From the NCBI GenBank assembly GCA_963699165.1, contig OY969413.1, positions 404,562 to 468,561 on the forward strand: a stretch of 64,000 nucleotides of DNA, read 5' to 3'. A program made the translations under genes and the position numbers. The notes beneath the pieces are model-generated. The model did not search any database. It was given only the letters and a program-made list of their open reading frames with translations, and had not been told where the DNA came from. Shown in pieces: positions 1-64,000 of this stretch; the stretch's first letter is position 1; each line of letters begins with the position of its first letter. The stretch is from Candidatus Kaiserbacteria bacterium (lineage in GTDB: Bacteria; Patescibacteriota; Minisyncoccia; Phycocordibacterales; Phycocordibacteraceae).

Positions 1-105
1 CAGATGAAGCGGCGAGACGTGATTTTGTCCGCGCTCAATCGCAAGTTCGTGCGCGCGCCGCACGGCTTCTTTTGCTTTGGTGGTGAAATTGTTAAAAGGA
101 GGCAT
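1..105 (-). CDS. Clp ATPase (ClpB/ClpC-like) N-terminal fragment; gene continues beyond window start
   Basis: Minus-strand ATG near 105 translates MPPFNNFTTKAKEAVRRAHELAIERGQNHVSPLHL, a typical Clp N-domain opening. Only about 35 codons are visible. Confidence 0.4.
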   Translation of the reverse strand, partial: MPPFNNFTTKAKEAVRRAHELAIERGQNHVSPLHL

Positions 106-114
106 ATAGGGATA

Positions 115-888
115 TTACTTGGCGGAAGCGCTCGAGGTTGCGGTCGTTGTGGTTGCCGTCAAAAGGTCGGTGATAACGTTTGCGCCGATTAAAAGACCCG
201 CCTGGCCGCCCGCGCTGATGCCGATGAGATTGCCCGAAAGGTCGACCGCCGCGCTTCCGGTGCCTATATCGGGAAGCGTGGTGTACACGCCCTTGCTGCT
301 CACGCGCGACACAATACCGGTTGCCGCGGAGCCGTCCACACCGAGCGCGAGAACCGTCTCGCCCAATTTCAAACTGCCGTCATCAAGCAATACCGGCGAA
401 GAAATTTTCGGCAATGCCGTGGCGTCCGCAAAACCGTACACCGTTATACCATTTCCTTCATGTGAAATTGATGCGGGAATGTGGGAACCGTCGGGAAATT
501 CGATAATCGCTTCTTTCGGCAGCGCATCTTGGGACGCGGTTGCGACCGCGCGCGACTTTGAAAGATAGGTGCCGTACGAAACCGCCGGTGTCGTCGTACC
601 GTCTTTTTCGGAGTAAATGGCAACCATGCGCGCCTCGTCGGCGCTGATTGCCGCCGTCACCAAATCCTGATTCGATGGCGCAGGCGACTGAATAATGGGA
701 GCCGGGACCGCAGAGGCGACGGTCTCGATTGTGTGCTCGACGACGCGGTTGACGGTTTGCGTCACAACCGCCGGAGCATGGTCAAGCAGCGACACCGTTA
801 AAATCGCGGTGGCGATGGACGTCACGAAGTTAACGAGAATCGTAAGCAGTATCAGTTGGGATTTTGAGAGTCCTTCAATATCATTCAT
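115..888 (-). CDS. Membrane-anchored trypsin-like (S1C/HtrA-like fold) protein, possibly catalytically degenerate
   Basis: 257-aa ORF with an N-terminal TM helix (LILLTILVNFVTSIATAILTVSLL). The C-terminal region resembles the HtrA core (TLPDIGTGSAAVDLSGNLIGISAGG versus TDAAINPGNSGGPLVNxxGEVIGINTA), but the GNSGG serine box is altered and no TNAHV histidine motif was seen. Confidence 0.4.
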   Translation of the reverse strand: MNDIEGLSKSQLILLTILVNFVTSIATAILTVSLLDHAPAVVTQTVNRVVEHTIETVASAVPAPIIQSPAPSNQDLVTAAISADEARMVAIYSEKDGTTTPAVSYGTYLSKSRAVATASQDALPKEAIIEFPDGSHIPASISHEGNGITVYGFADATALPKISSPVLLDDGSLKLGETVLALGVDGSAATGIVSRVSSKGVYTTLPDIGTGSAAVDLSGNLIGISAGGQAGLLIGANVITDLLTATTTTATSSASAK

Positions 889-900
889 ATGTCTATGATG

Positions 901-2034
901 CTACCTGTTGCCGGGTGTGTCAATGAATGCAATCGCCCGTATAATTGCTTCGGCAAGGCGAACAAACATTTGATGAGAACGATTCTCGCTTCGCCACGAA
1001 ATCCGCAGCGTTGAGCGCGCTTTTACTGCGTCCCCAGTGAGTGCAAACACGGCGCGCGAACCGTCCACCGAGTCGGTTTCGCACGCGCTTCGCGTCGCCA
1101 CCGCAAAACCGGCTTCGTCGAGAAGCGCGACTAAATAATCGGTGTCGCGGCCGGGAAGCGATACATTCAAAATATTCGGCGCCTGCGAGCGGCCTTCCTG
1201 AATATGCGCGTTCGGAATATTTTTCAATTCATCGACGAGGTACGCGCGTTCGCGCAATGCGGATGCCGCAAAGGCCTCGCGGTTATGCACGCATTCGGAC
1301 AGCGCGCGCGCGAAAGCGCGCGCGAGTTCGGGCGCTTCGCTTCCCGGTCGAAGTCCGCGCTCCTGTCCTCCGCCCGCATACAATGGTGCAAGCGGTATCG
1401 TGCGATGAGCGATTAACGCCCCGATGCCGCGAACCGCGCCGACCTTTGAGGCGTCAAACGTGACCATGTCCGCATCAAAATGCGCGCGCGTAATTTTTTC
1501 CGTAAGCGGCGCCTGGCTGGCGTCGACATGCAGGAGGATGCGCGCGCCACCTGCGGTGGCGCGCGCATTCCGCAGCGTGTGCGCCACCTCATGTGTATTC
1601 CACACCACACCCGTTTCGCCGCAAACCGCTTCCATTGCGACGAGCACGGTTTCATTCCGAATCAATTTCGCAAGCGCATCGGTGTGGACGCGATAATCCT
1701 TGACGGGAAGCGGCTCGACCGCAACACCTTCATCGGCGAGCAACTTCGCATTTTCGACCAGAGACGCGTGCGCTGTCGGGAGATACAGCATATGCAAATC
1801 GTTTCTGCCGTTTTTTTTGAGCGCCCGAACATGTCCGAGAATCGCGAGTGCATTGCTCTCGGTTGCTCCGCTCGTAAATAGCACATCGTCGGACTGCACT
1901 TCAACGAGCCGTGCAATAGCTGTCCGCGCGTCCTCAAGCATTGTCTTTGCGCGCCGACCCTCCTCGTGCGGCGATGAAGGATTTCCGCTTATGCCCGCGG
2001 CGGCATCAAGATAATTTCGTTTCTTCGAGAACAT
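901..2034 (-). CDS. Cysteine desulfurase (class V aminotransferase, IscS/NifS/SufS family)
   Basis: 378 aa starting MFSKKRNYLDAAAG; fold-type I PLP enzyme layout typical of NifS/IscS. The ORF-track N-terminal extension from 2202 is rejected in favour of the internal ATG at 2034. Confidence 0.8.
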   Translation of the reverse strand: MFSKKRNYLDAAAGISGNPSSPHEEGRRAKTMLEDARTAIARLVEVQSDDVLFTSGATESNALAILGHVRALKKNGRNDLHMLYLPTAHASLVENAKLLADEGVAVEPLPVKDYRVHTDALAKLIRNETVLVAMEAVCGETGVVWNTHEVAHTLRNARATAGGARILLHVDASQAPLTEKITRAHFDADMVTFDASKVGAVRGIGALIAHRTIPLAPLYAGGGQERGLRPGSEAPELARAFARALSECVHNREAFAASALRERAYLVDELKNIPNAHIQEGRSQAPNILNVSLPGRDTDYLVALLDEAGFAVATRSACETDSVDGSRAVFALTGDAVKARSTLRISWRSENRSHQMFVRLAEAIIRAIAFIDTPGNR

Positions 2035-2153
2035 CTCTGCAATTCTACACGAAACCGAATGCGCCCGCTTAACAAAACAGACGTCTTCGCATACCATTCG
2101 CTTCGGAACGTTTGCATTTGCAAAACGTAAAAGCGCCCTGAAAGGACTACTGC

Positions 2154-2426
2154 ATGACCGACAATGTAATCTACACAATGCTTGTTGTCTCGTTGGTGAC
2201 ATGGTTCGCTTGCTGGATTCTGGGCGTATTTATATTCCCAAGGGGAAACAACGTCGGCGAAAATTTATTCATTGCCTCCGCCTGCGCAGCAACGTTGGCG
2301 GGATGCATCACAATTCTTTTTCGAAATGAAGGATTGTCCGCAGGCGACATCGTCTTTCGATTCATTCTGGATGTTGTCATGATTTTATTCCCGCTGTACT
2401 TATCGAAGCCGCGCACTGTGACTTGA
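2154..2426 (+). CDS. Small hydrophobic membrane protein (90 aa), lower GC than surroundings
   Basis: ORF with two to three predicted TM segments; GC about 48%. Ends just before a consensus promoter. Confidence 0.35.
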   Translation: MTDNVIYTMLVVSLVTWFACWILGVFIFPRGNNVGENLFIASACAATLAGCITILFRNEGLSAGDIVFRFILDVVMILFPLYLSKPRTVT

Positions 2427-2451
2427 CAATGATGCATGAATGGTGTACTAT
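2423..2451 (+). promoter_or_regulatory. sigma70-like promoter TTGACA-17-TACTAT
   Basis: TTGACA at 2423-2428 and TACTAT at 2446-2451, 17-nt spacer. Lies upstream of the 2517 ORF, which has a GGAGAAAGG Shine-Dalgarno, and of infB. Confidence 0.4.
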
Positions 2452-2516
2452 CGCTTGCAGTTAACGCCGACATAGCCGTGTCGGCGAGTTCCCCCAACGT
2501 GGAGAAAGGTCTTTGA

Positions 2517-2741
2517 ATGTTCGGTATCGCCGTGCTCGCCACGGTGATCCTGCTCGCCGCCTGGATGTCGGGCGACAAGCGGCTTCACTGGATTGGCGGA
2601 TCCACAGCCGCCTTAATGGTGGCAACAGCTACCGGCTTGGCCGGCGGTTCCGTTGCCGCGACGCCGCTCGAAATGGGCGGCACGTTCCTGGCGCTGACGG
2701 CCGCATTGGCCGTGTCCTGCAGTCCTCGGCGGGCGGAGTAG
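2517..2741 (+). CDS. Small membrane protein (74 aa)
   Basis: ATG preceded by GGAGAAAGG at -7; hydrophobic Ala/Gly/Leu-rich two-TM sequence. Confidence 0.45.
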   Translation: MFGIAVLATVILLAAWMSGDKRLHWIGGSTAALMVATATGLAGGSVAATPLEMGGTFLALTAALAVSCSPRRAE

Positions 2742-2853
2742 ACGTGTTTACTTTGTCGCGCGCATCGCCGTCAACCTCCGGTTGGCGGCGATTTCCATTT
2801 ATGGGGAGGTCGTGATTGCGAATAAGCCATTTTTGTGATGAAATGGAGGCATT

Positions 2854-4320
2854 ATGGCACGGGAAGCTCGACCACCCGTCATCGCGGTGATGGGCCACAT
2901 AGACCACGGCAAATCGTCCCTCTTGGATTACATCCGGAAGGCCAATATTGTCGCGGGAGAAGCCGGCGGCATCACCCAGCACGTTGCCGCATATATTGCC
3001 GTGCACAACGGCCGCTCGATGACGTTTCTCGACACACCGGGACACGAAGCATTTAAAGCATTGCGGCAGCGCGGCGCACTCGCGGCCGATATCGCGATTC
3101 TTGTCGTCGCGGCCGACGAAGGCGTGATGCCGCAGACACTCGACGCTCTTGCCGCGATACGGGAGTCCGGCATTCCGTTTATCGTCGCCATCACGAAGAT
3201 TGATAAAAACAACGCGGACATCGAGCATGCAAAAAATTCCCTGCTAGAGCACGAAGTGTTTATCGAGGGCATGGGCGGCGACGTCGCCTACGCGCTTATT
3301 TCTTCAAAAACCGGCGAAGGCATTCCCGATTTGCTCGACCTTGTCTTGCTCACGGCCGACATCGGCGATATCACGGCCGACCCGGAAGCAACCGCAAGCG
3401 GCTTCGTTCTCGAGTCGACGCAGGACCCTAAGCATGGCGTCTCGGCGACGCTCATCATCAAAGACGGCACGCTCACGCAAGGCGGTTTCGTGGTCGCCGG
3501 CGATGCGTTTGCGCCGATTCGTTTTATCGAGGATTTCCGCGGCAAGCGCATCGAACAAGCCGGACCGTCTGCGCCGGTGCGTATTTCCGGATTTAATAAA
3601 TTGCCGGCTGCCGGTTCCCTTTTCAGCATCGCGGCGAATAAAAAAGAGGCCGAAGCGTTTGCCGTTGCGCACGCAAGGTCATCGGCGACTCCCGAGCGCA
3701 GCGCACTCGCGGAAGGCATCGCCGAACTTCCCATCATCATCAAAGCGGATGTCGCCGGTTCAATCGATGCAATCGCGCACGAACTCAAAAAGAGCACTCA
3801 TGAACGCGCCGTGATTCGCGTCGTTGCGACCGGCGTCGGCAGCGTTTCGGAGACCGATGTAAAAACGGCGCACGCGTCGAATGCGGTCATCATCGCGTTC
3901 AATGTTTCGACCGATTCGATTGCGAACGAGCTTGCGCTTCGCGACAACATTCAGATTCTGTCCTTCTCGATAATTTACGAACTTGCCGATGCAGTGAAAG
4001 AACTGTTTGCCGAGCGCGTGCCGTCAATCGAAGTGGAAAAAGAAACCGGCCGCGCGATGGTGCTCAAAGCATTTTCGTCGACCGCCAAAAAGCAGGTGCT
4101 CGGCGCGCGGTACGTGTCCGGCACGCTTGCGGTCGGCAACCGCGTCAAATTGCTCCGCAAAGACGTCGAAGTATCGCGCGGCAGCATCGTCAATCTGCAG
4201 CAGGCGCGCGCCGATGTGAAAGAGATTAAAACCGATGGGGATTTCGGTACGGAAATCGAGGCGCGCGAGCAAGCGATTTACGGCGATGAAATCGTCGCGT
4301 TTGTCGTACTGAAAACATGA
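2854..4320 (+). CDS. infB: Translation initiation factor IF-2, short form (488 aa, lacks N-terminal domains)
   Basis: G-domain motifs GHIDHGKSSLLD, DTPGHEAF and TKID, followed by the conserved IF-2 C-terminal domains. The stop overlaps the rbfA start (ATGA). Confidence 0.9.
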   Translation: MAREARPPVIAVMGHIDHGKSSLLDYIRKANIVAGEAGGITQHVAAYIAVHNGRSMTFLDTPGHEAFKALRQRGALAADIAILVVAADEGVMPQTLDALAAIRESGIPFIVAITKIDKNNADIEHAKNSLLEHEVFIEGMGGDVAYALISSKTGEGIPDLLDLVLLTADIGDITADPEATASGFVLESTQDPKHGVSATLIIKDGTLTQGGFVVAGDAFAPIRFIEDFRGKRIEQAGPSAPVRISGFNKLPAAGSLFSIAANKKEAEAFAVAHARSSATPERSALAEGIAELPIIIKADVAGSIDAIAHELKKSTHERAVIRVVATGVGSVSETDVKTAHASNAVIIAFNVSTDSIANELALRDNIQILSFSIIYELADAVKELFAERVPSIEVEKETGRAMVLKAFSSTAKKQVLGARYVSGTLAVGNRVKLLRKDVEVSRGSIVNLQQARADVKEIKTDGDFGTEIEAREQAIYGDEIVAFVVLKT

Positions 4321-4637
4321 GCGCGCCCGGAGCAAGCAGAAAAAACGACCGCGCGGCGGAAATCGTCGCTCGCGAAGCCGCGCTGTTTATTGCGCGCGAA
4401 GCCGGAACCGAATCGCTCATCACGGTTGTCCGCACCGAGAGCCGTGCGCACGGCGAGCACATTCTGGTATTTGTGAGCGTCTTCCCCATCGAGAAAGCGC
4501 GCGCGGCCGTTGCGTTTCTCGAACATCACCGCCATGAATTTTCCGACTATCTAAAAAGCCGCGTGCATATGCGAATCCCTCGCGTCGATTTTCTGCTTGA
4601 TAACGGCGAATCGGTAGGCGAAACGCCGAAAAGTTAG
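4317..4637 (+). CDS. rbfA: Ribosome-binding factor A
   Basis: 106-aa protein immediately after infB in the classic infB-rbfA arrangement, with a KH-like RbfA pattern (ITVVRTE...HILVFVSV...R.P.VDFLLD). Confidence 0.75.
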   Translation: MSAPGASRKNDRAAEIVAREAALFIAREAGTESLITVVRTESRAHGEHILVFVSVFPIEKARAAVAFLEHHRHEFSDYLKSRVHMRIPRVDFLLDNGESVGETPKS

Positions 4638-4651
4638 TAATATAGGAAAAC

Positions 4652-4723
4652 GGCCCGGTGGTGAAGTGGTAACACAGGGGACTGCAAATCCTCGATGCGC
4701 GGGTTCAATTCCCGCCCGGGCCT
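4652..4723 (+). tRNA. tRNA-Cys (GCA)
   Basis: Cloverleaf: acceptor GGCCCGG/CCGGGCC, anticodon loop CTGCAAA (anticodon GCA), T-arm CGCGGGTTCAATTCCCGC, discriminator U73 as expected for Cys. Confidence 0.85.
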
Positions 4724-4847
4724 CATGACATACGCGAAGCGGATGGCGGCGGGAATTGAATGCCGTAGCGATGTTCGGTGAGCTGACCGAACCGCGAGGC
4801 GGGGCCGAGAAAATGCTCGAGCGGCGGCGGGAGCATTATTCGTGGCC

Positions 4848-4887
4848 AATCCCGCCCGGGCCTCATGACATACGCGAGGCAGATGGT
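4848..4887 (+). repeat. Imperfect direct repeat of the tRNA-Cys 3' end plus 20 nt of its downstream flank (copy of 4706-4745)
   Basis: caatcccgcccgggcctcatgacatacgcgaggcagatgg versus caattcccgcccgggcctcatgacatacgcgaagcggatgg, about 38 of 41 nt identical. Resembles an attL/attR-like scar. Confidence 0.6.
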
Positions 4888-4942
4888 TGTCCGCATGTAT
4901 GCGGTTTAAAAATGGTAGACGCAAATATGGTATAGTGACTCT

Positions 4943-5485
4943 GTGAGGACCATATCGAAACATTGGGAGGAAAAGTCCTTGCGGAAGACCATTGCTTCAT
5001 CGCAAAGTGTTCGTGAAGCCTTGCGGAAAATGGGGTTGCGCGGGGCGGGAGGAAACTACCGCTACTTTGAAATGTTTGTTGAAAAGTATCATATCGATAC
5101 CGGCCATTTCCTAGGAAAGGGTTGGAGCAAAAACAAAAGCATTTCGAAAGAACCTGTTCGCAGTCTTGAGGAAATACTTGTTCCAAACAGTTATTTTTCG
5201 ATTCACCAACTGAAGAAAAGACTGTTCAAGGCCGGGCTTAAAATTCCAAAATGCGAGGAGTGCGGTTGGGCGAAAAGGAGTGCGGACGGCCGAATCCCCA
5301 TCGAGATTGATCATGTGAATGGAGATCATTCGGATAATCGAATCGAGAATCTTCGCATACTTTGCCCCAACTGTCACAGTATGAAGCCCACTCATCGTGG
5401 TAAAAATAAAAAAGCTCGCCAAGGTGGCGGAATGGTAGACGCACCGCTCTTAAAATGCGGAGAGGAAATAAAAACCCTCATGTGA
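4943..5485 (+). CDS. HNH endonuclease (homing-endonuclease-like), low GC
   Basis: HNH motif IEIDHVNGDHSDNRIENLRILCPNCHS. GTG start. GC about 47% against about 59% in neighbours. The ORF 3' end reads into tRNA-Leu(UAA), so the true stop is uncertain. Confidence 0.7.
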   Translation: MRTISKHWEEKSLRKTIASSQSVREALRKMGLRGAGGNYRYFEMFVEKYHIDTGHFLGKGWSKNKSISKEPVRSLEEILVPNSYFSIHQLKKRLFKAGLKIPKCEECGWAKRSADGRIPIEIDHVNGDHSDNRIENLRILCPNCHSMKPTHRGKNKKARQGGGMVDAPLLKCGEEIKTLM

Positions 5486-5506
5486 GTTCAAGTCTCACCC
5501 TTGGTA
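5418..5506 (+). tRNA. tRNA-Leu (TAA), type II with long variable arm
   Basis: Acceptor GCCAAGG/CCTTGGT, anticodon loop CTTAAAA (anticodon TAA), T-arm GTGAGTTCAAGTCTCAC, discriminator A. Long extra arm GAGG...CCTC. Confidence 0.65.
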
Positions 5507-5511
5507 CTGAA

Positions 5512-6330
5512 ATGGTTAATAAGCGCATCGGCATTTTTGATTCCGGCTTCGGCGGGCTGCATGTCATGCGCGCCATCGTTCGCGCACTTCCGCAGTATGA
5601 CTACGTCTATTTGGGCGATGCGGCGCGTGCTCCTTACGGCGACCGGCAGCAAAAGGAGATTTACAAGTTCACAAAACAGGCAGTCGAATTTCTTTTCGCG
5701 CACGATTGCGAGCTTGTCATTCTTGCGTGCAATACCGCGTCAAGCGAAGCGCTGCGCAATATTCAGAAATTATTCGTGCCAAAGTACGCGCCAGAAAAGA
5801 AAGTACTTGGCGTGCTCATCCCCGCAGCAGAAGAGGCATCACGGCGAAGCCGTGGAAAACAAATCGGTGTGCTCGCGACGCGCGGAACGGTTGAATCGCA
5901 ATCGTTTGTGCGCGAACTCGCGAAGCTCGACCCTGATATTCGAGTTTTCCAAAAGGAGTGTCCTCTATTGGTGCCGCTCATCGAAGCCGGCAAACAGAAC
6001 TCACCGAAAACCCGAGCCGTGCTTGAAAGGTATCTCCATCCGCTTCTGCGGAAAAATATTGACACGCTCATCCTCGGTTGTACGCATTACGGGATTTTGG
6101 AGAAGCAAATCAGAAACATTATCGGACGGGACATCGTCATCATTTCCGAAGCGCGCGCCGTGCCGAAAAAACTGAAAGCGTATTTGGAAAAGCATTCCGA
6201 TATCGAAGCTAAACTTTCGAAAAAAGGAACGGTGCACTTTTTTTCTACCGGCGATACTGGGACATTCGCGTTCATCGGCCGCAAATTTTTCGGAATGAAA
6301 ATCCAGGTAGAAAAAGCGTCACTTCGATAA
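5512..6330 (+). CDS. murI: Glutamate racemase
   Basis: Starts MVNKRIGIFDSGFGGLHV; MurI motifs DSGxGG and conserved Cys motifs (LACNTAS, ILGCTHY). Confidence 0.9.
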   Translation: MVNKRIGIFDSGFGGLHVMRAIVRALPQYDYVYLGDAARAPYGDRQQKEIYKFTKQAVEFLFAHDCELVILACNTASSEALRNIQKLFVPKYAPEKKVLGVLIPAAEEASRRSRGKQIGVLATRGTVESQSFVRELAKLDPDIRVFQKECPLLVPLIEAGKQNSPKTRAVLERYLHPLLRKNIDTLILGCTHYGILEKQIRNIIGRDIVIISEARAVPKKLKAYLEKHSDIEAKLSKKGTVHFFSTGDTGTFAFIGRKFFGMKIQVEKASLR

Positions 6331-6334
6331 GTTG

Positions 6335-6365
6335 TGCCGGGAAGAGGACTCGCCTCTCATTTGGC
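6335..6365 (-). repeat. Partial degenerate copy of the tRNA-Leu(TAG) 3' end (tRNA fragment or pseudo-tRNA)
   Basis: gtgccgggaagaggactcg is shared with the 3' end of the intact minus-strand tRNA-Leu at 6512-6530. The remainder diverges and the T-loop lacks TTC. Confidence 0.35.
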
Positions 6366-6511
6366 AAAATGATCTACTGGGTCGCGCTGCTACACTCGAG
6401 ACCTACGGCACCTCGTCGGTGCCGGCGGCCCGCGGTTCGAGTCCTCCTCCACCATGCACATATGCTTACTCGGAAAAGACCGGGCGAGTTATCCGATTTT
6501 TCCTGTCCCGG

Positions 6512-6593
6512 TGCTGGGAAGAGGACTCGAACCTCCATGGGTTGCCCCGTCTGCTCCTAAGGCAGGTGCGTCTACCAATTTCGCCATCCCAGC
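6512..6593 (-). tRNA. tRNA-Leu (TAG), type II
   Basis: Reverse complement gives GCTGGGATGGCGAAATTGGTAGACGCACCTGCCTTAGGAGCAGACGGGGCAACCCATGGAGGTTCGAGTCCTCTTCCCAGCA: anticodon loop CTTAGGA (TAG), T-arm GGAGGTTCGAGTCCTCT, discriminator A. Confidence 0.75.
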
Positions 6594-6713
6594 GCTTTGA
6601 AACTATACTATCATTTGCTATATTCTAATAATGCGCCTGTATCTTCGCGGATTCGATACAAGCGCTCGTTCGGCGAACAAGAATCCGAGGACGCGTTCTT
6701 GTTTCCTCACTTC

Positions 6714-6786
6714 GCGCCTGTAGCTCAGTTGGTAGAGCAGCTCCCTCTTAAGGAGACGGTCCCTGGTTCGAGCCCAGGTAGGCGCA
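6714..6786 (+). tRNA. tRNA-Lys (CTT)
   Basis: GCGCCTGTAGCTCAGTTGGTAGAGCAGCTCCCTCTTAAGGAGACGGTCCCTGGTTCGAGCCCAGGTAGGCGCA; anticodon loop CTCTTAA. Confidence 0.85.
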
Positions 6787-6858
6787 CAAAAACGGCGGCT
6801 TGACAGGCACGCTATAATATGTATATAATGCATTCGGACTGATGAAAGGAGTTCACAT

Positions 6859-7779
6859 ATGGCAGGCACGCCCCCACCGACACCGCCGGCCGGAACGCCG
6901 CCGACACACCCCGGCATTGGGGTCCTTGAACGCCGTCTCGGAGTCAAGATGCCCGATTTTTTGTATCGCGCGTCTTCGTCGAAAGTCGGGTGTTTCTTGC
7001 TGTGGGCATTTTTTGCAATAGAGCTGTTTTACGTTGTGCAAGACATCGCCGGCGTAATCGGCAGAACATTGCATCACATCCGCAACCCAGGCGCGACCCC
7101 GGAAGCGCACGAGGCCCACGGACGGCTGTGGAAGATTTCGTCGTGGGTCGTGGTCGGGGCCGCAATCTTTGCGTGGTTGATGCTGCGACCAGCGCTCGAC
7201 GCGCATCCCTCTGGCGGGACGGTCGCAAATTGGTACGCGACCAACCCGCTCGTCGTTTCGCTTTTTTTCTTGCCGTTACTAGCAACAATGCTGCTAACGA
7301 CACGGAAGCTGTGGACCTCCGTTGGAGTGGCAGCATTGTTTACACTCCTGCCACTGCTGTTCGCCTTAATCGCGGCGCCGTTTGCTCCGGAGAGAGCGCC
7401 GAGTCCGGAGACCACAACTGCGCCGACCGATCATGCCAACGCGGCCCCATTTGCTCCGGAGAGAGCGCCGAGCCCGGAGACCACAGCTGCGCCGACCGAT
7501 CATGCCAGCAGTGCCAAAAAAACTTGCACCATCGCGACCCCGTGTACCGTAGATGTACCGGTTACCGGGGAGTCGAAACCCATCGTTCCCGTACCGGTCG
7601 GTTACCATCCATACTATCTGGCTCCAGCATCGAGCTACATGGAGCACAGAACGTATGATAAGGAGTCAGGCATGCCGGACTGCAAGGGAACGTGTCCTCC
7701 GGGTCCAGGGGGACAGACAACCTTGTTAAACAAGACAGCAGAGCCCCTGAAAATGGGGTACTACTTCTTGCCGAACTAA
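6859..7779 (+). CDS. Membrane protein with proline-rich N-terminus and an internal 20-aa tandem repeat (APFAPERAPSPETTxAPTDHA, two copies)
   Basis: 306-aa ORF with several TM segments; the true start may be the internal MPDFLY at about 6949. Cys-rich C-terminal tail. Confidence 0.5.
   Translation: MAGTPPPTPPAGTPPTHPGIGVLERRLGVKMPDFLYRASSSKVGCFLLWAFFAIELFYVVQDIAGVIGRTLHHIRNPGATPEAHEAHGRLWKISSWVVVGAAIFAWLMLRPALDAHPSGGTVANWYATNPLVVSLFFLPLLATMLLTTRKLWTSVGVAALFTLLPLLFALIAAPFAPERAPSPETTTAPTDHANAAPFAPERAPSPETTAAPTDHASSAKKTCTIATPCTVDVPVTGESKPIVPVPVGYHPYYLAPASSYMEHRTYDKESGMPDCKGTCPPGPGGQTTLLNKTAEPLKMGYYFLPN
7378..7497 (+). repeat. 60-bp tandem duplication (two copies, about 90% identical) inside the 6859..7779 CDS
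   Basis: gcgccgtttgctccggagagagcgccgagtccggagaccaca... repeated immediately afterwards; in-frame. Confidence 0.8.
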
Positions 7780-7857
7780 TCTTTCTTGAGCCGGGGCGCG
7801 TGAACACCGCTCCGGCTCAATTTTTTAGTACAGCCTGCGCATGTATCTGTTTCTTGG

Positions 7858-8133
7858 CTACTGTGAATTCGAGAGCGGAGCAATCGGCGGTAAACCGAAT
7901 GAATTGAGCGCGACGTTAATGATGCCGTACGCGCCGAAGATGATGACCAATCCGACAAGTCCCCACAAGATTGCCGAGCGGCCCTCGAGGCGACCTTTTT
8001 CATCGCCCGATTTGCGAATGAATTCAAACACGCCCCAAATGAAGACCACGAAAGCGACCGCGGACAGGAGCAGGATAATCGGGTCGATAACCTGCGTCAC
8101 TACTTTCGCGAGAAACGCTCTTAGAACGGTCAT
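7858..8133 (-). CDS. Small two-helix membrane protein, paralog 1 of 6 (VirB2/TrbC-pilin-like candidate)
   Basis: 91 aa; shared family motif ...VPxIxxxAFxxFxWG...(charged loop)...LWGxxGxxxxxSxWGLVN.... Its start overlaps the stop of paralog 2 (TAATG). Confidence 0.55.
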   Translation of the reverse strand: MTVLRAFLAKVVTQVIDPIILLLSAVAFVVFIWGVFEFIRKSGDEKGRLEGRSAILWGLVGLVIIFGAYGIINVALNSFGLPPIAPLSNSQ

Positions 8134-8510
8134 TAGCTGCCGACCTGAACGCCCGCCTTCGGCAGACCGGTTGACGGCCCAGTATTATTCCCGAAAGAAA
8201 TAGTGCCCGTGAGAATGTTCACGAGACCCCAGATGGAGACCATGACGAAGAACCCGATAAGGCCCCAGAGCATGAGATTCTTCCCCTCCTCGCGCTTATC
8301 TTCTTTGCCGGCTCCCAAAATGAACGTCACGAAGACGCCCCAAAGGAAGACAATGAACGCAATCGCAAAGATAACCGGAACGATTATGTTATTGATGGTA
8401 TTGATAATGAACGAGCCGACATCGGACACGTTGTTAATCTGGGCAAACGAGACGAGCGGCAATGCAAACAACGCGAGCGTACCTGAAGTAAGAGCAAGTG
8501 CTTTTTTCAT
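8133..8510 (-). CDS. Small two-helix membrane protein, paralog 2 (signal peptide MKKALALTSGTLALFALPLVSFA)
   Basis: Internal ATG at 8510 yields a 125-aa protein with a signal peptide plus the family core (IIVPVIFAIAFIVFLWG...LMLWGLIGFFVMVSIWGLVNIL). Confidence 0.55.
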   Translation of the reverse strand: MKKALALTSGTLALFALPLVSFAQINNVSDVGSFIINTINNIIVPVIFAIAFIVFLWGVFVTFILGAGKEDKREEGKNLMLWGLIGFFVMVSIWGLVNILTGTISFGNNTGPSTGLPKAGVQVGS

Positions 8511-8591
8511 AATGAAGATAAGTGGGTAACGGGATAATTGTAACGTCTTTGAAACGTCGGTCAATACACCGACGCACAATATGTGGATATG

Positions 8592-8894
8592 CTACAAAGT
8601 CGGCGGCTTTGGAGCGGTGGTGTTGGCGCTTGATGGAATCAGCGTGCTTTGAGCCATGTTCACCAACCCCCATACGGAAATCATGATAACAAAACCGATT
8701 ATGCCCCAGAGAGCGAATTGATGTCCTTCTTTTCTTTTCGACTCGTCGCCGCCCGAGAAAATATAGGCGCGAGCGATTCCGAACAAAAACATGAGGAATG
8801 CAATCGCGATTATGAGCGGAACAAGGTATGAATTGATGATTGTGATAACGCCGGAAGGACCGGTCGTATAGGATTGAATGAAAGAGAGGTTCAT
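8592..8894 (-). CDS. Small two-helix membrane protein, paralog 3
   Basis: Starts MNLSFIQSY; core LVPLIIAIAFLMFLFG...FALWGIIGFVIMISVWGLVNM. Confidence 0.55.
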   Translation of the reverse strand: MNLSFIQSYTTGPSGVITIINSYLVPLIIAIAFLMFLFGIARAYIFSGGDESKRKEGHQFALWGIIGFVIMISVWGLVNMAQSTLIPSSANTTAPKPPTL

Positions 8895-8907
8895 GGGGAT
8901 TGAAATG

Positions 8908-9312
8908 CTATTGGCACGCGTACATCGGATTCCCGTTTGCGTCGGAGCCGGTTCGCACGCACGAGCCGGTGGCACAGCCGCCGCCGCATCCGGCACCGAC
9001 GCCGGAACTGCTTACGGGACTAAGCGGCAAGGTTACCGACTGTCCCTGCAATCCGAACGTATTCGCGATTACATTCACAAGGCCCCAGAGTGAAATCATA
9101 ACTGCAAAACCGACTATTCCCCACAAAACGAGCCGATGCCCTTCTTCGATTTTTCCGGAATCGCCGCGGGAGAAGATGTATGCCTCCGCGATTCCGTACA
9201 GAAATACCAGGAACGCCGCAGCAAAAATGAGCGGCACTAGTACATAATTAATAATCCAAATAAACTGTTGCGCGATGCAGGCGATACCGACGGACGAGCT
9301 GCAAGTTGGCAT
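8908..9312 (-). CDS. Small two-helix membrane protein, paralog 4, with Cys/Gly-rich C-terminal tail
   Basis: Core LVPLIFAAAFLVFLYG...LVLWGIVGFAVMISLWGLVNV; tail GAGCGGGCATGSCVRTGSDANGNPMYACQ. Confidence 0.55.
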   Translation of the reverse strand: MPTCSSSVGIACIAQQFIWIINYVLVPLIFAAAFLVFLYGIAEAYIFSRGDSGKIEEGHRLVLWGIVGFAVMISLWGLVNVIANTFGLQGQSVTLPLSPVSSSGVGAGCGGGCATGSCVRTGSDANGNPMYACQ

Positions 9313-9329
9313 GGGCTCAGTATATCAAG

Positions 9330-9587
9330 CTATTGCGCCGGGGCGATGCCGAGTGTGGATAAAAGCATATTAACCAATCCCCATACCGAGAGAAGAACGA
9401 CGAGGCCGAGAATGCCCCATAGCGCGAATTGTCTGCCGCTCGCCCGCGCCTTTTCATCATTTCCATGAAGGAAAAAGTAATCCTGAAGACCCCAGATAAA
9501 TGCGGCAAATGCCAACGCAAAAATGACCGGCACGACGACGGTGCTTAAGACGCTCACGACGCTGGTCACAAATTGGGCGAACGTCAT
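9330..9587 (-). CDS. Small two-helix membrane protein, paralog 5
   Basis: Internal start MTFAQFVTSVV; core VVPVIFALAFAAFIWG...FALWGILGLVVLLSVWGLVNM. Confidence 0.55.
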   Translation of the reverse strand: MTFAQFVTSVVSVLSTVVVPVIFALAFAAFIWGLQDYFFLHGNDEKARASGRQFALWGILGLVVLLSVWGLVNMLLSTLGIAPAQ

Positions 9588-9588
9588 G

Positions 9589-10170
9589 TTAACTGCCCGT
9601 CGATAGCGCCTGCGCGGTCGCCTGGATGCCAAGGGCTATTCCCTGCGCGCCAAGCAAAATGAGCGCGCCGATGACCGTCCAGAGAAGCGCGTTTCTTGCT
9701 TGAGACAGCTTTGAGTCATTCCCTTGCGCCGTGACAAAGAGAAAACCGACATACACGAGCATCAAAACGACGATTATTGAACCGATTTGCACGACAAAAC
9801 CGAGAATGCTGGTCAATAACGAATTGAGGGTCGTGCCTGTCCCGAGCGGATTGGTGAGGGTGACAGTCGGAGCGGTATATCCTGATCCGCCTGAACCACC
9901 CGTGTTGCCTGATCCGCTTGAACCACCCGTGTTGCCTGATCCGCTTGAACCACCCGTACCGGATTGCCCACCGGAACCCCCCGTTCCTTGCGATGCGCAA
10001 ATCCCATTTGTGCAAACGCCGGATTCGCAATCAGATCCGAGAGTACACGTTGAACCGTCAGGCGAACCGAACCCTCCGCCCGTTTGTGCAAACACAACCG
10101 CGGGTACCGTATTACCGACGATTGCGAGATTCAAAAGAAAAAAAGATAGGACGACTATTTTTAATTTCAT
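9589..10170 (-). CDS. Paralog 6: signal peptide + Cys-rich + Gly/Ser-repeat N-terminal extension fused to the family two-helix core
   Basis: 193 aa: MKLKIVVLSFFLLNLAIVG..., CTLGSDCESGVCTNGICAS, (GGSSGSGNT)n, then ...VVLMLVYVGFLFV...ALLWTVIGALILLGAQGIALG. Its start overlaps the stop of the upstream solute-binding-like gene (ATGA). Confidence 0.55.
   Translation of the reverse strand: MKLKIVVLSFFLLNLAIVGNTVPAVVFAQTGGGFGSPDGSTCTLGSDCESGVCTNGICASQGTGGSGGQSGTGGSSGSGNTGGSSGSGNTGGSGGSGYTAPTVTLTNPLGTGTTLNSLLTSILGFVVQIGSIIVVLMLVYVGFLFVTAQGNDSKLSQARNALLWTVIGALILLGAQGIALGIQATAQALSTGS
9840..9962 (-). repeat. 27-bp tandem repeat, about three copies, encoding GSSGSGNTG units in paralog 6
   Basis: cctgatccgc(t/c)tgaaccacccgtgttg repeated three times on the plus strand. 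Confidence 0.7.
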
Positions 10171-11471
10171 TGTTGCAGAAGAGAGTTCAACGCGCTCTCG
10201 GCGTTTGCGAGCGCGGCTTGTAATGTTAAGCGTCCGCTTATCACATTTCCAATCATACCCGAGAAAACGGTGTCTATGTCGGTCGGCGCTGGGGACAGCC
10301 AGCCCTTCGCGTAAAGCGCCTCTGTGTATGCGACCGCCGCAGTCGGGTCGGAAGGAGCGGTTGAGAGCTGCGACAACGTGGCTGGCGCAAGACCGGTCGC
10401 GCCCGCTGCCGCGCTTTGTTCGGCCGAATTCGTGAATAGCACGGCGGCTTGATATGCGCCGGAAGCGTTTTTCGCGCCGCGCGGAATCATAAAGGCATAC
10501 AATAGGCCATAAGTGCTCTTTCCCGTCGCGGTCGCGGGCTGCGGCAACGGCGAGACCTGGAAATCAAGATTCGGATTTGCGGCGGCAAAGTACTGCGCTT
10601 CGGAGGCATATCCGATATAGAGCGCGAGGTCGCCGTTAAGAAATGCCTGCTGCGAATCGGGCAGCGAAGAATTCCAAGTGTATGAGACCTTTGACGGATC
10701 GGCGAATTGCGTGTAAAAACCGACGACCGCCTGCCCGGGTGAATTTGCATCGTTTGACGAAATGCCGAGGTCCGCGGAAAGCGCGCCGCCGGAAGAGTAT
10801 GCGGTTACCGGAACGCTCGTCTGCAAAAAGAGCGCCGACAGTATTCCGCGCGCGTCATGCACGTTGTCATAGGTGCCAAGAGCGATAAGCCCGCGCGTAA
10901 TCTGGTGCGACGACGTTAACACCGCAATGGAAGGCACGAGTCCGGTCAGCGATTCCCATGTCGAAGGCGGCGTTGCGATGCCGTTGCTCGAAAGCACGGA
11001 ACGGTTCGAAAAGAGCTCAAGCGGATCGACGAGAAACGGAACGCCGTAATAGCCGGCGCCTCCCGGCACTGCGAACAGATTTCCTTCTTCGATAAACGTG
11101 TTCGTAAAGGCCCGCGCGGGAAGCGTCGCCGTCGGTATCGGCGAAATAAATTTCTCGAGCGGACGCAGCTCCTCCTGCGAGGCGAGTACGAGGTCGGGAG
11201 CATCGCCGGTCGCAATGGCCGCGGCAAGGTCGGCTTGAAGCGTGGCGGGATTTTTCTGCACATAGCTCACGGTTTTTAGGCCTGCTTCGGTCTGCCCGAT
11301 GGTAACGAGAGCGCGCTGAATATCCGTGCTCGGCAGAGTTCCCCATATGAGAACGCTGCCTACGGTGGACGTTCCGGATGTGCTTTTATGCGTTGCGAAC
11401 ACAAAAAGGCCGATGAGCGCGGCAACGCCGAACACGCTGAACAACATTATCTGGAAAATGGAAAGTTTCAT
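10167..11471 (-). CDS. N-terminally anchored extracellular solute-binding-protein-like protein (ABC SBP family-1-like)
   Basis: 434 aa with an N-terminal TM/signal. Motifs reminiscent of SBP_bac_1 (LIWGTLP, GDAPDLV, YGVPFLVDPLELFSN, PSTWESL). Translationally coupled on both sides. Confidence 0.45.
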   Translation of the reverse strand: MKLSIFQIMLFSVFGVAALIGLFVFATHKSTSGTSTVGSVLIWGTLPSTDIQRALVTIGQTEAGLKTVSYVQKNPATLQADLAAAIATGDAPDLVLASQEELRPLEKFISPIPTATLPARAFTNTFIEEGNLFAVPGGAGYYGVPFLVDPLELFSNRSVLSSNGIATPPSTWESLTGLVPSIAVLTSSHQITRGLIALGTYDNVHDARGILSALFLQTSVPVTAYSSGGALSADLGISSNDANSPGQAVVGFYTQFADPSKVSYTWNSSLPDSQQAFLNGDLALYIGYASEAQYFAAANPNLDFQVSPLPQPATATGKSTYGLLYAFMIPRGAKNASGAYQAAVLFTNSAEQSAAAGATGLAPATLSQLSTAPSDPTAAVAYTEALYAKGWLSPAPTDIDTVFSGMIGNVISGRLTLQAALANAESALNSLLQQ

Positions 11472-12004
11472 GGCGAAGTGAAAATGAGGCCGTAATGGTG
11501 CGGACCGGCTCGAAAGGAGCGAACTTTATGGAAACCGCCGTTGATGAAAAACTCCTCCGCTTCGTGCTCGGGAACAACGCGTTTTTGTTCGGGACCCATG
11601 CCTTTGTAACTTCCCGCCCAGTCGACAACCATGAGTTTCCCGCCCGGTTTCAAGACGCGCTTGATTTCGGCGAGCGTGCCGAAACGATTCTCGACCTGGA
11701 AAAGCGTGTTGGCGAGAATGACCGCATCGAGAGACGCATCGCGCAAATGCGTACCGCCCGCCTTCTCGATATCCCCCCAGCGCACGTCGATGATGCGTTG
11801 ATGATGCTCCTGCGTGCCGAGCTTTTGATGTTTTAGTATATCCTCCTGTATGTCGATGGCATACACTTTTCCGCTGGGTCCGACGATGCCGGCCGCCGCG
11901 CGCGCATAATGGCCCGTACCGGCGCCGAAATCGCCGACTTTCATGCCTTCGCGCAAACCGAGTTGCAGGACGTTTTCCTGCGGATTACTAAAGGATGCGG
12001 ACAT
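11468..12004 (-). CDS. Class I SAM-dependent methyltransferase
   Basis: Motif I VGDFGAGTGHYA and post-I acidic residue (YAIDIQED). Internal ATG at 12004; the ORF-track extension is rejected. Confidence 0.7.
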   Translation of the reverse strand: MSASFSNPQENVLQLGLREGMKVGDFGAGTGHYARAAAGIVGPSGKVYAIDIQEDILKHQKLGTQEHHQRIIDVRWGDIEKAGGTHLRDASLDAVILANTLFQVENRFGTLAEIKRVLKPGGKLMVVDWAGSYKGMGPEQKRVVPEHEAEEFFINGGFHKVRSFRAGPHHYGLIFTSP

Positions 12005-12077
12005 GCGTATAAAATAGCATGTGCGGCCCGCTGCGGGCCGCACAATCAACACCGACACGGCTAACGTGAGTTGGCGC

Positions 12078-12302
12078 TTAAGCTGACGGAATCCACCAGA
12101 GCGACGACCGACTGACTCGCTTCCCGCGAACATGCCCTCTTAAAGAAAGCGCGAACAGTAACCAATACACCTCATTGCTGTTCCGACCCAACTGCTTGGC
12201 TATTTCCCGGGTCGTAGCGAAGCCGTCTAGATCCGTCAGCGCATCCATGACATCCTTTTTGCAAGAAATACTCTTTATGATTCTTGTTATGATTCTTGGC
12301 AC
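12078..12302 (-). CDS. Small putative winged-helix/HTH DNA-binding protein
   Basis: 74-aa ORF; TTREIAKQLGRNSNEVYWLLFAL resembles an HTH recognition region. First gene of the minus-strand operon downstream of gyrA. Confidence 0.3.
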   Translation of the reverse strand: MPRIITRIIKSISCKKDVMDALTDLDGFATTREIAKQLGRNSNEVYWLLFALSLRGHVRGKRVSRSSLWWIPSA

Positions 12303-12405
12303 GTCTGTGTCCCCTCCTCGCGATGACCGTTTGTCCGCGACCCCTCAATCAAAAAGACGCGGCATTTCGAATCGAGCCGGTCTACGCCAATCCAATTGGA
12401 ATTTA

Positions 12406-14892
12406 TCACAACGCCACCATCGACGCAATCGAATCGCCCTCGCGCATTTTCATAATGCGCACGCCCTGCGTCACGCGGGACAGCGAAGGGATTTCCGCGA
12501 CCGAAGTGCGAATGACCTGCCCTTTTTTCGAGACGACCACGAGTTCCTCCTCTTTAAGATCGCCCACGACGACCTTTGCTCCGATGATTTCTCCCGTTTT
12601 CGGCGTCACTGCGGCGGTCTTCATGCCGGAGCCGCCGCGCCCTTGAATCTTGTACTCGGACAATTCTGTGCGTTTGCCGTACCCCTTGCTCATGATGATG
12701 AGGAGCGAAGCGTCTTTCGCGTGAATCGCCGGAATCACTTCCGCCGAAACGACGCCGTCGCCTTTCTTGACGCTGATGCCGCGCACGCCGCCTGCGGTGC
12801 GGCCCATCTCGCGAACATCTTCCGCCTCAAAACGAATCGACTGGCCCTTCGAGGTGACGATGGAAACCGTATCGCCTTCCGCGGCAAGATTTGCCGAAAC
12901 GAGGCGGTCTCCCTTTTTCAGATTGATGGCTATGATGCCGGAACGGCGGACATCGGCAAATGCTTTTGCAGCCACGCGCTTCGTCGCACCTTCCTGGGTC
13001 ACAAAGACGATTGAGGAGGCATCGAGCGCCGCGCCCTTCGGCACCGCCAAAATCGATGTGACTTTCTCTTCGCCTGCAAGCGAGAGGAAATTCATGATGC
13101 TCTTGCCCTTGGTTGCACGCCGTCCTTCAGGAATCTCGTACATTTTGAGCTGGTACGCTTTGCCGAAATCGGTAAAGAACAGCAGGTCGCTGTGCGCGCT
13201 CGTCACAAGGAAATGCGTGACGATATCTTCTTCTTTCGTCGCGATATCGACCACTCCCACCCCGCCGCGCTTTTGCACTTTGTATTCGTTTGGGTTGGTG
13301 CGCTTCACGTAGCCGCCCTGCGTGAGAAGCAGCATCGACTCCTCGTCCGGCACAAGGTCTTCGACGGAAATGTTTTGCACGCCGCCGCGGACGATTTTCG
13401 TGCGGCGGTCGTCGCCGTATTTCTCTGCGTATTCCTCAAGCTCTTTCTTTACGACCGCCAAAATCTTTTTCGCGGATGAAAGAATGTCCTTCAATTTTTT
13501 GATGAGCGCCTGTACTTCGGTGAGTTCATCTTCGAGCTTTTTGCGCTCAAGACCGGCGAGTTTGGAGAGGCGCATCTCGAGAATGGCCGAGGCCTGCAAT
13601 TCCGAAAAGCCGAATTTCTTCTGGAGCGCCAAACTGGCGGACGGAATGTCTGCGGCTTTTTTGATAATCGCGATAACTTCGTCGATGTGATCGAGCGCTT
13701 TGCAAAGCCCGAGCAAAATGTGTTCGCGCGCTTCCGCCTGCCGCAAATCGTATTCGGTACGTCGCTTCACGACTTCCTGACGGTGCTTGATGAAATGCTG
13801 CAGCATTCCCTGAAGCGAGAGCATTTCCGGCACGCCGTCGACGAGCGCGAGCATGTTGTAATGGAACGAACTTTCGAGCTCGGTGTGCTTGTAGAGCGCG
13901 TTCAAAACGGCCTGCGGGTGCGCCGTGCCTTTGAGTTCGACGACGATGCGAATGTCCGGACGGCCGTTTGCGTCGCCCGCCGACTCGTCGCGCAAATCGC
14001 GGATGCCTTCGAGTTTCTTTTCCTGCACCAGTTCGGCCATGCGAATGATGAGGTCGCTCTTATTTACGCGGTACGGAATCGACGTGATAATGATCCGCGA
14101 ATCCTTCTTCCCGTCGTCTACGATTTCCGCCTCGCCGCGCACGACGACCGGACCCTTGCCGGAACTGTATGCATGCGCAATGTCGCTTCTATTAAATGCA
14201 ATGCCGCCCATCGGAAAATCGGGGCCTTTCACAAACTCGAGCAAGTCCGCCGTCGTCGCGTTTGGATTTTCAATAAGATGCACGGTTGCGGCCACGATTT
14301 CTCGGAGATTGTGCGGCGGCACGTTGGTCGCCATGCCGACTGCGATGCCGAGCGTCCCGTTCAACAAAAGGTTCGGAAGCGCGGAAGGAAGCACGTTCGG
14401 CTCTTCGCGCGTTCCGTCGTAGTTTGGATTCCATGCGACCGTCTCCTTTTCGAGGTCGGCAAGCAGTGCCTCGGCGATGCGCGACAATTTCGCTTCGGTA
14501 TAACGATAGGCGGCCGGCGAGTCGCCGTCGATGGAACCGAAGTTTCCCTGTCCAAGCACGAGCGGATAGCGGGTGGAAAATTCCTGCGCCATTTTTGTCA
14601 TCGAATCGTACACGGCCGTGTCGCCATGCGGATGGTACTTGCCGAGCACATCGCCGACCACCGTTGCGCTTTTGCGGAATTTTCCGCCGGGCACCAGCCC
14701 CGCCTCTTTCATGGTGTACAAAATGCGTCGATGCACCGGCTTCAGACCGTCGCGGACATCCGGCAACGCCCGGCCCGTAATAACGGTCATTGCGTAGTCG
14801 ATGTACGACTGCCGCATCTCCGAGACAATCGGCTGGTCGATAATATTCGCGGCTACCGGCGGCACGTCGTGCTTTTTGTCTTTCGAAGGCAT
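12406..14892 (-). CDS. gyrA: DNA gyrase subunit A
   Basis: 828 aa; active-site region [32 protein letters not shown] and C-terminal beta-pinwheel repeats with a GyrA-box-like KRGGVGV. Confidence 0.9.
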
Positions 14893-15030
14893 GGTGGTTA
14901 GTTTTTGTTAGCGAGCCCCTGCGAGCTTAGAAAAACTTCCACTCTGTTAAATCCCGCAAAGCGGGACATTTGCGTATCAAATTCATTTAACGGGGTTTTG
15001 GATTTCATAATCGCTTCGCTCATTGAAATC

Positions 15031-15378
15031 CTAAAACGGTATCGTCGTTTGTTCCTGCTGCGTTTTGGTCGAAGACGAGGATGTGTCAACGATTTGAATC
15101 TGCGCCGGCGCGCTTGCGCTCGGAACCACCGCTGCCGCGCCCGCGAGGTTGGAAGAATCGGTCTCGGAACTCGTTGTCACGACTGCCGAACCCTCCTGTC
15201 CGGTGCTTTCCGCAAAATTGCTGCTCTTGATTGCAAAACCTCCGAGCGCGAGATTCGTGCCGGCCCAGACAAGCGCAATCAGCGCCGTGACGACGGTCGC
15301 GGTGCCGAACGCCACACCTTTGCGAACGTGATGCGGCTGCTCTCGTATCGTCTCAATATGTTGCGAAATGGTTTTCAT
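15031..15378 (-). CDS. Hypothetical N-terminally anchored Ser/Thr-rich protein
   Basis: 115-aa ORF with one TM (VVTALIALVWAGTNLALGGFAI) and a low-complexity tail. Confidence 0.35.
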   Translation of the reverse strand: MKTISQHIETIREQPHHVRKGVAFGTATVVTALIALVWAGTNLALGGFAIKSSNFAESTGQEGSAVVTTSSETDSSNLAGAAAVVPSASAPAQIQIVDTSSSSTKTQQEQTTIPF

Positions 15379-15383
15379 AGCAA

Positions 15384-16034
15384 TTAGGGTGTTATGACCA
15401 GTATACTCCCATCACGGCCAATCAAGTCCTTTTTCTTCAGCGTGAATTTATCGACTTTTTCGCTCCCGTTTCCGGCGCTTTTCAAAAACGCTTCGAGCGA
15501 TTTCGGCTCGCCGACGCCGCTCCAGTGCATCGGCACGATGATTTTCGGTTCGAGCGACACCGCGAGCTTGTGAGCATCTTCGGGAGATAGCACGCCATCG
15601 CCTCCAACCGGCACGAAGAGCACGTCGATTTCCCCGAGTCCCTCACGAGCTTCTTTTGAAAGTTCTTTGTCGGACAGCGCGCCCAAATGCACGAGCGTCA
15701 TGTCTTCAAGCACGACCGAGTAGACCGTATTCACGGCATCCGTTTTGCCCTTTGGAAGTCCGTATTCGCTTTTCGAAAGAAATCCCTGCACGACCACGCC
15801 CTGCCGCTCGTATTCGCCGGGGCCGGTAATCGCAAACGGAACCTTGTCGCCGAATGTAACTTCCGCGACACCGTTCATGTCGGGATGGTCGCGCGAAACG
15901 AGTGCAATGTCGGCTCCAAAACGAACCGACGGCAAGGTCGCGCCTTTTGCGATTGGGTCGAAAACGAGCGTCAAGTCGCCGAATGTCACTTTGAAACACT
16001 GTCCGCCGTGATGCGTAATAACCATATTGTGCAT
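15384..16034 (-). CDS. Metal-dependent hydrolase, metallo-beta-lactamase fold (UPF0173-like)
   Basis: MVITHHGGQCFKV..., HxDH-like region (SRDHPDMNGV) and VPMHW motif, as in the UPF0173/YtkL family. Confidence 0.7.
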   Translation of the reverse strand: MHNMVITHHGGQCFKVTFGDLTLVFDPIAKGATLPSVRFGADIALVSRDHPDMNGVAEVTFGDKVPFAITGPGEYERQGVVVQGFLSKSEYGLPKGKTDAVNTVYSVVLEDMTLVHLGALSDKELSKEAREGLGEIDVLFVPVGGDGVLSPEDAHKLAVSLEPKIIVPMHWSGVGEPKSLEAFLKSAGNGSEKVDKFTLKKKDLIGRDGSILVITP

Positions 16035-16105
16035 TCATTTTAGCACAAAAGTCGGGCAAGCGATAGCGAATGCGAGGCGCGTTTTTTGGGGCTAAGCTAC
16101 GAAGC

Positions 16106-16133
16106 TTGACATTAGTTCTGTATATGCTAATGT
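16106..16133 (+). promoter_or_regulatory. sigma70-like promoter TTGACA-16-(TGc)TAATGT, extended -10
   Basis: TTGACA at 16106-16111 and TGCTAATGT at 16125-16133, about 95 nt upstream of the 16230 ORF. Confidence 0.4.
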
Positions 16134-16229
16134 TTACAGCGGAACGATGTTCCACCTCATTTGATGAGGCACTTTGCGGAATGACGCGATGCGTTCATTC
16201 CCGTTCTTGGTGATGCCAGGAGAAGTTAC

Positions 16230-16847
16230 ATGTCGAAAATCAGCGCTGGAAATGGTTGCGCCAGCTTCGATCTCCGTGCATATAATAAAATCGAATTCCT
16301 AGGTGCTACGGGTGAAGGAACCTTTCCGCCGACTGCTGTAGGATATGACCGGTTCTGTTTCACTGCACCCGAGGGAGCCGGTGGTACTATCTTTTTCAGA
16401 TTGAATTATACCGAGGAGAGAAAAGGGAGCCAATACGTCGTGTACCGTGTGTACGCGTATCGGTGGCAGTCCGGAAAGCTTCTCGTCGAGTATGATGCGG
16501 TCGACTCCGTGCGTCCTTTTTCCATCTCCAAAGAGCTCGGCATCGTGGTCGGACCCTTCAATGGACGGTACTACTCAACGGAGGCGTCCGAGACGGGCAA
16601 CCACTACTCCCAGAAGGTGGACTGCGTCACGATGATTGCGTTCCTCGGAGGTAAGATCGGTCCAACGGAATTGGAAAATGCTGCGAGGCACGTAGACCTA
16701 GTTCGAAACGTGGACGCGGGTGAACGGGTACGTATCTTGCTCCGCTTGAAAAACCAACGTGCGGAGATCTTCGCGAACCCGCTCGCCGCGCTCTTTTGCG
16801 GGCGCGCGCTTCGGGAACTCTCAGGTTTGATTGCCGAGTTCGAATAG
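16230..16847 (+). CDS. Hypothetical protein (205 aa)
   Basis: Long ORF with coding-like composition; no recognisable motif. Confidence 0.45.
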   Translation: MSKISAGNGCASFDLRAYNKIEFLGATGEGTFPPTAVGYDRFCFTAPEGAGGTIFFRLNYTEERKGSQYVVYRVYAYRWQSGKLLVEYDAVDSVRPFSISKELGIVVGPFNGRYYSTEASETGNHYSQKVDCVTMIAFLGGKIGPTELENAARHVDLVRNVDAGERVRILLRLKNQRAEIFANPLAALFCGRALRELSGLIAEFE

Positions 16848-17025
16848 CAACGAGTCGGCGCAAAATCGAACGGGGGCGGGTACACCAACGGTGTACCCGC
16901 CCATTCCCTTTTTATACCCAATCTGCTATAATGCCTCCCGTTGCGTGCGAAGAAGTAGAGAGGCGTTAACCCTGTTTCGCGAAAGCGGCCAGCACCCTTT
17001 TCGAAAATCCGCACCGCTTATATAT

Positions 17026-18153
17026 ATGTCTGACGAAAAGTCAGCCGCTCCGGCGAAAGCCGTAGTAGCAAACGTTCACTTGCCCGAAGGCCATCCGATG
17101 GCCGCGCTTTTTGATTCCATCCCGACACCGCCTTCGACCGGCGACATTGTGGAGGGTTCGATTATCGCGATTGTCCGCGGCCGCGTGTACATCGACCTCT
17201 CGCCGTTTGGCACCGGTCTTATTTACGGCCGTGAGTACCTCAACGCGGCCGACGTGCTTCGCAAGGCGAATCCGGGCGACATCATCAGCGCCAAAGTCGT
17301 CGACCCGGCCGGTCGCGAGGGCTACATCGAACTTTCTCTTCGCGAGGCGCGCCAGGCCGCTATTTGGGGCGAGGCCGAGCAGGCAATTCTTTCAGAGACG
17401 CCGTACTCGCTCGTCGTCGAGGAAGCAAACAAGGGCGGACTCATTCTCTCGTGGCAAGGCATCGCAGGATTCCTTCCCGCGTCGCAACTTTCAAAGGACC
17501 ACTACCCGCGCGTTCCGGAAGGCGACAAGGAGAAAATTCTCGGCGAACTTATGCAGCTTGTCGGACATCCGCTTTCGGTGCGCATCATCACGGCGGACGC
17601 GAAGGAAGGCAAACTTATTTTCTCGGAGCGCACCGGCAACGAGGCCGAAGAGAAAGCATCTCTCATCGATAAGTATCAAGTCGGCGACAGCGCAGAGGGC
17701 GAGGTGACGGGCATCGTCGACTTTGGCGTCTTCGTGAAGCTGGAGCCGGGACTCGAAGGACTTGTGCACATCAGCGAACTCGATTGGGGTCTCGTTGAGG
17801 ACCCGCATGCGCTCTTCAAAGTCGGCGACAAGGTGCGCGTGAAGGTTATTGAAATCAAAGACGGAAAGATTTCGCTTTCCATCAAGGCGCTCAAGGAAAA
17901 TCCGTGGCACACCGCCGCAGACCGCTACACGAAAGGCCAGGAGGTCATGGGCGTTGTCATCAAGTACAACAAGCACGGCGCGCTCGCCTCAATCGAGGAA
18001 GGCGTTGCGGGGCTTGTGCATGTAAGCGAATTCGCCACTCCGGCAGAACTGCGCGAGACGCTTGAGCTCGGCAAGAAGTATCCGTTTACGATTTCCCTCT
18101 TTGAACCGAAGGAACAGCGGATGACGCTGACGTACGCGGGAAAGAAGAAGTAG
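17026..18153 (+). CDS. rpsA: 30S ribosomal protein S1, short four-domain form
   Basis: 375 aa with repeated S1 OB-fold signatures (GDIVEGSI..., GDSAEGEVTGIVDFGVFVKLEPGLEGLVHISEL, GQEVMGVVIKYNKHGALASIEEGVAGLVHVSEF). Confidence 0.85.
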   Translation: MSDEKSAAPAKAVVANVHLPEGHPMAALFDSIPTPPSTGDIVEGSIIAIVRGRVYIDLSPFGTGLIYGREYLNAADVLRKANPGDIISAKVVDPAGREGYIELSLREARQAAIWGEAEQAILSETPYSLVVEEANKGGLILSWQGIAGFLPASQLSKDHYPRVPEGDKEKILGELMQLVGHPLSVRIITADAKEGKLIFSERTGNEAEEKASLIDKYQVGDSAEGEVTGIVDFGVFVKLEPGLEGLVHISELDWGLVEDPHALFKVGDKVRVKVIEIKDGKISLSIKALKENPWHTAADRYTKGQEVMGVVIKYNKHGALASIEEGVAGLVHVSEFATPAELRETLELGKKYPFTISLFEPKEQRMTLTYAGKKK

Positions 18154-18540
18154 GGCTTCGGCGAGCGTAATTTCGGAGTACGCATCGGCCTCCCCAGCGG
18201 GAGGCCGTGCTCGCTCTCGGCATCGCGAATCTTGGCGCAAACCCCTGCGGCGCCAAGATTACCCTGCCGCTCCGCCTCCGAGATCCTCCGAAATTACGCT
18301 CGACCTCCGCAGAGAAAAAAGACGCGGAAATGCGCCGGCTCCGAGGTCTCCGAAACAGGACTCTCGCTCCGCAGGGGTGGAATAAAAGATGTGTAGAAAG
18401 CTCCGCCTCCGAGATCCTCCGAAATTACGCTCGACCTTCGCGAGGAAGAATGAAAAACAACATACGCGGCGCCGAAGGCGCCGCGTATGTTGTTATGAAA
18501 TGAAAAGAGCCCCTGCCTTGTTTTTCGGCGGGGCTCGTAG
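18154..18540 (+). repeat. Structured intergenic region: two 34-bp direct repeats (about 18270 and 18404), a long-range inverted repeat (18159-18177 versus 18283-18302) and at least four stable hairpins
   Basis: CCGCCTCCGAGATCCTCCGAAATTACGCTCGACC occurs twice; GGCGAGCGTAATTTCGGAG is its inverted complement. Hairpins include ggcctccc/gggaggcc, cttggcgc/gcgccaag, an 18-bp aacaacatacgcggcgcc/ggcgccgcgtatgttgtt, and gcccctgcc/ggcggggc. Confidence 0.6.
18456..18494 (+). terminator. Perfect 18-bp hairpin (terminator-like) downstream of rpsA
   Basis: aacaacatacgcggcgcc-GAAG-ggcgccgcgtatgttgtt; no clean U-tract follows, so its function as a terminator is uncertain. Confidence 0.35.
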
Positions 18541-18778
18541 CAGACTTTTACCGACCGTCTGCAGGTCTAAGTTAAGCGCATGAAGATTCTCCTTTCTTGT
18601 TCATGCGATCGTACCATTTTTGAGCTCGTCCTATTTGAACGAACTCAGCAGAATTTACCGGCCCTCTGCAAGGCCTTCATTCGCCGCATGGATGAACCTC
18701 CTTGCGTGCTCGTATATGCTAGCATGAACTCGTATTTCTGTCAAGCAAAAAACCCACTTGCGGATACCCTGCCGGCGC

Positions 18779-19276
18779 CTATCGAGCGATGTCCACCGCT
18801 GTCACGGGGAAAGTGTTCAGATTTGCCGCATCTGCGGGAGCGTACGCATGTATCGTATCACCGACCTTGATTGCCGAAAGTGTCGTTTCCGTGATCGAAA
18901 ACGGCAGAATCGGCGGATCAGACGGTTTTGCAGTAGCGCGTTCTTTTTGGAGCGTGACCGAACCTTTCGCAACGTCCACCCGGATAAGCGTACTTGAGCT
19001 TACAAGCAGAGTGACACTGCTCTGAAGCGGCACCGCGGAGCCGGTACCGTTTGAGGTTTCAAGCAGCGTGATTTTGCCGCCCGAGATGCCTTGAACTGTT
19101 CCGGTCAGCGAATGTACTTGAGGAGGGACGAGTTGTTCATGAATGGTTTGCGGGGTCTGCGAAAGCGGCATCGGAAAGTAAATCTCATATGCCATAGCTC
19201 CCACAAGGGCAAAGATGAGCACAATTGACACACTGAGTCCGATGACGAGCGCTTTTTTGTTGGTGATTTGAATCAT
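18779..19276 (-). CDS. Hypothetical N-terminally anchored protein
   Basis: Internal start MIQITNKKALVIGLSVSIVLIFALVGAMAY (TM), then a soluble domain. Directly downstream of the large repeat protein on the same strand. Confidence 0.45.
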   Translation of the reverse strand: MIQITNKKALVIGLSVSIVLIFALVGAMAYEIYFPMPLSQTPQTIHEQLVPPQVHSLTGTVQGISGGKITLLETSNGTGSAVPLQSSVTLLVSSSTLIRVDVAKGSVTLQKERATAKPSDPPILPFSITETTLSAIKVGDTIHAYAPADAANLNTFPVTAVDIAR

Positions 19277-19299
19277 ATACATATATGTGTATCGCCGCA

Positions 19300-21624
19300 T
19301 TAAAATTCCGAAAAACCTGTCGTCGAGACATTCACCACGAGCGGTACGTTGATAGTGTTGTTGAGAATGTCGGTGCACTTAAACAGGAATGCCGTTTGCG
19401 AGACGAGGCCATTCACCGCATAGGTACCCGATGTCGCGGAACCGCTCACGACTGGTGCCAAGACCGCGGTTCCATTTTTGTAAAGTGTGCAGCTTTGAAC
19501 CAACGTGGCCGCATACGAGAGCGTCGTATTGCCCCCGAGCGGCACGCGGGTATTCGTCGCGGTGAGTGAAATGGTCGGCTGGATAACGGTGATTGTCGGG
19601 AACGGCGGTATGGGGAAGGTATCGCAGGTCAGCCCGAAAGAATACGTTCCGGCCGTACCAAAGGGCCCGACCGTAGTATCGGAGCCGCTTGTTTGCCCCC
19701 CGGTCGAAAATCCATAGGAATTTGAGGTCTGGGTGCAGGAACTGGCGTTGCTGCATGTCCAGGTGAGCGTATCCGTATCGCCGACCTTGATACTCGATTT
19801 GCTCACGGAAATTGTGCAAGCCGGGGCGGGAGCGCAGCTATTTGTGACCGGATTAAACACGAGCGACGACGTGCATTTGTTGCAGCCGCTTGTCGGATTG
19901 GTCGCGCCGTTTGAACATTCGGAACAGGAGGCAGAGCTTCCGCCGCCGCTTCCGGCACAAGTCCATGTATAGAGCGGGGGTACGAACTGATTTGCACCTG
20001 ATGTACCGGGTGCGCAGTTGTAGTGAGTGGAGGCACAGACGCCGTTAACTGCGGCAGCGCATTTATTCCCGTCCCAGCTGCTACCCGAGGCGCAGTTGCC
20101 CGAAATGAGTACGCTGCCGAGCACGTTGCCACCGCTGTCTTTGAGAACAAGCGTTACGGGACTATAGACGCCGGTATCCGTCTGCGAGCCGTTTATTCCG
20201 GTCCACAGTGTTCCACCGCCCTGCTGAACAACGGACGCACTCGGCGTGTTTGACGTATTCCATGAGACGGTTACCGGACACCCGCTTTGTCCCGCTGCGA
20301 CAGTGCAAGGATTCGGGGATGCCGTGATGATGCCGGTGGGTGCGGCAGGCGGGCCGTTCACCGTAAAGCTGCTAACTGTCCATGCCGGCTGGTACGACAT
20401 TGCCGAATTAGCGCAAAGTGATCGTATGTTGTGCACACCGGGAGACAAACCGGTCACGTTCCACGTTCCGGAGGTGAAATATCCGGGACTGGTAGGACCG
20501 CCGTATCCCGAAATGTCTACAAAACCGTTGCCGTCATTTTTGTCGATGTTGACGTTGCAGTAGTATGCTGCGGCCGAGGAAGTGAGTTTAATCGTAGCAG
20601 TTCCTGTTGTCCCGCCTCCCGTGTTGTATAGGACGGGGTTTGGGGACTCTGTAACCGAAGATGTCGGAAGCGGGCAGCTCGAATCCGAAGGCGTGCTCGC
20701 GGAACACGTTCCATCGCACTGAACAGTGCCCGTATTCGTTTGTCCGCAGGCGTTGGCGGCGGAGGTGCAGGCATTTCCGTAGCCGGAAGGATTGGCGGGC
20801 GTGCTCGCGGAACATGCGCCATTACACTGAATGGTGCCCGAGTTCGTTTGGCCGCAGGAATTTGCGGCAGAGGTGCAGGCATTTCCGTAGCCGGAAGGAT
20901 TGGCGGGCGTGCTCGCGGAACATGCGCCATTACACTGAATGGTGCCCGAGTTCGTTTGTCCGCAGGCGTTGGCGGCGGAGGTGCAGGCATTTCCGTAGCC
21001 GGAAGGATTGGCGGGCGTGCTCGCGGAACACGTTCCATCGCACTGAACAGTGCCCGTATTCGTTTGGCCGCAGGAATTTGCGGCAGAGGTGCAGGCATTT
21101 CCGTAGCCGGAAGGATTGGCGGGCGTGCTCGCGGAACACGTTCCATCGCACTGAACAGTGCCCGTATTCGTTTGGCCGCAGGAATTTGCGGCAGAGGTGC
21201 AGGTGCTGCCGTTGCCGGCAGCGCATGCCACGGTGATATTTGCAGAGCAGACGGCCCGCTGTTGCTGAGATAGTCCCGTAATTGTCACCCATGGACCCGT
21301 ATACGTTACTGTACCCGTTTGAGTCGGACACGCTATTCCTGTGGCGCCAAAGTCATAGTTTGCACACAGATTCCCTATGGTAAAAGTGGTCCATGTACCT
21401 CCTGTGTATTGACCGGTGCCGCTGACTTTCACGGAAATCGATTGCCCATAGCTCACGGTCTGTGAAGGTGAAACGGTAATGGAACAGAAAGGTAATATAC
21501 ATGGTTGCAGCCCGCAATTACTATAGGCCACTGCACGATTTGCACCAACCGCTAAAGAAGAAAAAGCGAATAAAACAGAAAGGAGAACGATAAGGTTCCC
21601 TCGAGACCGCATACTCTGATTCAT
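19300..21624 (-). CDS. Large secreted Cys-rich repeat protein (adhesin-like), about 775 aa
   Basis: Signal peptide MNQSMRSRGNLIVLLSVLFAFSSLAVGA, five to six near-identical 36-aa repeats (CSASTPANPSGYGNACTSAANSCGQTNTGTVQCDGT), then further Cys-rich Ig/PKD-like modules. Confidence 0.65.
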   Translation of the reverse strand: MNQSMRSRGNLIVLLSVLFAFSSLAVGANRAVAYSNCGLQPCILPFCSITVSPSQTVSYGQSISVKVSGTGQYTGGTWTTFTIGNLCANYDFGATGIACPTQTGTVTYTGPWVTITGLSQQQRAVCSANITVACAAGNGSTCTSAANSCGQTNTGTVQCDGTCSASTPANPSGYGNACTSAANSCGQTNTGTVQCDGTCSASTPANPSGYGNACTSAANACGQTNSGTIQCNGACSASTPANPSGYGNACTSAANSCGQTNSGTIQCNGACSASTPANPSGYGNACTSAANACGQTNTGTVQCDGTCSASTPSDSSCPLPTSSVTESPNPVLYNTGGGTTGTATIKLTSSAAAYYCNVNIDKNDGNGFVDISGYGGPTSPGYFTSGTWNVTGLSPGVHNIRSLCANSAMSYQPAWTVSSFTVNGPPAAPTGIITASPNPCTVAAGQSGCPVTVSWNTSNTPSASVVQQGGGTLWTGINGSQTDTGVYSPVTLVLKDSGGNVLGSVLISGNCASGSSWDGNKCAAAVNGVCASTHYNCAPGTSGANQFVPPLYTWTCAGSGGGSSASCSECSNGATNPTSGCNKCTSSLVFNPVTNSCAPAPACTISVSKSSIKVGDTDTLTWTCSNASSCTQTSNSYGFSTGGQTSGSDTTVGPFGTAGTYSFGLTCDTFPIPPFPTITVIQPTISLTATNTRVPLGGNTTLSYAATLVQSCTLYKNGTAVLAPVVSGSATSGTYAVNGLVSQTAFLFKCTDILNNTINVPLVVNVSTTGFSEF
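20660..21250 (-). repeat. 108-bp tandem repeat, about 5.5 near-identical copies, inside the 19300..21624 CDS
   Basis: Periodicity is visible directly in the DNA (gcaggcatttccgtagccggaaggattggcgggcgtgctcgcggaaca...). The repeats generate the opposite-strand shadow ORFs 20661..21236, 20740..21273 and 20517..21146. Confidence 0.85.
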
Positions 21625-21802
21625 TATTTTAAGTATACTAAAAAAAAAGCACCTGAACCGATACCGCGAGATTAGTGTGGACAACTTTGTCCGCTCGGGT
21701 CGGGGTTTTCGGTGCGCGGTGGCAATTAGTCGTATGAAATAGGAAAACCGGCTCGCTTGTGGCGAGCCGGCGTTCTTGGTGGTCACGGTGACCTGAGGCG
21801 GT

Positions 21803-22300
21803 CTACTGCGACCGCGGGTACAGGACGACCACCGCGGGCTCGTCCTTCAGCACCGTGCTCGGCACCTGATCGAGCTCGTATCTGCTGACCGAGAACAGCC
21901 GCGGCACACCGGTCGGCGCGCCGACGCTGTCGAACGCGAGAACGCGGGCCCGGCCGTCGGTGGCCGGGATGACGATGTAGTACCCCTGAAGCGGCTGCCC
22001 GCCCCAGGCGGTCTCGAAATCGACGGACCCCGGCGACTTCGAAAAGAATCGGGTGCCGTACTGCAACCCGCCCGGGTTCGTGTTGGCGTATGCGCTCGAA
22101 AGCGCGTCCGCCTGCTGGGGCGTGAACTCGTCAGCGGCGCTCACGGGTCCGAGGCGAACGCCTTGGCCCGTCGAGAGGATGTCGAACGATCCGACCACCG
22201 CGGTCGGGTCGATCGCGTCGGCGCTCGCGAACGAGGGCGCTCCGACGAACGCGGCCAAGGCGAATGCTGCCGCCAGGATTCCGTTGAACCTGATGATCAT
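21803..22300 (-). CDS. Secreted hypothetical protein (165 aa), atypically high GC (about 66%)
   Basis: Signal peptide MIIRFNGILAAAFALAAFVGAPSFASA; strong SD AAAGGAGG at -9; consensus promoter upstream. Codon usage differs from neighbours. Confidence 0.6.
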   Translation of the reverse strand: MIIRFNGILAAAFALAAFVGAPSFASADAIDPTAVVGSFDILSTGQGVRLGPVSAADEFTPQQADALSSAYANTNPGGLQYGTRFFSKSPGSVDFETAWGGQPLQGYYIVIPATDGRARVLAFDSVGAPTGVPRLFSVSRYELDQVPSTVLKDEPAVVVLYPRSQ

Positions 22301-22355
22301 GTCTGTGGCCTCCTTTTGAAATTGAAAGATCGGGTCTGCTTCCGCAGCTATCCCA

Positions 22356-22385
22356 AGTATACTGCACAGGTATGTTATTTGTCAA
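22356..22385 (-). promoter_or_regulatory. Near-consensus sigma70 promoter TTGACA-18-TATACT for the 21803..22300 gene
   Basis: Minus strand reads cgggcTTGACAaataacatacctgtgcagTATACTtggg. IS copy 1 ends 5 bp upstream of the -35 box. Confidence 0.5.
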
Positions 22386-23425
22386 GCCCGTGTACGCGTC
22401 CAGTACTTTTGGCAGTCCCCGACGGTTAATGTACACACAATATACCGCAAGGGGGACACCATGCCGAGCGACTGGTGCGGGCGTTTGGTGTTGTACCAAA
22501 TCAGCCAGTCGACAAGCTTCAGATTGAAGGAATGAATATCGTCCCGCAGCAGGCCCCGATTCAGCATGATGAAGTCCTCGGAGACGGTGCGATTGAATCG
22601 TTCGACGTGGGCATTCATCTTGGGAGTGCGGGGGCGGGTGTGAAAGTGCGTGAGCCCGAGTTCGGCACAGGCATCCTCGAAGTGTTTGGCGAACTCGCTC
22701 CCGTTGTCGGTCTGCAACTCGTCGATATCGAAGGGGCAAACCTCGATGACTCGGCGAAGGAAGTCGTCCGCGCTTCTCGACGAGTGGTTCGTATACGCGC
22801 CCGCAAAGGCGAACTTCCGCTCCACGTCCACTGCCGTGAGGACGTACCGCTTCACGCCGTCGATGAAGCGGACGACGGTATCGAGCTCCATGCCGCGCTT
22901 GCCGGTGCGGCGAAGCTTGGTACGGCGTTTCTGCGGTGTTTCCGTGTGATTGCCCGTACGTGCGTGGAACGAGAGCCGGCTCTGCTGCGGGAGCAGACCG
23001 CGGTTCTTCAAATCCAGAATGACCCGCCCAACGTATGACTCCGACACGGAGTACCCTTCTTCGCGCAGGAGAACGGCAAGCTTTGCTTTCCCAAGCCGGG
23101 GATGCGCCTGTCGTTCGCGGATGATGAAATCCTCGACCTCGGGCAGAACAGTCCTCCTTCGACGCGCCTTCGGCGCAGTGCTCTTCGGGTCAAGTGCATC
23201 AATGCGGCCCTCGTGGGCTTTGAGTTCCTCCTTCCAGCGATACAAGGTGCGCTCCGAGGTGCCAAAGGCGTCGTATGCGGCCTCCGTCCCGTGCATGTCC
23301 CAGAATCCCAATATCTTCACCCGTCTGTCGACTTCCTTTGGTTTCCGCATATGCCGCAATCGTATCGTCCTTTCCCACATGCTCAACCAGCCCTTCGTAC
23401 CCCTGAAATTGCTTCTGATGTGCAT
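22382..23425 (-). CDS. IS481-family DDE transposase (rve integrase core), copy 1
   Basis: N-terminal HTH (GTSERTLYRWKEEL) plus integrase core with TAVDVERK, DNGSEF and HVERFNRT motifs (D, D, E). The stop codon lies 2-3 codons beyond the IS end. Confidence 0.85.
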   Translation of the reverse strand: MHIRSNFRGTKGWLSMWERTIRLRHMRKPKEVDRRVKILGFWDMHGTEAAYDAFGTSERTLYRWKEELKAHEGRIDALDPKSTAPKARRRRTVLPEVEDFIIRERQAHPRLGKAKLAVLLREEGYSVSESYVGRVILDLKNRGLLPQQSRLSFHARTGNHTETPQKRRTKLRRTGKRGMELDTVVRFIDGVKRYVLTAVDVERKFAFAGAYTNHSSRSADDFLRRVIEVCPFDIDELQTDNGSEFAKHFEDACAELGLTHFHTRPRTPKMNAHVERFNRTVSEDFIMLNRGLLRDDIHSFNLKLVDWLIWYNTKRPHQSLGMVSPLRYIVCTLTVGDCQKYWTRTRA

Positions 23426-23470
23426 ATATCCTCGGTTATGAGGACTGCCAAATGTATCTGAACTTATGCA
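22391..23470 (-). mobile_element. IS481-like insertion sequence, copy 1 (1080 bp); ends TGCATAAGTT...GCGTACA; about 28-bp imperfect inverted repeats; 5-bp TSD GCCCG
   Basis: Near-identical (1-2 SNPs) to 31601..32680 and 42639..43718. TSD gcccg at 22386-22390 and 23471-23475. Confidence 0.85.
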
Positions 23471-23475
23471 GCCCG

Positions 23476-23503
23476 TGTACGCGATCGGGACATTTAGCAG
23501 CCC
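23476..23503 (+). repeat. Degenerate solo terminal inverted repeat of the same IS family, abutting the TSD of copy 1
   Basis: tgtacgcgatcgggacatttagcagccc versus IRR TGTACGCGTCCAGTACTTTTGGCAGTCC. Its outer end faces copy 1 across the 5-bp gcccg. Confidence 0.45.
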
Positions 23504-23534
23504 GCGACGGACGTAATGCCGATAGAGCTCGCCA

Positions 23535-23583
23535 GGAGTTTCGCGCCGGCACTTGGGAAGGTCTGACCTTCCCAAGTGCCGGC
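23535..23583 (+). terminator. Long GC-rich hairpin plus T-run (intrinsic terminator-like) between the IS relic and uppP
   Basis: gccgg(g)cacttgggaaggtc-TGA-ccttcccaagtgccggc followed by gCTTTTTc. The stem core CTTGGGAAGG/CCTTCCCAAG recurs at 60356-60380. Confidence 0.5.
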
Positions 23584-23625
23584 GCTTTTTCAAAATCTAG
23601 CTTTCGGCCGTGATACCATGTCGCC

Positions 23626-24399
23626 ATGACTTTTTTGCAGAGTTTTCTGCTCGGTATCGTCGAGGGTGCGACCGAGTTTCTGCCGGTATCTTCGACCGGA
23701 CACCTCATCTTGGCCTCTACCCTGCTCGGCGTTGTCCAAAGCGACTTTGCAAAGACATTTGAGATTGTCATTCAACTTGGCGCGATACTTGCCGTCGTCG
23801 TGCTATATTGGCGCTCATTTTTCAATCTCGAACTCTTGAAGAAACTTGTCGTGGCATTTATTCCGACCGGCATTATCGGGCTCGCCGCATACCACTTCTT
23901 GCAAACCTATCTGCTTGGCAATGACTGGGTCGTGATTGTCTCGCTCTTCCTCGGCGGCATCGTCCTCATCGCGTTTGAAAAATGGCACGGGAAAATCGAG
24001 GACGCCGCGCCGGGGACGTCAATCACCTACCGGCAAGCGGCGGCCATCGGACTCTTTCAGGCGATTTCGATTATTCCGGGCGTCTCTCGAAGCGGCGCGA
24101 CTATCGTGGGCGGCATGTATCTCGGCATCAAGCGCGCAACCATCGTCGAATTTTCATTTCTGCTTGCCGTACCGACCATGTTCGCGGCGACCGGCTTGAG
24201 TTTATTTAAAACGAATTTCGCGCTTTCGCAAAATGAATGGCTGGTCCTCGGCATCGGTTTCTTAACCGCCTTCGTCGTGGCGCTCGCGAGCATCCACTGG
24301 CTCTTGGGCTACGTGCGAAAACATTCTTTCACCGGCTTCGGCATCTACCGCATTGCGCTTTCAGTCGCATTCGCCGTCTATCTTTTCCTTCAACTCTAG
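23626..24399 (+). CDS. uppP: Undecaprenyl-diphosphatase
   Basis: Signature EGATEFLPVSSTGHLIL and ISRSGATIVGG motifs; eight-TM BacA/UppP architecture. Confidence 0.9.
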   Translation: MTFLQSFLLGIVEGATEFLPVSSTGHLILASTLLGVVQSDFAKTFEIVIQLGAILAVVVLYWRSFFNLELLKKLVVAFIPTGIIGLAAYHFLQTYLLGNDWVVIVSLFLGGIVLIAFEKWHGKIEDAAPGTSITYRQAAAIGLFQAISIIPGVSRSGATIVGGMYLGIKRATIVEFSFLLAVPTMFAATGLSLFKTNFALSQNEWLVLGIGFLTAFVVALASIHWLLGYVRKHSFTGFGIYRIALSVAFAVYLFLQL

Positions 24400-24890
24400 C
24401 CGGCCGGGATAATCGAGCCGATAAGCACGCCCATGATGATTGCGGCGCCGCCCAAGAGCGCCATTCGGATGCCGCGCGAGAAGACGGGCAGGCGCGAAAG
24501 ACGGGCGCTCACCGTTCCAACCAAAAACAGCACCGCGATTGAGAGCAAAATAGACGTCGCGAGCGCCATCCACGCCGTCAAAAAAAGATACGGCGCGAGA
24601 GGAATGAAGGCGGCAAGGACAAAGGAGAAAAACATGATAGCTCCGGCAAATACGGACGGCGCGTCCGCTACATCCGACCTATTTTCATATTCCTCGGCCG
24701 ATTTCTCCGAAAGGAAATTGCCGACGGCCATTGAAAACGCCTCCACAAACGCGTACACGACACCGGTGAGCGCAAGCGTCTTGTGCGACGCGCCGGCAAC
24801 GTCGAGCCCCGCAAGCAATCCGACCGTCGAAACCAAGCTGTCGGTGATGCCGAAAATGACGGCTCGCAAATTCAGCGGTGATATTTTCAT
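24396..24890 (-). CDS. VIT1/CCC1-family membrane protein (vacuolar-iron-transporter-like)
   Basis: ITDSLVSTVGLLAGL motif and TM layout typical of the VIT family. Convergent with uppP and overlaps it by 4 nt. Confidence 0.6.
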   Translation of the reverse strand: MKISPLNLRAVIFGITDSLVSTVGLLAGLDVAGASHKTLALTGVVYAFVEAFSMAVGNFLSEKSAEEYENRSDVADAPSVFAGAIMFFSFVLAAFIPLAPYLFLTAWMALATSILLSIAVLFLVGTVSARLSRLPVFSRGIRMALLGGAAIIMGVLIGSIIPAG

Positions 24891-25000
24891 ATTGAAATGG
24901 TAGCACGACAAACTTATGAACAGTTTTGCACCTTTTGCGTTATAAAACGCGGCGTGCCGGTGTTATTCTAAAGGAGTACTTTTGAAATCTTTTCTATGGC

Positions 25001-26158
25001 ATGACTTTTGATCTTGCGGTAAATATTCTTGCACTTCTTTTCACGTTCTTCATTGCGGGAACGTTGCTCGGCGCCCTGTTCTTTAAACCGGTCCGCGAAA
25101 AGCTGGCGCGGATTTTTCGCATAAAAAAACGCCTCGCTCTTTCGCGAAGCACGCACAATCCGATTTTGAAACCCGACGCCGTCAGTCCTTGGAAAGCCGA
25201 ATCCGTGATGAATCCGGCCGCAATTGTGCTGAAAGGCCGAACACATCTTATTTTCCGCGCGGTCGGCTCGGACGGCGTTTCGCGGCTCGGTTATGCGAGC
25301 AGTCCGGACGGTTTTATTTTTGACGAACAACTTCCCTACCCAATCTACGCGGCACGAACCCCGGGCGGCACGCCGACGCGTGAGCGGCGCTACTCGCCGG
25401 TGCTCTACCCATCGGGCGGCAGCTGGGGCGGGTGCGAAGACCCGCGGATGGTCGCCATCGACGGCCGCGTATATGTGACATTCAACACGTTCATGAACTG
25501 GAACATGAGCGTCAGCGTGATTTGGTTTAGCGAAGAAGATTTCCTCGCGAAACAATTCCATAAATTGGAAGGACCGTATGTTATCGCGAACTCTCCGCGC
25601 GAGAAGAACTGGATGCTATTCCCGGAAAAGATTAATGGTCACGTCGCCGTTTTAATCGGCATCATAGACGAAGATGAGTCCCGCGTGCGTGTGGAATATA
25701 CCGATGACTTGACCACCCTCTCGCGGGCGACTTTCAAAACCATTGACCCGCAGAAAGTGCCGGATAGGCCCATCGCCTGGCATGTGCATGTGCGGAGCGC
25801 CGGGCCACCGCCAATCAAGACCGACCGCGGTTGGCTCGTTTTCTATCATGCACACGATGCGGCAGAACCAAGTCGCTATAAACTCGGCGCAATGCTGCTC
25901 GACCTCAACGACCCATCAAAAGTTCTTCATCGAAGCATTTGTCCCGTCCTTTCTCCGGACGAGTCATACGAAAATGACGGGAAACCGGGCATCGTGTACG
26001 CATGCGGTGCCACCGTCCAAAATGGGACACTCTATGTGTACTACGGCGGCGCGGACAAGGTTGCATGCGTCGCGACCGCGCCTCTGGATGATTTTCTCGA
26101 CGCACTTATCTCCGGCACCGAAATCGCGCTTGAATCGGAACCGTTACATGCCCCGTAA
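25001..26158 (+). CDS. Membrane-anchored GH130-family glycoside phosphorylase/hydrolase (beta-mannoside-acting family)
   Basis: N-terminal TM, then NPILKP...NPAAIV..FRAVGSDGVSRLGYASSPDG and GGCEDPRM, the GH130/PF04041 hallmark; five-bladed-propeller-like repeats. Confidence 0.7.
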   Translation: MTFDLAVNILALLFTFFIAGTLLGALFFKPVREKLARIFRIKKRLALSRSTHNPILKPDAVSPWKAESVMNPAAIVLKGRTHLIFRAVGSDGVSRLGYASSPDGFIFDEQLPYPIYAARTPGGTPTRERRYSPVLYPSGGSWGGCEDPRMVAIDGRVYVTFNTFMNWNMSVSVIWFSEEDFLAKQFHKLEGPYVIANSPREKNWMLFPEKINGHVAVLIGIIDEDESRVRVEYTDDLTTLSRATFKTIDPQKVPDRPIAWHVHVRSAGPPPIKTDRGWLVFYHAHDAAEPSRYKLGAMLLDLNDPSKVLHRSICPVLSPDESYENDGKPGIVYACGATVQNGTLYVYYGGADKVACVATAPLDDFLDALISGTEIALESEPLHAP

Positions 26159-26166
26159 TTACAAAC

Positions 26167-27276
26167 ATGGATTCTCAATCAACCCCCAGTCCCGAGCCGA
26201 TCGACGAAGTTATCGCGCCGTCGCAATTTGAATTTTTAGCATCGAAACCGAGCGTTGCCGCATACCGCCAGCACGAGGGCAGAGTCATCGGAGGCGACGC
26301 CCGCTTCAAGTATTTCATGGCGGTGACGCTCGACCCGCGAACGAACAATCGAAGCGGCATTGTCCGCTGTATTATGAGCCGCGACGGCGATGTCGCGGTC
26401 GAGGGATACGTTGACAGGAGCGAATTGCATCGCATCGACGGCGAGTCGCTCGAGCAGTTCGCCGTCGGCGATGAAATCGTCATCCGAAACAGCTCGGAAA
26501 TCATCTTCGGTCTCACCAAAGGAGACGAGGCGTGGGATTTCCTCGGTTTTGAAGACCCGGACATTTGGATAGACCCCGACACGCAGCTGCTGCATCTGTA
26601 TTTTACGATTCCTTTCAAACATCGGAATTCCGAGTTCGCGATTTGTCTCGGACACGCCGTGGGTCAGGATGTGGACTCGCTCGTCATGACGCAGCCGGCG
26701 CTGCTTCCGAAACAACTCGGCGGCCGCGGCAACGGCGCGAAAGAAGTGTCCATTGCTCCGAAGAATTCGCGCGGAGTGCATCTGAATCTTATCGAGTCGG
26801 CTGCCGGAGGGTTTGAGGGCGATTCGGCATCGGTTGCGCAAATCGCCGCCGCGAACGACATGGGCGGCGTGTGGGAATACGGAGACGTCGTTTTCAACCC
26901 GCTTGCGGAACGCATTGCGTGGATTGCGGGACACGCATCGCCCGGACCGCTGCTTCCCCGCTCGTTTATCGACATCGGCGAAGGAAAAGCGGTCGGCATC
27001 ATGAACGGCCGCGAGGCAAATCGCCGCGAAGGCGAATCGGTTTTGTACGGAACGTTTTCCGTAGGGCTCTTTATATACGATTACGAGAACGGAGCCATCG
27101 ACTGGGTTTCGCCGGAGCCGCTCATTCGCGACAGCGAGGCGCGAACGATAACCTTTGCGAGCCAGTTCGTCGAGGCCGTTCCGGGCCAAGAAGGCATTCT
27201 CTATGCACACGTCGACGACTCGTTCGTGCGCGCGTACACGCTGTATGCCGAAGGCATTCGCTCGCTTCTACCATAA
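26167..27276 (+). CDS. Divergent GH130-like beta-propeller glycosidase-related protein
   Basis: 369 aa; carries FEDPDIW in place of CEDPR. Sits between two clear GH130 genes in the same orientation. Confidence 0.5.
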   Translation: MDSQSTPSPEPIDEVIAPSQFEFLASKPSVAAYRQHEGRVIGGDARFKYFMAVTLDPRTNNRSGIVRCIMSRDGDVAVEGYVDRSELHRIDGESLEQFAVGDEIVIRNSSEIIFGLTKGDEAWDFLGFEDPDIWIDPDTQLLHLYFTIPFKHRNSEFAICLGHAVGQDVDSLVMTQPALLPKQLGGRGNGAKEVSIAPKNSRGVHLNLIESAAGGFEGDSASVAQIAAANDMGGVWEYGDVVFNPLAERIAWIAGHASPGPLLPRSFIDIGEGKAVGIMNGREANRREGESVLYGTFSVGLFIYDYENGAIDWVSPEPLIRDSEARTITFASQFVEAVPGQEGILYAHVDDSFVRAYTLYAEGIRSLLP

Positions 27277-27281
27277 CTGCC

Positions 27282-29276
27282 ATGTTTGTCATTCGCCGAG
27301 AACCCCATAATCCAATCCTCACGCCGCGCCGCGAGCATTTGTGGGAATCGCTTTCCACTTTTAATCCGTCCGTGGTGCGCACCAAAGAAGGCGTGCGCCT
27401 GTACTATCGCGCCTTTGGAAATCAAAATGCGCTCCATACGCCGATTGAAGGCCTTTCGAGCATCGGCACCGCTTTTTCCGAAGACGGCGTGTTTTTTCAT
27501 TCGCGAAAACAAGTTGTCGCGCCGCAGGAATCGTGGGACGCGTTCGGATGCGAAGACCCGCGCGTCACCTTCTTCGAAGGCCGTTGGTACTGTTTTTACA
27601 CCGCGCTCGGCGGCTACCCGTTCGGTCCCGAAAACATCAAAGTCGCCCTTGCCATCGGCAACGAACCGGAAAATCTCACCGAGCGGCATCTCATAACGCC
27701 GTTTAATGCGAAAGCGGCGACATTGTTCCCCGAGCGCATCGATGGCGACATCGTGATGCTGCTTACAGCGCATACCGATTGGACGAGCGAACATCCGCGG
27801 CCGACGATTGCGCTCGCGCGGGCGAAACACATCGAGGACTTTTTCGATCCCGGCTTTTGGCAGGAGTGGCACGACCACCTTCCCGACCACGCGCTTTCGG
27901 AATTGCGCCGAAACGACGCCGACCATATCGAGGTGGGCGCATCGCCGCTTTTGACCGACAAAGGATGGCTGCTCGTCTATTCGTACATTCAAAATTATTA
28001 TGACGAGCATAAACGCACATTCTCGGTCGAAGCGGCGCTGCTTGATGAAAAAGATCCGAGAAAGCTCACTTCGCGCACCGAGTCGATGTTTGTGCCGGAA
28101 GAAATTTACGAAGAATACGGTCTCGTGCCGCACATCGTCTTCCCGACGAGCATTTCGCTCGACGAAAACGGAATGCTGGATATTTGGTATGGCGCAGCCG
28201 ACACCGTATGCGCGAAAGCCAGCGTGCGTCTCGCCGACCTATTGCGCTCGCTGAACCCGGAAAAACCCGCGCGCACGTTCATCCGGGCCGCGCAAAATCC
28301 GATTTTAGCTCCGCAAGGCAGCGGATTTGAAAGCCGCGACGTCTTTAATCCGGCAGCCGTTGACGTGGACGGCAAGGTGCACATTTTGTACCGGGCGATG
28401 GATGCGGCAAACACTTCGACCATCGGTCTGGCGATTTCGAAAGACGGGGTAACAATCGACGAACGTCTGCCGGAACCCGTGTACGTGCCGCGCGCCGACT
28501 TCGAGATGAAGCTCGGAAATCCGACCGGAAATTCCGGTTGCGAAGACCCGCGCATCGTCCGCATCGGCGATACGCTTTACATGACCTACACCGCTTACGA
28601 TGGCGTACATGCGCCTGCGGGAGCCGTTTCTTCGATTTCAGTTGACGATTTTCTCGCCCGCCGGTTTGAAAAATGGAGCAAGCCGTTTTTGATTACTCCC
28701 GAGGGCATCGATGATAAGGACCTTACGTTTTTCCCGGAAAAAATAAATGGGAATTTTCTGCTCTATCATCGCATAAGCAATCAGATTTGCGCCGACCCCT
28801 TCGCCGAGCTTGCTCCCGGCATTCGCGCTAAGCGCTGCATCGATGTGATGGGGCCTCGCCACGGCATGTGGGACGGTACGAAAGTCGGCAGCGCGGCGCC
28901 GCCGATTAAAGTCGGCGAAAACTGGCTTGTGATTTATCACGGCGTCTCGCGCCACGCGACCTACCGCCTCGGCGCCGCGCTGCTCGACCCGTCCGGCCTT
29001 TCGGTACTCGCGCGCACGGCCGATGCCATTTTTGAACCGCTAGAATCGTATGAAAAAGTTGGCGAGGTGCCGAATGTCGTCTTTGCATGCGGCGCCGTTG
29101 TCCGCGATGACACGCTCTTCCTCTACTACGGCGGCGCGGACAAAGTCATCGGTGTCGCGACGGGCTCGGTCGCGCACATTATCGATGCGCTTACGTCGTC
29201 CGGCAACCGAGATTCGGCAAGTTTGAGACCGTCGGAGCCGGTGCGGCAGGACTTTGCCGCGTTTGCGACACACTGA
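27282..29276 (+). CDS. Tandem-domain GH130 protein (two complete GH130 modules fused, 664 aa)
   Basis: Module 1 HNPILTP...FGCEDPRVTFFEGRWYCFYTA; module 2 QNPILAP...GNSGCEDPRIVRIGDTLYMTYTAYDG. True start ATG at 27282; the ORF-track start at 26871 is rejected because it overlaps the previous gene. Confidence 0.75.
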   Translation: MFVIRREPHNPILTPRREHLWESLSTFNPSVVRTKEGVRLYYRAFGNQNALHTPIEGLSSIGTAFSEDGVFFHSRKQVVAPQESWDAFGCEDPRVTFFEGRWYCFYTALGGYPFGPENIKVALAIGNEPENLTERHLITPFNAKAATLFPERIDGDIVMLLTAHTDWTSEHPRPTIALARAKHIEDFFDPGFWQEWHDHLPDHALSELRRNDADHIEVGASPLLTDKGWLLVYSYIQNYYDEHKRTFSVEAALLDEKDPRKLTSRTESMFVPEEIYEEYGLVPHIVFPTSISLDENGMLDIWYGAADTVCAKASVRLADLLRSLNPEKPARTFIRAAQNPILAPQGSGFESRDVFNPAAVDVDGKVHILYRAMDAANTSTIGLAISKDGVTIDERLPEPVYVPRADFEMKLGNPTGNSGCEDPRIVRIGDTLYMTYTAYDGVHAPAGAVSSISVDDFLARRFEKWSKPFLITPEGIDDKDLTFFPEKINGNFLLYHRISNQICADPFAELAPGIRAKRCIDVMGPRHGMWDGTKVGSAAPPIKVGENWLVIYHGVSRHATYRLGAALLDPSGLSVLARTADAIFEPLESYEKVGEVPNVVFACGAVVRDDTLFLYYGGADKVIGVATGSVAHIIDALTSSGNRDSASLRPSEPVRQDFAAFATH

Positions 29277-29286
29277 TGCGCCTGTC

Positions 29287-30030
29287 ATGCCCAAGCTGAT
29301 TTTTTTCGACCTCGACGGTACGCTTGCCGAAAGTAAGCAGCCGCTCGACGATGAGATGTCGGCACTGCTTGCAAAGCTTCTGACCCGCACGGATGCGGCG
29401 GTTATTTCCGGCGGACTCCTTTCGCAATTTCTCAAGCAGGTTGTCGGGCGGCTGCCGATTGAAGCCGATTTCGGGCGCTTGCATCTGCTGCCGACATCCG
29501 GCGCGGCACTTTATGAGTGGCACAATGACGAGTGGAAAAAAATATACGAGGAGCGCTTGTCGGACAAAGACGCATTCCACATTCAGGACGTGATGCAGTC
29601 GGCTGCGGAAGAAACCGGCATTATTGATTTTGCACAGCCGTCTTGGGGCGAGCGCATAGAAAACCGCGGGAGCCAAGTCACGCTTTCGGCGCTTGGCCAG
29701 CTCGCGCCGATTGCCGAGAAAAAGAAGTGGGACCCTGACCACGCAAAACGGCGAATACTGCTGGAGAAAATGGCGGCTCTCTTGCCCGATTTTTTGGTAA
29801 GCATCGGCGGCTCGACGAGCATCGACATCACAAAGCGCGGCATCGACAAAGCATACGGCGTCCACAAACTCTGCGACCGGCTCGGCGTGAAAGAGCAGGA
29901 TGCGCTCTACGTCGGCGACGAACTGCAGTCGGGCGGCAATGACGAGGCGGTATACAAGACCGACATTCAAACAAAACCCGTAAAAAATCCGCAGGATACG
30001 AAACGAATTATCGAGAAACTGCTCGCGTGA
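29287..30030 (+). CDS. HAD-superfamily phosphomannomutase (eukaryotic PMM type, PF03332-like)
   Basis: HAD motif I FFDLDGTL; C-terminal SIGGSTSIDITKRGIDKAYGVH...YVGDELQSGGNDEAV aligns with the human PMM2 region [20 protein letters not shown]...FFGDKTMPGGNDHEIF. Confidence 0.7.
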   Translation: MPKLIFFDLDGTLAESKQPLDDEMSALLAKLLTRTDAAVISGGLLSQFLKQVVGRLPIEADFGRLHLLPTSGAALYEWHNDEWKKIYEERLSDKDAFHIQDVMQSAAEETGIIDFAQPSWGERIENRGSQVTLSALGQLAPIAEKKKWDPDHAKRRILLEKMAALLPDFLVSIGGSTSIDITKRGIDKAYGVHKLCDRLGVKEQDALYVGDELQSGGNDEAVYKTDIQTKPVKNPQDTKRIIEKLLA

Positions 30031-30345
30031 ACGAAGTGGTTTCCTCTCTTTGCATACTGCTCGGAATTTTTTTCAGCATGGCGGGTGATATTTTCTTGAA
30101 GCGAAGCGGCTTTCGGTAATTTTGGACTGCTTGGTCTCCGTGTGGTGTTTTATGCGCTTGGCGCCCTCCCTGTCGCGTTTGCGTTCAAAAAATTGCAGTT
30201 TGGGACGGTCTTTCTCATATGGGAAGCTTTCTCGGTCATAATTGCTCTCATTTTGGCGGGCTTTCTTTTCCACGAACCGCTGACCGCTTACAAAATAATT
30301 GCGCTCCTTCTTGCAATTGGAGCGCTGTGTTTCAGCTATATGTAG
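30026..30345 (+). pseudogene. SMR/EmrE-type small multidrug-resistance transporter interrupted by a +1 frameshift
   Basis: Frame A reads VNEVVSSLCILLGIFFSMAGDIFLKRSGFR* (stop at about 30119). Frame B continues (F)GLLGLRVVFYALGALPVAFAFKKLQFGTVFLIWEAFSVIIALILAGFLFHEPLTAYKIIALLLAIGALCFSYM. Together they give an EmrE-like 4-TM pattern of about 105 aa. Confidence 0.4.
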
Positions 30346-30419
30346 TCCCCCTTTACTTCGGAGGAAAATAGAATATGCTTCCCGAGGATATTAGTTAGTA
30401 TGACGCTTTAGTAGGGAGT

Positions 30420-31031
30420 TTGGGAAAAATGCCGACAGAAGCAAAAGATCGTCGAGTAATCGACGTGCTTTTGAGCCATCAAATTCTTCGGGATTTCAAT
30501 CTGGGAGAATTGCCCGATGAAGGATACGTAGTCGCCGCTTGCGGAGATAAGGACCGTTTTATCCACGGTACGCTTGACCATTTGCTGCAGCTGCGCAAGC
30601 CAGGTGGTGCTATGCCCCATCTGGTCTGTTTCAACGGAGGGCCATTGGTAATTCCGCTCTGTTCTCCACTCAACGCCGAAAACGACGGGAAATCTATGCT
30701 GAGGCAGATTTACGGAGCGGTAAGAATCAAGAACCTTAGGGCTGTCTGTACGATTGTGCATGCTCCATGCGGCGCGGGAGGTGATGCCAACCTCAACATG
30801 CTCGAATCCCTTCTTCTGCATGCGTTGGTACCGGCGGCCATGCGTGATTTCGGAAAAAAACGAGATTTGCCGATGCTAGACGTGATTCCGCTTTTCAACG
30901 TGGAGTATCCGGGCGCGGACGGCGAGTTTTTCAGAACCTATCGTTTCGAACACGAACTCTTTCAGACGTTTATGACCACCCCGAAAGCGCGTCAGCTCGA
31001 AGAGCTCTATGGGCGCGCGGTCGCCGTGTAA
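30420..31031 (+). CDS. Hypothetical protein (203 aa), lower GC (about 52%)
   Basis: Clean ORF with no recognisable motif; Cys/His-containing segment VHAPCGAGGDANL. Confidence 0.45.
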   Translation: MGKMPTEAKDRRVIDVLLSHQILRDFNLGELPDEGYVVAACGDKDRFIHGTLDHLLQLRKPGGAMPHLVCFNGGPLVIPLCSPLNAENDGKSMLRQIYGAVRIKNLRAVCTIVHAPCGAGGDANLNMLESLLLHALVPAAMRDFGKKRDLPMLDVIPLFNVEYPGADGEFFRTYRFEHELFQTFMTTPKARQLEELYGRAVAV

Positions 31032-31102
31032 GGAATGAGGACGAGACGCGGGCTGTAAGGCTCGCGTTTTCTCTTTGTCTCAGACCCGAATAATGCGCCG
31101 CA

Positions 31103-31582
31103 TTGTACGGATTTGCGTTTTGGTATACATTCCAAGCAGAACAGCACGCCAACGAAGGAGTTCGAATGGCCGCCTTTTTATTAATTGCCCGGGAATCGCC
31201 CGACAGAATCGGCGCACTGGCATTTGCGGATTTGGTTTGGGCGAAAACCGATAATTCCGCAAGGACGAAGTTGAGGAAGGCGCTCAAATCGCTGTCGCCG
31301 GAGATTTCCGATTGGAGATTCTGGACAGAGCGGTTATCGGACGACCTTTTAACCTACCTGCGCACGAATGCCGATGTATGCGCAAGAATCTTCCTGGTGA
31401 CAGGCCGACAGTTGCCGGAGCAAATCAATAGAATCATAGATGTGACGTTCGTATTCCCGAAAATGGGCGAAGAGGACAAATGCGAGGCGATTCGCACTGA
31501 TGCGCTTCGTGCGAAATATCCGCACATTTCGGAGTGGACGATAATCGTCCAAGAATTGACACTCAATCAACTTCTCCCGTGA
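31103..31582 (+). CDS. Hypothetical protein (159 aa)
   Basis: ORF ending 13 nt before the TSD of IS copy 2; no recognisable motif. Confidence 0.45.
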   Translation: MYGFAFWYTFQAEQHANEGVRMAAFLLIARESPDRIGALAFADLVWAKTDNSARTKLRKALKSLSPEISDWRFWTERLSDDLLTYLRTNADVCARIFLVTGRQLPEQINRIIDVTFVFPKMGEEDKCEAIRTDALRAKYPHISEWTIIVQELTLNQLLP

Positions 31583-31600
31583 ATTTTGCACAGCAAAAAA

Positions 31601-32680
31601 TGCATAAGTTCAGATACATTTGGCAGTCCTCATAACCGAGGATATATGCGCATCAGAAGCAATTTCAGGGGTACGAAGGGCTGGTTGAGCATGTGGGAAA
31701 GGACGATACGATTGCGGCATATGCGGAAACCAAAGGAAGTCGACAGACGGGTGAAGATATTGGGATTCTGGGACATGCACGGGACGGAGGCCGCATACGA
31801 CGCCTTTGGCACCTCGGAGCGCACCTTGTATCGCTGGAAGGAGGAACTCAAAGCCCACGAGGGCCGCATTGATGCACTTGACCCGAAGAGCACTGCGCCG
31901 AAGGCGCGTCGAAGGAGGACTGTTCTGCCCGAGGTCGAGGATTTCATCATCCGCGAACGACAGGCGCATCCCCGGCTTGGGAAAGCAAAGCTTGCCGTTC
32001 TCCTGCGCGAAGAAGGGTACTCCGTGTCGGAGTCATACGTTGGGCGGGTCATTCTGGATTTGAAGAACCGCGGTCTGCTCCCGCAGCAGAGCCGGCTCTC
32101 GTTCCACGCACGTACGGGCAATCACACGGAAACACCGCAGAAACGCCGTACCAAGCTTCGCCGCACCGGCAAGCGCGGCATGGAGCTCGATACCGTCGTC
32201 CGCTTCATCGACGGCGTGAAGCGGTACGTCCTCACGGCAGTGGACGTGGAGCGGAAGTTCGCCTTTGCGGGCGCGTATACGAACCACTCGTCGAGAAGCG
32301 CGGACGACTTCCTTCGCCGAGTCATCGAGGTTTGCCCCTTCGATATCGACGAGTTGCAGACCGACAACGGGAGCGAGTTCGCCAAACACTTCGAGGATGC
32401 CTGTGCCGAACTCGGGCTCACGCACTTTCACACCCGCCCCCGCACTCCCAAGATGAATGCCCACGTCGAACGATTCAATCGCACCGTCTCCGAGGACTTC
32501 ATCATGCTGAATCGGGGCCTGCTGCGGGACGATATTCATTCCTTCAATCTGAAGCTTGTCGACTGGCTGATCTGGTACAACACCAAACGCCCGCACCAGT
32601 CGCTCGGCATGGTGTCCCCCTTGCGGTATATTGTGTGTACATTAACCGTCGGGGACTGCCAAAAGTACTGGACGCGTACA
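31601..32680 (+). mobile_element. IS481-like insertion sequence, copy 2 (1080 bp), 5-6-bp TSD AAAAA(A)
   Basis: Same ends as copy 1; flanked by aaaaaa on both sides. Confidence 0.85.
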
Positions 32681-32689
32681 AAAAATTGA
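31646..32689 (+). CDS. IS481-family DDE transposase, copy 2
   Basis: Identical protein to copy 1 apart from the flank-encoded tail (..YWTRT then KN*). The TGA stop at 32687-32689 lies outside the IS within TTGACT. Confidence 0.85.
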   Translation: MRIRSNFRGTKGWLSMWERTIRLRHMRKPKEVDRRVKILGFWDMHGTEAAYDAFGTSERTLYRWKEELKAHEGRIDALDPKSTAPKARRRRTVLPEVEDFIIRERQAHPRLGKAKLAVLLREEGYSVSESYVGRVILDLKNRGLLPQQSRLSFHARTGNHTETPQKRRTKLRRTGKRGMELDTVVRFIDGVKRYVLTAVDVERKFAFAGAYTNHSSRSADDFLRRVIEVCPFDIDELQTDNGSEFAKHFEDACAELGLTHFHTRPRTPKMNAHVERFNRTVSEDFIMLNRGLLRDDIHSFNLKLVDWLIWYNTKRPHQSLGMVSPLRYIVCTLTVGDCQKYWTRTKN

Positions 32690-32731
32690 CTGCTGCAGTT
32701 GCATATGATTTTATCAAAAAGGAGGATTAAC

Positions 32732-32884
32732 ATGGAGTTCTACGAAGAGTATGTCGCACCACTTCCAGCGGTAAACGCCCGACAATTCGAGGGCATACCA
32801 CCACAACATAGTAACCGGTTCACCGCCATTACCATCGACCCAGACAAAACCGACGAGGGACCGCTGCTTCTTTCCAGCAACTAA
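32732..32884 (+). CDS. Small acidic protein (50 aa) with canonical SD, immediately downstream of IS copy 2
   Basis: aaaAAGGAGGattaacATG; protein MEFYEEYVAPLPAVNARQFEGIPPQHSNRFTAITIDPDKTDEGPLLLSSN; followed by hairpin acgagccca-cctcg-tgggctcgt plus a T-run. Confidence 0.35.
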   Translation: MEFYEEYVAPLPAVNARQFEGIPPQHSNRFTAITIDPDKTDEGPLLLSSN

Positions 32885-32941
32885 AAGCCCGACGAGCCCA
32901 CCTCGTTGGGCTCGTTAATTTTATTCAATGCGGTTATGAAT

Positions 32942-34618
32942 TTAGCTCGAGCGCATGAGACGTGCGAGACGGATGATTTCAAATGAATACCTGCCACGAA
33001 GTGCAAGAAAGACCGGCGAGAGGCGGCCGCTCGTTTCGGCGGCGAGCGCTTCGTGAATTTCATCAAGCTGGCCGAGCGGGACCAGATGCGCGAAGTCGGC
33101 GCGCGTCAGCTTCCCGATTTCCGCAAGCTCTTCCAAATGCTTCACGATGGTCGATGCCGTGAGCCCGCGCGACTTCGCGGCGGATTGGAGCGTCTTTGAA
33201 TCGCGTACTGCCTGCAGCGTCTCGGCGAGACGGCCGGGCATGCCTTTTTGGGGCGCGGCGCTTCGCGCCGCGCCCTTGCCTTTCGCATTTGCATTTTCAA
33301 TCCACGCGCCCCCCATGGCTTTGACGAACTTCTTCTGCAGGTCAAGCCGCTCGGTTTCCGGCATTTCGGCAAACGCGTCCCGCGCCGCCTCCGAGGCGGC
33401 GCGAAAATCCCGGTCTTTTTGCAAAATCTCCGGATGCACTTCGAGCGCGCGCTGGTTCAAACCCGTCAAATACACCCCTGAGAGCCGCCGCACGCGCGAA
33501 AGCGCGACATATCCCTGCCCGTACTCAAAGGCCCGTGAGAGGTCAATAATGGCCGCATCCATGCTCATTCCCTGGCTTTTGTGCACGGTCATTGCATATG
33601 CCAGCCGAAGCGGTATTTGAGCCACGCTGGCCCGAACCTTGCCCTGCTCTTCAAGCTGCCATTCCATCGGCTCGGTGGTGATTTTCAAACCGTCTTTCGT
33701 CGCGACAATCGGCTGCCCCATCGCGTCCCAGCCGATAACCGTGCCGAGCGTTCCATTCACAAATTTTCCCTGCGGCGAATTTTTCGTAAACATTACGGCC
33801 GCGCCCTCCTTTAATTCGAGCACTTCCGGCGATAGGCATCCCCGCTTCAGCCCTTCAATCATCGAATCTTTGCCTTTCGCGCTCATATGGAATTTCTTCG
33901 ACGGAGTTTTAAGTTTCGCAAGCTCCGCGGCATTGATGCGGTCGACATCCGCATTGTGCGAGAAAAGTTTTGGCGCATCCGCGGGAAGCTCTGACTCGCC
34001 GCAATGCCGCGACATCAGCTCTTCGTAGTGCAGCTCCTCGACGTTTCCCTCGCGTATCGCCGAAAGCACGCTTAAAAATCCGCTATCGTCCTGCCGATAC
34101 TGCTCCGTGAGGTAGCACGTAATCAAATTCAGGTCGCGCCACAGAGTCGAGGTGTACGCAAACCGCGCGTCATGGGCGCGGGATACCGGCGGCAATTGAA
34201 AAAAGTCGCCAACCAAAATAACGGTGAGTCCGCCAAACGGCTTGTCCACACGCCGCACCTCTCTGCAAATGGCATCCGCCATTTCAAATGTCGCCGCCGA
34301 GAGCATCGAGATTTCCTCGATAATAAGCACCTTCGCTTTTTGAATGCGCTTGGCGATGTGCTCCTTGCCCGCGATGCGGTCGACATCGGCTTTCGACAGC
34401 GATTCGCTCACGCCGATGCCGCTCCACGAATGCAGCGTCATGCCGCTCACGTGCGTCGCGGCGATTCCGGTCGCGGCCGTTACCGACGGCTCGATTCCGC
34501 ACGCACGCAACCACGATAAAAATTCGTTTACCGTATGCGTCTTGCCGCTTCCCGGTTCGCCGGTGAGAAAAACATTCGCGCCCGTCTTCAAAATGGTCAG
34601 CGCCTCGCCTTGCGTCAT
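32942..34618 (-). CDS. RecD/Pif1-family ATP-dependent DNA helicase (AAA_30 + UvrD_C_2-like)
   Basis: Walker A VFLTGEPGSGKTH, helicase motifs (VLIIEEISM, TVHKSQG), C-terminal helix-rich tail. Confidence 0.8.
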   Translation of the reverse strand: MTQGEALTILKTGANVFLTGEPGSGKTHTVNEFLSWLRACGIEPSVTAATGIAATHVSGMTLHSWSGIGVSESLSKADVDRIAGKEHIAKRIQKAKVLIIEEISMLSAATFEMADAICREVRRVDKPFGGLTVILVGDFFQLPPVSRAHDARFAYTSTLWRDLNLITCYLTEQYRQDDSGFLSVLSAIREGNVEELHYEELMSRHCGESELPADAPKLFSHNADVDRINAAELAKLKTPSKKFHMSAKGKDSMIEGLKRGCLSPEVLELKEGAAVMFTKNSPQGKFVNGTLGTVIGWDAMGQPIVATKDGLKITTEPMEWQLEEQGKVRASVAQIPLRLAYAMTVHKSQGMSMDAAIIDLSRAFEYGQGYVALSRVRRLSGVYLTGLNQRALEVHPEILQKDRDFRAASEAARDAFAEMPETERLDLQKKFVKAMGGAWIENANAKGKGAARSAAPQKGMPGRLAETLQAVRDSKTLQSAAKSRGLTASTIVKHLEELAEIGKLTRADFAHLVPLGQLDEIHEALAAETSGRLSPVFLALRGRYSFEIIRLARLMRSS

Positions 34619-34651
34619 GTTGACACTGTATCAGAGCCGATACATCACGCT

Positions 34652-34807
34652 CTACCGACCCACCGGCGCCCCAAGAATCGATGTTTGAACATACACGTAC
34701 TCGTAATATATGCCGAGTTTGAACGCGATGCCGAAGGTCGCCAAAAAAACGACGACAGCGGCAAGCTTGGAATACCACGTAACCTTGTTCCATTCTATTT
34801 TAATCAT
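34652..34807 (-). CDS. 51-aa single-TM protein, translationally coupled (ATGA) to the upstream gene
   Basis: MIKIEWNKVTWYSKLAAVVVFLATFGIAFKLGIYYEYVYVQTSILGAPVGR; below the ORF-track length cutoff and found by reading the strand. Confidence 0.3.
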   Translation of the reverse strand: MIKIEWNKVTWYSKLAAVVVFLATFGIAFKLGIYYEYVYVQTSILGAPVGR

Positions 34808-35127
34808 GATTTTGCATCGTTATCTTTGGAAAAACCCCACTGCCATCCCGGCTTTTCGCCTTTCCAAAAGCAGACGACAATGAGAATTACTGCAGCGAGA
34901 AAAATCTTCGCCAAAAACAATTCGACGTTTTGGTTGATTTGCTCGCTCGACACCGTGTTCGAACCGATTGCGGTCGATTGCCAAAAAAGATATCCGATGA
35001 ATATGACGAGCACAGCCCAGCCCTCCCGCCGCGCCGGCACCCAGCCCCAGCCGTACAATTTGCGCTTAAACCAATACCCTTCGGGATTGACTTTCAGATA
35101 TTCGGAATATTTTCTGATGGAGTTCAT
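34804..35127 (-). CDS. Small Trp-rich membrane protein (107 aa)
   Basis: PEGYWFKRKLYGWGWVP..W, then two TM segments; its start overlaps the stop of the zinc-ribbon gene. Confidence 0.4.
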   Translation of the reverse strand: MNSIRKYSEYLKVNPEGYWFKRKLYGWGWVPARREGWAVLVIFIGYLFWQSTAIGSNTVSSEQINQNVELFLAKIFLAAVILIVVCFWKGEKPGWQWGFSKDNDAKS

Positions 35128-35372
35128 GCGCGGTTTTGCTTTTTCCAGCGCGGCGCAAACCGTATGAGATAGGCGAATAGCTTTGCCTGCAATGTATTCA
35201 TGCCTTTCGCGACCATCGCATCGTACGAGGCCTTTTGAAATTCTTTTACGTCACTCCCTTCGTACGCAAGCTTCCCGTTTTTAAAACAGTAACTGCAATA
35301 CTTCTCCGACTCGCGTGGTCCAGGGTCTTGCACAAACGGCATCATGCAACTTTCGCAATTTTTGTTCGACAT
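35124..35372 (-). CDS. Zinc-ribbon domain protein (82 aa)
   Basis: MSNKNCESCMMPF...CSYCF: two CxxC pairs. The ORF-track start at 35438 is rejected in favour of the internal ATG. Confidence 0.5.
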   Translation of the reverse strand: MSNKNCESCMMPFVQDPGPRESEKYCSYCFKNGKLAYEGSDVKEFQKASYDAMVAKGMNTLQAKLFAYLIRFAPRWKKQNRA

Positions 35373-35403
35373 ATGTTGGTAAGTATACGCGATTATTTTC
35401 CGA

Positions 35404-36096
35404 TTATTTCCTCGGCTCGTATTCCGGGTAATATTCAATCTTTATGTCATCAACCCATTCGATACCCGGAATGACGCTCAAGACCTTGCCGAAAATCTTC
35501 GAGTCCTCTTGCCCAACCACAATCGGATGATATGCGCCGCTTTTGTTTTCGGGATTGAGGAACACAACGCCGTCAGTTTTGACATACCGCTTGATGACGG
35601 CCATGTGTCCGACGATAGCGACGACGCGGTCGCCATTATGAACCTGCTCGGTAACCTCGACGATGACATAATCGCCGTTTTTGATGCCCGCATCTTCCAT
35701 GCTGTCGCCGACGGCTTTAATCGCCGCGATGTTCGTATGCACGTTGATGAGATTTTTATCGACGAGAATGTATTCGCCGAATTCGTCCTGCGCGTACACT
35801 TCCATCGCATCGCATCCGGCCGATGCGATGACCGGCACTTGAATCGTCCCTGAAGAAATACCCGAACCGTCGCCTTTCAAAATCTGAATGCTGCGGTGCT
35901 GAAATCGGTCGCGTTTGATGAACCCCTTCTTTTCGAGACCTTCGAGCCGTTGCGTCACGCTTCGAAGCGAGCGCAAATTGAATTCTTTCCGCAACTCGAC
36001 CATCGTCGGCGCTTCGCCGTGCTTCGCGATGTACCGTTTCAAAAACGAAAGCGTTTTTTCTTGCACCGGAGTGAAGGTTATCTGCCGCATACTCAT
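35404..36096 (-). CDS. lexA: LexA repressor (S24 peptidase) with a C-terminal extension of about 25 aa
   Basis: N-terminal winged-helix, cleavage-site region, catalytic AVGDSMEDAGI (Ser) and VIKRYV (Lys). Confidence 0.85.
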   Translation of the reverse strand: MSMRQITFTPVQEKTLSFLKRYIAKHGEAPTMVELRKEFNLRSLRSVTQRLEGLEKKGFIKRDRFQHRSIQILKGDGSGISSGTIQVPVIASAGCDAMEVYAQDEFGEYILVDKNLINVHTNIAAIKAVGDSMEDAGIKNGDYVIVEVTEQVHNGDRVVAIVGHMAVIKRYVKTDGVVFLNPENKSGAYHPIVVGQEDSKIFGKVLSVIPGIEWVDDIKIEYYPEYEPRK

Positions 36097-36199
36097 ACAA
36101 TATCATCCGAACGGATTTGAAAACGCGTTATCCACAACTATGGACACAATATACACAACTTTGCAAGCTTAAAAAAGAACGGACCCGCTTCATGGCGGG

Positions 36200-36637
36200 T
36201 CACGTTTGCTGTGAGGGATGAGATTTGCAGTAAACCTTCAGGAGCTCGCTTATCTCCTTCGAATCTATGGCAACCGGATACACATACACCTTCTGAATTG
36301 CGCGCCGATTACCGCATTCAATCATGGCTTTTATGTTTCTAAATGTCGAATGTCCGAGCGCTCGCCCGAACAGAACCGCGCCGATGGTCCCGCCGAATAG
36401 GTACCAGTGATTTATACGGCAGGACTCCGACTGGGAATAAAATCGAACGATTCGCCTCGGAAGTTCCCGCGTGAACGCATCGTAGAAATCGGAACGCCAC
36501 CCGACCACAAGAATATGCTGATGCCGCTCAAGCCGTTCCAGAACGCGCTTAGGCTCTTCGGCGTATTCAGCTTCCAACAAGACCATTCTCCTTTCTCCCG
36601 CCGCAGTGAACGGGCACATCCGTACCGAGGGTAGCAC
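36200..36637 (-). CDS. Hypothetical protein
   Basis: 145-aa ORF; start uncertain (alternative MVLLEAEY at about 36586). Confidence 0.35.
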   Translation of the reverse strand: MLPSVRMCPFTAAGERRMVLLEAEYAEEPKRVLERLERHQHILVVGWRSDFYDAFTRELPRRIVRFYSQSESCRINHWYLFGGTIGAVLFGRALGHSTFRNIKAMIECGNRRAIQKVYVYPVAIDSKEISELLKVYCKSHPSQQT

Positions 36638-36667
36638 GGAAATCGAACTTGTACATACACATTCTTC

Positions 36668-37672
36668 TTAGAGTGTGCTTAATGCCTGGGATAAAATCTG
36701 CACCTGCGGAGCGGTTTGCGTGTTGAAAAATATGCAGCCCATAACGATGAGAAGCAAGAGCAACCCCCCGCCGATGACTTCCACGTATTGCACGCGCGCT
36801 TTTACGACAATCGCGACGATGAGCAAAACGGCAATGATGACGGCGAGCGCGGAAAGGATACAGGTTATCGTGAGCGTCGGCGACGTGATAACGAGTGTTA
36901 AGAAATTTTTCAGTCGCGATGAACTTTCGACCGGCATCTGAGCGGGTGCCTGCGCACCGAGAACTTTCACAACCGCTGCAGTCGTGGTCGCCTTCACCAC
37001 GACGGTTGTTGTAGCGACTTTCGTCGATGGCTTTTTCAAAGCGTTCGTAACGACAACGGACTTTTGCGCCTGCGCTTCCGGAAGGGCAAGTTCGGGCGTC
37101 CCGAAATATTGCACAACAAATGTCGTTTCTTGACCGTTGTAAACGCCGTTTGCAACGCCGATGCCGATTTGCGTATATTGCGGCTTTACGATATTTGCGT
37201 GATGCGACGGCGATGCCATCCATGCGCTTTCAACGGCCGACGAGTCGGTGAAGTTTACGGCAAGATTTTGGCCGGCATATCGATAGTCGTAACCGACCAA
37301 ACTCAGCCAATACCAGGGGTCTTTGCCGTCCGGACTCACATGAGAAAAATATCCCTTCGCCGCCATATCGTTCGCCGCGTCCTGCGCCGCCTGCGCAAGC
37401 AGCGCGTTATGGGTAAGCGGCGCATCCCCGTTTGCGATTCGATCGTCATTGGTGAGAATCGTAAGCGCCGCCGGAAGAACCGAGGCGAGAAAATCGGTAT
37501 CCGGCAGAACGAATTTGATTTGCGCGAGATAGACCCCTTGAATCGCGACGATTCCGGCGATGATGAGCGCAATCGACGCTGCGCGGAAAATGTGCGGTTT
37601 GTAGCCGTTTCGCTTGTGCGGGAGAAAATGGTCATGCACGCGATGCAGAAGCGGCTTTTTAGTCGAGGCCAT
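36668..37672 (-). CDS. CAP/SCP/PR-1 domain protein anchored by N- and C-terminal TM segments
   Basis: CAP signatures HVSPDGKDPWYWLSLVGYDYRYAGQNLAVNF and WMASPSHHANIV. N-terminal TM IALIIAGIVAI; C-terminal hydrophobic region ILSALAVIIAVLLIVAIVV. Confidence 0.65.
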   Translation of the reverse strand: MASTKKPLLHRVHDHFLPHKRNGYKPHIFRAASIALIIAGIVAIQGVYLAQIKFVLPDTDFLASVLPAALTILTNDDRIANGDAPLTHNALLAQAAQDAANDMAAKGYFSHVSPDGKDPWYWLSLVGYDYRYAGQNLAVNFTDSSAVESAWMASPSHHANIVKPQYTQIGIGVANGVYNGQETTFVVQYFGTPELALPEAQAQKSVVVTNALKKPSTKVATTTVVVKATTTAAVVKVLGAQAPAQMPVESSSRLKNFLTLVITSPTLTITCILSALAVIIAVLLIVAIVVKARVQYVEVIGGGLLLLLIVMGCIFFNTQTAPQVQILSQALSTL

Positions 37673-37680
37673 GTGTAAAT

Positions 37681-37740
37681 AATAATAAAACGAAAATATA
37701 AAAAAGGGAATCCCGCGGGCGGCTTTGCCGCCCGCGGGAT
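37681..37740 (-). terminator. Perfect 15-bp GC hairpin followed, on the minus strand, by a T-rich run (intrinsic terminator)
   Basis: aatcccgcgggcggc-TTTG-gccgcccgcgggatt; the minus strand continues cccTTTTTTATATTTTCGTTTT. Lies just upstream of the CAP gene start. Confidence 0.4.
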
Positions 37741-37985
37741 TTCTGGTATCCTGCCGATATGAAACGCGCATTTTCAATCGTTATCGTCGCACTGTTGGCG
37801 GTCGGCATGATTGCGATGTTCTTCCCGGCCCTTGCCTCGCTGACCAAATAGCACTTGTCCCCAGTCGGACTTGTGCAATCAACGGATTTCTGGCATACTG
37901 GAAATACTCGCAGAGTATTAGAGCTTCGCTCGGTCTTCGGACCGAAATGTTCAGTTTCGGCGAGATTAACCAGTAGTTGCAACTC

Positions 37986-38360
37986 ATGGCGGATAATCAG
38001 CAGTCAGTTCAGGGAAACAAGCTTTATGTCGGCGGTATTCCCTATCGCTCAACGGAAGACGACCTCAAAAAGGCCTTTGGTGAGGCCGGAAATGTCGTTT
38101 CCGCAAGCATTATCAGCGACAGAATGACGGGCCGCTCGCGCGGTTTCGGCTTCGTTGAAATGGCGTCCGAAGCGGAGGCCCAAGCGGCTATCGACCGTTG
38201 GGACGGCAAGGAACTTGACGGGCGCACGCTCTCGGTTTCTTTTGCACGCCCGCAAGGTGATCGTCCTCCTCGCCGCGAAAACGGCGGCGGCGGTTACGGT
38301 GGCGGCGACCGGGGCGGTTTTGGCGGTGGAAACGGCGGCTATGGCCGCGGCGGATACTAA
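37986..38360 (+). CDS. RRM-type RNA-binding protein with C-terminal Gly/Arg/Tyr-rich tail
   Basis: RNP-2 LYVGGI and RNP-1 RGFGFVEM; tail GGGGYGGGDRGGFGGGNGGYGRGGY. Confidence 0.8.
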   Translation: MADNQQSVQGNKLYVGGIPYRSTEDDLKKAFGEAGNVVSASIISDRMTGRSRGFGFVEMASEAEAQAAIDRWDGKELDGRTLSVSFARPQGDRPPRRENGGGGYGGGDRGGFGGGNGGYGRGGY

Positions 38361-38462
38361 TTTCCCTTACCGAATGAAAGAAGGCGCGTCGCGAAAGCGA
38401 CGCGCCTTCTTTCATTTCATCTTAACGATTGTCCATGCTACTCTCTTTGCGGAGGGCGTTCA

Positions 38463-38828
38463 TTGATGAGGAATGAATACATATGGGCCGTAACGGATGC
38501 GGCGGAATTGCTCAAAAGAGTGCGTGGATATGTCTCCCATCATATCAAAGATGTTGTCGGCGCGAAACCGCGTGCGCAGCGGGAAATCGAACTTAGCTGC
38601 CACAAACTAACCGACGGCACACCGGTTGGATTCTGTGTAGCGATGTACCAACCGGAACCCACGGGAAGAAAGCCCTGGCGGAAACAGGAGCTCCTTGTGA
38701 TTTTCCATCCCACGGTGCTTACGCCCGAAAAACTGCCGAGCACAACGCAGACGGTTATGGACGCGCTTCGGAAAGCGTTTCAAAAAAGGCAAGACGGACA
38801 GCATTTCGCGATTGTCTTTCGCGAATAG
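38463..38828 (+). CDS. Hypothetical protein (121 aa)
   Basis: ORF upstream of and overlapping the prmC leader; no recognisable motif. Confidence 0.4.
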   Translation: MMRNEYIWAVTDAAELLKRVRGYVSHHIKDVVGAKPRAQREIELSCHKLTDGTPVGFCVAMYQPEPTGRKPWRKQELLVIFHPTVLTPEKLPSTTQTVMDALRKAFQKRQDGQHFAIVFRE

Positions 38829-38904
38829 AAATGAGCGCCGCTTTAAACAGCGGCGCTACATCTATTTTATGCGCCGATATCTATCGTGTGGTACTTTCTT
38901 TAAT

Positions 38905-39696
38905 ATGAACCGCGATGAGCAGTGGCTGCTGGATGAAAAATATGGTGGAAAAGAAACCGCGGCATATGAGGAAGATAAGAAGCGGCTCGCCGAAGGCGAG
39001 CCGCTTGCATACGTGATTGGCTCACAGCCCTTTCTCGGTTTGAAAATCTATCTCGATTCAAAGCCGCTCATCCCCCGTCCCGAAACGGAGTGGTGGACGG
39101 AGCGTCTCGTCGCGAATGTTAAAAACAGTATGAGAAAATTCTGGCCGAGTGCAACTCGGAGAACCGAGGAATTTTCGAGGACTGTTTTTAACATCCGCGC
39201 GCTCGATTTATGCGCCGGCTCGGGCGCCATCGGCTGCGCATTTCTCAAGTTACTGCCGGATGTCCAAGTATTTTTCGGCGAGATTGACCCCGCGCATGAA
39301 ATGACAATCCAAAAAAATATCCATGAAAATCAATTGAACGAATCGCGCTCAACAATCGGCATCGGCGACCTTTTTGAACCGTTTGGCGAAACCCGCTTCG
39401 ACATCATCGCGGCAAATCCTCCGTACATTCCGAGCGGCCGGAAGCTCCAGGAGAGCGTAGCCGATTACGAGCCGTCGCGGGCCCTTTTTTCGGGCGCAGA
39501 CGGCCTCGACATCATCCGCCGCATCGCCGAACAGTTGCCGGGGCATCTCGCGCCGGATGGCATCGCATGGATTGAATGCGACGAAAACGCCGCGGAGGCA
39601 AGTTGCGCACTTTTCGAGTCCCACGGCCTTGCGGCCGAAATACGCACCGACCAGTATGACAAACCGCGCTTTATTGTAGTATCATTTCCGCAATGA
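38905..39696 (+). CDS. prmC: Release-factor glutamine N5-methyltransferase
   Basis: PrmC/HemK motifs LIPRPETE, DLCAGSGAIG and NPPY. Confidence 0.8.
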   Translation: MNRDEQWLLDEKYGGKETAAYEEDKKRLAEGEPLAYVIGSQPFLGLKIYLDSKPLIPRPETEWWTERLVANVKNSMRKFWPSATRRTEEFSRTVFNIRALDLCAGSGAIGCAFLKLLPDVQVFFGEIDPAHEMTIQKNIHENQLNESRSTIGIGDLFEPFGETRFDIIAANPPYIPSGRKLQESVADYEPSRALFSGADGLDIIRRIAEQLPGHLAPDGIAWIECDENAAEASCALFESHGLAAEIRTDQYDKPRFIVVSFPQ

Positions 39697-39959
39697 ATAG
39701 CCAGCCGCTTCAGCCCTTCGGGACGCCGAATGCCGCGTTTTCACAGTTGCATATTTCGAGCGGTTCAATCGTGACATGGTTGTTCTATCTGGTTTTCGCT
39801 TACTGGGCGATTTATACGATTGTGGCGATTTACCACTGGATTCGATATTCGCGCGCCTCGCACATCGCGGTGCCCGCGATTGTCGTGCATATCCTGGTTT
39901 CACTCGCGCTCCTCGGATACATTGTCTCGGGCTCGGCTTCCGCCGCTGCACTGCCATGA
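39693..39959 (+). CDS. Small membrane protein (88 aa), coupled to prmC (ATGA)
   Basis: Two TM helices (IVTWLFYLVFAYWAIYTIVAIY, AVPAIVVHILVSLALLGYIV). Confidence 0.45.
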   Translation: MNSQPLQPFGTPNAAFSQLHISSGSIVTWLFYLVFAYWAIYTIVAIYHWIRYSRASHIAVPAIVVHILVSLALLGYIVSGSASAAALP

Positions 39960-40486
39960 ACGAATTCCAGCTTGAACCGGACGAAAAAATAATCGTGCAG
40001 GCGCGAAAGAGCTGGCTGCTTTTTCTCATCGAGCTGCTGCCCTACGCAATCATTGCGATAATTCCTTTTGTATTTGCATACATGCTCGCGGCAACGCCAT
40101 CAGCACCGACCATCAATTTCGGCGCACCGATTACGCGCGCGATTCTCGGCATTTGGCTTCTCATAACCTGGACGAGCGCGTGGGGCATCTATACCCGCTA
40201 TTTTCTGAACGCCTGGGTGCTCACCAATCAGCGCGTCGTCGACATCAAGCAACGCGCATTCTTCAACCGCGAGGTTTCGAGTTTGTTCCTTTCGCGCGTC
40301 CAAGACGTAACGAGCGATATGGACGGTTTTCTGTTTTCCATTTGTAACGTCGGCAACATAAACGTTCAGAGCGCCGGCGAGGAAGAACGCTTTTCAATGC
40401 ACGGCATTCCGCATCCCGACCAGATGCGCGACCTCATTCTCAAGTACATTTCTACGGATTCAAAACCGGGAAGCGGGGTTGAATAA
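39956..40486 (+). CDS. Membrane protein with bacterial PH domain (YdbT/DUF304-like)
   Basis: MNEFQLEPDEKIIVQARKSWLLF...two TM...YFLNAWVLTNQRVVDIKQRAFFNREVSSL; start ATGA-coupled to the previous gene. Confidence 0.55.
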   Translation: MNEFQLEPDEKIIVQARKSWLLFLIELLPYAIIAIIPFVFAYMLAATPSAPTINFGAPITRAILGIWLLITWTSAWGIYTRYFLNAWVLTNQRVVDIKQRAFFNREVSSLFLSRVQDVTSDMDGFLFSICNVGNINVQSAGEEERFSMHGIPHPDQMRDLILKYISTDSKPGSGVE

Positions 40487-41020
40487 ATGGGAAAGGGGCA
40501 AGCGACATCCGTGTCGCTCACCCCTTTCTAGCAACCGCGGCGACATGACGGCGGCATTGCGCCGTGCGGCGGTGTCGTGATCACCTCCCTTCGACTTCTG
40601 TTACCTGGGGTTACAAAAGCCGAAGAGAGGATGCAAGGTTGCCATGATGCCTCCTAGCGCGAGATGTGCAGATTGGCGACTAGTCTTTTGAATTCGAACG
40701 TTTGATACATTGAGCGAATGAAAAAACCTCCGGCGGTGCGCACTTCACAAGGTCCGAACGAGACGAAATACAGATACTGTTAGCGAAGGGATACTCTTTG
40801 CAAGATGTCGGAGATGCACTCGACCGACCGAAGAGTGTCATATGGTACGAGACGCAAAAGAAGAGGAAGGGACGGCCGTATGATGCTGCATATGCGCATC
40901 ACATTTCATACGTACGAAGGAAATACAGCCGAGCGGTCGGCAAGATGATTGCTCTCGACCCGAAGCTCCGGAAGTTCATCGAGGCGGGTATTCAGACTCT
41001 GTTGGCACAGCTCCCGTATC

Positions 41021-41824
41021 ATGGAAGCTATGTACACGCTCAAACAAATTCCGTCTGAAGTGCAGATTAGAAAGTTTTTGCGGCGAACGTTGTTCGGAAA
41101 GAATGTGTTTTGCCCGCTCTGCCGCTCGCGCAGGATTGTGCGGTACGAAGACCGGTACCGGTGTGTTGCCTGCCGCCGAAGGTTCTCGCTCCTCTCGCAT
41201 ACCTGGCTCTCAAACCTCAAGCTTCCGCTCCAGACGTGGTGGATGCTCCTCTGGTGCTGGACGATACGAGAACCCGTCTTGCAGGCCATGGAGCTCACGC
41301 ATTTGCCTGAACGAACGATACGCCGCTGGTATGCCACCTTTCGTGAGCATTTGCCCCAAGAAGAGCATATTCTCGAGCGTATCGTGCAGATGGACGAGGC
41401 ATATTTCAAGAACGCAGCTCTCGTGATGGCCAAGCAGAAAGGAACGAGAAAGCTTGCCTATACCGTCATGCACAATCGCTTCCCGAACAAGACGGACGTG
41501 ATGGACTTTCTCTTTGCCAAAGTGAAGCCGGGGAGCGAGTTGTGGACCGATGGCGGTTCGATATACCGGGGTGTCGGCAAGCGATGGCCGGTCTCCCACA
41601 GCAGAGACATTCATTCAAAATTCGAGTTCGAACATACCTCCGAAATCGAAGGCGTGTTCGGCGTATACCGCACCTTTGTGCGGAGGATGTATCATCATCA
41701 CTGGAGCGAGAACCTCGAGCAATACGTGAGGGAATTCTGCTTCAGATTTTCCTCACCGGAATTGTTCGGAAATCCGCGCACTTACTTATTAAAATCATTA
41801 ACGCTTGTGCCAACTCGTTCTTAA
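41021..41824 (+). CDS. IS1595-family (ISXO2-like) transposase with N-terminal zinc ribbon
   Basis: CPLCRSRRIVRYEDRYRCVACRRRF zinc ribbon, then a DDE_Tnp_IS1595-like core (QMDEAYF...LWTDGGSIYRGV...HSRD...HTSEIEGVFG). Confidence 0.7.
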   Translation: MEAMYTLKQIPSEVQIRKFLRRTLFGKNVFCPLCRSRRIVRYEDRYRCVACRRRFSLLSHTWLSNLKLPLQTWWMLLWCWTIREPVLQAMELTHLPERTIRRWYATFREHLPQEEHILERIVQMDEAYFKNAALVMAKQKGTRKLAYTVMHNRFPNKTDVMDFLFAKVKPGSELWTDGGSIYRGVGKRWPVSHSRDIHSKFEFEHTSEIEGVFGVYRTFVRRMYHHHWSENLEQYVREFCFRFSSPELFGNPRTYLLKSLTLVPTRS

Positions 41825-42573
41825 TACCCATCGAGGCGCATCTCTTCGACGATCAGTCGCCCGAAAACATCTCACTTCGATTGAAGCGGATCGAGAAGGA
41901 TATCGGATATGCTTCATCCTCGGCTATACGCCGATATATCAAGAGCCCGTATGGCAGACGGATCGAGTCGCATCGAGCAAAGGTATTCAAGAAGAGGCGA
42001 CGCTCTCGGCCATCGAAACCACACATTGCCGACAAGCGCCTGATCGACAAACGACCGAGCAAAATCAACAAGCGATGGGGATTGGGTCACATGGAGGGCG
42101 ACTTCATCGTGTCGGGCAAGAGCGGTCAAGGCATCATTCTTGGTCTGCGGGATCGCAGGGTGCGCAAAAACCTGCTGGAGCGGATCCTGCCAGTGTCAGT
42201 GCGAAACGTGGAGCGAGCGCTTCGCAGAATGAAAAAGCGGTATCCCGAGATGCAGACCATCACATTCGACAACGATATTCTCTTTCTCGAACACAAACGG
42301 CTAGAGAAGGTGCTTGGGGTGAAGATATATTTCTGTCATGTGCATGCGCCATGGGAGAAGCCATCAATCGAGAATCTGAACAAGGACTTGCGGCGGTACA
42401 TCCCGAAAAGCTCGGATATTTCAAAGTATTCAAAAAGATTTGTGCAGAAACTCGAAGCAAAGATGAATCGCCGCTTCATGGATGTGCTCGGTTCACTCAC
42501 GCCAGATGAGGCGTATGCTGCGGAAAAGAAACAACGCGCTCAGAGGAGCGCAAAAAACCGTCGTTCGAATTGA
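41825..42573 (+). pseudogene. IS30-family transposase, N-terminally truncated (about the C-terminal 250 aa only)
   Basis: WGLGHMEGDFIVSGKSGQG, ITFDNDILFLEHKRLEKVLGVKIYFCHVHAPWEKPSIENLNKDLRRYIPK and MDVLGSLTPDE match the IS30 DDE core. No N-terminal HTH. Begins exactly where the IS1595 transposase stops. Confidence 0.6.
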
Positions 42574-42629
42574 GGGGTTTGGGTGCCATTGGTTTCCCAT
42601 TAAGATACTCGTATATGAAGGATTGTTTG

Positions 42630-43673
42630 TCAATTCATTGTACGCGTCCAGTACTTTTGGCAGTCCCCGACGGTTAATGTACACACAATATACCGCAAGG
42701 GGGACACCATGCCGAGCGACTGGTGCGGGCGTTTGGTGTTGTACCAGATCAGCCAGTCGACAAGCTTCAGATTGAAGGAATGAATATCGTCCCGCAGCAG
42801 GCCCCGATTCAGCATGATGAAGTCCTCGGAGACGGTGCGATTGAATCGTTCGACGTGGGCATTCATCTTGGGAGTGCGGGGGCGGGTGTGAAAGTGCGTG
42901 AGCCCGAGTTCGGCACAGGCATCCTCGAAGTGTTTGGCGAACTCGCTCCCGTTGTCGGTCTGCAACTCGTCGATATCGAAGGGGCAAACCTCGATGACTC
43001 GGCGAAGGAAGTCGTCCGCGCTTCTCGACGAGTGGTTCGTATACGCGCCCGCAAAGGCGAACTTCCGCTCCACATCCACTGCCGTGAGGACGTACCGCTT
43101 CACGCCGTCGATGAAGCGGACGACGGTATCGAGCTCCATGCCGCGCTTGCCGGTGCGGCGAAGCTTGGTACGGCGTTTCTGCGGTGTTTCCGTGTGATTG
43201 CCCGTACGTGCGTGGAACGAGAGCCGGCTCTGCTGCGGGAGCAGACCGCGGTTCTTCAAATCCAGAATGACCCGCCCAACGTATGACTCCGACACGGAGT
43301 GCCCTTCTTCGCGCAGGAGAACGGCAAGCTTTGCTTTCCCAAGCCGGGGATGCGCCTGTCGTTCGCGGATGATGAAATCCTCGACCTCGGGCAGAACAGT
43401 CCTCCTTCGACGCGCCTTCGGCGCAGTGCTCTTCGGGTCAAGTGCATCAATGCGGCCCTCGTGGGCTTTGAGTTCCTCCTTCCAGCGATACAAGGTGCGC
43501 TCCGAGGTGCCAAAGGCGTCGTATGCGGCCTCCGTCCCGTGCATGTCCCAGAATCCCAATATCTTCACCCGTCTGTCGACTTCCTTTGGTTTCCGCATAT
43601 GCCGCAATCGTATCGTCCTTTCCCACATGCTCAACCAGCCCTTCGTACCCCTGAAATTGCTTCTGATGCGCAT
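42630..43673 (-). CDS. IS481-family DDE transposase, copy 3
   Basis: Same protein as copies 1 and 2; the stop codon TGA is supplied by the flank within TTGACA. Confidence 0.85.
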   Translation of the reverse strand: MRIRSNFRGTKGWLSMWERTIRLRHMRKPKEVDRRVKILGFWDMHGTEAAYDAFGTSERTLYRWKEELKAHEGRIDALDPKSTAPKARRRRTVLPEVEDFIIRERQAHPRLGKAKLAVLLREEGHSVSESYVGRVILDLKNRGLLPQQSRLSFHARTGNHTETPQKRRTKLRRTGKRGMELDTVVRFIDGVKRYVLTAVDVERKFAFAGAYTNHSSRSADDFLRRVIEVCPFDIDELQTDNGSEFAKHFEDACAELGLTHFHTRPRTPKMNAHVERFNRTVSEDFIMLNRGLLRDDIHSFNLKLVDWLIWYNTKRPHQSLGMVSPLRYIVCTLTVGDCQKYWTRTMN

Positions 43674-43718
43674 ATATCCTCGGTTATGAGGACTGCCAAA
43701 TGTATCTGAACTTATGCA
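42639..43718 (-). mobile_element. IS481-like insertion sequence, copy 3 (1080 bp), 5-bp TSD TTCAT
   Basis: ttcat at 42634-42638 and 43719-43723. One coding SNP (Y to H) relative to copies 1 and 2. Its left end lies about 30 nt upstream of the hisS start. Confidence 0.85.
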
Positions 43719-43753
43719 TTCATCCGGCGTGCAGGCTGTGATAAACTTTGAGA

Positions 43754-45022
43754 ATGTCCGAAATGCTTTCGACCGACCCCTATAAAGGCGTGCGCGATTT
43801 TTATCCGGCCGACTGGGCGGTCCTGCAGGCGCTTTTGGGAAGTGCGCGCGAGACGCTTTTGAAATGGGGATACGAAGAATACAATGCTTCCCCGCTTGAG
43901 CGCGCGGAGCTCTATGAAGCAAAGACGTCCGAAGAAATCGTAAACGAGCAGACCTATACATTCACCGACCGCGGCGACCGGCGCGTCACGCTCCGGCCCG
44001 AAATGACGCCGACCTTGGCGCGCATGGTTGCCGCAAAGCGCCGCGAGCTCGCCTTTCCTTTGCGCTGGTTTTCCATCGGCAACCGTTTCCGCTACGAGCG
44101 TCCCCAAAAAGGCCGCCTGCGGGAGTTTTATCAGGCAGACGTCGACTTGGTCGGCCTTCCCGAAGGCGAGGCGGATATCGAGATTGTTACGCTTGCCTCG
44201 CGCATTTTGCGCGACCTGGGTGCCGATGAAAGCGAGTTCTCGATACGATTAAATTCGCGCCCGCTTTTAAATGCGGCGTGCAAAGCCGCCGGTCTTGAGG
44301 ACGAGAAAGCCCGAACATATGTTCGCCTGCTGGATAAAAAATCGAAAATGACCGACGAAGAATTCGCTGCCGCATCGAGCGAGATTTCGGCAAAGGACCC
44401 GCTTTCGTTTATCGAGAACGCGGGCGAAGCGCCGGAAGTTTCCGAAGAGAAAAAGAAACTTCTCGACCGCATCGAGACGCTCAAAGCCCGCGGCGTGGCT
44501 AACGCCGTCTTTAATCCGGCCGTCACCCGGGGTTTCGATTATTACACCGGCATGGTATTCGAAATTTTCGATACGAATCCGGAAAACTCGCGTTCCATTT
44601 TCGGCGGCGGCCGCTACGACCGGCTCGTCGCGCTTTTTGGCGGCGATCCTATTCCGGCGGTCGGCTTTGCCATCGGCGATGTGACGCTTGCGGATTTTGC
44701 GCAAACACATGGGCTCGCTCAAAAGGCAGCGACGGACAAACCGCAGTTGTATCTCGGCACGCCGGGCGCAGGCGACATTCCCGCCGCACAGGCATTTGCC
44801 GACACGCTCCGCGCGCAAGGTTGCCGCATTTTTGTGAACCTCACCGAACGCGGACTCGGCGACCAAATAAAGGATGCAGTGAAGCACGGCATACCCTTCT
44901 TTGCCGCATACGGCGCGAATGAGGTCGAACGCGGCGCCCTACGGCTGAAAACGCTGGCAACCGGCAAGGAAAGCGAGCTTCCCGCCTCCGAAATTCCTTC
45001 GCGTCTTCGGATGGACAACTGA
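43754..45022 (+). CDS. hisS: Histidine--tRNA ligase
   Basis: Class II aaRS motifs (RLREFYQADVD...) and a C-terminal anticodon-binding domain. The ORF-track TTG start at 43748 is replaced by the ATG at 43754. Confidence 0.9.
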   Translation: MSEMLSTDPYKGVRDFYPADWAVLQALLGSARETLLKWGYEEYNASPLERAELYEAKTSEEIVNEQTYTFTDRGDRRVTLRPEMTPTLARMVAAKRRELAFPLRWFSIGNRFRYERPQKGRLREFYQADVDLVGLPEGEADIEIVTLASRILRDLGADESEFSIRLNSRPLLNAACKAAGLEDEKARTYVRLLDKKSKMTDEEFAAASSEISAKDPLSFIENAGEAPEVSEEKKKLLDRIETLKARGVANAVFNPAVTRGFDYYTGMVFEIFDTNPENSRSIFGGGRYDRLVALFGGDPIPAVGFAIGDVTLADFAQTHGLAQKAATDKPQLYLGTPGAGDIPAAQAFADTLRAQGCRIFVNLTERGLGDQIKDAVKHGIPFFAAYGANEVERGALRLKTLATGKESELPASEIPSRLRMDN

Positions 45023-45026
45023 CCGT

Positions 45027-45608
45027 ATGCGCGTCATCACGCTCGATATCGAATCGATTTCAAACTCCGCGGTTCGCGGCCACGTCGATGTAAACGAACA
45101 GGAAATCACGGTCGTCGCGATTCATGATTCGGAAACGGACACTTATGCCGCTTATTTTAAAGAGGATTTGCCGAAGCTTTGGCCGGTTCTTGAACGCACG
45201 GGCATGCTTGTCGGTTTTAACTCTGATTCGTTCGATATTCCGCTCCTCAATCGTTATTACCCCGGAGACCTTTCGCACGTTCTTTCTCTCGACCTGCTGA
45301 CCGAAGTTCAGAAAGTGCTCGGCAGGCGCATTCGGCTGCAATCGCTTGCGGAAGCAACCTTGGGCAAAGGAAAAAAAGGCGACGGCCTCAAAGCCGGCGA
45401 ATGGTGGAGAAACGGAGAGAAACAAAAAGTCGCGGAGTATTGCATCGAAGATGTCCGCCTTACGAGAGAACTGTACGATTACGCGCTTGCGCATAACGCG
45501 GTTAGGTACAAGGATTTGCGCGACGTGCGCGACATAAAACTCGATACGAAACACTGGGGCGAGAGAACGCACGCGGCGCCCGCAATGACCCACGCACTGC
45601 CGCTATGA
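45027..45608 (+). CDS. DEDDy-type 3'-5' exonuclease domain protein (RNase-H-like fold, YprB/PolB-exo-like)
   Basis: Exo I LDIES, Exo II GFNSDSFDIPLL, Exo III YCIEDVRLTRELY. Confidence 0.6.
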   Translation: MRVITLDIESISNSAVRGHVDVNEQEITVVAIHDSETDTYAAYFKEDLPKLWPVLERTGMLVGFNSDSFDIPLLNRYYPGDLSHVLSLDLLTEVQKVLGRRIRLQSLAEATLGKGKKGDGLKAGEWWRNGEKQKVAEYCIEDVRLTRELYDYALAHNAVRYKDLRDVRDIKLDTKHWGERTHAAPAMTHALPL

Positions 45609-46285
45609 AATCCTCGCTTAGTATTCCCTTTGCAATCCTCGCCGCAGGCATTATCGTCGCGCTCGCGGTGTATTTTAGCGTTGCAAAGCCCGCGCCGGGA
45701 AAATTAAGCGCCGGAGATTCTGCGCTCGTGCGTCCGGTAAGCACAAATGACCACATTCTTGGAAATCCCGCCGCGTCGGTTTTCATCGTCGAATACGCGG
45801 ATTTCGATTGCACCTATTGCAAACAATTTAATGACACGTTGGACCAAGTCATCGCAAACGACGGCGCGACCGGCAAGGTGGCGCTCGTGTTTCGCGAATT
45901 TCCGCTCACCGAATTGCATCCGAATGCGCTTCTGCACGCCGAAGCCGCCGAGTGCGTCGCGAATGTCGGGGGCAACGACGCGTTTTGGAAATTTGCCGAT
46001 TTGCTTTTTGCAAACCAGCCGGTCGACCCGACGCGGTACGGAGAATACGCGGCGTCGGCCGGAGTCGCGAGCAATGATGCGTTCGCTTCGTGTTTTGCGA
46101 ACGCATCGAGCACCGTTGGAGGGCGCATAAACGCCGACAGACAAAATGCCCTTTCAATCGGCGCACAGGGAACGCCGTATTCGCTCATTCTTGTTTCGGG
46201 CCAAGCGCCGGTCGTGCTTGATGGCGCATCGTCATACGACGCGGTCAAAGAGCTTGTGGATAAAGCGCTGGGCGAGGCGCAGTAA
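45605..46285 (+). CDS. DsbA-like thiol:disulfide oxidoreductase (thioredoxin fold)
   Basis: N-terminal TM/signal; CxxC active site DFDCTYCKQF. Confidence 0.7.
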   Translation: MKSSLSIPFAILAAGIIVALAVYFSVAKPAPGKLSAGDSALVRPVSTNDHILGNPAASVFIVEYADFDCTYCKQFNDTLDQVIANDGATGKVALVFREFPLTELHPNALLHAEAAECVANVGGNDAFWKFADLLFANQPVDPTRYGEYAASAGVASNDAFASCFANASSTVGGRINADRQNALSIGAQGTPYSLILVSGQAPVVLDGASSYDAVKELVDKALGEAQ

Positions 46286-49225
46286 CTATTCGGCGAGCAG
46301 GAATCCGACGAGGTCGCAGAAATCACATGTCTCGGAGTCGCATGAGGTTGTAAACGCCGAGCCATCGGCAATCGCTTTCGCTGCTTCGACGAGTTCCTTT
46401 TCGAGAGCCGCGACTTCCGAATCGGTAATCGCGAAGCGGCGAATCACGCATTTCCCTTTTGAGTCCGGTGCGACGAAATGCAGCCCGGCTTCGCGCATGG
46501 AATAGCGGCCGTCCATTTTCAAAAGCAATTTGTAAAACACCAGCTGGCGATAGTAATGTCCATCGGCGGATTTCGTGAGCCCCCGGATTTCATTTTCGCT
46601 TTTTACGGGACCGGTTTTGTAATCGATGACTTCCGCGGTCCCGTCTCCTTTAATGTCGAGCCGGTCGAGCTTGCCCGTAATCGGCACGTCGCCGACACCC
46701 GGCACGGAAAGCGAGCCGCTCAAGGAAATTTCCGATTCGGACATCGCATTCAACGAACTGCCTTCCTGCGCTACATATGCGCGAAGCGCCGCCTCGCCCG
46801 TTTTCGCGAGCTCTTTCCGGTCGAGCGGCGTAAGCGGCAAACGGCCAAGCTCGCGTTCGCATGCCACGATTGCGTCTTCAAGTGACGCCATTCCTTTTTT
46901 TGCGCCGTCGGCATATGCTTTGAGTCCGGCGTGCACGGCCGTGCCGAACATCATCGGAATCGACTGCGCGCTCGGCAGCATGAGCAGCGAGCGGAAATAA
47001 TATTGCCACGGAGAATCGACATAATTATTGAATGCGGTCGGCGAAAATCCTCGGACAAGCAGGCGCTCTTTCAAAAACGCCGTATCGAGAATGGCGCGCC
47101 TCTCGTACGAGCTCGCACGCGGCGGTTCCGGTGTGAATTCTTTCGGAGCAACGTATGCGGCGATGTCCGACAAAAATCGAAGCGGTGTCTGCACGCGATT
47201 TTCCTCCGTCATGTCCGAACGCGTAATCAGGACGCCGTCGCGGGCGCGCGTAAGCGCCACATACAACAACCGCCGCACATCATGTTCGTCGTCGTCTTTT
47301 TCAAGCAACAGCGAAAATTCATCCGTTCGTCCGCGTATCCATTTTTCGTCGGTCGCGTTCGCAATGATGACCTGCGGAAATTCGAGTCCTTTTGCCGCGT
47401 GCGCCGTCATGAGCCGCACGCCCGCGTGCCTCGTGCGGGCCCGTTTGACTTTTAATTCATGCATCTCGATGAGCGCGATGCGGCGCAGGAAATCGCCCGC
47501 AGTCGCACTCGGATTTTCTTTGGCGAGCAGCGCCGCCTCGTCCATGAATCCCTGATACGCCTCGTAGGCGTCCTCGCTCTCGCCGAGCGCAAGAATACCG
47601 GCAAGAAATCCGCTTTCGCCCGCAAGCCGCGCAAGCCACTCCACGACCGGCGTTGCCGGCATTTCTTTCGATGCTTTTTCCATGCAGCGAGCCCATGCGC
47701 GCAATTCCGGCGACCCGTGCGCTTTTATGTATTCAAATAGCGGCGCTCCCTCGCGCGACACAGAAAGCAACCGCAGACGCTCGGCAAGCGCTCCGGGCAG
47801 CCCGGGCATAAAGAGCGCGCGGGAGAGCGGCGCGTCTTGCGAAAGGTCGGCAAGCGCGCGAATAAGCGAGAGGAAAAGCTGAACTGCCGGATGCGCAAGC
47901 GCACTCATCTCCGCGGCGACATGGTCTTCCGGAATGCCGGCGACGCGCAGACATTCGGCGAGCGATAGCACATCGGCATTTTTCTTTGTGATTATCGCAA
48001 TGTCTTCATACGGCACGCCGGACATACGCAAGGCGCGTATGTGCGCGGCAATGGCGTCGCATTCCTCTCGCGGCGTGCCGCATACGGCTTCTTCAATCGC
48101 ACCTCCTTTGCCGCGAACGGCTTTAAGGACCGGACGAAGCGTCGCATCGGGAACCGGCGCGGGCGCAATGAGATCATGAGCGGTATTCAGAATGTGCGCC
48201 TTTGAACGGTAATTTTCGTCGAGCGAAATGACGCGCGCATCCGGATATTTTTCCTTAAAATAGAAGAAAGATGCGAGCGATGCTCCTTGGAAACGGTAAA
48301 TCGCCTGCTTTTCATCGCCCACGATGAAAAGGTTCGGCGCGCCGTCGAAATCCGTCACCAGTTCAAGCAATCGATTTTGCGCCGGATTCGCATCCTGATG
48401 TTCATCGGCCAGAACGAATTGCGACCGCTCGCCGACTTCTGCGCGAAATCCTTCGTCCGATTCGAGCCCCCGCACCGCCTCGCTGATGAGATCTTCGTAA
48501 TCGTATAGGGACTTTTTTTCAAGCGCCTCGCAGTACGCAGCGAAAAGATGCGCCGCTTCGATGTGCTTCTCGAGGCGCTCGCGCCGATGAATATACTCGC
48601 CCTTTTCGCGCCCTTTGTATGCGCCGCGCGCGTGCACGCGTTCCGGATCGGCCAGCAATTGCGAATGCGAAGCCGTCAATTCCGCAAGATAGCTCTCGGG
48701 CGTGTAGTGCTCCTGTTTCAATTTTTTCATGAACTCGAGAAGCTGTTTTGCCGCGCGGTGCGGGAATTTCGGGTTGCGTATTTTCGCGTACTCCCCCGCA
48801 TCAAGCAGTTCCTCCATGAGCGTCATGCCGGCAATTTCGGAAAGCGGCGTGCCAAGCGCGATTCTCGGAAAAAGGTCGGGGCGCAATTCCAAAATCGAAC
48901 GCGCAAAACCGTGAAAGGTATGGATGCGGACGCGATACGCGGCGGCGCCGATAAAACCCGCAAGCCGCGTGCGCAGCGCCGCTACCGCGCTTTCCGTAAA
49001 CGTGAGCGCAAGAATGTCGTCCGGTTTTGTTCCGGTCGCCTTCTGCAGAATATTTCCGATGCGAAGCGCGAGCATCTGCGTTTTGCCGGTGCCCGGTCCG
49101 GCAATGACGATGACCGGGCCGTAAATTGCGTCGACGGCTTCTTTTTGCTTCGTATTCAGTTTTGCGTACGCTTCTTCGAATGCCTGCGTGGTCGCCATAT
49201 GTTCCAGTGTACCGCGCATCGGCAT
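46286..49225 (-). CDS. UvrD/PcrA-family helicase fused to a C-terminal Cas4/AddB-type Fe-S PD-(D/E)xK nuclease (AddA-like helicase-nuclease)
   Basis: Walker A IAGPGTGKTQ and UvrD motifs; C-terminus YYRQLVFYKLLL...TTSCDSETCDFCD (QLxxY motif plus Cys cluster). Confidence 0.8.
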   Translation of the reverse strand: MPMRGTLEHMATTQAFEEAYAKLNTKQKEAVDAIYGPVIVIAGPGTGKTQMLALRIGNILQKATGTKPDDILALTFTESAVAALRTRLAGFIGAAAYRVRIHTFHGFARSILELRPDLFPRIALGTPLSEIAGMTLMEELLDAGEYAKIRNPKFPHRAAKQLLEFMKKLKQEHYTPESYLAELTASHSQLLADPERVHARGAYKGREKGEYIHRRERLEKHIEAAHLFAAYCEALEKKSLYDYEDLISEAVRGLESDEGFRAEVGERSQFVLADEHQDANPAQNRLLELVTDFDGAPNLFIVGDEKQAIYRFQGASLASFFYFKEKYPDARVISLDENYRSKAHILNTAHDLIAPAPVPDATLRPVLKAVRGKGGAIEEAVCGTPREECDAIAAHIRALRMSGVPYEDIAIITKKNADVLSLAECLRVAGIPEDHVAAEMSALAHPAVQLFLSLIRALADLSQDAPLSRALFMPGLPGALAERLRLLSVSREGAPLFEYIKAHGSPELRAWARCMEKASKEMPATPVVEWLARLAGESGFLAGILALGESEDAYEAYQGFMDEAALLAKENPSATAGDFLRRIALIEMHELKVKRARTRHAGVRLMTAHAAKGLEFPQVIIANATDEKWIRGRTDEFSLLLEKDDDEHDVRRLLYVALTRARDGVLITRSDMTEENRVQTPLRFLSDIAAYVAPKEFTPEPPRASSYERRAILDTAFLKERLLVRGFSPTAFNNYVDSPWQYYFRSLLMLPSAQSIPMMFGTAVHAGLKAYADGAKKGMASLEDAIVACERELGRLPLTPLDRKELAKTGEAALRAYVAQEGSSLNAMSESEISLSGSLSVPGVGDVPITGKLDRLDIKGDGTAEVIDYKTGPVKSENEIRGLTKSADGHYYRQLVFYKLLLKMDGRYSMREAGLHFVAPDSKGKCVIRRFAITDSEVAALEKELVEAAKAIADGSAFTTSCDSETCDFCDLVGFLLAE

Positions 49226-49237
49226 TTTTCCGAAAAA

Positions 49238-49265
49238 TTGACATCGCTTTCGGGAATGTTATATT
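49238..49265 (+). promoter_or_regulatory. Near-consensus sigma70 promoter TTGACA-16-TATATT
   Basis: In the divergent intergenic region between the helicase-nuclease gene and the 49330 ORF; 5' UTR hairpin tcacgaggttttcgtga. Confidence 0.5.
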
Positions 49266-49329
49266 GCACACATTCCTATTTGGGAATCCTTTCACGAGGT
49301 TTTCGTGAGAATAGTAACGGGAGTGGATT

Positions 49330-49530
49330 ATGCAGAAGTTAAGTGACCACGGCCGTCGTGCGCTTGCACTTGGCGCTTATTTAAGCGCTCGCCAGGCCGC
49401 AAAGAAACCGCCTCTCACCGAAGTGGAACGGCGGTATGTCCTGGATGCCGCGGAAAAAGAAAATGTTCTGCCCGAAGACGTGGCTGCCTTTGCCGAAAAG
49501 ATTCTAATGCTGGCGGAGAAAGCCGCATAA
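49330..49530 (+). CDS. Small helical hypothetical protein (66 aa)
   Basis: ORF downstream of the consensus promoter; Ala/Glu-rich. Confidence 0.35.
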   Translation: MQKLSDHGRRALALGAYLSARQAAKKPPLTEVERRYVLDAAEKENVLPEDVAAFAEKILMLAEKAA

Positions 49531-49540
49531 GGAGGGCTCG

Positions 49541-49903
49541 TTGCCACTCATCGAGGTGTTGGGGGTACCGATGGGTACTCCCGACGAAGTATTGAACGGT
49601 CTTGAAGCGGCTCTGGTAACGGAGGTGCTCAAAATTCGCGAGCTTGCCCTACAAAGTCCGCGGGATGTGACCTGTTATTTCGGCCGCGACACTAGAGACG
49701 TTAGGCCGCGCGGGACAGAGATTGTAAATCGGGTCACTGTCGACGAACGCCCGGAACGTACGCATGCCGTGCTTGAGTGGCTCGCGGGAGTCATCTCGGC
49801 GCAAGTCGGGTTTGTTTTCCTGGACGCCACATTGAATGAATGTATGGTCATCACCTTCAATCGTCAAAAAGGTGGCTATGCCTGCCTGAAAAAACAAACG
49901 TAA
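49541..49903 (+). CDS. Hypothetical protein (120 aa)
   Basis: ORF following the small gene with a 10-nt gap; no recognisable motif. Confidence 0.4.
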   Translation: MPLIEVLGVPMGTPDEVLNGLEAALVTEVLKIRELALQSPRDVTCYFGRDTRDVRPRGTEIVNRVTVDERPERTHAVLEWLAGVISAQVGFVFLDATLNECMVITFNRQKGGYACLKKQT

Positions 49904-49945
49904 AAAAACCCGAGCCGCCCTTACAGGCGGCTCAAATCTTTTTAA
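49901..49945. terminator. Bidirectional intrinsic terminator between convergent genes
   Basis: aaaaaaaccc-GAGCCGCC-cttaca-GGCGGCTC-aaatcttttta: 8-bp stem flanked by an A-run and a T-run. Confidence 0.5.
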
Positions 49946-51189
49946 TACGACTTCAGATGCCGCGCTTTTTCGTGCGTGCGGATTCGCTCGAGCGCCTTTG
50001 CTTCGATTTGGCGGATGCGCTCGCGCGTAACGCCGAACTCCTTCCCCACTTCTTCAAGGGTGTGGTAGACGCCGTCGGTGAGGCCGTGGCGCAATTCGAG
50101 AATCTTGCGTTCCTTCGGCAACAGGTCGCTCAAAATCGCCCGCACTTGCTCGTGCAATATGCGCTCGGATGACTCCTGGACCGGCGATGGGATCTTGTCG
50201 TCCGGAATAAAATCGCCGAGGGTCGATTTATCATCGTCGTCGGAACCGATTGGATTTTCGAGCGAAAGCGTATCCTGATTGATTTTCTCAATTTGATACA
50301 CCTTTTCCGGCTCGATGCCCATTTCAATCGCGATTTCCTCGGGCTGCGGGTCGCGACCGAGTGCTTGTGCGAGGCGGCGCGACACTTGTTTATATTTCGC
50401 GATTGTCTCCACCATGTGCACCGGAATGCGGATAGTGCGCGACTGGTCGGCGAGCGCGCGCGTTATCGCCTGGCGAATCCACCAAGTGGCATACGTCGAA
50501 AACTTGTATCCTTTTTTCCAATCAAACTTGTCGACGGCGCGGAACAAACCCAAGTTCCCTTCCTGAATCAAATCGAGCAAGGTGAGGTCCGGGCTGCGGC
50601 CGACGTATTTCTTCGCGATGGATACGACAAGGCGCAGGTTGCTGCGCGCGAGAATGTTGCGGGCCTCCGAATCGCCTTTCTCGATGCGTTTTGCAAGTTC
50701 GCGTTCTTCGGCCGCCGTCAAAAGCGGATACTGGCCGATTTCCCGCAGATAAATCTGAATCGAATCGTAGCTCGTCGAATGGCGGTCTTTAATATTGCGC
50801 GTGGCCAAGTATTCGTCCGCGGCTTCTTCGAGCATGCCACCTTCAAGCACGTCAACGCCCGCGATTGCAAAACGCTCGTAGAGCGACTCGAGAAAATTCA
50901 CGTCGTCTTCGACGTGCGGAAAGGATTTGAGAATTTCATTGTACGTGACGTACCCGCGCTCCTTGCCTTTTTCGATAAGCTGTTCGGCGGAGAGCGCTTT
51001 TGCGGAGTCCGCCTTAGCTTTGGCTCCGCGGGCCGCGGCGCGCACAACATCCTTTTTGGACCGCAACGCTTTCTTAACCGCCTTCTTTTTTGCGGTCTTA
51101 TTTTTTGCGGCCACGCGCTTAGCCGGCCGCTTCACGGTGCGCGCATGCGCGGTCTTTTTCTTTTTTGCACTGGAGGATTTTTTTGCCAT
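49942..51189 (-). CDS. rpoD: RNA polymerase sigma factor RpoD (sigma70 family)
   Basis: Regions 1.2, 2 ([13 protein letters not shown]), 3 and 4 present; Lys-rich N-terminus. Internal ATG at 51189 chosen. Confidence 0.9.
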
Positions 51190-51205
51190 GTGAATATAAA
51201 ATGAA

Positions 51206-52897
51206 TCAGGCACCAAATGCGGCGAGTCGCGCAGACACTTGTGCGCACACGTTCTGCGCTTTTTCAATCACGGAAACATCGCCCGACGCCTCGGCTCTTC
51301 GTAAATCTGCAACGGCTTCCCGATACGCCTCGCGGATAACCGCTTCTTCAAAGGCGTGGAGCAACTCGTCTGCCGCCCGTTCTTCCGGCTGTTCACCAAA
51401 CGTCTGTTCAGCCAGAAACAAAGACGATTCCGGAAGCACAACGGACGGAAGCACTTCTGCCCCGGTAATTCGACAATACTCCGTTTCGACGCGCCGTGCA
51501 AGGGCCGTACCGGTATATACGTGGAAAACGGCTAAAAGTTGCTCCCCGCGCGTCTCTTGAGGCGAGCGCGGAGCCGAGCGTGGAACTGCACCTGTAGTTA
51601 TGCCGTTCGACCCTGTGGAAAGTTTCGGCAGGCGCGCCAGCGATTCGCGTACCGCCTCGGTCGAAAGTCCCAGCGTCCGCGCTGCCGACTGCACGAAATG
51701 CTCGCGTTCCATCGGACTCGGTATTGCGGCGATAATCGGCAGCACGATGGCTTCCGCCGAACGCAAAAGACGATGCGGGTCGCTTTCTTTGTCCGCCAGC
51801 TCTCCGAGAAAAAATTCGGCGACGGGTTTGGCGGCGGCGATGCGTTTTGAAAATTCTTGCGGGTCCTCGCTGATGAGGTCGGCAGGGTCTTTGCCGGTCG
51901 GGAGCCGCGCGGCTTTGACGCGCAATCCGGCTTGCAGCGCGAGTATAGCCGAACGCGCCGTCGCCTTCAAACCGGCGGCGTCCGCGTCAAGCACAAGCAT
52001 CAGGTTTTCGCTGTAGCGCTTCATGAGCGAAAGATGCCGCTCTGAAAGCGCCGTGCCGGAAAGAGCGATTGCGTTTGTAAATCCCGCTTGATGCGCATGC
52101 AGCACATCCATTTGCCCTTCGACCAGCATAGTAAACCCGCGCGTGCGAATCGCGTCCTTCGCCGTATCCATGCCGAAAAGAATTTCGGATTTGCGATACA
52201 AATCTGTTTCCGGACTGTTCAAATATTTCGCGAGCTCGTCCTCAGCGAGCGCGCGTCCCGTAAAACCGACGACGCGGCCCGCGATGTCGCGAATGGGAAA
52301 AAGCAATCGGTTTCGAAATCGGTCGTAATACGTGCCCGGCTTCCCGTCCGCTTCTTTGATGAGACCGGCTGCAAGCAGTTCGTCGGCCGTGAATCCTCCT
52401 GCCGAAAGCGCTTCAAGCAGCTCGCGCCACGCGTCCGGCGCATACCCGAGCCGCCACGCGCTCGCGGTTTCCTCCGAAAGCCCGCGGCGTTTTGCATAGG
52501 CCTGCGCCGGACTGCCCGCAAATTTTCCGGCGTACCACTCGCCCGCGCGGCTCATCGCATCGTATAATCTTTCTTTTTTTGAAGTGTCCTCTTTGTTTTT
52601 ACTACCATATATGGTAGTGATTTCGACTCCGGCCTTTTGGGCGAGAATTTTCATCGCACCTTTGAAATCCACGCCTTCGATTTTTTCAATAAACGAGAAG
52701 CCGTCGCCCCCAAGACCGCAACCAAAGCAGTGCCACGTGCCGCGTTCGGGACTCACGTGGAACGAGGGCGTCTTTTCCTTGTGGAACGGGCACAGCCCCC
52801 GAAGTGACTTCCCCGCGCGCGTGAGCTTTACATACGGACCGATGATGTCCTGAATGCCAAGGCGCTCCTTAATCTGCGCGACGGTGTCGGTTGCCAT
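51206..52897 (-). CDS. dnaG: DNA primase
   Basis: CHC2 zinc finger [32 protein letters not shown] ([10 protein letters not shown]...VLDADAAG). Confidence 0.9.
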
Positions 52898-52974
52898 TGG
52901 AATGATTCTACCGCGGTTTCAAAGTTTTTGACAAAAACACAGCCAGTGTTAGTTTAGTTTCGGGAGGATAGGAC

Positions 52975-53178
52975 GTGAACAGTAATCGATGGGTGTTAGT
53001 CCCCTTGGTATCCTGCGGGATAATTTTTTTCTTTTCAGCAGGAGCTCTTCTTTGGGGCTTCGCTGAGAATCATTCAATGGTATACACGGGCACGGGTCTG
53101 CTGACGTTACTTGGCCCGCTACTCGTGGGCCTAACGGTTGCCGCCGTTCTCCGTCAGCGGAAACGGCGTCCACGATAG
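52975..53178 (+). CDS. Small two-TM hypothetical protein (67 aa)
   Basis: Hydrophobic ORF with an RKRRPR tail; followed directly by a perfect-stem terminator. Confidence 0.3.
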   Translation: MNSNRWVLVPLVSCGIIFFFSAGALLWGFAENHSMVYTGTGLLTLLGPLLVGLTVAAVLRQRKRRPR

Positions 53179-53222
53179 CAAACAGCGAGGAACCCTACGG
53201 GTTCCTCGCTGTTTGCTTTTTT
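53178..53222 (+). terminator. Intrinsic terminator: 18-bp perfect stem plus TTTTTT
   Basis: gcaaacagcgaggaaccc-TAC-gggttcctcgctgtttgc-tttttt. Confidence 0.5.
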
Positions 53223-53235
53223 ATATGCGCTGATT

Positions 53236-56955
<3,720 letters not shown>

Positions 56956-56978
56956 AGTAGTGGAAGAAATTAATAAAA

Positions 56979-59900
56979 CTACGCCTCCGGCTCCGGCGGC
57001 AGATTTAAGGGCTCGACATCGAGCGCAAGGCCGCGGATTTGGTTGGTAAGAACGGCAAACGATGCCGGCGTGCCGCTGTGGCTAATCGGCTCGTTTTTCA
57101 CGATGGCATCGAAGGCGGCGGAACGGCCCTGAATGTCGTCCGATTTAATCGTGAGCATTTCGCGAAGCGTGTACGCGGCGCCGTAGCCGAGGAGCGCCCA
57201 CACTTCCATTTCTCCGAAGCGCTGACCGCCGTTTTGCGCCTTGCCGCCAAGCGGCTGCTGCGTGATGAGCGAGTATGGACCAATTGAGCGCATGTGGATT
57301 TTGTCTTCCACCATGTGATGCAATTTGAGAACGTACATGTAGCCCACGGCAATGTCCTGCGCAAATGCGGCGCCGGTAAGACCGTCATAGAGTTTCATCT
57401 TCCCCGTTTCCGAAAAACCGGCTGCCGCGAGTTCTTTGCGAATTTCGTCCGGCGTTGCTCCGGCAAACGGCGGCACGACGGCCTGATAGCCGAGCGTGTT
57501 TGCCGCGAGCCCAAGGTGCATTTCGAGAATTTGGCCGAGGTTCATGCGCGACGGAACGCCGAGCGGCGTCAGAATAAGGTCAATCGGATTGCCGTCCTTG
57601 TCGTATGGCATATCCTCGACCGGAAGCACGCGGCTGATGACGCCTTTGTTGCCGTGTCGTCCCGCGAGTTTGTCGCCGACGGAGACGTTTCGCACCTGCG
57701 CAACCGTCACGACGATTTTCTTGATGATGCCTGTTTCAAGCTGGTCGCCCTTTTCGCGCGAGAAAACGCGCACGCCGATGACGCGGCCTCGCTTGCCGCC
57801 TTCCATGCGAAGCGATGTGTCCTTCACATCTTTTGCCTTATCGCCGAAGATACTGCGCAAGAGACGCTCTTCGGGCGTGAGCTGGGTCTCGCCTTTCGGC
57901 GTCACTTTTCCGACGAGAATGTCGCCAGGACGCACTTCCGCACCGATGCAAATGACGCCCTCTTCATCGAGATTCTTGAGGCGCATTTCACCGACGTTTG
58001 GAATGTCGTGCGTCGTCGTCTCGGGACCGAGCTTCGTGTCGCGCACGACGCATTCGAAGTCCTCGATATGCACGGTTGTAAATTTCGCGTCTTCGACGAG
58101 GCGCTCGGAAATGATGATGGCGTCTTCGTAGTTCGCGCCGTTCCAGCTCATGAATGCGACGCGCACATTTTGGCCGAGCGAAAGCTGGCCATGGTCGGTC
58201 GAAGAGTTGTCAGCGAGCACGTCGCCCTTCTTCACCTTGTCGCCGAGCACCACCGACGGGCGCTGCATAAAGGCGGAATTTTGGTTGGTTTGGGTCAGTC
58301 CCTGGAGGCGATATTCTTTCGCCTTGCCGTCCTTGTTTTTCACGATGACTTTTCGCGCATCGACATAAGAAACTTCGCCCGCTTCTTCGGCGAGCACGAG
58401 GCGTCCGGTGCTGCGGGCGGCATGCCCTTCGATGCCGGTCGCAACGAGCGGCGCTTCCGGAATCAACACCGGAGTTGCCTGCTTCTGCATGTTCGAACCC
58501 ATGAGCGCGCGGTTCGCATCGTCGTGGTCGACGAACGGAATCATCGATGTCGCGATTGAAAACATCTGGTAGGTCGATGCGTCCATCAAGGTCACCGTGT
58601 CGCGCGGCGCGATAATCGGGTCGCCCTTGTAGCGCGCTTCGACGAAATCGGGGACAATGCGGTTCTGCTCGTCGAGCTTGGTTGCGCCGTGCGCAATCGT
58701 CTCGAGTTCTTCGTCGAGGCCGTTCAGGTACACGATTTCGTCCGTGACTTTTCCGTTCTTCACGCGAACGTAGGGCGTTTCGATAACGCCGAAGTCGTTG
58801 GTGCGGGCGTGCGTCGCCATGTGGAGAATGAGGCCGATGTTTTGGCCTTCCGGCGTATGAATCGGACAGAGGCGTCCGTAATGCGACGGATGCACGTCGC
58901 GCACTTCGAAGCCCGCTCGCTCGCGCGTAAGGCCGCCCGGACCGAGCGCCGAAAAAGTGCGCATATTTTCGAGCTCGGAAAGAATGTTCTGCTGGTCCAT
59001 GAACTGCGAAAGTTGGTTTGCCGTAAAGAATTCGTGGACGGATGCATGGAACGGGCGCGGATTGACGAGCGCCATCGGAAGGGTCGTTTCGCTTTCAATC
59101 GTGGACATGCGGTCCTGAATGTTTCGCTTCATGCGGCTCATGCCGACGCGCATGCGCGCCTGAAGAAGTTCGCCGACGAAACGCACGCGGCGGAAGCCGA
59201 GATGATCGATGTCATCCGGTCGCGCCGACGGATCGGCGTTCAGTTTCGTGATTTCGGAGATGATGCGGACGAAGTCCGCGAGACCGAGCGTGTGCTTGTC
59301 GAGCGCCTTGCCGGTAAGCGGCAGACCGAAGCGCGAATTGAGGCGGTGGCGTCCGACCTTTCCGAGGTCGTAGCGTTCCGCAGAGAAAAGCGACTGTACG
59401 AAGTTCTTTGCGTTTTCCGGGGTAGCAAGGTCGCCGTCGCGCATGCGGCGGTGGATTTCAACGTAGGCCTCTTCAATCGACTTTGCTTCGTCGTGCTCAA
59501 GCGTCGCCTTAATCGCGGCGAGCGCGAGCGGGTCTTTTTCAAAATGCTTCAAAACGGCTTCGCCCAAACCGCCGCCGAAGACGGAGAGAATCTGCGTAAT
59601 CGGGAACTTGCGCTTGCGGTCGATTTTCATGTAGAGCGCGCCGTCCGCTTCGGAATCGATTTCAATCCAAACGCCGCGAAGCGGAATGATTTTCGCGCCG
59701 AAGTACGCCTTGCCGCGGATGAGTTCGGATACGAAGAAAGCGCCGAAGCTTCGTGCGAGCTGCGGTACGATTGCGCGTTCGACGCCGGAAACGATAAATG
59801 AGCCGTGCGGCGTCATAATCGGCATGTCGGTAAGGAAGATTTCCTGCGACTTCTCCGAGCCGAAAGTTTTATTGATGAGCTTCACCGTCGCCTTGACCGG

Positions 59901-60155
59901 CGCCTCGTAGGTGCGCATATTTTCGCGCGCAAAGTCCTCATCGTACTTCGGCTCCCCGATTTCAAAGCTTTCAAAACGAAGTTCGAACTTTTTCCCCGAG
60001 TAGTCCGTAATCGGCGAAAATTCCTTGAAGAGTTCGGCGAGGCCGTCTTTCAAAAGCCAATCAAATGAACCGCGCTGATGTCCGACAAGGTCCGGAAACG
60101 GGACCCGCGGCGCTCGAAACGCACCGAACGTCTTTTGAACGAGGTTTTTTTGCAT
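56979..60155 (-). CDS. rpoB: DNA-directed RNA polymerase subunit beta
   Basis: 1058 aa from the internal ATG (MQKNLVQKTFG...); conserved beta-subunit blocks; rpoB-rpoC gene order. Confidence 0.95.
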   Translation of the reverse strand: MQKNLVQKTFGAFRAPRVPFPDLVGHQRGSFDWLLKDGLAELFKEFSPITDYSGKKFELRFESFEIGEPKYDEDFARENMRTYEAPVKATVKLINKTFGSEKSQEIFLTDMPIMTPHGSFIVSGVERAIVPQLARSFGAFFVSELIRGKAYFGAKIIPLRGVWIEIDSEADGALYMKIDRKRKFPITQILSVFGGGLGEAVLKHFEKDPLALAAIKATLEHDEAKSIEEAYVEIHRRMRDGDLATPENAKNFVQSLFSAERYDLGKVGRHRLNSRFGLPLTGKALDKHTLGLADFVRIISEITKLNADPSARPDDIDHLGFRRVRFVGELLQARMRVGMSRMKRNIQDRMSTIESETTLPMALVNPRPFHASVHEFFTANQLSQFMDQQNILSELENMRTFSALGPGGLTRERAGFEVRDVHPSHYGRLCPIHTPEGQNIGLILHMATHARTNDFGVIETPYVRVKNGKVTDEIVYLNGLDEELETIAHGATKLDEQNRIVPDFVEARYKGDPIIAPRDTVTLMDASTYQMFSIATSMIPFVDHDDANRALMGSNMQKQATPVLIPEAPLVATGIEGHAARSTGRLVLAEEAGEVSYVDARKVIVKNKDGKAKEYRLQGLTQTNQNSAFMQRPSVVLGDKVKKGDVLADNSSTDHGQLSLGQNVRVAFMSWNGANYEDAIIISERLVEDAKFTTVHIEDFECVVRDTKLGPETTTHDIPNVGEMRLKNLDEEGVICIGAEVRPGDILVGKVTPKGETQLTPEERLLRSIFGDKAKDVKDTSLRMEGGKRGRVIGVRVFSREKGDQLETGIIKKIVVTVAQVRNVSVGDKLAGRHGNKGVISRVLPVEDMPYDKDGNPIDLILTPLGVPSRMNLGQILEMHLGLAANTLGYQAVVPPFAGATPDEIRKELAAAGFSETGKMKLYDGLTGAAFAQDIAVGYMYVLKLHHMVEDKIHMRSIGPYSLITQQPLGGKAQNGGQRFGEMEVWALLGYGAAYTLREMLTIKSDDIQGRSAAFDAIVKNEPISHSGTPASFAVLTNQIRGLALDVEPLNLPPEPEA

Positions 60156-60355
60156 GTGGTTGTGGCGTAACCTGGTAAATATATAAATGCGAACGCACGG
60201 ACAGGAGTCCGCTTTGCGTTTCTTTTGTTCCCCGTTATGTATCCTTGCCCGCGTACTCGACAGCACAATGCTGCATTGCACTCCGTGACTCACTCGTATC
60301 TAATGTCCCCAAATGTATCAGAATCCGTCTCCAAGCGCAAGCGGGCTGGGGATAA

Positions 60356-60380
60356 TTTGGGAAGGTATCACCTTCCCAAG
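60356..60380. repeat. Palindrome CTTGGGAAGG-tatca-CCTTCCCAAG (second copy of the 23547-23570 hairpin core)
   Basis: Same 10-bp arms as the terminator-like hairpin at 23535-23583 with a different loop. Lies between the 60391 gene's 3' end and the rpoB leader. Confidence 0.35.
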
Positions 60381-60390
60381 TTACAGGAAG

Positions 60391-61230
60391 TCAGAGGAGA
60401 AAGCGGAAAATCGAGAGGACTATGACAAGGATAATAGCAGCGATTCCTGTCGGAATTGCGATGCTCGAGACGATGGAAGGCGCGGGGGCTTTTGGCGCGG
60501 GTGCAGTCGCAAAAGAATTTAGCGCGGATGTTTTTGCAGGAGTCGGAATTGCCGGAACTACGGTTTGCAGAACGGTCGTAGTTGCCGTGGTAGTCGCGGA
60601 GCGGCCGGTGTTTGAAATCGACTTAATCGTTTGGGTGGGAGTTGGGAATGACGTCGATGTCGAAGGCGGCGACGAAGGATTTGGTTTGGTCAATGATGCC
60701 GGTGAGTTTACGGAAAGAGTTGAGACAATCGGAGAGATAGCGCCCGGACTTGCGGAGACAGTACTGGAAGAAGTCGAGCGCCACGTAGTGCGCACATCGC
60801 ACGTAGAACAATCAAAGTTGATGGCATAGCTGTTTGCGCCGGTAGCTTTGCCGTGGAACTTGCCCAAAGAGTCGATAGTGACGCCGAGAAAAGAGACGAA
60901 TCCCGCTTGCGAATCCCATGCGAAACCGGAGAGGTTGCCGTGGCTGTCATTCATCACGCCGCTTCCAGTCGGGGAAAGGTTAATCCATCCGTCGTTAGCG
61001 CTCCATGCGTAACCGGTGACAGCAGAGTCGGTGACGGAGATGTTTCCGTTTTGTGCGGCAAAGTTAACCCATCCTGCCACGCTTCCCCATGCGTATTTGT
61101 GTGCGGGGTCGATTGTGCCGGAAGAAGCGTCAGCGAAAGAAACGCCGGTGAAAAGAAACAGAGTGAGGACTGCTCCGCGCACGAATACATGCGCGAGCTT
61201 ATTTCTTCGATTTGGTGCTTGTTGCTGCAT
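60391..61230 (-). CDS. Secreted/surface protein with aromatic GW-type repeats (cell-wall-binding-repeat-like), Ser/Thr/Pro linker and C-terminal TM anchor
   Basis: Signal peptide; repeats GWVNFAAQNG, GYAWSANDGWINL, GFAWDSQAGFVSF; STP-rich spacer; C-terminal GIAAIILVIVLSIF. Confidence 0.5.
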   Translation of the reverse strand: MQQQAPNRRNKLAHVFVRGAVLTLFLFTGVSFADASSGTIDPAHKYAWGSVAGWVNFAAQNGNISVTDSAVTGYAWSANDGWINLSPTGSGVMNDSHGNLSGFAWDSQAGFVSFLGVTIDSLGKFHGKATGANSYAINFDCSTCDVRTTWRSTSSSTVSASPGAISPIVSTLSVNSPASLTKPNPSSPPSTSTSFPTPTQTIKSISNTGRSATTTATTTVLQTVVPAIPTPAKTSALNSFATAPAPKAPAPSIVSSIAIPTGIAAIILVIVLSIFRFLL

Positions 61231-61657
61231 TGGTTGAAGTGGCCGTTGCCGGTGGAACAGACTGCGAAACAGTTTGGGTTGCCGCTCCATCATTCACCGG
61301 ACCGACATTGATGAGTTTGTCGGTTGAAGGGCGGTACAGGAGCGCTTCGGGAGGGTTTTGATAGACGATGAGGATATCGCCGTTCTCGGCATTTACGAGG
61401 AAGGGTTGGCCTCGCTTCGCGCTTCCCGCATCTTTGATGGTTGCCATGGTTGGCGTCTCGTTTGGTAGTTGAATGAGTTTGCCGACATTTGCGAGTATTT
61501 GGGCTGCTTGTTCAGCTCCGGAAAGTTCGGGGTGTGTGCGGTACACGGTATATCGGCCGAGCCAGAAGGAAGCTCCAAGAGCAAGAATGACGGCAATCCA
61601 GAACGCAGATCGACGGGCAAAGCGCAATATGGAGTTGGTTCGGAGTTTGACATCCAT
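61199..61657 (-). CDS. N-terminally anchored hypothetical protein (152 aa)
   Basis: TM AFWIAVILALGASFWLG, then a soluble domain and an Ala/Thr/Ser tail. Confidence 0.4.
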   Translation of the reverse strand: MDVKLRTNSILRFARRSAFWIAVILALGASFWLGRYTVYRTHPELSGAEQAAQILANVGKLIQLPNETPTMATIKDAGSAKRGQPFLVNAENGDILIVYQNPPEALLYRPSTDKLINVGPVNDGAATQTVSQSVPPATATSTNAATSTKSKK

Positions 61658-61663
61658 AGCGGG

Positions 61664-64000
61664 CTAGTTTGCGGTGGAAGAATCCATCGCATCGGTGCTT
61701 GAAGCGTCAGGCGTAGTCGGTTCGGAAGTGGAAGCATCGGTCAAAGAAGATCCGGAACCCGCGGCCGCTGGCGCGGCCGCGCTACCGCTTCCACCGCCTC
61801 CGCTTCCCTGCCCCGCATTTTGCAAAAGCTGTTGCAGCTGACTTCCGGTAACGCAGGTTCCATCAACGCAGAGCTTTTGTGTATTTTCTTGTTGCGAATT
61901 TACCGTCGTCGCATTCAACACCGCCGTCGTGATTGATTGCGAAAATGCATTCACCTGCGTCGCGAGCGCCTGCACCGCCTTCACAAGCGGCGCGATGAGA
62001 CCGACGTAGTTGACCGTGAGCGTACCATCGGGCGTGAGAGAGGTCGGCGAAGTGGTTGAAACGAGTTCGGGGAAGATTTGCTGAACCTGTTGCGCGACGA
62101 AGCCGAGGTTGGTTCCGGAATCGCTCTGGTCGAGACGGGTGTATGAGACAGGCACAAGTCCTTCGATTGCAGAAAGAGAGGAAGAAGCATCGAGCAACGT
62201 GATGTTGGTTTTCAACCGCTGGTCTGACGACTGGAAGATAGAACCGCTATATGTGGCGTTGCCATTATCACGAACCGAGAAGACAGTTGTGGAAGCACTG
62301 TTCACCACGGCAAAAGCTGTGGTCGAGGCGGTGTCTGGACCCCACACGGTGAGGAGAGAATACGGAGAGGTTGTGCCGATGCCGATGTTGCCTTTGAGTA
62401 TTGATTGCCAAGCACTGGACCATTTAGTCCCGCTCGTGCTTATGCCGGAGGTGTTGTAGTAGAGGGTAGAGCCAGTTGAACCGTCGTAGCGGAGAAACTG
62501 CGAGGCATTGGGAGCAGAAAACGTCGGTGCTCCAACGCCCGAGTAGAAACCAGGGGCTGTACCGGATTGAATTGCCGTCGAATTACTGCCGAGGCCAGTA
62601 ATGGCGTAGCCGATGACTATTTCGTTCGAGTCGCTCGAGGCCAAAGCCTTGGTGCTAGCGCCTTCATATACTGAGTACGACGACGCCTGGTTGGCTGTTG
62701 AACCATCCGCAATATAATCGCCGGCATTGTAGCCATTGGCGGTATTGCCGATGCCTGTTGTATTGCCGCCAAGCGCACCTTGCCCGTCGGCAGTATTACC
62801 ACTGCCAGTAGAGTTAGCGTACAGAGCGCTTTGACCGTTAGCTACGTTGAACGCGCCAGACGACACATTGTAGAGGGCATTGTACCCAATCGCCGTATTG
62901 TTGCCGCCTGAAGTAAGAAGGTGGAGCGCGTCAAACCCAACAGCAGTATTGCCAGCACCGGTCGTGTTTGTGGAGAGTGCGTTTGCGCCCACTGCCGTAT
63001 TTCCATTCCCGGATGTGTTAGAAACGAGAGCACTAAACCCAAATGCCGAGTTGCCTGATCCCGTGCTTCCTGTCCCCGAGCGGTTTGCCAAAAGTGCACC
63101 ATACCCTACAGCGGTGTCGAGTGTACTCAACTGTGGTCCGAAAAGCAGCGTCGGTGATGACGCTAATTGCGCATTGTTTTGCGCATACTCAGAAACGGCG
63201 TATCCGTAGTTTGCTATCTCAAAGGCTGTAGCGATGTACGAATAGCCATTATTGTCAGGGTGGGTATTGTCTGAATACAGGCATGTATCCGCGTAGGATA
63301 GCGAGAGCACACACGTTTGCAAGACGTTGGCAGTAGGTGCTACGGCGTAGCCATACTGCATAGCAACTTGGTCAATTGTCACATTGAATAGATATTGCAT
63401 TACGGGGTCTTGTGATGCGTTGTCCATCGGAAGCTCGCCCAGGACGACATTCTTGCTGCCGACGATAGCAGCGAACGCTGACGCAACCGTAATAAGATTC
63501 GCCCGGAAGGTCGCGACATTTATTTGCGAGTCATTCGCACTGGCGCCGGCATCGTTATTACCAATCATCAGATGGACTCTCATCCCTGGAGCAAGAGTCG
63601 TGGCGTCGCTCATATATCGCTTTATTAGCGATCCAGTTGAGGAACTTGACTGATTGCAAGGCGAACCAGCAGTCGTCGTGTACTCAAGGCATGTGCCTGA
63701 AACGGCCTCGTTGACTTCCGCCGCAGAATCGTGAATGGATACTAGGTCGGAGAAACACGTCCCCGAGGGAGAAGCGGAGGTTCGTGAACAGGACGTTGCT
63801 CCGATACCTGCCGTTGCAGAGTCGCCATCGAACCAATCATCTCCCGAAGGCGTCGGGAGCGAGTAGGAACCAAGTCCCCCATTCGCAGGAGGAAGAACAC
63901 CCGTCACTTCAGACGTGAGATCGACGAGCGAGGCGGTGAGAGCTCCGGCAGTCGCATGGAGTATGCCCGTGAAGGAAGAACCTATGTTTGTAAGACCGGA
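61664..64000 (-). CDS. Phage-tail-fibre/tailspike-like protein: SGNH-like region, Gly-rich beta-helix repeats, C-terminal peptidase-S74 intramolecular-chaperone domain; 5' end beyond the window
   Basis: C-terminal SDQRLKTNITLLD...LVPVSYTRLDQSDSGTNLGFVAQQVQQIFPELV...VNYVGLIAPLVKAVQAL matches the S74 chaperone consensus. Repeats GNTAVGxxAL. The reading frame stays open to position 64000. Confidence 0.65.
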   Translation of the reverse strand, partial: SGLTNIGSSFTGILHATAGALTASLVDLTSEVTGVLPPANGGLGSYSLPTPSGDDWFDGDSATAGIGATSCSRTSASPSGTCFSDLVSIHDSAAEVNEAVSGTCLEYTTTAGSPCNQSSSSTGSLIKRYMSDATTLAPGMRVHLMIGNNDAGASANDSQINVATFRANLITVASAFAAIVGSKNVVLGELPMDNASQDPVMQYLFNVTIDQVAMQYGYAVAPTANVLQTCVLSLSYADTCLYSDNTHPDNNGYSYIATAFEIANYGYAVSEYAQNNAQLASSPTLLFGPQLSTLDTAVGYGALLANRSGTGSTGSGNSAFGFSALVSNTSGNGNTAVGANALSTNTTGAGNTAVGFDALHLLTSGGNNTAIGYNALYNVSSGAFNVANGQSALYANSTGSGNTADGQGALGGNTTGIGNTANGYNAGDYIADGSTANQASSYSVYEGASTKALASSDSNEIVIGYAITGLGSNSTAIQSGTAPGFYSGVGAPTFSAPNASQFLRYDGSTGSTLYYNTSGISTSGTKWSSAWQSILKGNIGIGTTSPYSLLTVWGPDTASTTAFAVVNSASTTVFSVRDNGNATYSGSIFQSSDQRLKTNITLLDASSSLSAIEGLVPVSYTRLDQSDSGTNLGFVAQQVQQIFPELVSTTSPTSLTPDGTLTVNYVGLIAPLVKAVQALATQVNAFSQSITTAVLNATTVNSQQENTQKLCVDGTCVTGSQLQQLLQNAGQGSGGGGSGSAAAPAAAGSGSSLTDASTSEPTTPDASSTDAMDSSTAN

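Follow-up and report, generated by a model that had tools for sequence, protein, structure and literature searches.

The window, a stretch of 64,000 nt from a Candidatus Kaiserbacteria bacterium that was analysed as a whole, carries tRNA-Cys(GCA) and tRNA-Leu(UAA) on the same strand. The spacer between these two genes measures 4-100 nt in most relatives; in the window it holds two unrelated modules, a structured element trailing tRNA-Cys and a cassette with a gene for an HNH endonuclease. Positions 4600-5520 are identical across three independent assemblies, and an assembly artefact can therefore be set aside. The features are as follows.

4652-4724, + strand: tRNA-Cys(GCA), intact (ARAGORN; Rfam tRNA 65.6 bits)
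4710-4746, + strand: direct repeat copy 1, made up of the final 15 nt of tRNA-Cys and a 22-nt spacer (repeat search, fold)
4747-4849, + strand: core of the trailer element, type I, short form (alignment, RNAalifold, covariance model, MFE fold)
4850-4886, + strand: direct repeat copy 2, the tRNA-Cys 3' end copied in sense (4850-4864) and the repeated spacer
4891-4907, + strand: palindrome CCGCATGTATGCGG, then TTT, separating trailer element and HNH cassette (sequence)
4911-4942, + strand: left end of the HNH cassette, with a tRNA-Leu pseudo-fragment (13/13 repeat)
4943-5485, + strand: HNH endonuclease ORF, 180 aa, GTG start (Pfam, PHROG, homolog alignment)
5418-5507, + strand: tRNA-Leu(UAA), uninterrupted (ARAGORN; Rfam 56.1 bits)

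The two copies of the direct repeat agree at 35 of 37 nt (0 of 100 shuffles gave a match), and the second begins 125 nt past the end of tRNA-Cys. With one indel allowed, the repeat reaches back to the CAAT of the tRNA-Cys T-loop. The spacer of copy 1 contains a mini-hairpin, CGCGAAGCG, at 4733-4741, and that of copy 2 (4865-4886) repeats the 22 nt with 2 mismatches. An earlier note on this DNA had recognised the repeat and had connected it with an insertion-like element at the 3' end of a tRNA, and on both points it was right. It had gone on to interpret the copies as attL and attR of a mostly deleted island, with the HNH gene as its leftover, and had suggested a search for more copies, which yielded no third one in the 64-kb window. 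Three features had been overlooked: an inverted repeat (13/13) between 4704-4716 and 4748-4760, which runs antisense to the T-arm of tRNA-Cys; 13 nt of the tRNA-Leu D-arm repeated ahead of the HNH ORF (4911-4923, the same as 5431-5443); and the position of the HNH gene, which sits outside the two repeat copies, downstream of the second. Moreover, the 103 nt between the copies (GC 66%) contain neither an ORF nor an integrase remnant and make up a complete member of a conserved structured family.

Both tRNA-derived blocks of this element derive from the 3' end of tRNA-Cys, T-loop onwards. The antisense block (4748-4760) matches the T-loop and T-stem and is followed by a hairpin-A branch with tandem G.A (4762-4800) and by hairpin B (4803-4847), which ends in GUGGCC; a conserved GAGGCGGGGCCG motif forms part of the core. 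In the fold of the window copy, the element is closed by pairing of 4850-4864 with 4742-4754. The sense copy spans the stretch from T-loop C56 to the discriminator, and its pairing with the antisense block reproduces the T-stem of the tRNA itself. The MFE fold is a three-way junction, RNAalifold returned 33 pairs, 11 of them compensatory, on an alignment of four sequences (the window copy with L004, L006 and L013), and the covariance model R1 gives the window copy 140 bits. Read from the tRNA strand, the segment 4747-4864 is modelled as an RNA folded into a three-way junction, and the 37-nt repeat is the sense copy of the tRNA end belonging to this element plus a duplicated spacer. A second tandem unit, truncated, may begin with the spacer repeat at 4865-4886. 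This is the single copy in the 64-kb window, and it lacks the anti-acceptor block and the hairpin 0 found in long forms. Homologs lie behind tRNA-Cys in L004, L006 and L013, the last two being devoid of the HNH gene.

Trailer elements were found in Paceibacteria (Patescibacteria), where they follow about one in ten sampled tRNA genes. The covariance model identified 35 members in 895 kb of Paceibacteria loci, and a co-oriented tRNA lies 11-147 nt upstream in 34 of 38 elements. In 24 elements, antisense and/or sense blocks match their own upstream tRNA, which is a tRNA for Cys, Leu-UAA, Leu-UAG, Lys, Tyr or Trp; in a typical member, the 3' end of that tRNA from T-loop C56 is copied twice, in antisense at the start and in sense at the end. 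For 43 of 411 tRNAs, the final 17 nt recur within 300 nt downstream with no more than 1 mismatch. Control searches for sense or antisense copies of the 3' end upstream and for sense copies of the 5' end downstream gave 0 each, that for antisense 5'-end copies downstream gave 1, and that for sense 5'-end copies upstream gave 2, which are taken to be pseudo-tRNA-Leu fragments of HNH cassettes. The identity of the copies most often covers 19 nt, that is, it starts from C56. When 8 kb downstream of 478 tRNAs were covered, 47 copies of the 3' end were recovered, 44 of them at 55-250 nt and the farthest at 725 nt, and no kb-scale island was seen at any of these tRNAs. The duplication varies from 17 to 67 nt. 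The earlier note had also considered that the repeat might be a constant feature behind tRNA-Cys in relatives, unconnected with insertions; it does recur there, in 4 of 11 close relatives, as well as behind five other tRNA species, but always together with a trailer element.

The fold of the family is supported by covariation. In the 35-member alignment, 92% of cells are paired, compared with 67% after shuffling, and 30 of 33 pairs show double changes, counts that favour the structure of the covariance model because the alignment was fitted to it. The covariation score is 0.573 against 0.175 for shuffled alignments, none of 500 shuffles reached it, and slid controls gave 0.07-0.11. The fold suits the tRNA strand only, since 30 of 35 members have G.U at one of the pairs. 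A second core type shares the same layout and flanks. In the long forms, the closing helix reproduces the tRNA acceptor stem in addition to the T-stem, and tandem units are present in L081 and L052. Recent transposition within L081, considered because hairpin B is near-identical in its two copies, was rejected: they differ in hairpin A and in their flanks, and L080 has this hairpin B too. Finally, many members have a terminator-like hairpin between the tRNA and the element, which argues against simple read-through.

The element and the HNH gene occur independently of each other. L006 and L013 have the element without the gene, and L008, L084, L195, L199 and L200 have the gene without the element. 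A linkage between the two was rejected, since 362 kb of HNH-bearing loci contained only 5 elements. Searches against Rfam 15 left the element unmatched, both in the window (positions 4300-7000, E<=1), where nothing but tRNA attained the gathering score, and in five loci with long-form elements (E<=0.5), where again only tRNA exceeded it. Rows at chance level were mascRNA-menRNA and Plastid-ycf2 on tRNA genes and a greA leader elsewhere in L074; the sub-threshold mascRNA-menRNA match lay on tRNA-Cys itself (24 bits, gathering score 42.5). Together with the anatomy of the element, these blank results led us to reject tmRNA, T-box, Y RNA/YrlA, SRP RNA, known ribozymes, self-cleaving ones among them, group I and II introns, and HEARO/omega RNA. 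IS110 bridge RNA and TnpB omega-RNA were rejected because the antisense and sense blocks cover the same segment and the intact tRNA would be self-targeted. TIGR-Tas arrays have dual-strand guides, are present in Parcubacteria and consist of 36-nt units adjoining tas genes (PMC12045711), an arrangement that does not fit the element, and this identity was rejected as well. A phage origin was likewise rejected: among 2.9 million viral contigs one of 30 pattern matches was real, and blastn of the element against a phage collection gave no match. Literature searches returned no description of the trailer element or of a tRNA-Leu-linked HNH cassette.

The HNH ORF passes the Pfam cut-offs for both families against which the earlier note had proposed to classify it, PF13392 (HNH_3, 31.0 bits; cut-off 24.8) and PF01844 (HNH, 27.6 bits; cut-off 21.4), and it matches phrog_10822 at 8e-43. 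The protein consists of a helical N-terminal domain (residues 1-95), an HNH/zinc-finger core (residues 104-148, nt 5252-5386) and a C-terminal stretch (residues 159-180) that is encoded by the tRNA-Leu gene and predicted to be disordered. The motif CxxC...DH..N...N...CxxCH is unvarying in 32 homologs, with the catalytic and zinc-binding positions C104, C107, D123, H124, N136, C141, C144 and H145 invariant; the C-terminal tails are translated tRNA-Leu. The AlphaFold model (pLDDT 80.6, tail below 50) places a strand-strand-helix at residues 121-146, and its best Foldseek matches are weak ones to McrA HNH domains (E=2.7e-3 to 3e-2, TM about 0.25). Gene callers choose a shorter ATG start (P0001, 151 aa); we favour the GTG at 4943 because W8 and adjacent residues are conserved among homologs. 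Look-ups of the exact protein in its 180-aa and 168-aa (TTG start) versions gave no match. A sigma-70 scan found no promoter for the gene, TGGTATAGT at 4928-4936 possibly resembling an extended -10 element, and the palindrome at 4891-4907 was not called in a terminator scan. The earlier description of the gene holds in its main lines. It is free-standing and homing-endonuclease-like, and it is low in GC, with 45.5% up to the tRNA against 55.4% for the window, which places it in the lowest 0.35% of 475-nt windows. Its ORF does run into tRNA-Leu(UAA), the last 68 nt being the 5' part of the tRNA.

The same arrangement is widespread among homologs. A co-oriented tRNA-Leu(UAA) lies directly downstream in 73 of 80 metagenomic HNH loci, starting from -62 to +124 nt relative to the end of the match, and the upstream neighbour varies. 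In 49 of these 73 homologs the ORF runs into tRNA-Leu; the gene is usually devoid of a stop codon of its own, its reading frame ending inside the tRNA gene. The comparison with relatives lacking the gene, which the earlier note had called for, found it in only 7 of 68 species representatives having tRNA-Leu(UAA), with close relatives lacking it interspersed. Upstream of the ORF in the window, nt 14-26 of tRNA-Leu are repeated exactly at 4911-4923, with a scrambled continuation to about nt 48 in which the -10-like sequence lies. Similar tRNA-Leu 5' fragments precede the gene in L140 (z=10.5), L146 (z=7.9), L109, L155, L098, L074, L127, L084 and L199, where the match is perfect over nt 1-26. No intron family was detected by Rfam at tRNA-Leu and its flanks, and the HNH ORF lies outside any intron or intein.

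The tRNA genes next to the nuclease gene also differ in sequence. The window tRNA-Leu(UAA) has the anticodon stem CCGCU/UGCGG, of the C30:G40 type and with U31.U39 mismatched. A C:G pair occupies 30:40 in 62 of 81 genes accompanied by HNH and in 10 of 62 that are not (Fisher p=2.8e-13, kinship ignored), a comparison that phylogeny may confound since the two sets come partly from different samplings. Among close relatives the figures are 3 of 3 with the HNH gene and 0 of 8 without it. Exceptions exist on both sides, with G30 in 19 of the 81 and C30 in 10 of the 62. In L155 the upstream fragment is of the GA|CUU type and the intact tRNA is CA|CUU. It also counts against homing that the intact tRNA beside the HNH gene retains any site located 5' of nt 27.

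Taken together, we consider it likely that the spacer received two independent additions, the tRNA-trailer element (4747-4864) and an HNH homing cassette (about 4908-5417). For the first of these, the element would be co-transcribed behind its tRNA, and its tRNA-like closing helix would let RNase P, RNase Z and the CCA-adding enzyme release and cap a stable small RNA, with unequal exchange between the tRNA end and its copy making or deleting tandem units. The near-perfect identity of the sense copies exceeds what a simple closing helix needs and would require concerted evolution, selection for mimicry or re-creation driven by mobility. The conserved hairpins could also act at the DNA level. 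Tentatively, and with less than even confidence, we propose that trailer elements are an undescribed class of bacterial RNA elements, either small RNAs capped by a tRNA mimic and matured by tRNA-processing enzymes, or RNA-guided or RNA-templated selfish elements homing to T-loop position 56/57 and renewing their ends on the template of each target. Such a class may comprise at least two core types and be defined by a closing helix made of antisense and sense copies of a tRNA 3' end. Small RNAs processed via tRNA or tRNA-like handles include the MALAT1 mascRNA, tmRNA and 4.5S RNA, an RNase P substrate. Plant tRNA-snoRNA dicistrons are described in papers that figure among the references of PMC12045711. 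Like these RNAs, the trailer element is structured, lies directly behind a co-oriented tRNA and has ends forming a helix that copies the acceptor and T-stem. However, its handle is a helix of inverted and direct copies of the tRNA 3' end instead of a tRNA or T-arm, its core stands in the place of the T-loop, and we infer its transcription and processing from sequence.

A rather doubtful alternative is that the element is a non-autonomous MITE- or SINE-like mobile element inserting at T-loop position 56/57 of tRNA genes. Duplication of the target would extend a variable distance beyond the tRNA end and might proceed by target-primed synthesis on an RNA template, the 3' sense copy annealing to the nicked target and the antisense block serving as guide or closing arm. 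The repeat always matches the local tRNA, mostly from C56, and in the window, L055 and L052 the duplication runs into unique spacer up to the antisense block, giving repeats of 37-43 bp that resemble target-site duplications. Consistent with mobility, the distribution is patchy among close relatives, a few copies are in opposite orientation, sense copies have decayed in many members, and at least two core types have the same flanks. With a size of 100-170 nt, inverted ends, a flanking direct repeat and multiple or tandem copies in some genomes, the element resembles MITEs. On the other hand, its terminal blocks and duplication copy the upstream tRNA and vary with it instead of presenting a fixed transposase-binding sequence, the duplication ranges over 17-67 nt, and the core shows strand-specific covariation of the RNA type. 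It is not linked to any transposase, reverse transcriptase or recombinase. No clean pair of empty and filled sites was found, and a search for closely related genome pairs, or for near HNH-bearing relatives displaying an empty site, came up blank. The element subtypes follow tRNA type across very distant hosts, whose IF-2 proteins are only about 45% identical, and L080 and L081 have a near-identical hairpin B although the remainder differs, which looks like purifying selection on old orthologous copies. Moreover, simple duplication of the target would not give rise to antisense blocks that correspond to the respective tRNA, and the single real occurrence in viral contigs does not favour mobility either.

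It is improbable that the tRNA-derived blocks are themselves the functional part, forming either a tRNA-specific switch or an acceptor/T-stem decoy for tRNA-targeting nucleases or tRNA-binding proteins. The antisense block would then base-pair with the adjoining tRNA in its 3' half, be it in the precursor, a fragment or the gene, with the sense copy competing from within the element. Both blocks track the tRNA sequence nearly perfectly across six tRNA species; for example, a G-to-A acceptor change in L013 is present in the tRNA and in its copy alike, and identity beyond the needs of the closing helix suggests selection for mimicry. Against this, Lys-type and some Tyr-type members keep the core with the tRNA-derived blocks absent, the sense copies of the window, L004 and L074 bear indels, and a folded tRNA is a poor pairing partner.

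For the second addition, the evidence fits a free-standing homing endonuclease specific for tRNA-Leu, although its cleavage specificity and homing are read from comparison of sequences. The tRNA-Leu(UAA) gene is expected to be single-copy and essential. The cassette would consist of an old tRNA-Leu 5' fragment, the HNH ORF lacking a stop codon and a functional tRNA-Leu(UAA). The enzyme would cut HNH-free tRNA-Leu(UAA) genes of the G30:C40 type, and repair would copy the nuclease gene and with it the linked C30:G40 allele, which would resist cleavage. The 5' part of the recipient tRNA, once displaced, would stay upstream as a pseudo-fragment, doubling as the left homology arm. According to PMC2790892, free-standing homing begins with a double-strand break in the allele that lacks the endonuclease, which is then repaired by gene conversion that takes in flanking DNA. 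The closest phage homolog is gp149 of Gordonia phage GodonK (42% identity over 92% of the protein), which is encoded within a tRNA cluster of the phage, its gene overlapping tRNA-Glu. Like T4 SegB, mobE, the HNH genes of T5-like phages and GodonK gp149, the gene studied here is a small intergenic nuclease ORF, sporadic and at a fixed site beside a tRNA gene, and like gp149 it overlaps the downstream tRNA. Unlike these phage genes, it is chromosomal in a cellular lineage, the Patescibacteria, adjoins a single tRNA, tRNA-Leu(UAA), in 73 of 80 loci, mostly lacks a stop codon of its own, and comes with a 5' tRNA fragment and a compensated 30:40 flip. Nuclease-associated group I introns target the same tRNA species in cyanobacteria and plastids, where endonucleases are intron-encoded; in the window, by contrast, tRNA-Leu is uninterrupted, no group I intron was detected, and the HNH gene is upstream of the tRNA.

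That the gene is instead immobile, a domesticated or ancestral tRNA-cluster gene for a processing or defence nuclease that has often been lost, with the anticodon-stem difference as a lineage marker, seems distinctly improbable. Its identity to homologs falls roughly in step with IF-2 identity (79% / 72%, 58% / 59% and 51% / 46%, relative to the window protein), which allows for long vertical inheritance with many losses, and its catalytic residues are under strong purifying selection. However, the gene is scattered among close relatives that lack it, its copy in L004 is degenerate (residues 51-162 only), its GC is atypical, and the duplicated, decaying tRNA 5' fragment is the mark of an insertion event. 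In addition, the tRNA-Leu genes of L008 and L004 are closer to those of distant hosts (L018, L077) than to those of close relatives, and the phage relatives occupy tRNA clusters likewise.

The explanation of the earlier note, an integrase-type island in the tRNA-Cys 3' end that was mostly deleted with the HNH gene as surviving cargo, is very unlikely: the repeat runs from the T-loop over the tRNA 3' end into the flank, the classic geometry of a tRNA att site, and the GC of the gene looks foreign, but the complete structured member between the repeats, the gene outside them and occurring independently of the element, its tracking of tRNA-Leu instead of tRNA-Cys, and the short distances of nearly all tRNA-end copies contradict it on geometry and distribution, and an integrase leaves the antisense block unexplained. 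Like tRNA-targeting prophages and islands, the trailer element leaves the tRNA intact; unlike them, it has repeats 103 nt apart, no integrase or cargo and an extra antisense copy, and its arrangement recurs behind about 10% of tRNAs. Overall, the interpretation of the earlier note is partly supported.

For annotation, a partial tRNA duplicate beside a nuclease gene tends to be taken for the scar of an island, which at this locus would be wrong twice over. The HNH family offers a clean, testable case of a putative homing endonuclease in a cellular genome that would target a tRNA gene, and it appears to carry both a resistant tRNA allele, with its compensated anticodon-stem flip, and a tRNA fragment as a portable homology arm. 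Its predicted specificity, with GA|CUUAAAA|UC cut and CA|CUUAAAA|UG spared, is directly testable. The trailer elements are abundant, strongly covarying, unmatched by Rfam 15 and absent from the literature searched, and their ends copy a tRNA both ways. If true, the small-RNA or selfish-homer reading would add a new tRNA-linked genetic element, present at about 10% of sampled Paceibacteria tRNA genes. Whether a tRNA-mimic RNA, a switch or decoy, or a T-loop homer, each would be new for the use of tRNA genes in the reduced genomes of Patescibacteria.

The direct repeat at the 3′ end of tRNA-Cys(GCA), described in the earlier note, proved to be real, since its two copies are identical at 35 of 37 positions and were matched in none of the shuffles; no third copy is present in the window. 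Of its 37 nt, 15 are the end of the tRNA and 22 belong to the flank. Two further repeats, missing from that note, were identified in the same region, so that the locus contains the following features:

4652-4724, tRNA-Cys(GCA) (ARAGORN, Rfam)
4710-4746 and 4850-4886, the two copies of the direct repeat
4747-4849, folded element of 103 nt between these copies (trailer element, type I)
4748-4760, perfect 13-nt inverted repeat, antisense to the tRNA-Cys T-arm
4911-4923, 13-nt copy of the tRNA-Leu D-arm, just 5′ of the HNH ORF
4943-5485, HNH ORF (GTG start, 180 aa; thresholds of Pfam HNH_3 and HNH passed; phrog_10822, 8e-43)
5418-5507, tRNA-Leu(UAA) (ARAGORN, Rfam)

The stretch 4600-5520 is identical in an NCBI MAG (GCA_049279115.1) and in two independent read-archive assemblies and is therefore no assembly artefact. 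Relatives were sampled through the upstream IF-2 gene, which retrieved 80 species representatives, all of them Patescibacteria, most carrying the label Paceibacteria, Parcubacteria or Kaiserbacteria. The gene order IF-2, RbfA, tRNA-Cys, tRNA-Leu(UAA), tRNA-Lys, tRNA-Leu(UAG) is widely conserved among them. Since their Cys-Leu spacer usually measures 4-100 nt, the 693 nt of the window represent an expansion, which, judged from sequence comparison, is made of two unrelated parts, the trailer element and the HNH part. Elsewhere, in locus L061 (7818-9058), the complete cluster of tRNA-Cys, tRNA-Leu(UAA), tRNA-Lys and tRNA-Leu(UAG) is succeeded by a mirror-image copy of itself, together with a fragment of IF-2 in inverted orientation; this is either a long palindrome or a fold-back produced in assembly. 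Beyond the cluster, the window harbors a 306-aa ORF without a Pfam match (6859-7779) that has a Pro/Thr-rich stretch (FAPERAPSPETT[T/A]APTDHA) duplicated in tandem at about 7330-7470 and is kept beside the tRNA cluster in L001-L002, and, on the minus strand (7858-10170), a run of five small genes matching T4SS_pilin (PF18895) according to the annotation of the identical NCBI contig (L001 13542-15854).

The stretch following tRNA-Cys is homologous to the post-tRNA-Cys stretches of three relatives (L004, L006 and L013), and the alignment of the four sequences yields 33 consensus pairs, of which 11 show compensatory changes. When a covariance model derived from these sequences was run over 895 kb of Paceibacteria loci, it recovered 35 members. 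In the resulting alignment, which is fitted to the model and so biased in its favour, although the margins are large, 92% of cells are paired (67% when shuffled), double changes occur at 30 of the 33 pairs, and the covariation score is 0.573, against 0.175 for shuffled and 0.07-0.11 for slid partners. One core pair is G.U in 30 of the 35 members, so the fold suits only the tRNA-bearing strand. The type I core is a three-way junction that starts with ...UCGAAAGCCGGAG and a variable hairpin A, and continues with CGAGGCGGGGUCG and a long hairpin B with a GUGACC end. No family in Rfam 15 matches the element, and no description of it was found in the literature searched. That it is real as a conserved structured family is well supported and, in our judgement, very probable.

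The element is closely tied to tRNAs. A co-oriented tRNA lies 11-147 nt upstream of 34 of 38 trailer elements, and in 24 of these 34 the 5′ block is antisense to the T-loop, the 3′ strand of the T-stem and often the acceptor strand of that tRNA, while the 3′ end repeats that tRNA's sequence in sense orientation, from near C56 as far as the discriminator. These blocks follow whichever tRNA precedes, be it Cys, Leu-UAA, Leu-UAG, Lys, Tyr or Trp. Since the two blocks pair, they form a closing helix in which the T-stem of the tRNA is copied; in long forms this helix also copies the acceptor stem, and the core occupies the place of the T-loop. The MFE fold of the window copy has exactly this closing helix. 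In the tRNA-Cys of L007, L195, L200, L081 and L049, unusual T-loops (GUGCGAAUCC, GCGCACAUCC) replace GUUCRAAUCC, and the antisense blocks of the trailer elements at these loci track the variants.

A scan independent of the model found a copy of the last 17 nt (at most one mismatch) within 300 nt downstream of 43 of 411 tRNAs. Three of five control searches gave none (3′-end sense upstream, 3′-end antisense upstream, 5′-end sense downstream), one gave a single hit (5′-end antisense downstream) and one gave two (5′-end sense upstream), the latter taken to be pseudo-tRNA-Leu fragments of HNH cassettes. The commonest identity length of the copies is 19 nt. When 8 kb were searched behind 478 tRNAs, 44 of the 47 copies lay at 55-250 nt and the farthest at 725 nt. 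The earlier proposal of an integration att scar holds in that the repeat does mark an element at a tRNA 3′ end; the scar of a deleted island is not supported, because the repeats bound a conserved structured element and no kb-scale island was seen between tRNA end and copy among these 478 tRNAs. Nor does the HNH gene look like the remnant of a repeat-bounded island: it lies outside the repeats, and the two parts are distributed independently, L006 and L013 having the trailer element and no HNH gene.

The window copy is a short form. Its antisense T block spans 4748-4760, both hairpins A and B are present, and its sense copy (4850-4864) has lost one nucleotide; the anti-acceptor block and additional hairpin seen in the long forms (L004 and L006) are missing. 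The 22-nt post-tRNA spacer recurs after the sense copy with two mismatches. Because tandem units exist in L081 and L052, a second unit may begin with this repeat and break off at 4886; alternatively, the repeat could reflect a long duplication of the target. Trailer elements in tandem or in clusters were observed in L057 (8226-8737 and 345-462), L081 (4875-5085), L052 (8247-8560) and L168 (2848-3190), with up to four in one 13-kb locus. L168, the sole real occurrence in the viral-contig collection, has no tRNA within its 3.3 kb. Many additional tRNA-end copies belong to a second core type, which the type I model did not pick up, present in L119, L087, L086, L024, L033, L035, L037, L026, L067, L052 (7960-8140), L063 and L155. 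It shares the three-way layout of type I and runs from the antisense T block through GAAAAGGUUGCC, a hairpin, GACAACCUGUACUG and a 5-bp hairpin with a UGUAA loop (U plus the GNRA-type GUAA) to a sense copy beginning at G53/U54.

We tentatively prefer to see the trailer element as a small RNA released and capped by tRNA-processing enzymes. It would be transcribed behind the tRNA, its tRNA-like closing helix would allow RNase P, RNase Z and the CCA-adding enzyme to release and cap a stable product, and unequal exchange between tRNA end and copy would create tandem units and losses. A functional RNA is favoured by subtypes that go with the type of tRNA even in hosts whose IF-2 proteins are only about 45% identical, by a hairpin B nearly identical in L080 and L081 while the remainder differs, and by Lys-type members that retain core and position without tRNA-derived blocks. 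Against the simple release-and-cap scheme, sense copy and tRNA almost always agree in full (in L013 both carry the same acceptor change), an identity that the closing helix alone does not need, and terminator-like hairpins often lie between tRNA and element. Insertion of a non-autonomous mobile element at T-loop position 56/57, with duplication of the target, would account for the matching repeats, for duplications that take in the spacer (window, L055 and L052), and for patchy presence and decay of copies. However, it leaves the matched antisense blocks unexplained, and a search for an enzyme and for an empty site found neither; we regard it as rather unlikely. That the tRNA-matched blocks are themselves the functional part, as a switch or decoy, seems improbable.

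The HNH ORF has a GC content of 45.5%, against 55.4% for the window, which places it in the lowest 0.35% of windows of equal size. As had been noticed, it runs into the tRNA, its last 68 nt being the 5′ part of tRNA-Leu(UAA). In 32 aligned homologs (51-80% identical) the zinc-binding and catalytic residues are invariant, and the C-terminal tails, for example RRGGEIGRHATLKTL, are the translated 5′ half of this tRNA. AlphaFold models residues 1-155 with confidence and shows disorder in the tRNA-encoded tail; in structure comparison the HNH part resembles McrA-type domains with a weak score. A metagenome scan with the 32-homolog alignment returned 80 loci. In 73 of these a co-oriented tRNA-Leu(UAA) starts -62 to +124 nt from the end of the HNH match, the ORF ending inside the tRNA in 49 of the 73, and the upstream neighbour is variable: it may be tRNA-Cys, facing either way, or another tRNA, or there may be no tRNA. 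Of 68 species representatives with tRNA-Leu(UAA), only 7 possess the gene, interleaved with HNH-free close relatives, and the copy in L004 is truncated. The closest annotated homolog is gp149 of Gordonia phage GodonK (42% identity; L194 1471-1979; MK620899.1 80721-81229). Within a tRNA cluster of the phage, this gene is flanked by tRNA-Leu and tRNA-Glu and shares 10 nt with the latter, an arrangement as in the window. This homology and position relate the family to the free-standing HNH genes that occupy phage tRNA clusters. A related match in Gordonia phage Forza lies under tRNA-Tyr. Within 4928-4945, TGGTATAGT resembles an extended -10 and ends 7 nt 5′ of the GTG; as a Shine-Dalgarno is absent, the message could be leaderless. 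GGGAGGA precedes an in-frame TTG at 4979, but homologs conserve residues upstream of that TTG.

A decaying copy of the tRNA-Leu 5′ part was found 20 to 75 nt upstream of the HNH ORF. Its start is always nt 1 of the tRNA, and it extends to nt 24-26, in the best cases to about nt 46-48. Examples occur in L140 (24/26, z=10.5), L146, L127 and L155; the window fragment matches 13/13 for nt 14-26. In a close relative whose HNH protein is 82% identical (L199, about 1150-1272), the pseudo-tRNA-Leu is perfect over nt 1-26 (GCCGAGGTGGCGGAATGGTAGACGCA) and tRNA-Cys is inverted relative to the HNH gene. Of 143 tRNA-Leu(UAA) genes, 81 are HNH-linked, and 62 of these have C:G at pair 30:40 of the anticodon stem; of the 62 HNH-free ones, 51 have G:C or G:U there (Fisher p=2.8e-13 with kinship ignored, and with exceptions both ways); the split is 3/3 versus 0/8 among the window's close relatives. 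In L155 the pseudo-fragment is of the GA|CUU type and the adjoining intact tRNA of the CA|CUU type, and the tRNA-Leu of L008 and L004 are closer to those of distant hosts than to those of close relatives. The window's own anticodon stem (5444-5460, CCGCU / UGCGG) has a U31.U39 mismatch, marked as non-canonical in the Rfam alignment; most relatives have A31:U39.

Together, the pseudo-fragments, the allele split and the foreign-type tRNA-Leu fit a putative homing endonuclease; the earlier description of the gene as homing-endonuclease-like is supported. The enzyme would cut HNH-free tRNA-Leu genes, the HNH gene would spread, along with a resistant tRNA allele, through gene conversion, and the 5′ part of the recipient's old tRNA-Leu would stay upstream as the pseudo-fragment. 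The HNH part appears to be a new version of a known type, linked to tRNA-Leu(UAA), and the trailer element may represent a new kind of tRNA-linked RNA element.

Follow-up and report, generated by a model that had tools for sequence, protein, structure and literature searches.

What do six small, related membrane proteins do in a Kaiserbacteria genome, and why do their genes stand behind those for a solute-binding-fold protein and a methyltransferase? The arrangement lies downstream of gyrA in the 64,000-nucleotide stretch of DNA analyzed here (the window). The source is a Minisyncoccia/Kaiserbacteria-like MAG of the Paceibacteria (Patescibacteria/CPR), bacteria with reduced genomes. A first-pass annotation had described it as a tightly coupled minus-strand operon, and had suggested a pilin or filament family.

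Layout of the operon

All nine minus-strand ORFs of that annotation were found in an ORF check, and their coordinates were borne out. The six pilin genes (7858-10170, minus strand) are co-directional and packed behind genes for a 434-aa solute-binding-fold protein (10167-11471, minus strand) and a class I SAM-dependent methyltransferase (11468-12004, minus strand). The latter two had been called fusion partners; they are separate ORFs. Starts and stops overlap at the junction of methyltransferase and binding protein (ATGA, 11468-11471), at that of binding protein and first pilin (ATGA, 10167-10170), and between pilin positions 5 and 6 (TAATG at 8133). These overlaps imply co-translation. Overlap had been claimed throughout the array, but the remaining pilin junctions are spacers of 1-81 nt, given the most plausible ATG starts (9587, 8894, and 8510). 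NCBI gene calls agree with the chosen starts (pilins of 193, 85, 134, 100, 125, and 91 aa). The methyltransferase is 178 aa in the NCBI call; its longest ORF runs to 12133, a start that is probably wrong. Together, the six pilin genes and those for the membrane-tethered maltose-binding-fold protein and the cytoplasmic methyltransferase form one operon.

The ninth ORF (12078-12302, minus strand), previously counted as a coupled helix-turn-helix gene, is doubtful and organism-specific. Its weak winged-helix similarity consists of sub-threshold Pfam HTH matches (TrmB, E=0.004). It has no call in the public annotation, and the shorter product starting at ATG 12248 is absent from the protein collection searched. 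No counterpart was detected in 94 related GyrA-methyltransferase gaps (66 to 2864 bp), and its overlap with the methyltransferase depends on the over-extended start at 12133. Between this ORF and the methyltransferase ATG annotated at 12004, at a distance of 16 nt from the latter, a terminator scan and the sequence show a GC-rich terminator-like hairpin (12020-12044, minus strand; 11 pairs, 9 of them G-C, with a T-rich tail). An equivalent hairpin of -15 kcal/mol or lower is present in 74 of the 94 relatives, a raw count taken without a shuffle baseline. The ORF, neither conserved nor annotated, was rejected as part of the conserved unit.

A conserved set of VirB2-like proteins

Every one of the six small proteins matches Pfam PF18895 (T4SS_pilin); five exceed the gathering score, and one falls just short of it (25.9 versus 26.6 bits). 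The same profile matched 30 of 30 orthologues. Judged by profile searches, six side-by-side matches to one Pfam family are not chance, and the six proteins are assigned to PF18895, which comprises the VirB2-like pilins of Patescibacteria. TrbC/VirB2 (PF04956) is matched as well, by the first gene and its orthologues (best E=1.5e-7). NCBIfam NF045849 (mycoplasma ICE pilin-like) is matched weakly by all six (E=2e-7 to 1e-3; 18-30 bits, cut-off 40 bits), and no solved structure was matched by the pilin profile at the sequence level. A few orthologues give weak matches to DctQ and COX2_TM. Hydropathy indicates two hydrophobic segments in each protein with a short charged loop between them. The shared architecture, including the loop motifs quoted earlier and the LWGxxGxxxxxSxWGLVN block, aligned at pairwise identities of 21-34%.

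Pilin position 1 (193 aa; 9589-10170, minus strand; PF18895 E=1.4e-7, PF04956 E=2.9e-4), whose start overlaps the binding-protein stop, is the most TrbC/VirB2-like of the six. It has a signal peptide, a Cys-rich segment, and GGSSGSGNT repeats, followed by the two-helix hairpin. The repeats are encoded by a 27-bp tandem repeat (9881-9957; 2.9 copies, 98% matches, Tandem Repeats Finder score 147) and are part of the extension that the first-pass annotation saw on its paralog 6. Position 2 (85 aa; 9330-9587, minus strand; PF18895 E=2.2e-7) lacks a signal peptide, begins at an ATG 1 nt past the upstream stop, and has its exact product in NCBI. Position 3 (134 aa; 8908-9312, minus strand) is the one slightly below the PF18895 cut-off, and all of its orthologues match the family; its Cys/Gly-rich C-terminal tail is the one described for paralog 4. 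Position 4 (100 aa, also the NCBI product; 8592-8894, minus strand, with the longest ORF to 8996; PF18895 E=2.2e-9) is the least conserved, with a median 44% identity to orthologues and extensions that differ in length among relatives. Position 5 (125 aa; 8133-8510, minus strand, with the longest ORF to 8579; PF18895 E=7.8e-12) is the most conserved (median 73%), and its signal peptide MKKALALTSGTLALFALPLVSFAQ is kept in orthologues. Position 6 (91 aa; 7858-8133, minus strand; PF18895 E=3e-6, 27.7 bits) lacks a signal peptide, overlaps the upstream stop, and ends the array. Signal-peptide-like N termini are thus seen at 8133-8510 and 9589-10170, where they had been reported (paralogs 2 and 6), and the other four proteins lack the long cleaved leader typical of VirB2/TrbC/TraA pilins.

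Overall, the proteins resemble the conjugative pilins VirB2/TrbC (PF04956) in forming a small hairpin of two hydrophobic helices around a short charged loop, with a weak but reproducible profile similarity at position 1. Pilins of those conjugative systems commonly undergo post-translational modification. They differ from VirB2/TrbC of Gram-negative T4SS in that they fall below the PF04956 gathering cut-off and four of the six lack a leader peptide. Also unlike those systems, there are no adjacent virB genes, the host is monoderm, and six different subunits replace one major pilin. The Mycoplasma ICE protein Mbov_0395 (NF045849), a pilin-like conjugal transfer protein, is likewise small and two-helical and belongs to a monoderm T4SS; the six proteins here stay under that family's 40-bit cut-off and have no ICE context. 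A two-TM hairpin is a generic architecture, and this, with the DctQ and COX2_TM matches, could point to holins, bacteriocin-immunity proteins, accessory subunits of transporters, or other small proteins with two TM segments. This is highly improbable: no holin or immunity-protein match was obtained for the six in Pfam or NCBIfam, the orthologues match PF18895 consistently, and the window ORFs scanned offer no phage or bacteriocin context. The earlier VirB2/TrbC-type reading is therefore upheld by the six PF18895 matches and the additional PF04956 match of position 1.

Tandem amplification of VirB2-like genes is also described for Bartonella and Anaplasma (as cited in PMC12102498), where it is taken to supply antigenic or host-range variants, and such variation has been suggested for Patescibacteria (PMC12102498). 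Under that model the paralogues would be interchangeable, quickly diversifying variants of a major pilin. Their low mutual identity, the unequal copy number between lineages (3 to 9), and the length-variable, Cys-rich, or repeat-containing extensions of positions 1, 3, and 4 fit the model. Unlike the Bartonella and Anaplasma arrays, however, the Kaiserbacteria-type positions are strictly orthologous and conserved. Each of the six has its own orthologue in 51 of 51 genomes (50 other species-level genomes and this one), at 44-73% identity across positions versus 85% for GyrA, and the gene order is fixed. The six genes are fixed positional orthologues, not fast-turnover copies. In Southlakia epibionticum, each of six PF18895 genes (SEML1_0014-0019) is essential (PMC10633639; review PMC12857230). 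Variation of this kind is accordingly very unlikely here; orthology, identity, fixed order, and the individual essentiality in S. epibionticum indicate non-redundant subunits. Comparison with deep-lineage pilins, which are mostly of the position-1 type, identifies positions 2-5 as an expansion specific to the Kaiserbacteria clade.

The binding protein and the methyltransferase

The 434-aa protein matches Pfam SBP_bac_8/SBP_bac_1 and is anchored by a TM helix at about residues 5-28 (single hydrophobic segment, 1-29) followed by a short Ser/Thr linker. Its AF2 model (pLDDT 94) is MBP-like, and Foldseek recovered maltose/oligosaccharide binding proteins (E about 2e-20, TM 0.6-0.73, about 17% identity). 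JGI annotators place it in the UgpB/MalE group, and its family counts 2,739 representatives at E<=1e-30. The type II periplasmic-binding fold, the SBP_bac_1/8 profiles, and membrane tethering are shared with CUT1 ABC substrate-binding proteins (MalE, MnBP1 4r9f, Atu4361 4qsd, and 7bvt). In contrast to these, it has its own motif, GFYTQFAD (residues 251-258), is only about 17% identical to solved proteins, and is accompanied in the loci examined by pilin genes in place of adjacent permease or ATPase genes. The membrane tether rules out a role as a distal tip adhesin.

The first-pass annotation proposed that relatives would show whether the array is linked to its neighbors, and the linkage to the binding protein is conserved. 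In 101 of 101 loci fetched by similarity to the binding protein, with at least 2.8 kb downstream present, at least three pilin genes directly follow it, and exactly six do so in 85. PF18895 genes also come directly after the binding protein in nine divergent loci (23-30% identity; Brennerbacteria, Jorgensenbacteria, other Paceibacteria, and ABY1/Falkowbacteria). Across both sets the pilin genes that follow number 1-9. The adjacency is invariable among the loci examined, across two classes. In one database representative, a single ORF carries a binding-protein domain and then a PF18895 domain.

The methyltransferase (Pfam Methyltransf_31/11/25, E=2e-17) has no TM segment, and its closest solved structures are uncharacterized methyltransferases (3dh0). 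In 119 of 121 related loci its gene directly precedes that of the binding protein, mostly with an ATGA overlap. In ABY1 loci a 33%-identical homologue occurs two genes downstream of the binding protein, a different gene order, and the gene is missing from the neighborhood in several lineages.

Could these genes simply be neighbors? The pilins would then serve a T4SS, the binding protein would supply an ABC sugar importer whose genes lie at another site, and the methyltransferase would be a housekeeping enzyme, with the genes staying together only through a stable gyrA-proximal block. Synteny of the block S1 / Lactamase_B_3 / GyrA / binding protein / pilins extends broadly through Paceibacteria, so inertia plays a part. 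Also in keeping with this reading are the binding protein's resemblance to an ordinary CUT1 binder of oligosaccharides, its conserved aromatic and acidic residues included, GH130 mannoside phosphorylases 15 kb away, and the lineages without the methyltransferase. The adjacency nevertheless survives loss of the gyrA context (loci L161, L162, L165, and L166) and divergence down to 23% identity, and both the implied co-translation and the fused ORF speak against chance neighbors. CUT1 binding-protein genes usually adjoin their permease genes; no BPD_transp/ABC_tran gene (ABC permease/ATPase), and no VirB4-like gene, occurs in any annotated neighborhood examined. We consider unrelated function improbable. 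Given the lack of adjacent transporter genes and the genetic tie to pilins across two classes, the binding protein is, on gene neighborhood, most likely a pilin partner and not an ABC-importer component.

Relation to type IV secretion

As reported earlier, the window appears to have no VirB4, VirB6, or VirD4: none was found among the 37 ORFs (of those >=180 aa) scanned, a scan that left aside 53236-60293 (presumed RpoB/RpoC) and a few others. Nor was a T4SS ATPase or channel gene found in the 10 kb beyond the window start or, in about 165 loci, at distances of up to 6-10 kb from the cluster. Of six relatives with the cluster, five are listed as having VirB4, elsewhere in the genome. The suggestion of an undescribed filament system is not supported in the form given. 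Tandem PF18895 arrays are already published (PMC12102498; PMC10633639), so the pilin reading is right and the array itself is not new. For Patescibacteria, 441 VirB2 arrays of 2-11 genes have been reported (PMC12102498), and the present one resembles them in being chromosomal, in lacking a relaxase among the window ORFs scanned, and in having a member that also matches TrbC/VirB2. The S. epibionticum ML1 array is of the same family, with six tandem, co-directional, divergent paralogues (Wang et al. 2023, PMC10633639; Quinonero-Coronel et al. 2025, PMC12102498). It lies beside VirB6/PrgI/VirB4 genes, with no binding protein within it or between it and the VirB6-like SEML1_0013, whereas the Kaiserbacteria array is outside a T4SS locus, downstream of gyrA and preceded by the binding-fold protein and methyltransferase. 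A pilus has yet to be observed in any Patescibacterium, and their T4SS is described as having no known role (PMC11665869).

In none of the loci examined does this self-contained module adjoin T4SS genes, which raises the possibility of a T4SS-independent envelope module, in which binding-fold and two-helix proteins assemble into a membrane or surface complex of their own. Such a complex could be a scaffold that holds binding proteins in place in the wall zone, following a logic like that of the archaeal bindosome, or a device for binding-protein-dependent uptake or lipid/glycan handling, and the methyltransferase would modify cargo or a head group. The link kept across two classes, the recurrence of the methyltransferase homologue in rearranged order, the topologically compatible fusion ORF, the scarcity of leader peptides, and the UgpB/MalE grouping are all consistent with such a complex. 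We regard it as unlikely, as the proteins are sequence-homologous to VirB2/TrbC pilins, the equivalent S. epibionticum array is inside a T4SS locus, VirB4 is present in most relatives checked, and no known transporter is made of VirB2-like hairpins.

We favor, as the probable explanation, VirB2-like pilins that serve as subunits of a T4SS-like apparatus with its genes at another site, partnered by an extracytoplasmic binding protein and perhaps joined by a modifying enzyme. The dependence on a T4SS is inferred from the family name and the literature. In the membrane, the six proteins would expose both ends on the outside and keep the short Lys/Arg/Glu loop in the cytoplasm, with positions 1 and 5 inserted via cleavable signal peptides and the others as uncleaved hairpins. 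Disulfide-capable, Cys-rich N- and C-terminal extensions fit this topology, and the variable extensions of positions 1, 3, and 4 may be the surface-exposed parts. As non-redundant subunits, the six would make up a heteromeric filament or conduit, whose assembly would fall to a monoderm-type T4SS (VirB4, VirB6, PrgI/VirB3, and VirB8) with genes elsewhere in the genome. The methyltransferase probably modifies one of the system's components. The binding-fold protein, on the outer face of the membrane, may be a receptor for a ligand (probably a glycan) or an assembly factor. Its tethered, maltose-binding-type presence beside the array in every relative examined provides a new clue to the role of these pilins.

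The pilin array and its family assignment

The nine minus-strand open reading frames (ORFs) of the region 7858-12302, described in the first-pass annotation as a tightly coupled operon, are all present in the ORF list. Six encode small membrane proteins at 9589-10170, 9330-9587, 8908-9312, 8592-8894, 8133-8510 and 7858-8133 (positions 1 to 6). Upstream of these are a 434-aa membrane-anchored binding protein (10167-11471), a 178-aa methyltransferase (11468-12004), and a doubtful small ORF read as a helix-turn-helix (HTH) regulator (12078-12302). The six small proteins do form one paralogous set: they share 21-34% mutual identity and, when aligned, all show the loop motifs quoted earlier together with the LWGxxGxxxxxSxWGLVN block. 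A GGSSGSGNT repeat, also reported earlier, is encoded by a 27-bp tandem repeat of 2.9 copies in the position-1 gene. NCBI names all six products 'hypothetical protein'.

The gene junctions are tight, as had been described. ATGA overlaps at 11468-11471 and 10167-10170 and a TAATG at 8133 were recovered, and the other junctions are spacers of 1-81 nt with ATG starts at 9587, 8894 and 8510. These starts agree with the NCBI gene calls of 193, 85, 134, 100, 125 and 91 aa. The HTH gene does not belong to the coupled set. Its Pfam matches are all sub-threshold, it is unannotated, and none of the related loci carries a homologue. The HTH ORF overlaps the methyltransferase gene only if the latter starts at 12133. 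From the annotated methyltransferase start, at 12004, it is separated by a GC-rich hairpin (12044-12020) with a T-rich tail. Across related loci, the gap between the genes for GyrA and the methyltransferase ranges from 66 to 2864 bp. Based on the terminator scan and the comparison with related loci, we rejected the HTH gene as the operon regulator. With this exception, the original observation holds.

The pilin reading of the array proved correct. Five of the six proteins match the T4SS_pilin profile PF18895 at 27.7-45.5 bits (gathering score 26.6) and the other, 8908-9312, scores 25.9 bits. The profile is also matched, at E<=0.01, by all 30 orthologues drawn from the six positions. Two hydrophobic segments were found in each protein by a Kyte-Doolittle scan, as expected from the proposed two-helix architecture, and these helices with the short charged loop seen in the alignment are a PF18895 trait. 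The specific comparison with TrbC/VirB2 (PF04956, gathering score 27.9 bits) applies to position 1 only: 9589-10170 matches below the cut-off, at 21.4-23.8 bits, and the other five not at all. Among the 30 orthologues, TrbC is matched at E<=0.01 by five (best E=1.5e-7), all of them from position 1 by input order. NCBIfam returned only weak matches, to the mycoplasma ICE pilin-like family NF045849. The pilin profile had no match among PDB sequences even at E<=10, and a tblastn search of plasmids with the position-1 core found nothing. Holin and bacteriocin-immunity families gave zero matches in Pfam or NCBIfam at E<=0.1, and it is scarcely plausible that these are small membrane proteins other than pilins.

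Signal peptides had been seen on two paralogues. Hydropathy places an extra, signal-peptide-like N-terminal segment on 8133-8579 and 9589-10170, and thus at positions 5 and 1 only; at positions 2, 3, 4 and 6 the N-terminus begins 13-21 residues ahead of helix 1.

The suggestion of a distinct, undescribed surface-filament system is not borne out in that form, as the array belongs to a kind already described. Both the family and its tandem organization are in Pfam and in two papers, so the array itself is not a discovery. A search of 3,035 Patescibacteria genomes with PF18895/PF04956 recovered VirB2-like pilins in 1,948 VirB4-containing assemblies, near virB4 in only 1,135, and 441 arrays of 2-11 pilin genes with a mean identity of ~25%; the authors suggested that arrays might help adaptation to different hosts (PMC12102498). 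In Southlakia epibionticum, six consecutive PF18895 genes (SEML1_0014-0019) adjoin VirB6-like, PrgI and VirB4-like genes near dnaA, and all six are essential by Tn-seq (PMC10633639). A 2025 review singled out this S. epibionticum array as potentially the first pilus for a monoderm type IV secretion system (T4SS) (PMC12857230). No Patescibacterium is known to form an extracellular filament of PF18895 pilins (PMC12857230; PMC11665869).

Convergent on the array is a 306-aa ORF (6859-7779, plus strand) with hydrophobic segments, a Cys-rich C-terminus and a duplicated APFAPERAPSPETTxAPTDHA segment. It has no Pfam match and is absent from related loci, being seen in the window organism only. Further out, an ORF at 4943-5485 (plus strand) among four tRNA genes carries an HNH-endonuclease-like motif (read from the sequence, with no profile match); a predicted tRNA-Leu (5418-5507, plus strand) extends over the 3' end of this ORF.

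The binding protein and the methyltransferase

The 434-aa protein matches the SBP_bac_8/SBP_bac_1 Pfam profiles (E=7e-21) and has a single hydrophobic segment, at its N-terminus, in a hydropathy scan. A shallow alignment, in which all sequences were ~70% identical, gave an AF2 model with a pLDDT of 45, which was discarded; a deep alignment gave a model with a pLDDT of 94. In a Foldseek search, this model groups with maltose/oligosaccharide-binding proteins (E about 2e-20, TM 0.6-0.73, ~17% identity), and the best PDB sequence matches are CUT1 sugar binders. Both the SBP_bac_1/8 profile and the type II binding-protein fold of CUT1 members are therefore present. The permease adjacency of that family is lacking: no BPD_transp or ABC_tran gene occurs within 6-10 kb of the binding protein in any annotated locus.

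The family is large, with 2,739 50%-identity representatives at E<=1e-30, and a GFYTQFA-type motif is invariant in it. Relatives are labelled Kaiserbacteria or Paceibacterota, and an identical protein is encoded in the Minisyncoccia MAG GCA_049279115.1 and on a 993-kb contig. Conserved W/Y/F/D/N/Q positions appear compatible with solute binding; together, the fold and the conserved aromatic and acidic residues point towards a ligand such as a glycan or a comparably small molecule. An unusually conserved TM anchor, which could have hinted at intramembrane contacts, was rejected, as its entropy is 2.26 bits versus 2.04 for the remaining protein. One database protein from the 50%-identity representative library (P0358, 568 aa) joins a binding-protein domain (1-431) and a PF18895 domain (482-545) in a single ORF. 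It is either a natural fusion, which would support functional coupling, or the product of a missed stop codon.

Two GH130 beta-1,4-mannooligosaccharide phosphorylases and a PMM/HAD-type gene (25001-26158, 26871-29276 and 29254-30030, all plus strand) sit 15-20 kb from the pilin cluster. The top PDB sequence match of the binding protein is 4r9f 'MBP1', which we take to be a mannooligosaccharide-binding protein. The GH130 genes and this match are a possible hint at the ligand class.

The methyltransferase has the Rossmann-type SAM-binding profile, with matches to Methyltransf_31/11/25/12/23 and to PDB 3dh0 at E=4e-18. Its closest solved relatives are uncharacterized proteins, and it is best described as a generic class I enzyme.

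Conservation of the neighborhood across Patescibacteria

Using the binding protein as a probe, we retrieved 72 species-representative loci and 80 metagenome loci (the latter mostly close relatives that add little depth) and searched them for pilin genes with a profile derived from the six pilins of the window. At least three pilin genes lie directly 3' of the binding protein in all 101 loci with at least 2.8 kb of downstream sequence, and exactly six in 85. Directly upstream is the methyltransferase (119 of 121 loci), usually with the ATGA overlap seen in the window, and GyrA is found upstream in 60/64. The methyltransferase, binding protein and array thus co-occur in relatives, as the first-pass annotation had proposed to check.

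Orthology within the array is strictly positional. At all six positions, the best cross-genome match is the pilin of the same position in 51/51 cases (50 genomes plus the window). Identity to the window protein is 44-73% for the pilin orthologues; the corresponding values are 85% (GyrA), 75% (methyltransferase) and 66% (binding protein). Judged by these comparisons, the six pilins are old, non-interchangeable genes. An antigenic-variation array, in which the copies would serve as a cassette of surface variants, is highly improbable given this orthology, which also agrees with the individual essentiality of the pilin genes in S. epibionticum.

More distant binding proteins, at 23-46% identity, still have pilin genes directly downstream. 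These include loci L069-L074, Brennerbacteria, Jorgensenbacteria and other Paceibacteria, one locus with nine pilins and no gyrA context, and three ABY1/Falkowbacteria loci (L161, L165 and L166). In the distant Paceibacteria loci L158-L160, L163 and L164, the order is an S1 protein, Lactamase_B_3, a small ORF, GyrA, the binding protein and pilins, and the block is closed by a Band_7 protein encoded in the other direction. In L160, the gene that directly follows the binding protein (8273-9304) encodes a 343-aa protein with an Annexin Pfam match and a weak pilin-profile match; its product would be pilin-like and carry an extracellular domain of an unusual kind.

The ABY1 loci share a conserved block (L161 6001-13374; L165 4363-11112; L166 4496-14552) that runs from SMC and a ComM-like gene to the binding protein, one pilin, an HTH_25 protein (~220 aa), the methyltransferase, a 127-aa protein and UPF0102. 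After an optional glycosyltransferase insert, a six-pilin array follows in L165 and L166 (the sixth pilin of L166 is cut by the locus end); L161 ends after three array pilins. Over its full length, the ABY1 methyltransferase is homologous to the window enzyme (33% identity, E=2e-32), and we therefore rejected the idea that the enzyme is a Kaiserbacteria-specific insertion. The components of the window thus recur in a different order and class. Functional coupling usually shows itself in this way, by a neighborhood that outlasts rearrangement between classes. In view of this persistence, it seems quite unlikely that the genes are mere neighbors and that the binding protein works for an ABC importer encoded at a distance.

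In deeper lineages, most pilins resemble the position-1 (TrbC-like) type, positions 2-5 are a clade-specific expansion, and array size varies from 3 to 9 genes. The count of six is fixed within the Kaiserbacteria-like clade and is not universal. Because other lineages have 3-9 genes and positions 2-5 expanded locally, the match with the six genes of S. epibionticum is probably coincidental.

No VirB4, VirB6 or VirD4 gene had been noticed in the window, and none was found among the scanned ORFs (37 of those of at least 180 aa, the RpoB/RpoC-sized ones at 53236-60293 not among them) or in the 10 kb past the window start. Across about 165 loci, no VirB4/VirB6-type T4SS genes lie near the cluster, and ABC permeases, ABC ATPases and VirB4-like ATPases are absent from all annotated neighborhoods. 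VirB4 is listed elsewhere in the genome for 5/6 cluster-carrying relatives (PMC12102498 Table S1). A module that works without a T4SS, as a bindosome-like scaffold or uptake device, would suit the local absence of such genes; with VirB4 encoded elsewhere in most of these relatives, we regard it as rather unlikely.

The scanned window ORFs are otherwise ordinary chromosomal genes (GyrA, S1, primase, sigma-70, HisRS, a UvrD/AddA-type helicase, LexA) and IS copies. Three copies of an IS with an rve-type integrase (98-100% identical, ~1.09 kb) occur at 22375-23593 (minus), 31586-32690 (plus) and 42623-43961 (minus), and an IS1595-family transposase at 40949-41824 (plus), all inside 20 kb. This cluster, notable in a reduced genome of roughly 1 Mb, suggests recent IS activity.

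A possible surface apparatus and its implications

We consider it probable that the array encodes pilin subunits of a T4SS-like apparatus, with the binding-fold protein as an accessory partner; any specific role of that partner carries much less weight. The loop is the most positively charged pilin segment, and the Cys-rich extensions (N-terminal at position 1, C-terminal at position 3) must be extracytoplasmic if they are to form disulfides. Together, these features point to a VirB2-type topology, with both pilin ends out and the loop in. Positions 1 and 5 would enter the membrane via signal peptides and the others probably as uncleaved hairpins. Most simply, six non-redundant subunits would form one heteromeric filament or conduit, assembled by a monoderm-type T4SS encoded elsewhere, and the length-variable extensions on positions 1, 3 and 4 would be its exposed parts.

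Given its membrane tether and the lack of adjacent transporter genes, the binding protein most likely acts with the pilins at the outer membrane face, where it may be a ligand receptor or an assembly factor. The methyltransferase probably modifies a component of the system. Modification is common among conjugative pilins, which also assemble together with phospholipid, so candidate substrates are the loop of a pilin or the head group of a lipid, although this is speculation.

Other window genes may also have surface products. The gene at 19300-20964 (minus strand) encodes a large protein, rich in Cys, that contains ~35-aa repeats (CGQTNSGTIQCNGACSASTPANPSGYGNACTSAAN) and has no Pfam match. It is probably secreted or at the surface, and in its Cys-rich style it is similar to the N-terminal extension of pilin 1. 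A 747-aa protein (61664-63907, minus strand) combines a GDSL lipase/acylhydrolase with a Peptidase_S74 intramolecular-chaperone domain, a domain known from tail-spike endosialidases of phages; conceivably, this protein is a surface enzyme that acts on the host envelope.

In the literature searched, we found no paper linking a solute-binding protein to VirB2 pilins in Patescibacteria. Three features appear not to have been described so far: the conserved coupling of the array, at a distance from virB4, to a maltose-binding-type protein and often to a specific methyltransferase; the strictly positional orthology; and the occurrence of this coupling in two classes. A stronger reading is that the binding-fold protein, methyltransferase and VirB2-like hairpins form one ancient, self-contained module of Patescibacteria (at least Paceibacteria and ABY1), in which a VirB2-type filament or conduit works in mechanistic coupling with a maltose-binding-type receptor. 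We hold this to be unlikely. If true, the essential 'T4SS pilins' would have a part in capturing or importing a host-derived molecule such as a glycan, glycerophosphodiester or lipid head group, or alternatively in a bindosome-like surface scaffold, rather than function in export or conjugation.

The T4SS-like genes and the pilin array are essential in the sole genetically tractable Patescibacterium, and the function of the T4SS-like system has been called completely unknown (PMC11665869). The routes by which Patescibacteria obtain host lipids, nucleotides and sugars also await explanation. The six-fold positional orthology argues for multi-subunit machines and not for cassettes of variants, which changes how such arrays should be modelled. 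A binding protein genetically locked to the array in the largest Patescibacteria class and in ABY1 provides a handle that is soluble and can be expressed. Determination of its ligand is feasible and would reveal what the system senses or moves.

Follow-up and report, generated by a model that had tools for sequence, protein, structure and literature searches.

Why do three copies of one insertion sequence (IS) all end exactly five bases short of the same short word? The window—the whole stretch of 64,000 nucleotides of Candidatus Kaiserbacteria DNA that we analysed—contains three recent IS481-like copies of 1,080 bp each, which differ at only four positions in all: copy 1 (22391..23470, transposase on the - strand), copy 2 (31601..32680, transposase on the + strand), and copy 3 (42639..43718, transposase on the - strand). 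The element ends are imperfect inverted repeats of about 28 bp. In the transposase direction, the left repeat (IRL) of copy 1 is TGCATAAGTTCAGATACATTTGGCAGTCC, and its right end (IRR) closes with ...GGACTGCCAAAAGTACTGGACGCGTACA. All three copies are flanked by perfect 5-bp target-site duplications. That of copy 1 occupies 22386..22390 on the promoter side (GCCCG on the + strand, CGGGC in the transposase direction) and 23471..23475 on the other side, where it is common to copy 1 and to an older relic described below. Copy 2 is bounded by AAAAA (31596-31600 and 32681-32685), and copy 3 by ATGAA in the transposase direction, or TTCAT on the + strand (42634-42638 and 43719-43723). In the transposase direction, every one of the junctions thus reads ...GCGTACA-N5-TTGAC(A/T). 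The chance of finding TTGAC at one offset in all three copies is ~1e-5, calculated as (1/1024)^2 times the number of offsets open to inspection. The original prediction, that the element inserts 5 bp upstream of TTGAC(A/T), therefore holds at every junction in the window; its reading of the copy 2 flank kept the TTGACT, while the run of six a's became a 5-bp AAAAA duplication.

Which family does the element belong to? Its transposase is of the DDE type, with an integrase (rve) core and an N-terminal helix-turn-helix (HTH), and is encoded by one 347-codon ORF without a frameshift (Pfam matches: rve, 8.5e-12; rve_3, 3.5e-16; HTH_32). Among all IS-family profiles of NCBIfam, the IS481 profile NF033577 is the top match (E = 7e-54); the match spans nearly the whole profile, and scores 183.2 bits versus the curated cutoff of 224. 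The length of ~1 kb, the terminal inverted repeats, and the short target duplication (4-15 bp in the family) are all IS481-family traits. With IS481 and IS1002 of Bordetella and ISKpn28 of Klebsiella, the element shares its one DDE (rve) transposase with HTH domains at the N-terminus, a size of about 1.0-1.1 kb, short inverted repeats at its ends, and the duplication of 5 bp; it differs in scoring under the NCBI cutoff and in having an ORF without an internal stop codon. It belongs to a large IS481-like subfamily with abundant members in Patescibacteria/CPR and further ones in Proteobacteria (E. coli, Klebsiella, ISKpn28-like). The hosts of this subfamily include ultra-small bacteria of groundwater as well as E. 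coli. The protein P0001, which ends in ...YWTRTRA, is 100% identical to the copy 1 transposase. No contig that encodes P0001 was found by exact look-up, and a scan of the GTDB genomes with the single protein gave no match; the source genome is absent from that collection. The 90% cluster of P0001 was dropped for copy counting because it mixed transposases with IF-3 proteins.

In order to see the target in the family as a whole, we collected relatives by an alignment-based scan. The family set comprises 116 non-redundant relatives with 36-76% amino acid identity, mostly from Patescibacteria/CPR, and their insertions lie in metagenomic sequences and metagenome-assembled genomes. The consensus of the 116 right flanks is N5-TTGACA-N17-(TG)n-TATAAT. 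The enrichment of TTGAC to the right of the IS, for which the original prediction suggested a test, is sharp: the word stands at +6 in 74 of 116 flanks, while any other single offset has it in at most two, and the IRL side has no signal (1/91 flanks). From +6 to +11, the base frequencies are T 96%, T 91%, G 87%, A 72%, C 78%, and A 62%. TTG is kept in 94 of the 116 sites, and the hexamers that depart from TTGAC mostly retain it; the profile is that of a -35 hexamer and not of a stop codon. Further downstream in the same matrix, TG is enriched at +26/+27 and TAnnnT at +29 to +34, which corresponds to TTGACA-N17-TGnTATAAT. The targets thereby fit a sigma-70-type promoter: a -35 TTGACA, a spacer of 16-18 bp, a -10 TATAAT, and an optional TG at -15/-14.

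Does the element depend on the word or on the promoter? A -10 element in register is present in 105 of 115 sites, as compared to 10% in background sequence (p = 3e-92). About a third of the sites have no exact TTGAC, and yet their -10 is in register. Even where the hexamer has three or more mismatches to TTGACA, 20 of 22 sites carry an in-register -10 (p = 2e-18), as exemplified by GGGTGG and TGGTGT, both followed by TATAAT in register. The two exceptions fall just under the -10 threshold, so no site is clearly without both elements. A transcription unit also tends to follow the target. Among the 75 loci whose flank spans 350 nt or more, a same-strand ORF starts within 250 nt downstream in 58 and rRNA genes lie downstream in three more. 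No tRNA gene lies downstream of the IS in the 17 ORF-less loci, and the single match (L097) is upstream of the element. The target is thus apparently the entire promoter, with its -35, 17-bp spacer, and -10, and not the word TTGAC. Directed targeting of promoter -35 regions, which the original prediction had proposed, gains support from the 116 relatives and from the E. coli sites described below, whereas the word TTGAC alone is the less likely determinant.

The flanks reveal a single orientation of integration, in which IRR lies 5 bp upstream of a sigma-70-type -35 and these 5 bp are duplicated. As the duplicated bases are those between IRR and the -35, the insertion point lies directly upstream of the -35, at about -41 in the standard numbering of promoters. 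Insertion thus spares the core promoter as well as the downstream gene, toward which the transposase is read. The duplicated 5-mers have no consensus beyond a preference for C at position 5, and no AT-rich UP element was found upstream of the insertion point, where the AT content is 54-59%. The duplication is perfect in only 25 of 96 relatives, which weighs against this picture; the mismatches in the others are tentatively attributed to chimeric assembly across the repeat and to recombination between IS copies. A candidate transposase recognition of TTGNCA, which also occurs in the element's own inverted repeats (TTTGGCAG), was rejected, as the relatives carry TATGAG there.

The relative in E. 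coli, a 1,096-bp element with 37% amino acid identity, is annotated as IS481 family, ISKpn28-like, and scores 221.6 bits on NF033577 (cutoff 224). Its 13 distinct insertion sites all have perfect duplications. TTG stands at +6 (TTGnnn) in 12 of 13, and TAnnnT follows after exactly 17 bp in 12 of 13, while the conservation of the -35 is limited to TTG. The targets include the sok and ldr-locus promoters, as expected, and sites upstream of sthA and ybaQ. Two insertions (L180 and L181) lie at promoter-like sites inside genes. One further site in the E. coli/Klebsiella set (L168) resembles a promoter weakly. Four copies have neither a promoter-like flank nor a matching duplication: L161 (Klebsiella plasmid), L169 (E. 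coli plasmid), and L164 and L184 (E. coli chromosome). L161, L164, and L169 appear to be rearranged or degenerate copies, and we treated all four as rearranged. Such copies speak against promoter targeting, as does an ISKpn28 insertion reported within mgrB at +91 under colistin selection (PMC6101004).

What lies beside the three copies in the window? At copy 1, the -35 hexamer TTGACA (22380..22385, - strand) and the -10 hexamer TATACT (22356..22361, - strand), located by a consensus scan, form TTGACA-18-TATACT with 11 of 12 consensus matches. The gene downstream (21803..22300, - strand) is preceded by a good Shine-Dalgarno sequence and encodes 165 aa with a signal-peptide-like N-terminus; a Pfam search found no domain match in this protein. 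The near-consensus promoter that the original prediction placed before this gene is thus confirmed. At copy 2, the -35-like TTGACT (32686..32691, + strand) is followed by a weak -10, TTTTAT (32709-32714, + strand), and by a 50-aa ORF (32732-32884, + strand) with a strong AAAGGAGG ribosome-binding site. At copy 3, TTGACA (42628..42633, - strand) is followed by a weak -10, GAGTAT (42605-42610, - strand); no protein gene lies downstream of this promoter-like site, and a terminator-like hairpin occurs nearby (42535-42552, - strand). The site might produce a short antisense RNA against the end of ORF 41542-42573. The -10 is accordingly strong only at copy 1.

These differences bear on the most serious alternative, in which the transposase, or a DNA-binding domain of its complex, reads a -35-like hexamer on naked DNA, and the link to -10 elements and genes arises because harmless insertions survive. 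The window itself offers this alternative some support, since copies 2 and 3 combine TTGAC with a weak -10. Family-wide, the information content is about 6.5 bits at the -35 versus about 2 bits at the -10, and the IS-adjacent -35 hexamers are nearer the consensus than those of ordinary promoters at the same loci (about 80-95% versus about 40-60% conservation, a rough comparison with a noisy promoter set). Moreover, the position relative to the -35 is fixed, while the spacer to the best-scoring -10 ranges from 16 to 18 bp (17 in 66 sites, 16 in 20, and 18 in 19). A trade-off between -35 and -10 quality appears only as a weak trend. However, direct reading of the hexamer does not readily account for the 20 poor-hexamer sites that keep a -10 in exact register, nor for the E. 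coli element, which retains only TTG—a word expected about once per 64 bp—and yet finds TAnnnT after 17 bp in nearly all of its sites. Because two E. coli sites interrupt genes, the survival of harmless intergenic insertions alone cannot explain the result. We consider this alternative rather unlikely, although it is the likeliest of the rivals, and recognition of the TTGAC word alone is less likely than recognition of the promoter.

The hexamer also has a second role. The element contains no stop codon for its transposase ORF. In copy 1, the ORF (22382..23425, - strand, 347 aa, with its start at IS nucleotide 46) extends past the last IS base, crosses the 5-bp duplication, and reaches its stop codon in the TGA within TTGACA (22382-22384); the corresponding TGA codons lie at 32687-32689 (+ strand) for copy 2 and 42630-42632 (- strand) for copy 3. 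This point had been overlooked in the earlier description of the locus. The family follows the same pattern: 99 of 117 proteins end exactly 2 aa beyond the IS end, always with an NNT-compatible last residue, and 76 of 116 sites have TGA at +7 to +9. The element is compact to the point of leaving its ORF without a stop codon, and at about two thirds of the sites TTGACA supplies the TGA that terminates translation. Could selection for a stop codon, by which only copies landing before a TGA produce a normal transposase and then spread, have created the pattern? The frequency of TGA and the uniform protein ends fit this explanation. However, any stop codon would serve, and TAA and TAG are almost absent at this position; T at +6 and C at +10 are better conserved than the A of TGA; and the sites without TGA still carry TTG and the -10. 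The E. coli element tolerates TGC, TGT, and TGG at the stop-codon position, and its annotated ORFs stop 10 to 70 nt beyond the IS end (1,047-1,107-nt CDS). This explanation is already disfavoured, and we regard it as very improbable.

Finally, the constant presence of the motif beside the same element end could suggest that TTGACA and the -10 are the element's own outward promoter and that the 5-bp repeat is no true duplication, but this notion, the least probable of all, is already refuted: the duplication separates the IS end from TTGACA in the three window copies, 25 relatives, and 13 E. coli sites—which also excludes that TTGAC belongs to the element, as the original prediction had considered—identical copies differ completely from the -35 onward, and the E. 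coli flanks are recognisable host loci (hokA, hokB, hokD, ldr, and sthA).

An insertion leaves the target in place beside IRR, and a further copy can therefore land on the same 5 bp. Copy 1 records such an event. Directly outside its far duplication lies a 35-nt solo IRR of an older, related IS (23476..23510, - strand), detected as a repeat of 80% over 41 nt. Counting the shared GCCCG, its alignment to the IS end has matches in 33 of the first 40 columns. The degenerate IS end and the twofold use of one 5-mer, both noted in the original prediction, are thus upheld. Stacking recurs in the relatives L048 and L051, where different family members meet in an IRR-5 bp-IRL junction, and L047 has a relic. 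The relic at 23476-23510 is the right end of an older copy, which the later landing of copy 1 on the same 5 bp pushed upstream, away from the promoter.

How does this behaviour compare with known systems? IS481 proper, in Bordetella, uses a palindromic NCTAGN target inside a 6-bp duplication. For the window element, in contrast, a promoter is the determinant; it is asymmetric and situated outside the duplication, whose 5-mers do not show NCTAGN. The closest parallel may be the ISAba32 subgroup (IS1202 family), whose transposase is a distant relative of the IS481 and IS3 enzymes and whose insertions are directed to XerCD recombination sites by an unknown mechanism (bioRxiv 10.1101/2022.12.17.520857). 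It shares the fixed orientation, the distance of 5-6 bp from a protein-binding site, the 5-bp duplication, and the stacked insertions (bioRxiv 10.1101/2022.12.17.520857), and by this analogy the two behaviours seem almost identical. Nevertheless, the ISAba32 landmark is XerC/XerD with IRL adjacent, whereas here it is a sigma-70 promoter with IRR adjacent, and the transposases apparently belong to different families. No IS1202 profile was found among the NCBIfam or Pfam matches of the window transposase. The flank consensus TTGACA-N17-TATAAT is not an 11-6-11 Xer site, either. Tn7 finds the end of one conserved gene (attTn7) with a protein devoted to target selection, TnsD. Tn7 and other protein-guided transposons resemble the window element in their oriented insertion, at a fixed distance from a landmark outside the duplication, into a safe haven; unlike Tn7, the window element has one protein, and a genome offers it thousands of potential landmarks. 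Ty3, Ty1, and Tf1 likewise use integrase-type DDE enzymes, and the transcription machinery or promoter-bound factors guide them to fixed positions upstream of transcription units, which spares genes. These elements are eukaryotic and RNA-mediated and rely on Pol III or Pol II factors, while the window element, a DNA transposon of bacteria, lies at sigma-70 promoters. Literature searches outside ISfinder and TnPedia found no earlier account of promoter or -35 targeting by IS481-type elements.

We propose that this IS481-like subfamily targets sigma-70 promoters, most likely while they are bound by RNA polymerase, and we hold this explanation to be probable, though well short of certain. The site would be chosen through a promoter occupied by the RNA polymerase holoenzyme, with the transposition complex docking beside sigma region 4 at the -35. 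The broader version, in which a holoenzyme-guided DDE transposase operates from Patescibacteria to E. coli at essentially any sigma-70 promoter, with the -35 doubling as the transposase stop codon, has in our judgment about an even chance of being correct. The outcome would be a safe landing site in gene-dense genomes.

Only a handful of landmarks for targeted transposition are known in bacteria: attTn7, Xer sites, REP elements, and those of RNA-guided systems. A promoter used with single-base precision and in one orientation would, if true, be a new rule of target choice, and, with guidance by the polymerase, the element would parallel in bacteria what Ty3 does at Pol III genes. Since E. coli harbours relatives that look active, among them those in EPEC E2348/69 and in strains with 14-37 copies (37 in IAL7255), both the rule and the mechanism are directly testable. 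If polymerase guidance is confirmed, delivery of DNA just upstream of promoters would become possible. As the transposase gene and the IRR-bound transposase sit directly upstream of the host -35, regulatory effects are plausible. The rule would also account for how such elements multiply in the tiny, gene-dense genomes of the CPR without destroying genes, and under it, recombination between copies is expected to shuffle transcription units as wholes and not to break them.

Repeat finding and alignment identified three copies of the 1,080-bp element in the window, at 22391-23470 (copy 1), 31601-32680 (copy 2) and 42639-43718 (copy 3), which differ at four positions in total. The transposase contains the rve, rve_3 and HTH_32 domains, and its best IS-family profile is that of IS481 (183 bits), below the curated cutoff of 224; the element is therefore a divergent IS481-like IS. 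Read along the single long ORF, the right junction of every copy is ...TGGACGCGTACA, N5, TTGAC(A/T), where N5 is a perfect 5-bp duplication: CGGGC in copy 1, AAAAA in copy 2 and ATGAA in copy 3 (transposase direction). This confirms the original prediction that each copy lies 5 bp before TTGAC(A/T) with the 5-mer duplicated, apart from the six A residues read at copy 2, a miscount: since copy 2, like the other two, begins with TGT, its duplication is 5 bp. The left end (IRL; IS nucleotides 1-50, e.g., 23421-23470 on the minus strand) contains a promoter-like TTGGCA-17-TATATG, the -10 of which overlaps the first ATG; only 45 nt of the element precede this conserved 347-codon ORF. Tandem junctions of the right end (IRR), 5 bp and the IRL place TGGACN and TAAGTT 15 bp apart.

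The transposase ORF has a predicted start at IS nucleotide 46; the element itself contains no stop for it, and the frame continues past the last base of the IRR. The five duplicated bases and the first T of TTGAC supply two extra codons, and the TGA of TTGAC then terminates the ORF. The stop codon is thus donated by the target, which the original prediction had missed. Among 120 homologues listed (62-100% identical), 117 carry a C-terminal ...WTRT motif, and 99 of these 117 end exactly two residues beyond it. Both residues are hypervariable; the last is compatible with an NNT codon in all 99 proteins, while the first is unconstrained. The 90%-identity cluster of P0001, a protein 100% identical to the window transposase, also holds many translation initiation factor IF-3 sequences, which could be a clustering artefact or could reflect transposase ORFs reading through into infC downstream of the IS.

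Using an alignment of 30 family proteins, we collected loci from metagenomes (80) and from GTDB (80), almost all of them from Patescibacteria/CPR, with 36-76% amino acid identity. Counted from the first base beyond the IRR, the 116 non-redundant right flanks have T (96%), T (91%), G (87%), A (72%), C (78%) and A (62%) at +6 to +11, and are enriched in TG at +26/+27 and in TAnnnT at +29 to +34. This consensus is the canonical promoter TTGACA-N17-TGnTATAAT. Exact TTGAC begins at +6 in 74 of the 116 flanks, against at most two at any other offset. The flank beyond the IRL carries no signal (TTGAC in 1 of 91); with the promoter motif confined to the IRR side, the orientation is therefore fixed.

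Does the element select the TTGAC word or the whole promoter? An in-register -10 element (spacer 16-18) is present at 105 of 115 sites, versus 10% of control positions (p = 3e-92). Of the 22 sites that differ from TTGACA at three or more positions, 20 retain it (p = 2e-18), including TGGTGT and GGGTGG, each followed by TATAAT. The remaining two score slightly under the -10 threshold, so that no site has clearly lost both elements. The hexamer conservation follows the -35 pattern and not a TGA pattern: TTG is present at 94 of the 116 sites, the complete TTGAC at 74, and the other hexamers mostly retain TTG. Where the flank extends for 350 nt or more (75 loci), a same-strand ORF starts within 250 nt downstream in 58 cases, and 16S or 23S rRNA genes lie downstream at three loci lacking such an ORF. 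At L081, L121 and L136, the IS is located about 270-345 nt before the mature 16S or 23S rRNA start, and the targets are presumably rRNA operon promoters. The element selects the promoter rather than the TTGAC word, and we regard promoter targeting as such as near certain.

By tblastn of plasmids and megablast of E. coli genomes, we found a 1,096-bp IS481-family element, the protein of which shares 37% identity with the window protein as far as their shared end (...WTHT in E. coli). Related copies are annotated as the ISKpn28 family. Of 5,426 complete genomes, about 1,100 carry the element, EPEC E2348/69 among them, and its copy number rises to 37 on a single chromosome (38 places in one genome). 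Reading 27 places in E. coli, E. albertii and Klebsiella yielded 13 distinct sites, each with a perfect 5-bp duplication: hokD (TCTCC/TTGCCT-17-TAACCT), hokA (CTGTG/TTGATT-17-TAACCT), hokB (TCTCC/TTGCCG-17-TAAGAT), another hok/gef (AGCGC/TTGCTC-17-TAACCT), two ldr loci (CCTTG/TTGTAA-17-TATTCT and CTGTG/TTGTAA-17-TATTCT), sthA (ATCAA/TTGGCT-17-TACCAT), next to mnmH (GCTGT/TTGAAT-17-TATAAT), a P2-like prophage (ACACT/TTGATC-17-TAAAAT), inside IS66 (CGCGC/TGGAAT-17-TAAAGT), ybaQ (GAGAC/TTGTTT-17-CAGTAT), and inside genes for an Ig-like adhesin (ATCTC/TTGACT-17-TAACAT) and a Rha regulator (GCATA/TTGATT-17-TACACT). TTG stands at +6 in 12 of the 13, and TAnnnT follows after exactly 17 bp in 12 of the 13, where chance predicts about 1/64 at a fixed position. 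Members from a Nitrosophilus plasmid (AATAA/TTGACT-18-TAAAAT) and Thiofaba (CGCCC/TTGAGA-17-TAATCT) obey the same rule. Together, the 116 flanks from relatives and the 13 E. coli-type sites support and greatly extend the proposal that promoter -35 regions are targeted.

In E. coli, the related IS is found repeatedly at hok loci (L167, L171-L174, L176-L178, L182, L185 and L187) and ldr loci (L165 and L183). These insertions lie between the toxin ORF and the oppositely oriented leader promoter, where the antisense Sok/Rdl promoter is expected. Judging from this layout, insertion should separate the toxin ORF from its own promoter and spare the promoter of the antitoxin RNA.

In the transposase direction, the copy 1 region reads as a 35-nt IRR-like relic, CGGGC, copy 1, CGGGC and TTGACA. 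Such an arrangement is predicted if a second copy inserts at the 5 bp already used, because a first insertion leaves N5-TTGACA intact beside its IRR. Similar junctions recur among the relatives: in L048, the IRR belongs to another family member and is followed by 5 bp and the IRL; in L051, the IRR and 5 bp precede the IRL of another member; and in L047, the duplication is shared by a partial relic. Insertions thus stack at one target, and the suggested re-use at copy 1 is borne out. Between the relic and the uppP start (23626) there is a perfect hairpin, rich in G+C, with TTTTT after it (23528-23580, plus strand); no plus-strand gene lies upstream of it, and an orphan terminator and a leader structure are both possible readings.

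Among 96 relatives, a matching 5-bp duplication is found at the expected left end in 25, and the other 71 have unrelated 5-mers. The unmatched 5-mers share the base preference of the true duplications (on the right, C at position 5; on the left, the complementary base), which suggests that they may be halves of other insertions, joined by assembly across the 1-kb repeat or by frequent inter-copy recombination. For IS481 itself, rearrangement has been documented to cause missing duplications (PMC11708052).

Near the copies, the window has further features. No protein gene follows the TTGACA of copy 3 (42535-42633, minus strand), and a terminator-like hairpin (TGCGCTCCTCTGAGCGCG plus a T-run) lies about 77 nt downstream of it; a short RNA may possibly arise there, in antisense to the 3′ part of the ORF at 41542-42573. 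This plus-strand 343-aa ORF, which has no Pfam hit, overlaps an IS1595-type transposase gene (40949-41821, plus strand; DDE_Tnp_IS1595 plus zinc ribbon), and the pair, beside copy 3, is another mobile-element remnant. An 828-aa Cys/Thr/Gly-rich predicted secreted protein is encoded at 19300-21786 (minus strand), with five or so tandem 108-bp (36-aa) repeats at 20690-21229 (...CGQTNTGTVQCDGTCSASTPANPSGYGNACTSAANS...).

How does the element find its target? Insertion occurs at a constant position and orientation, with a 5-bp duplication, relative to a target with promoter architecture. We consider that targeting is probably guided by RNA polymerase: the site would be found by recognising a promoter occupied by the holoenzyme, and the transposition complex would be positioned against sigma region 4. 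We favour this because the sites share what polymerase needs for binding (a -35 and/or a -10 at 17 bp, even without a recognisable -35), because the insertion point stays fixed to the -35 despite the variable spacer, and because the determinant lacks symmetry and sits beyond the duplicated bases, which is also the case in protein-guided systems. Direct reading of the -35 hexamer, the main and rather unlikely rival, fits the unusually strong -35 conservation and the weak -10 hexamers at window copies 2 and 3. At the 13 E. coli-type sites, -35 conservation is limited to TTG and genes are interrupted at two sites; therefore, the -10 link is not a by-product of hexamer reading with later loss of harmful insertions.

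By sequence the element is a divergent IS481 family member, and among described elements the ISAba32 subgroup of IS1202 behaves most like it: members of that subgroup insert in one orientation, 5 bp away from a XerCD site, duplicate 5 bp through a mechanism that is not known, and also stack at this landmark (10.1101/2022.12.17.520857). In concept, the element can be likened to Ty3, Ty1 and Tf1. Full-text searches of the literature yielded no report of -35 or promoter targeting by IS481-type elements, and an earlier ISfinder/TnPedia entry is possible. The element is a target-specific IS of wide phylogenetic range, and its mechanism is open to direct testing in E. coli.
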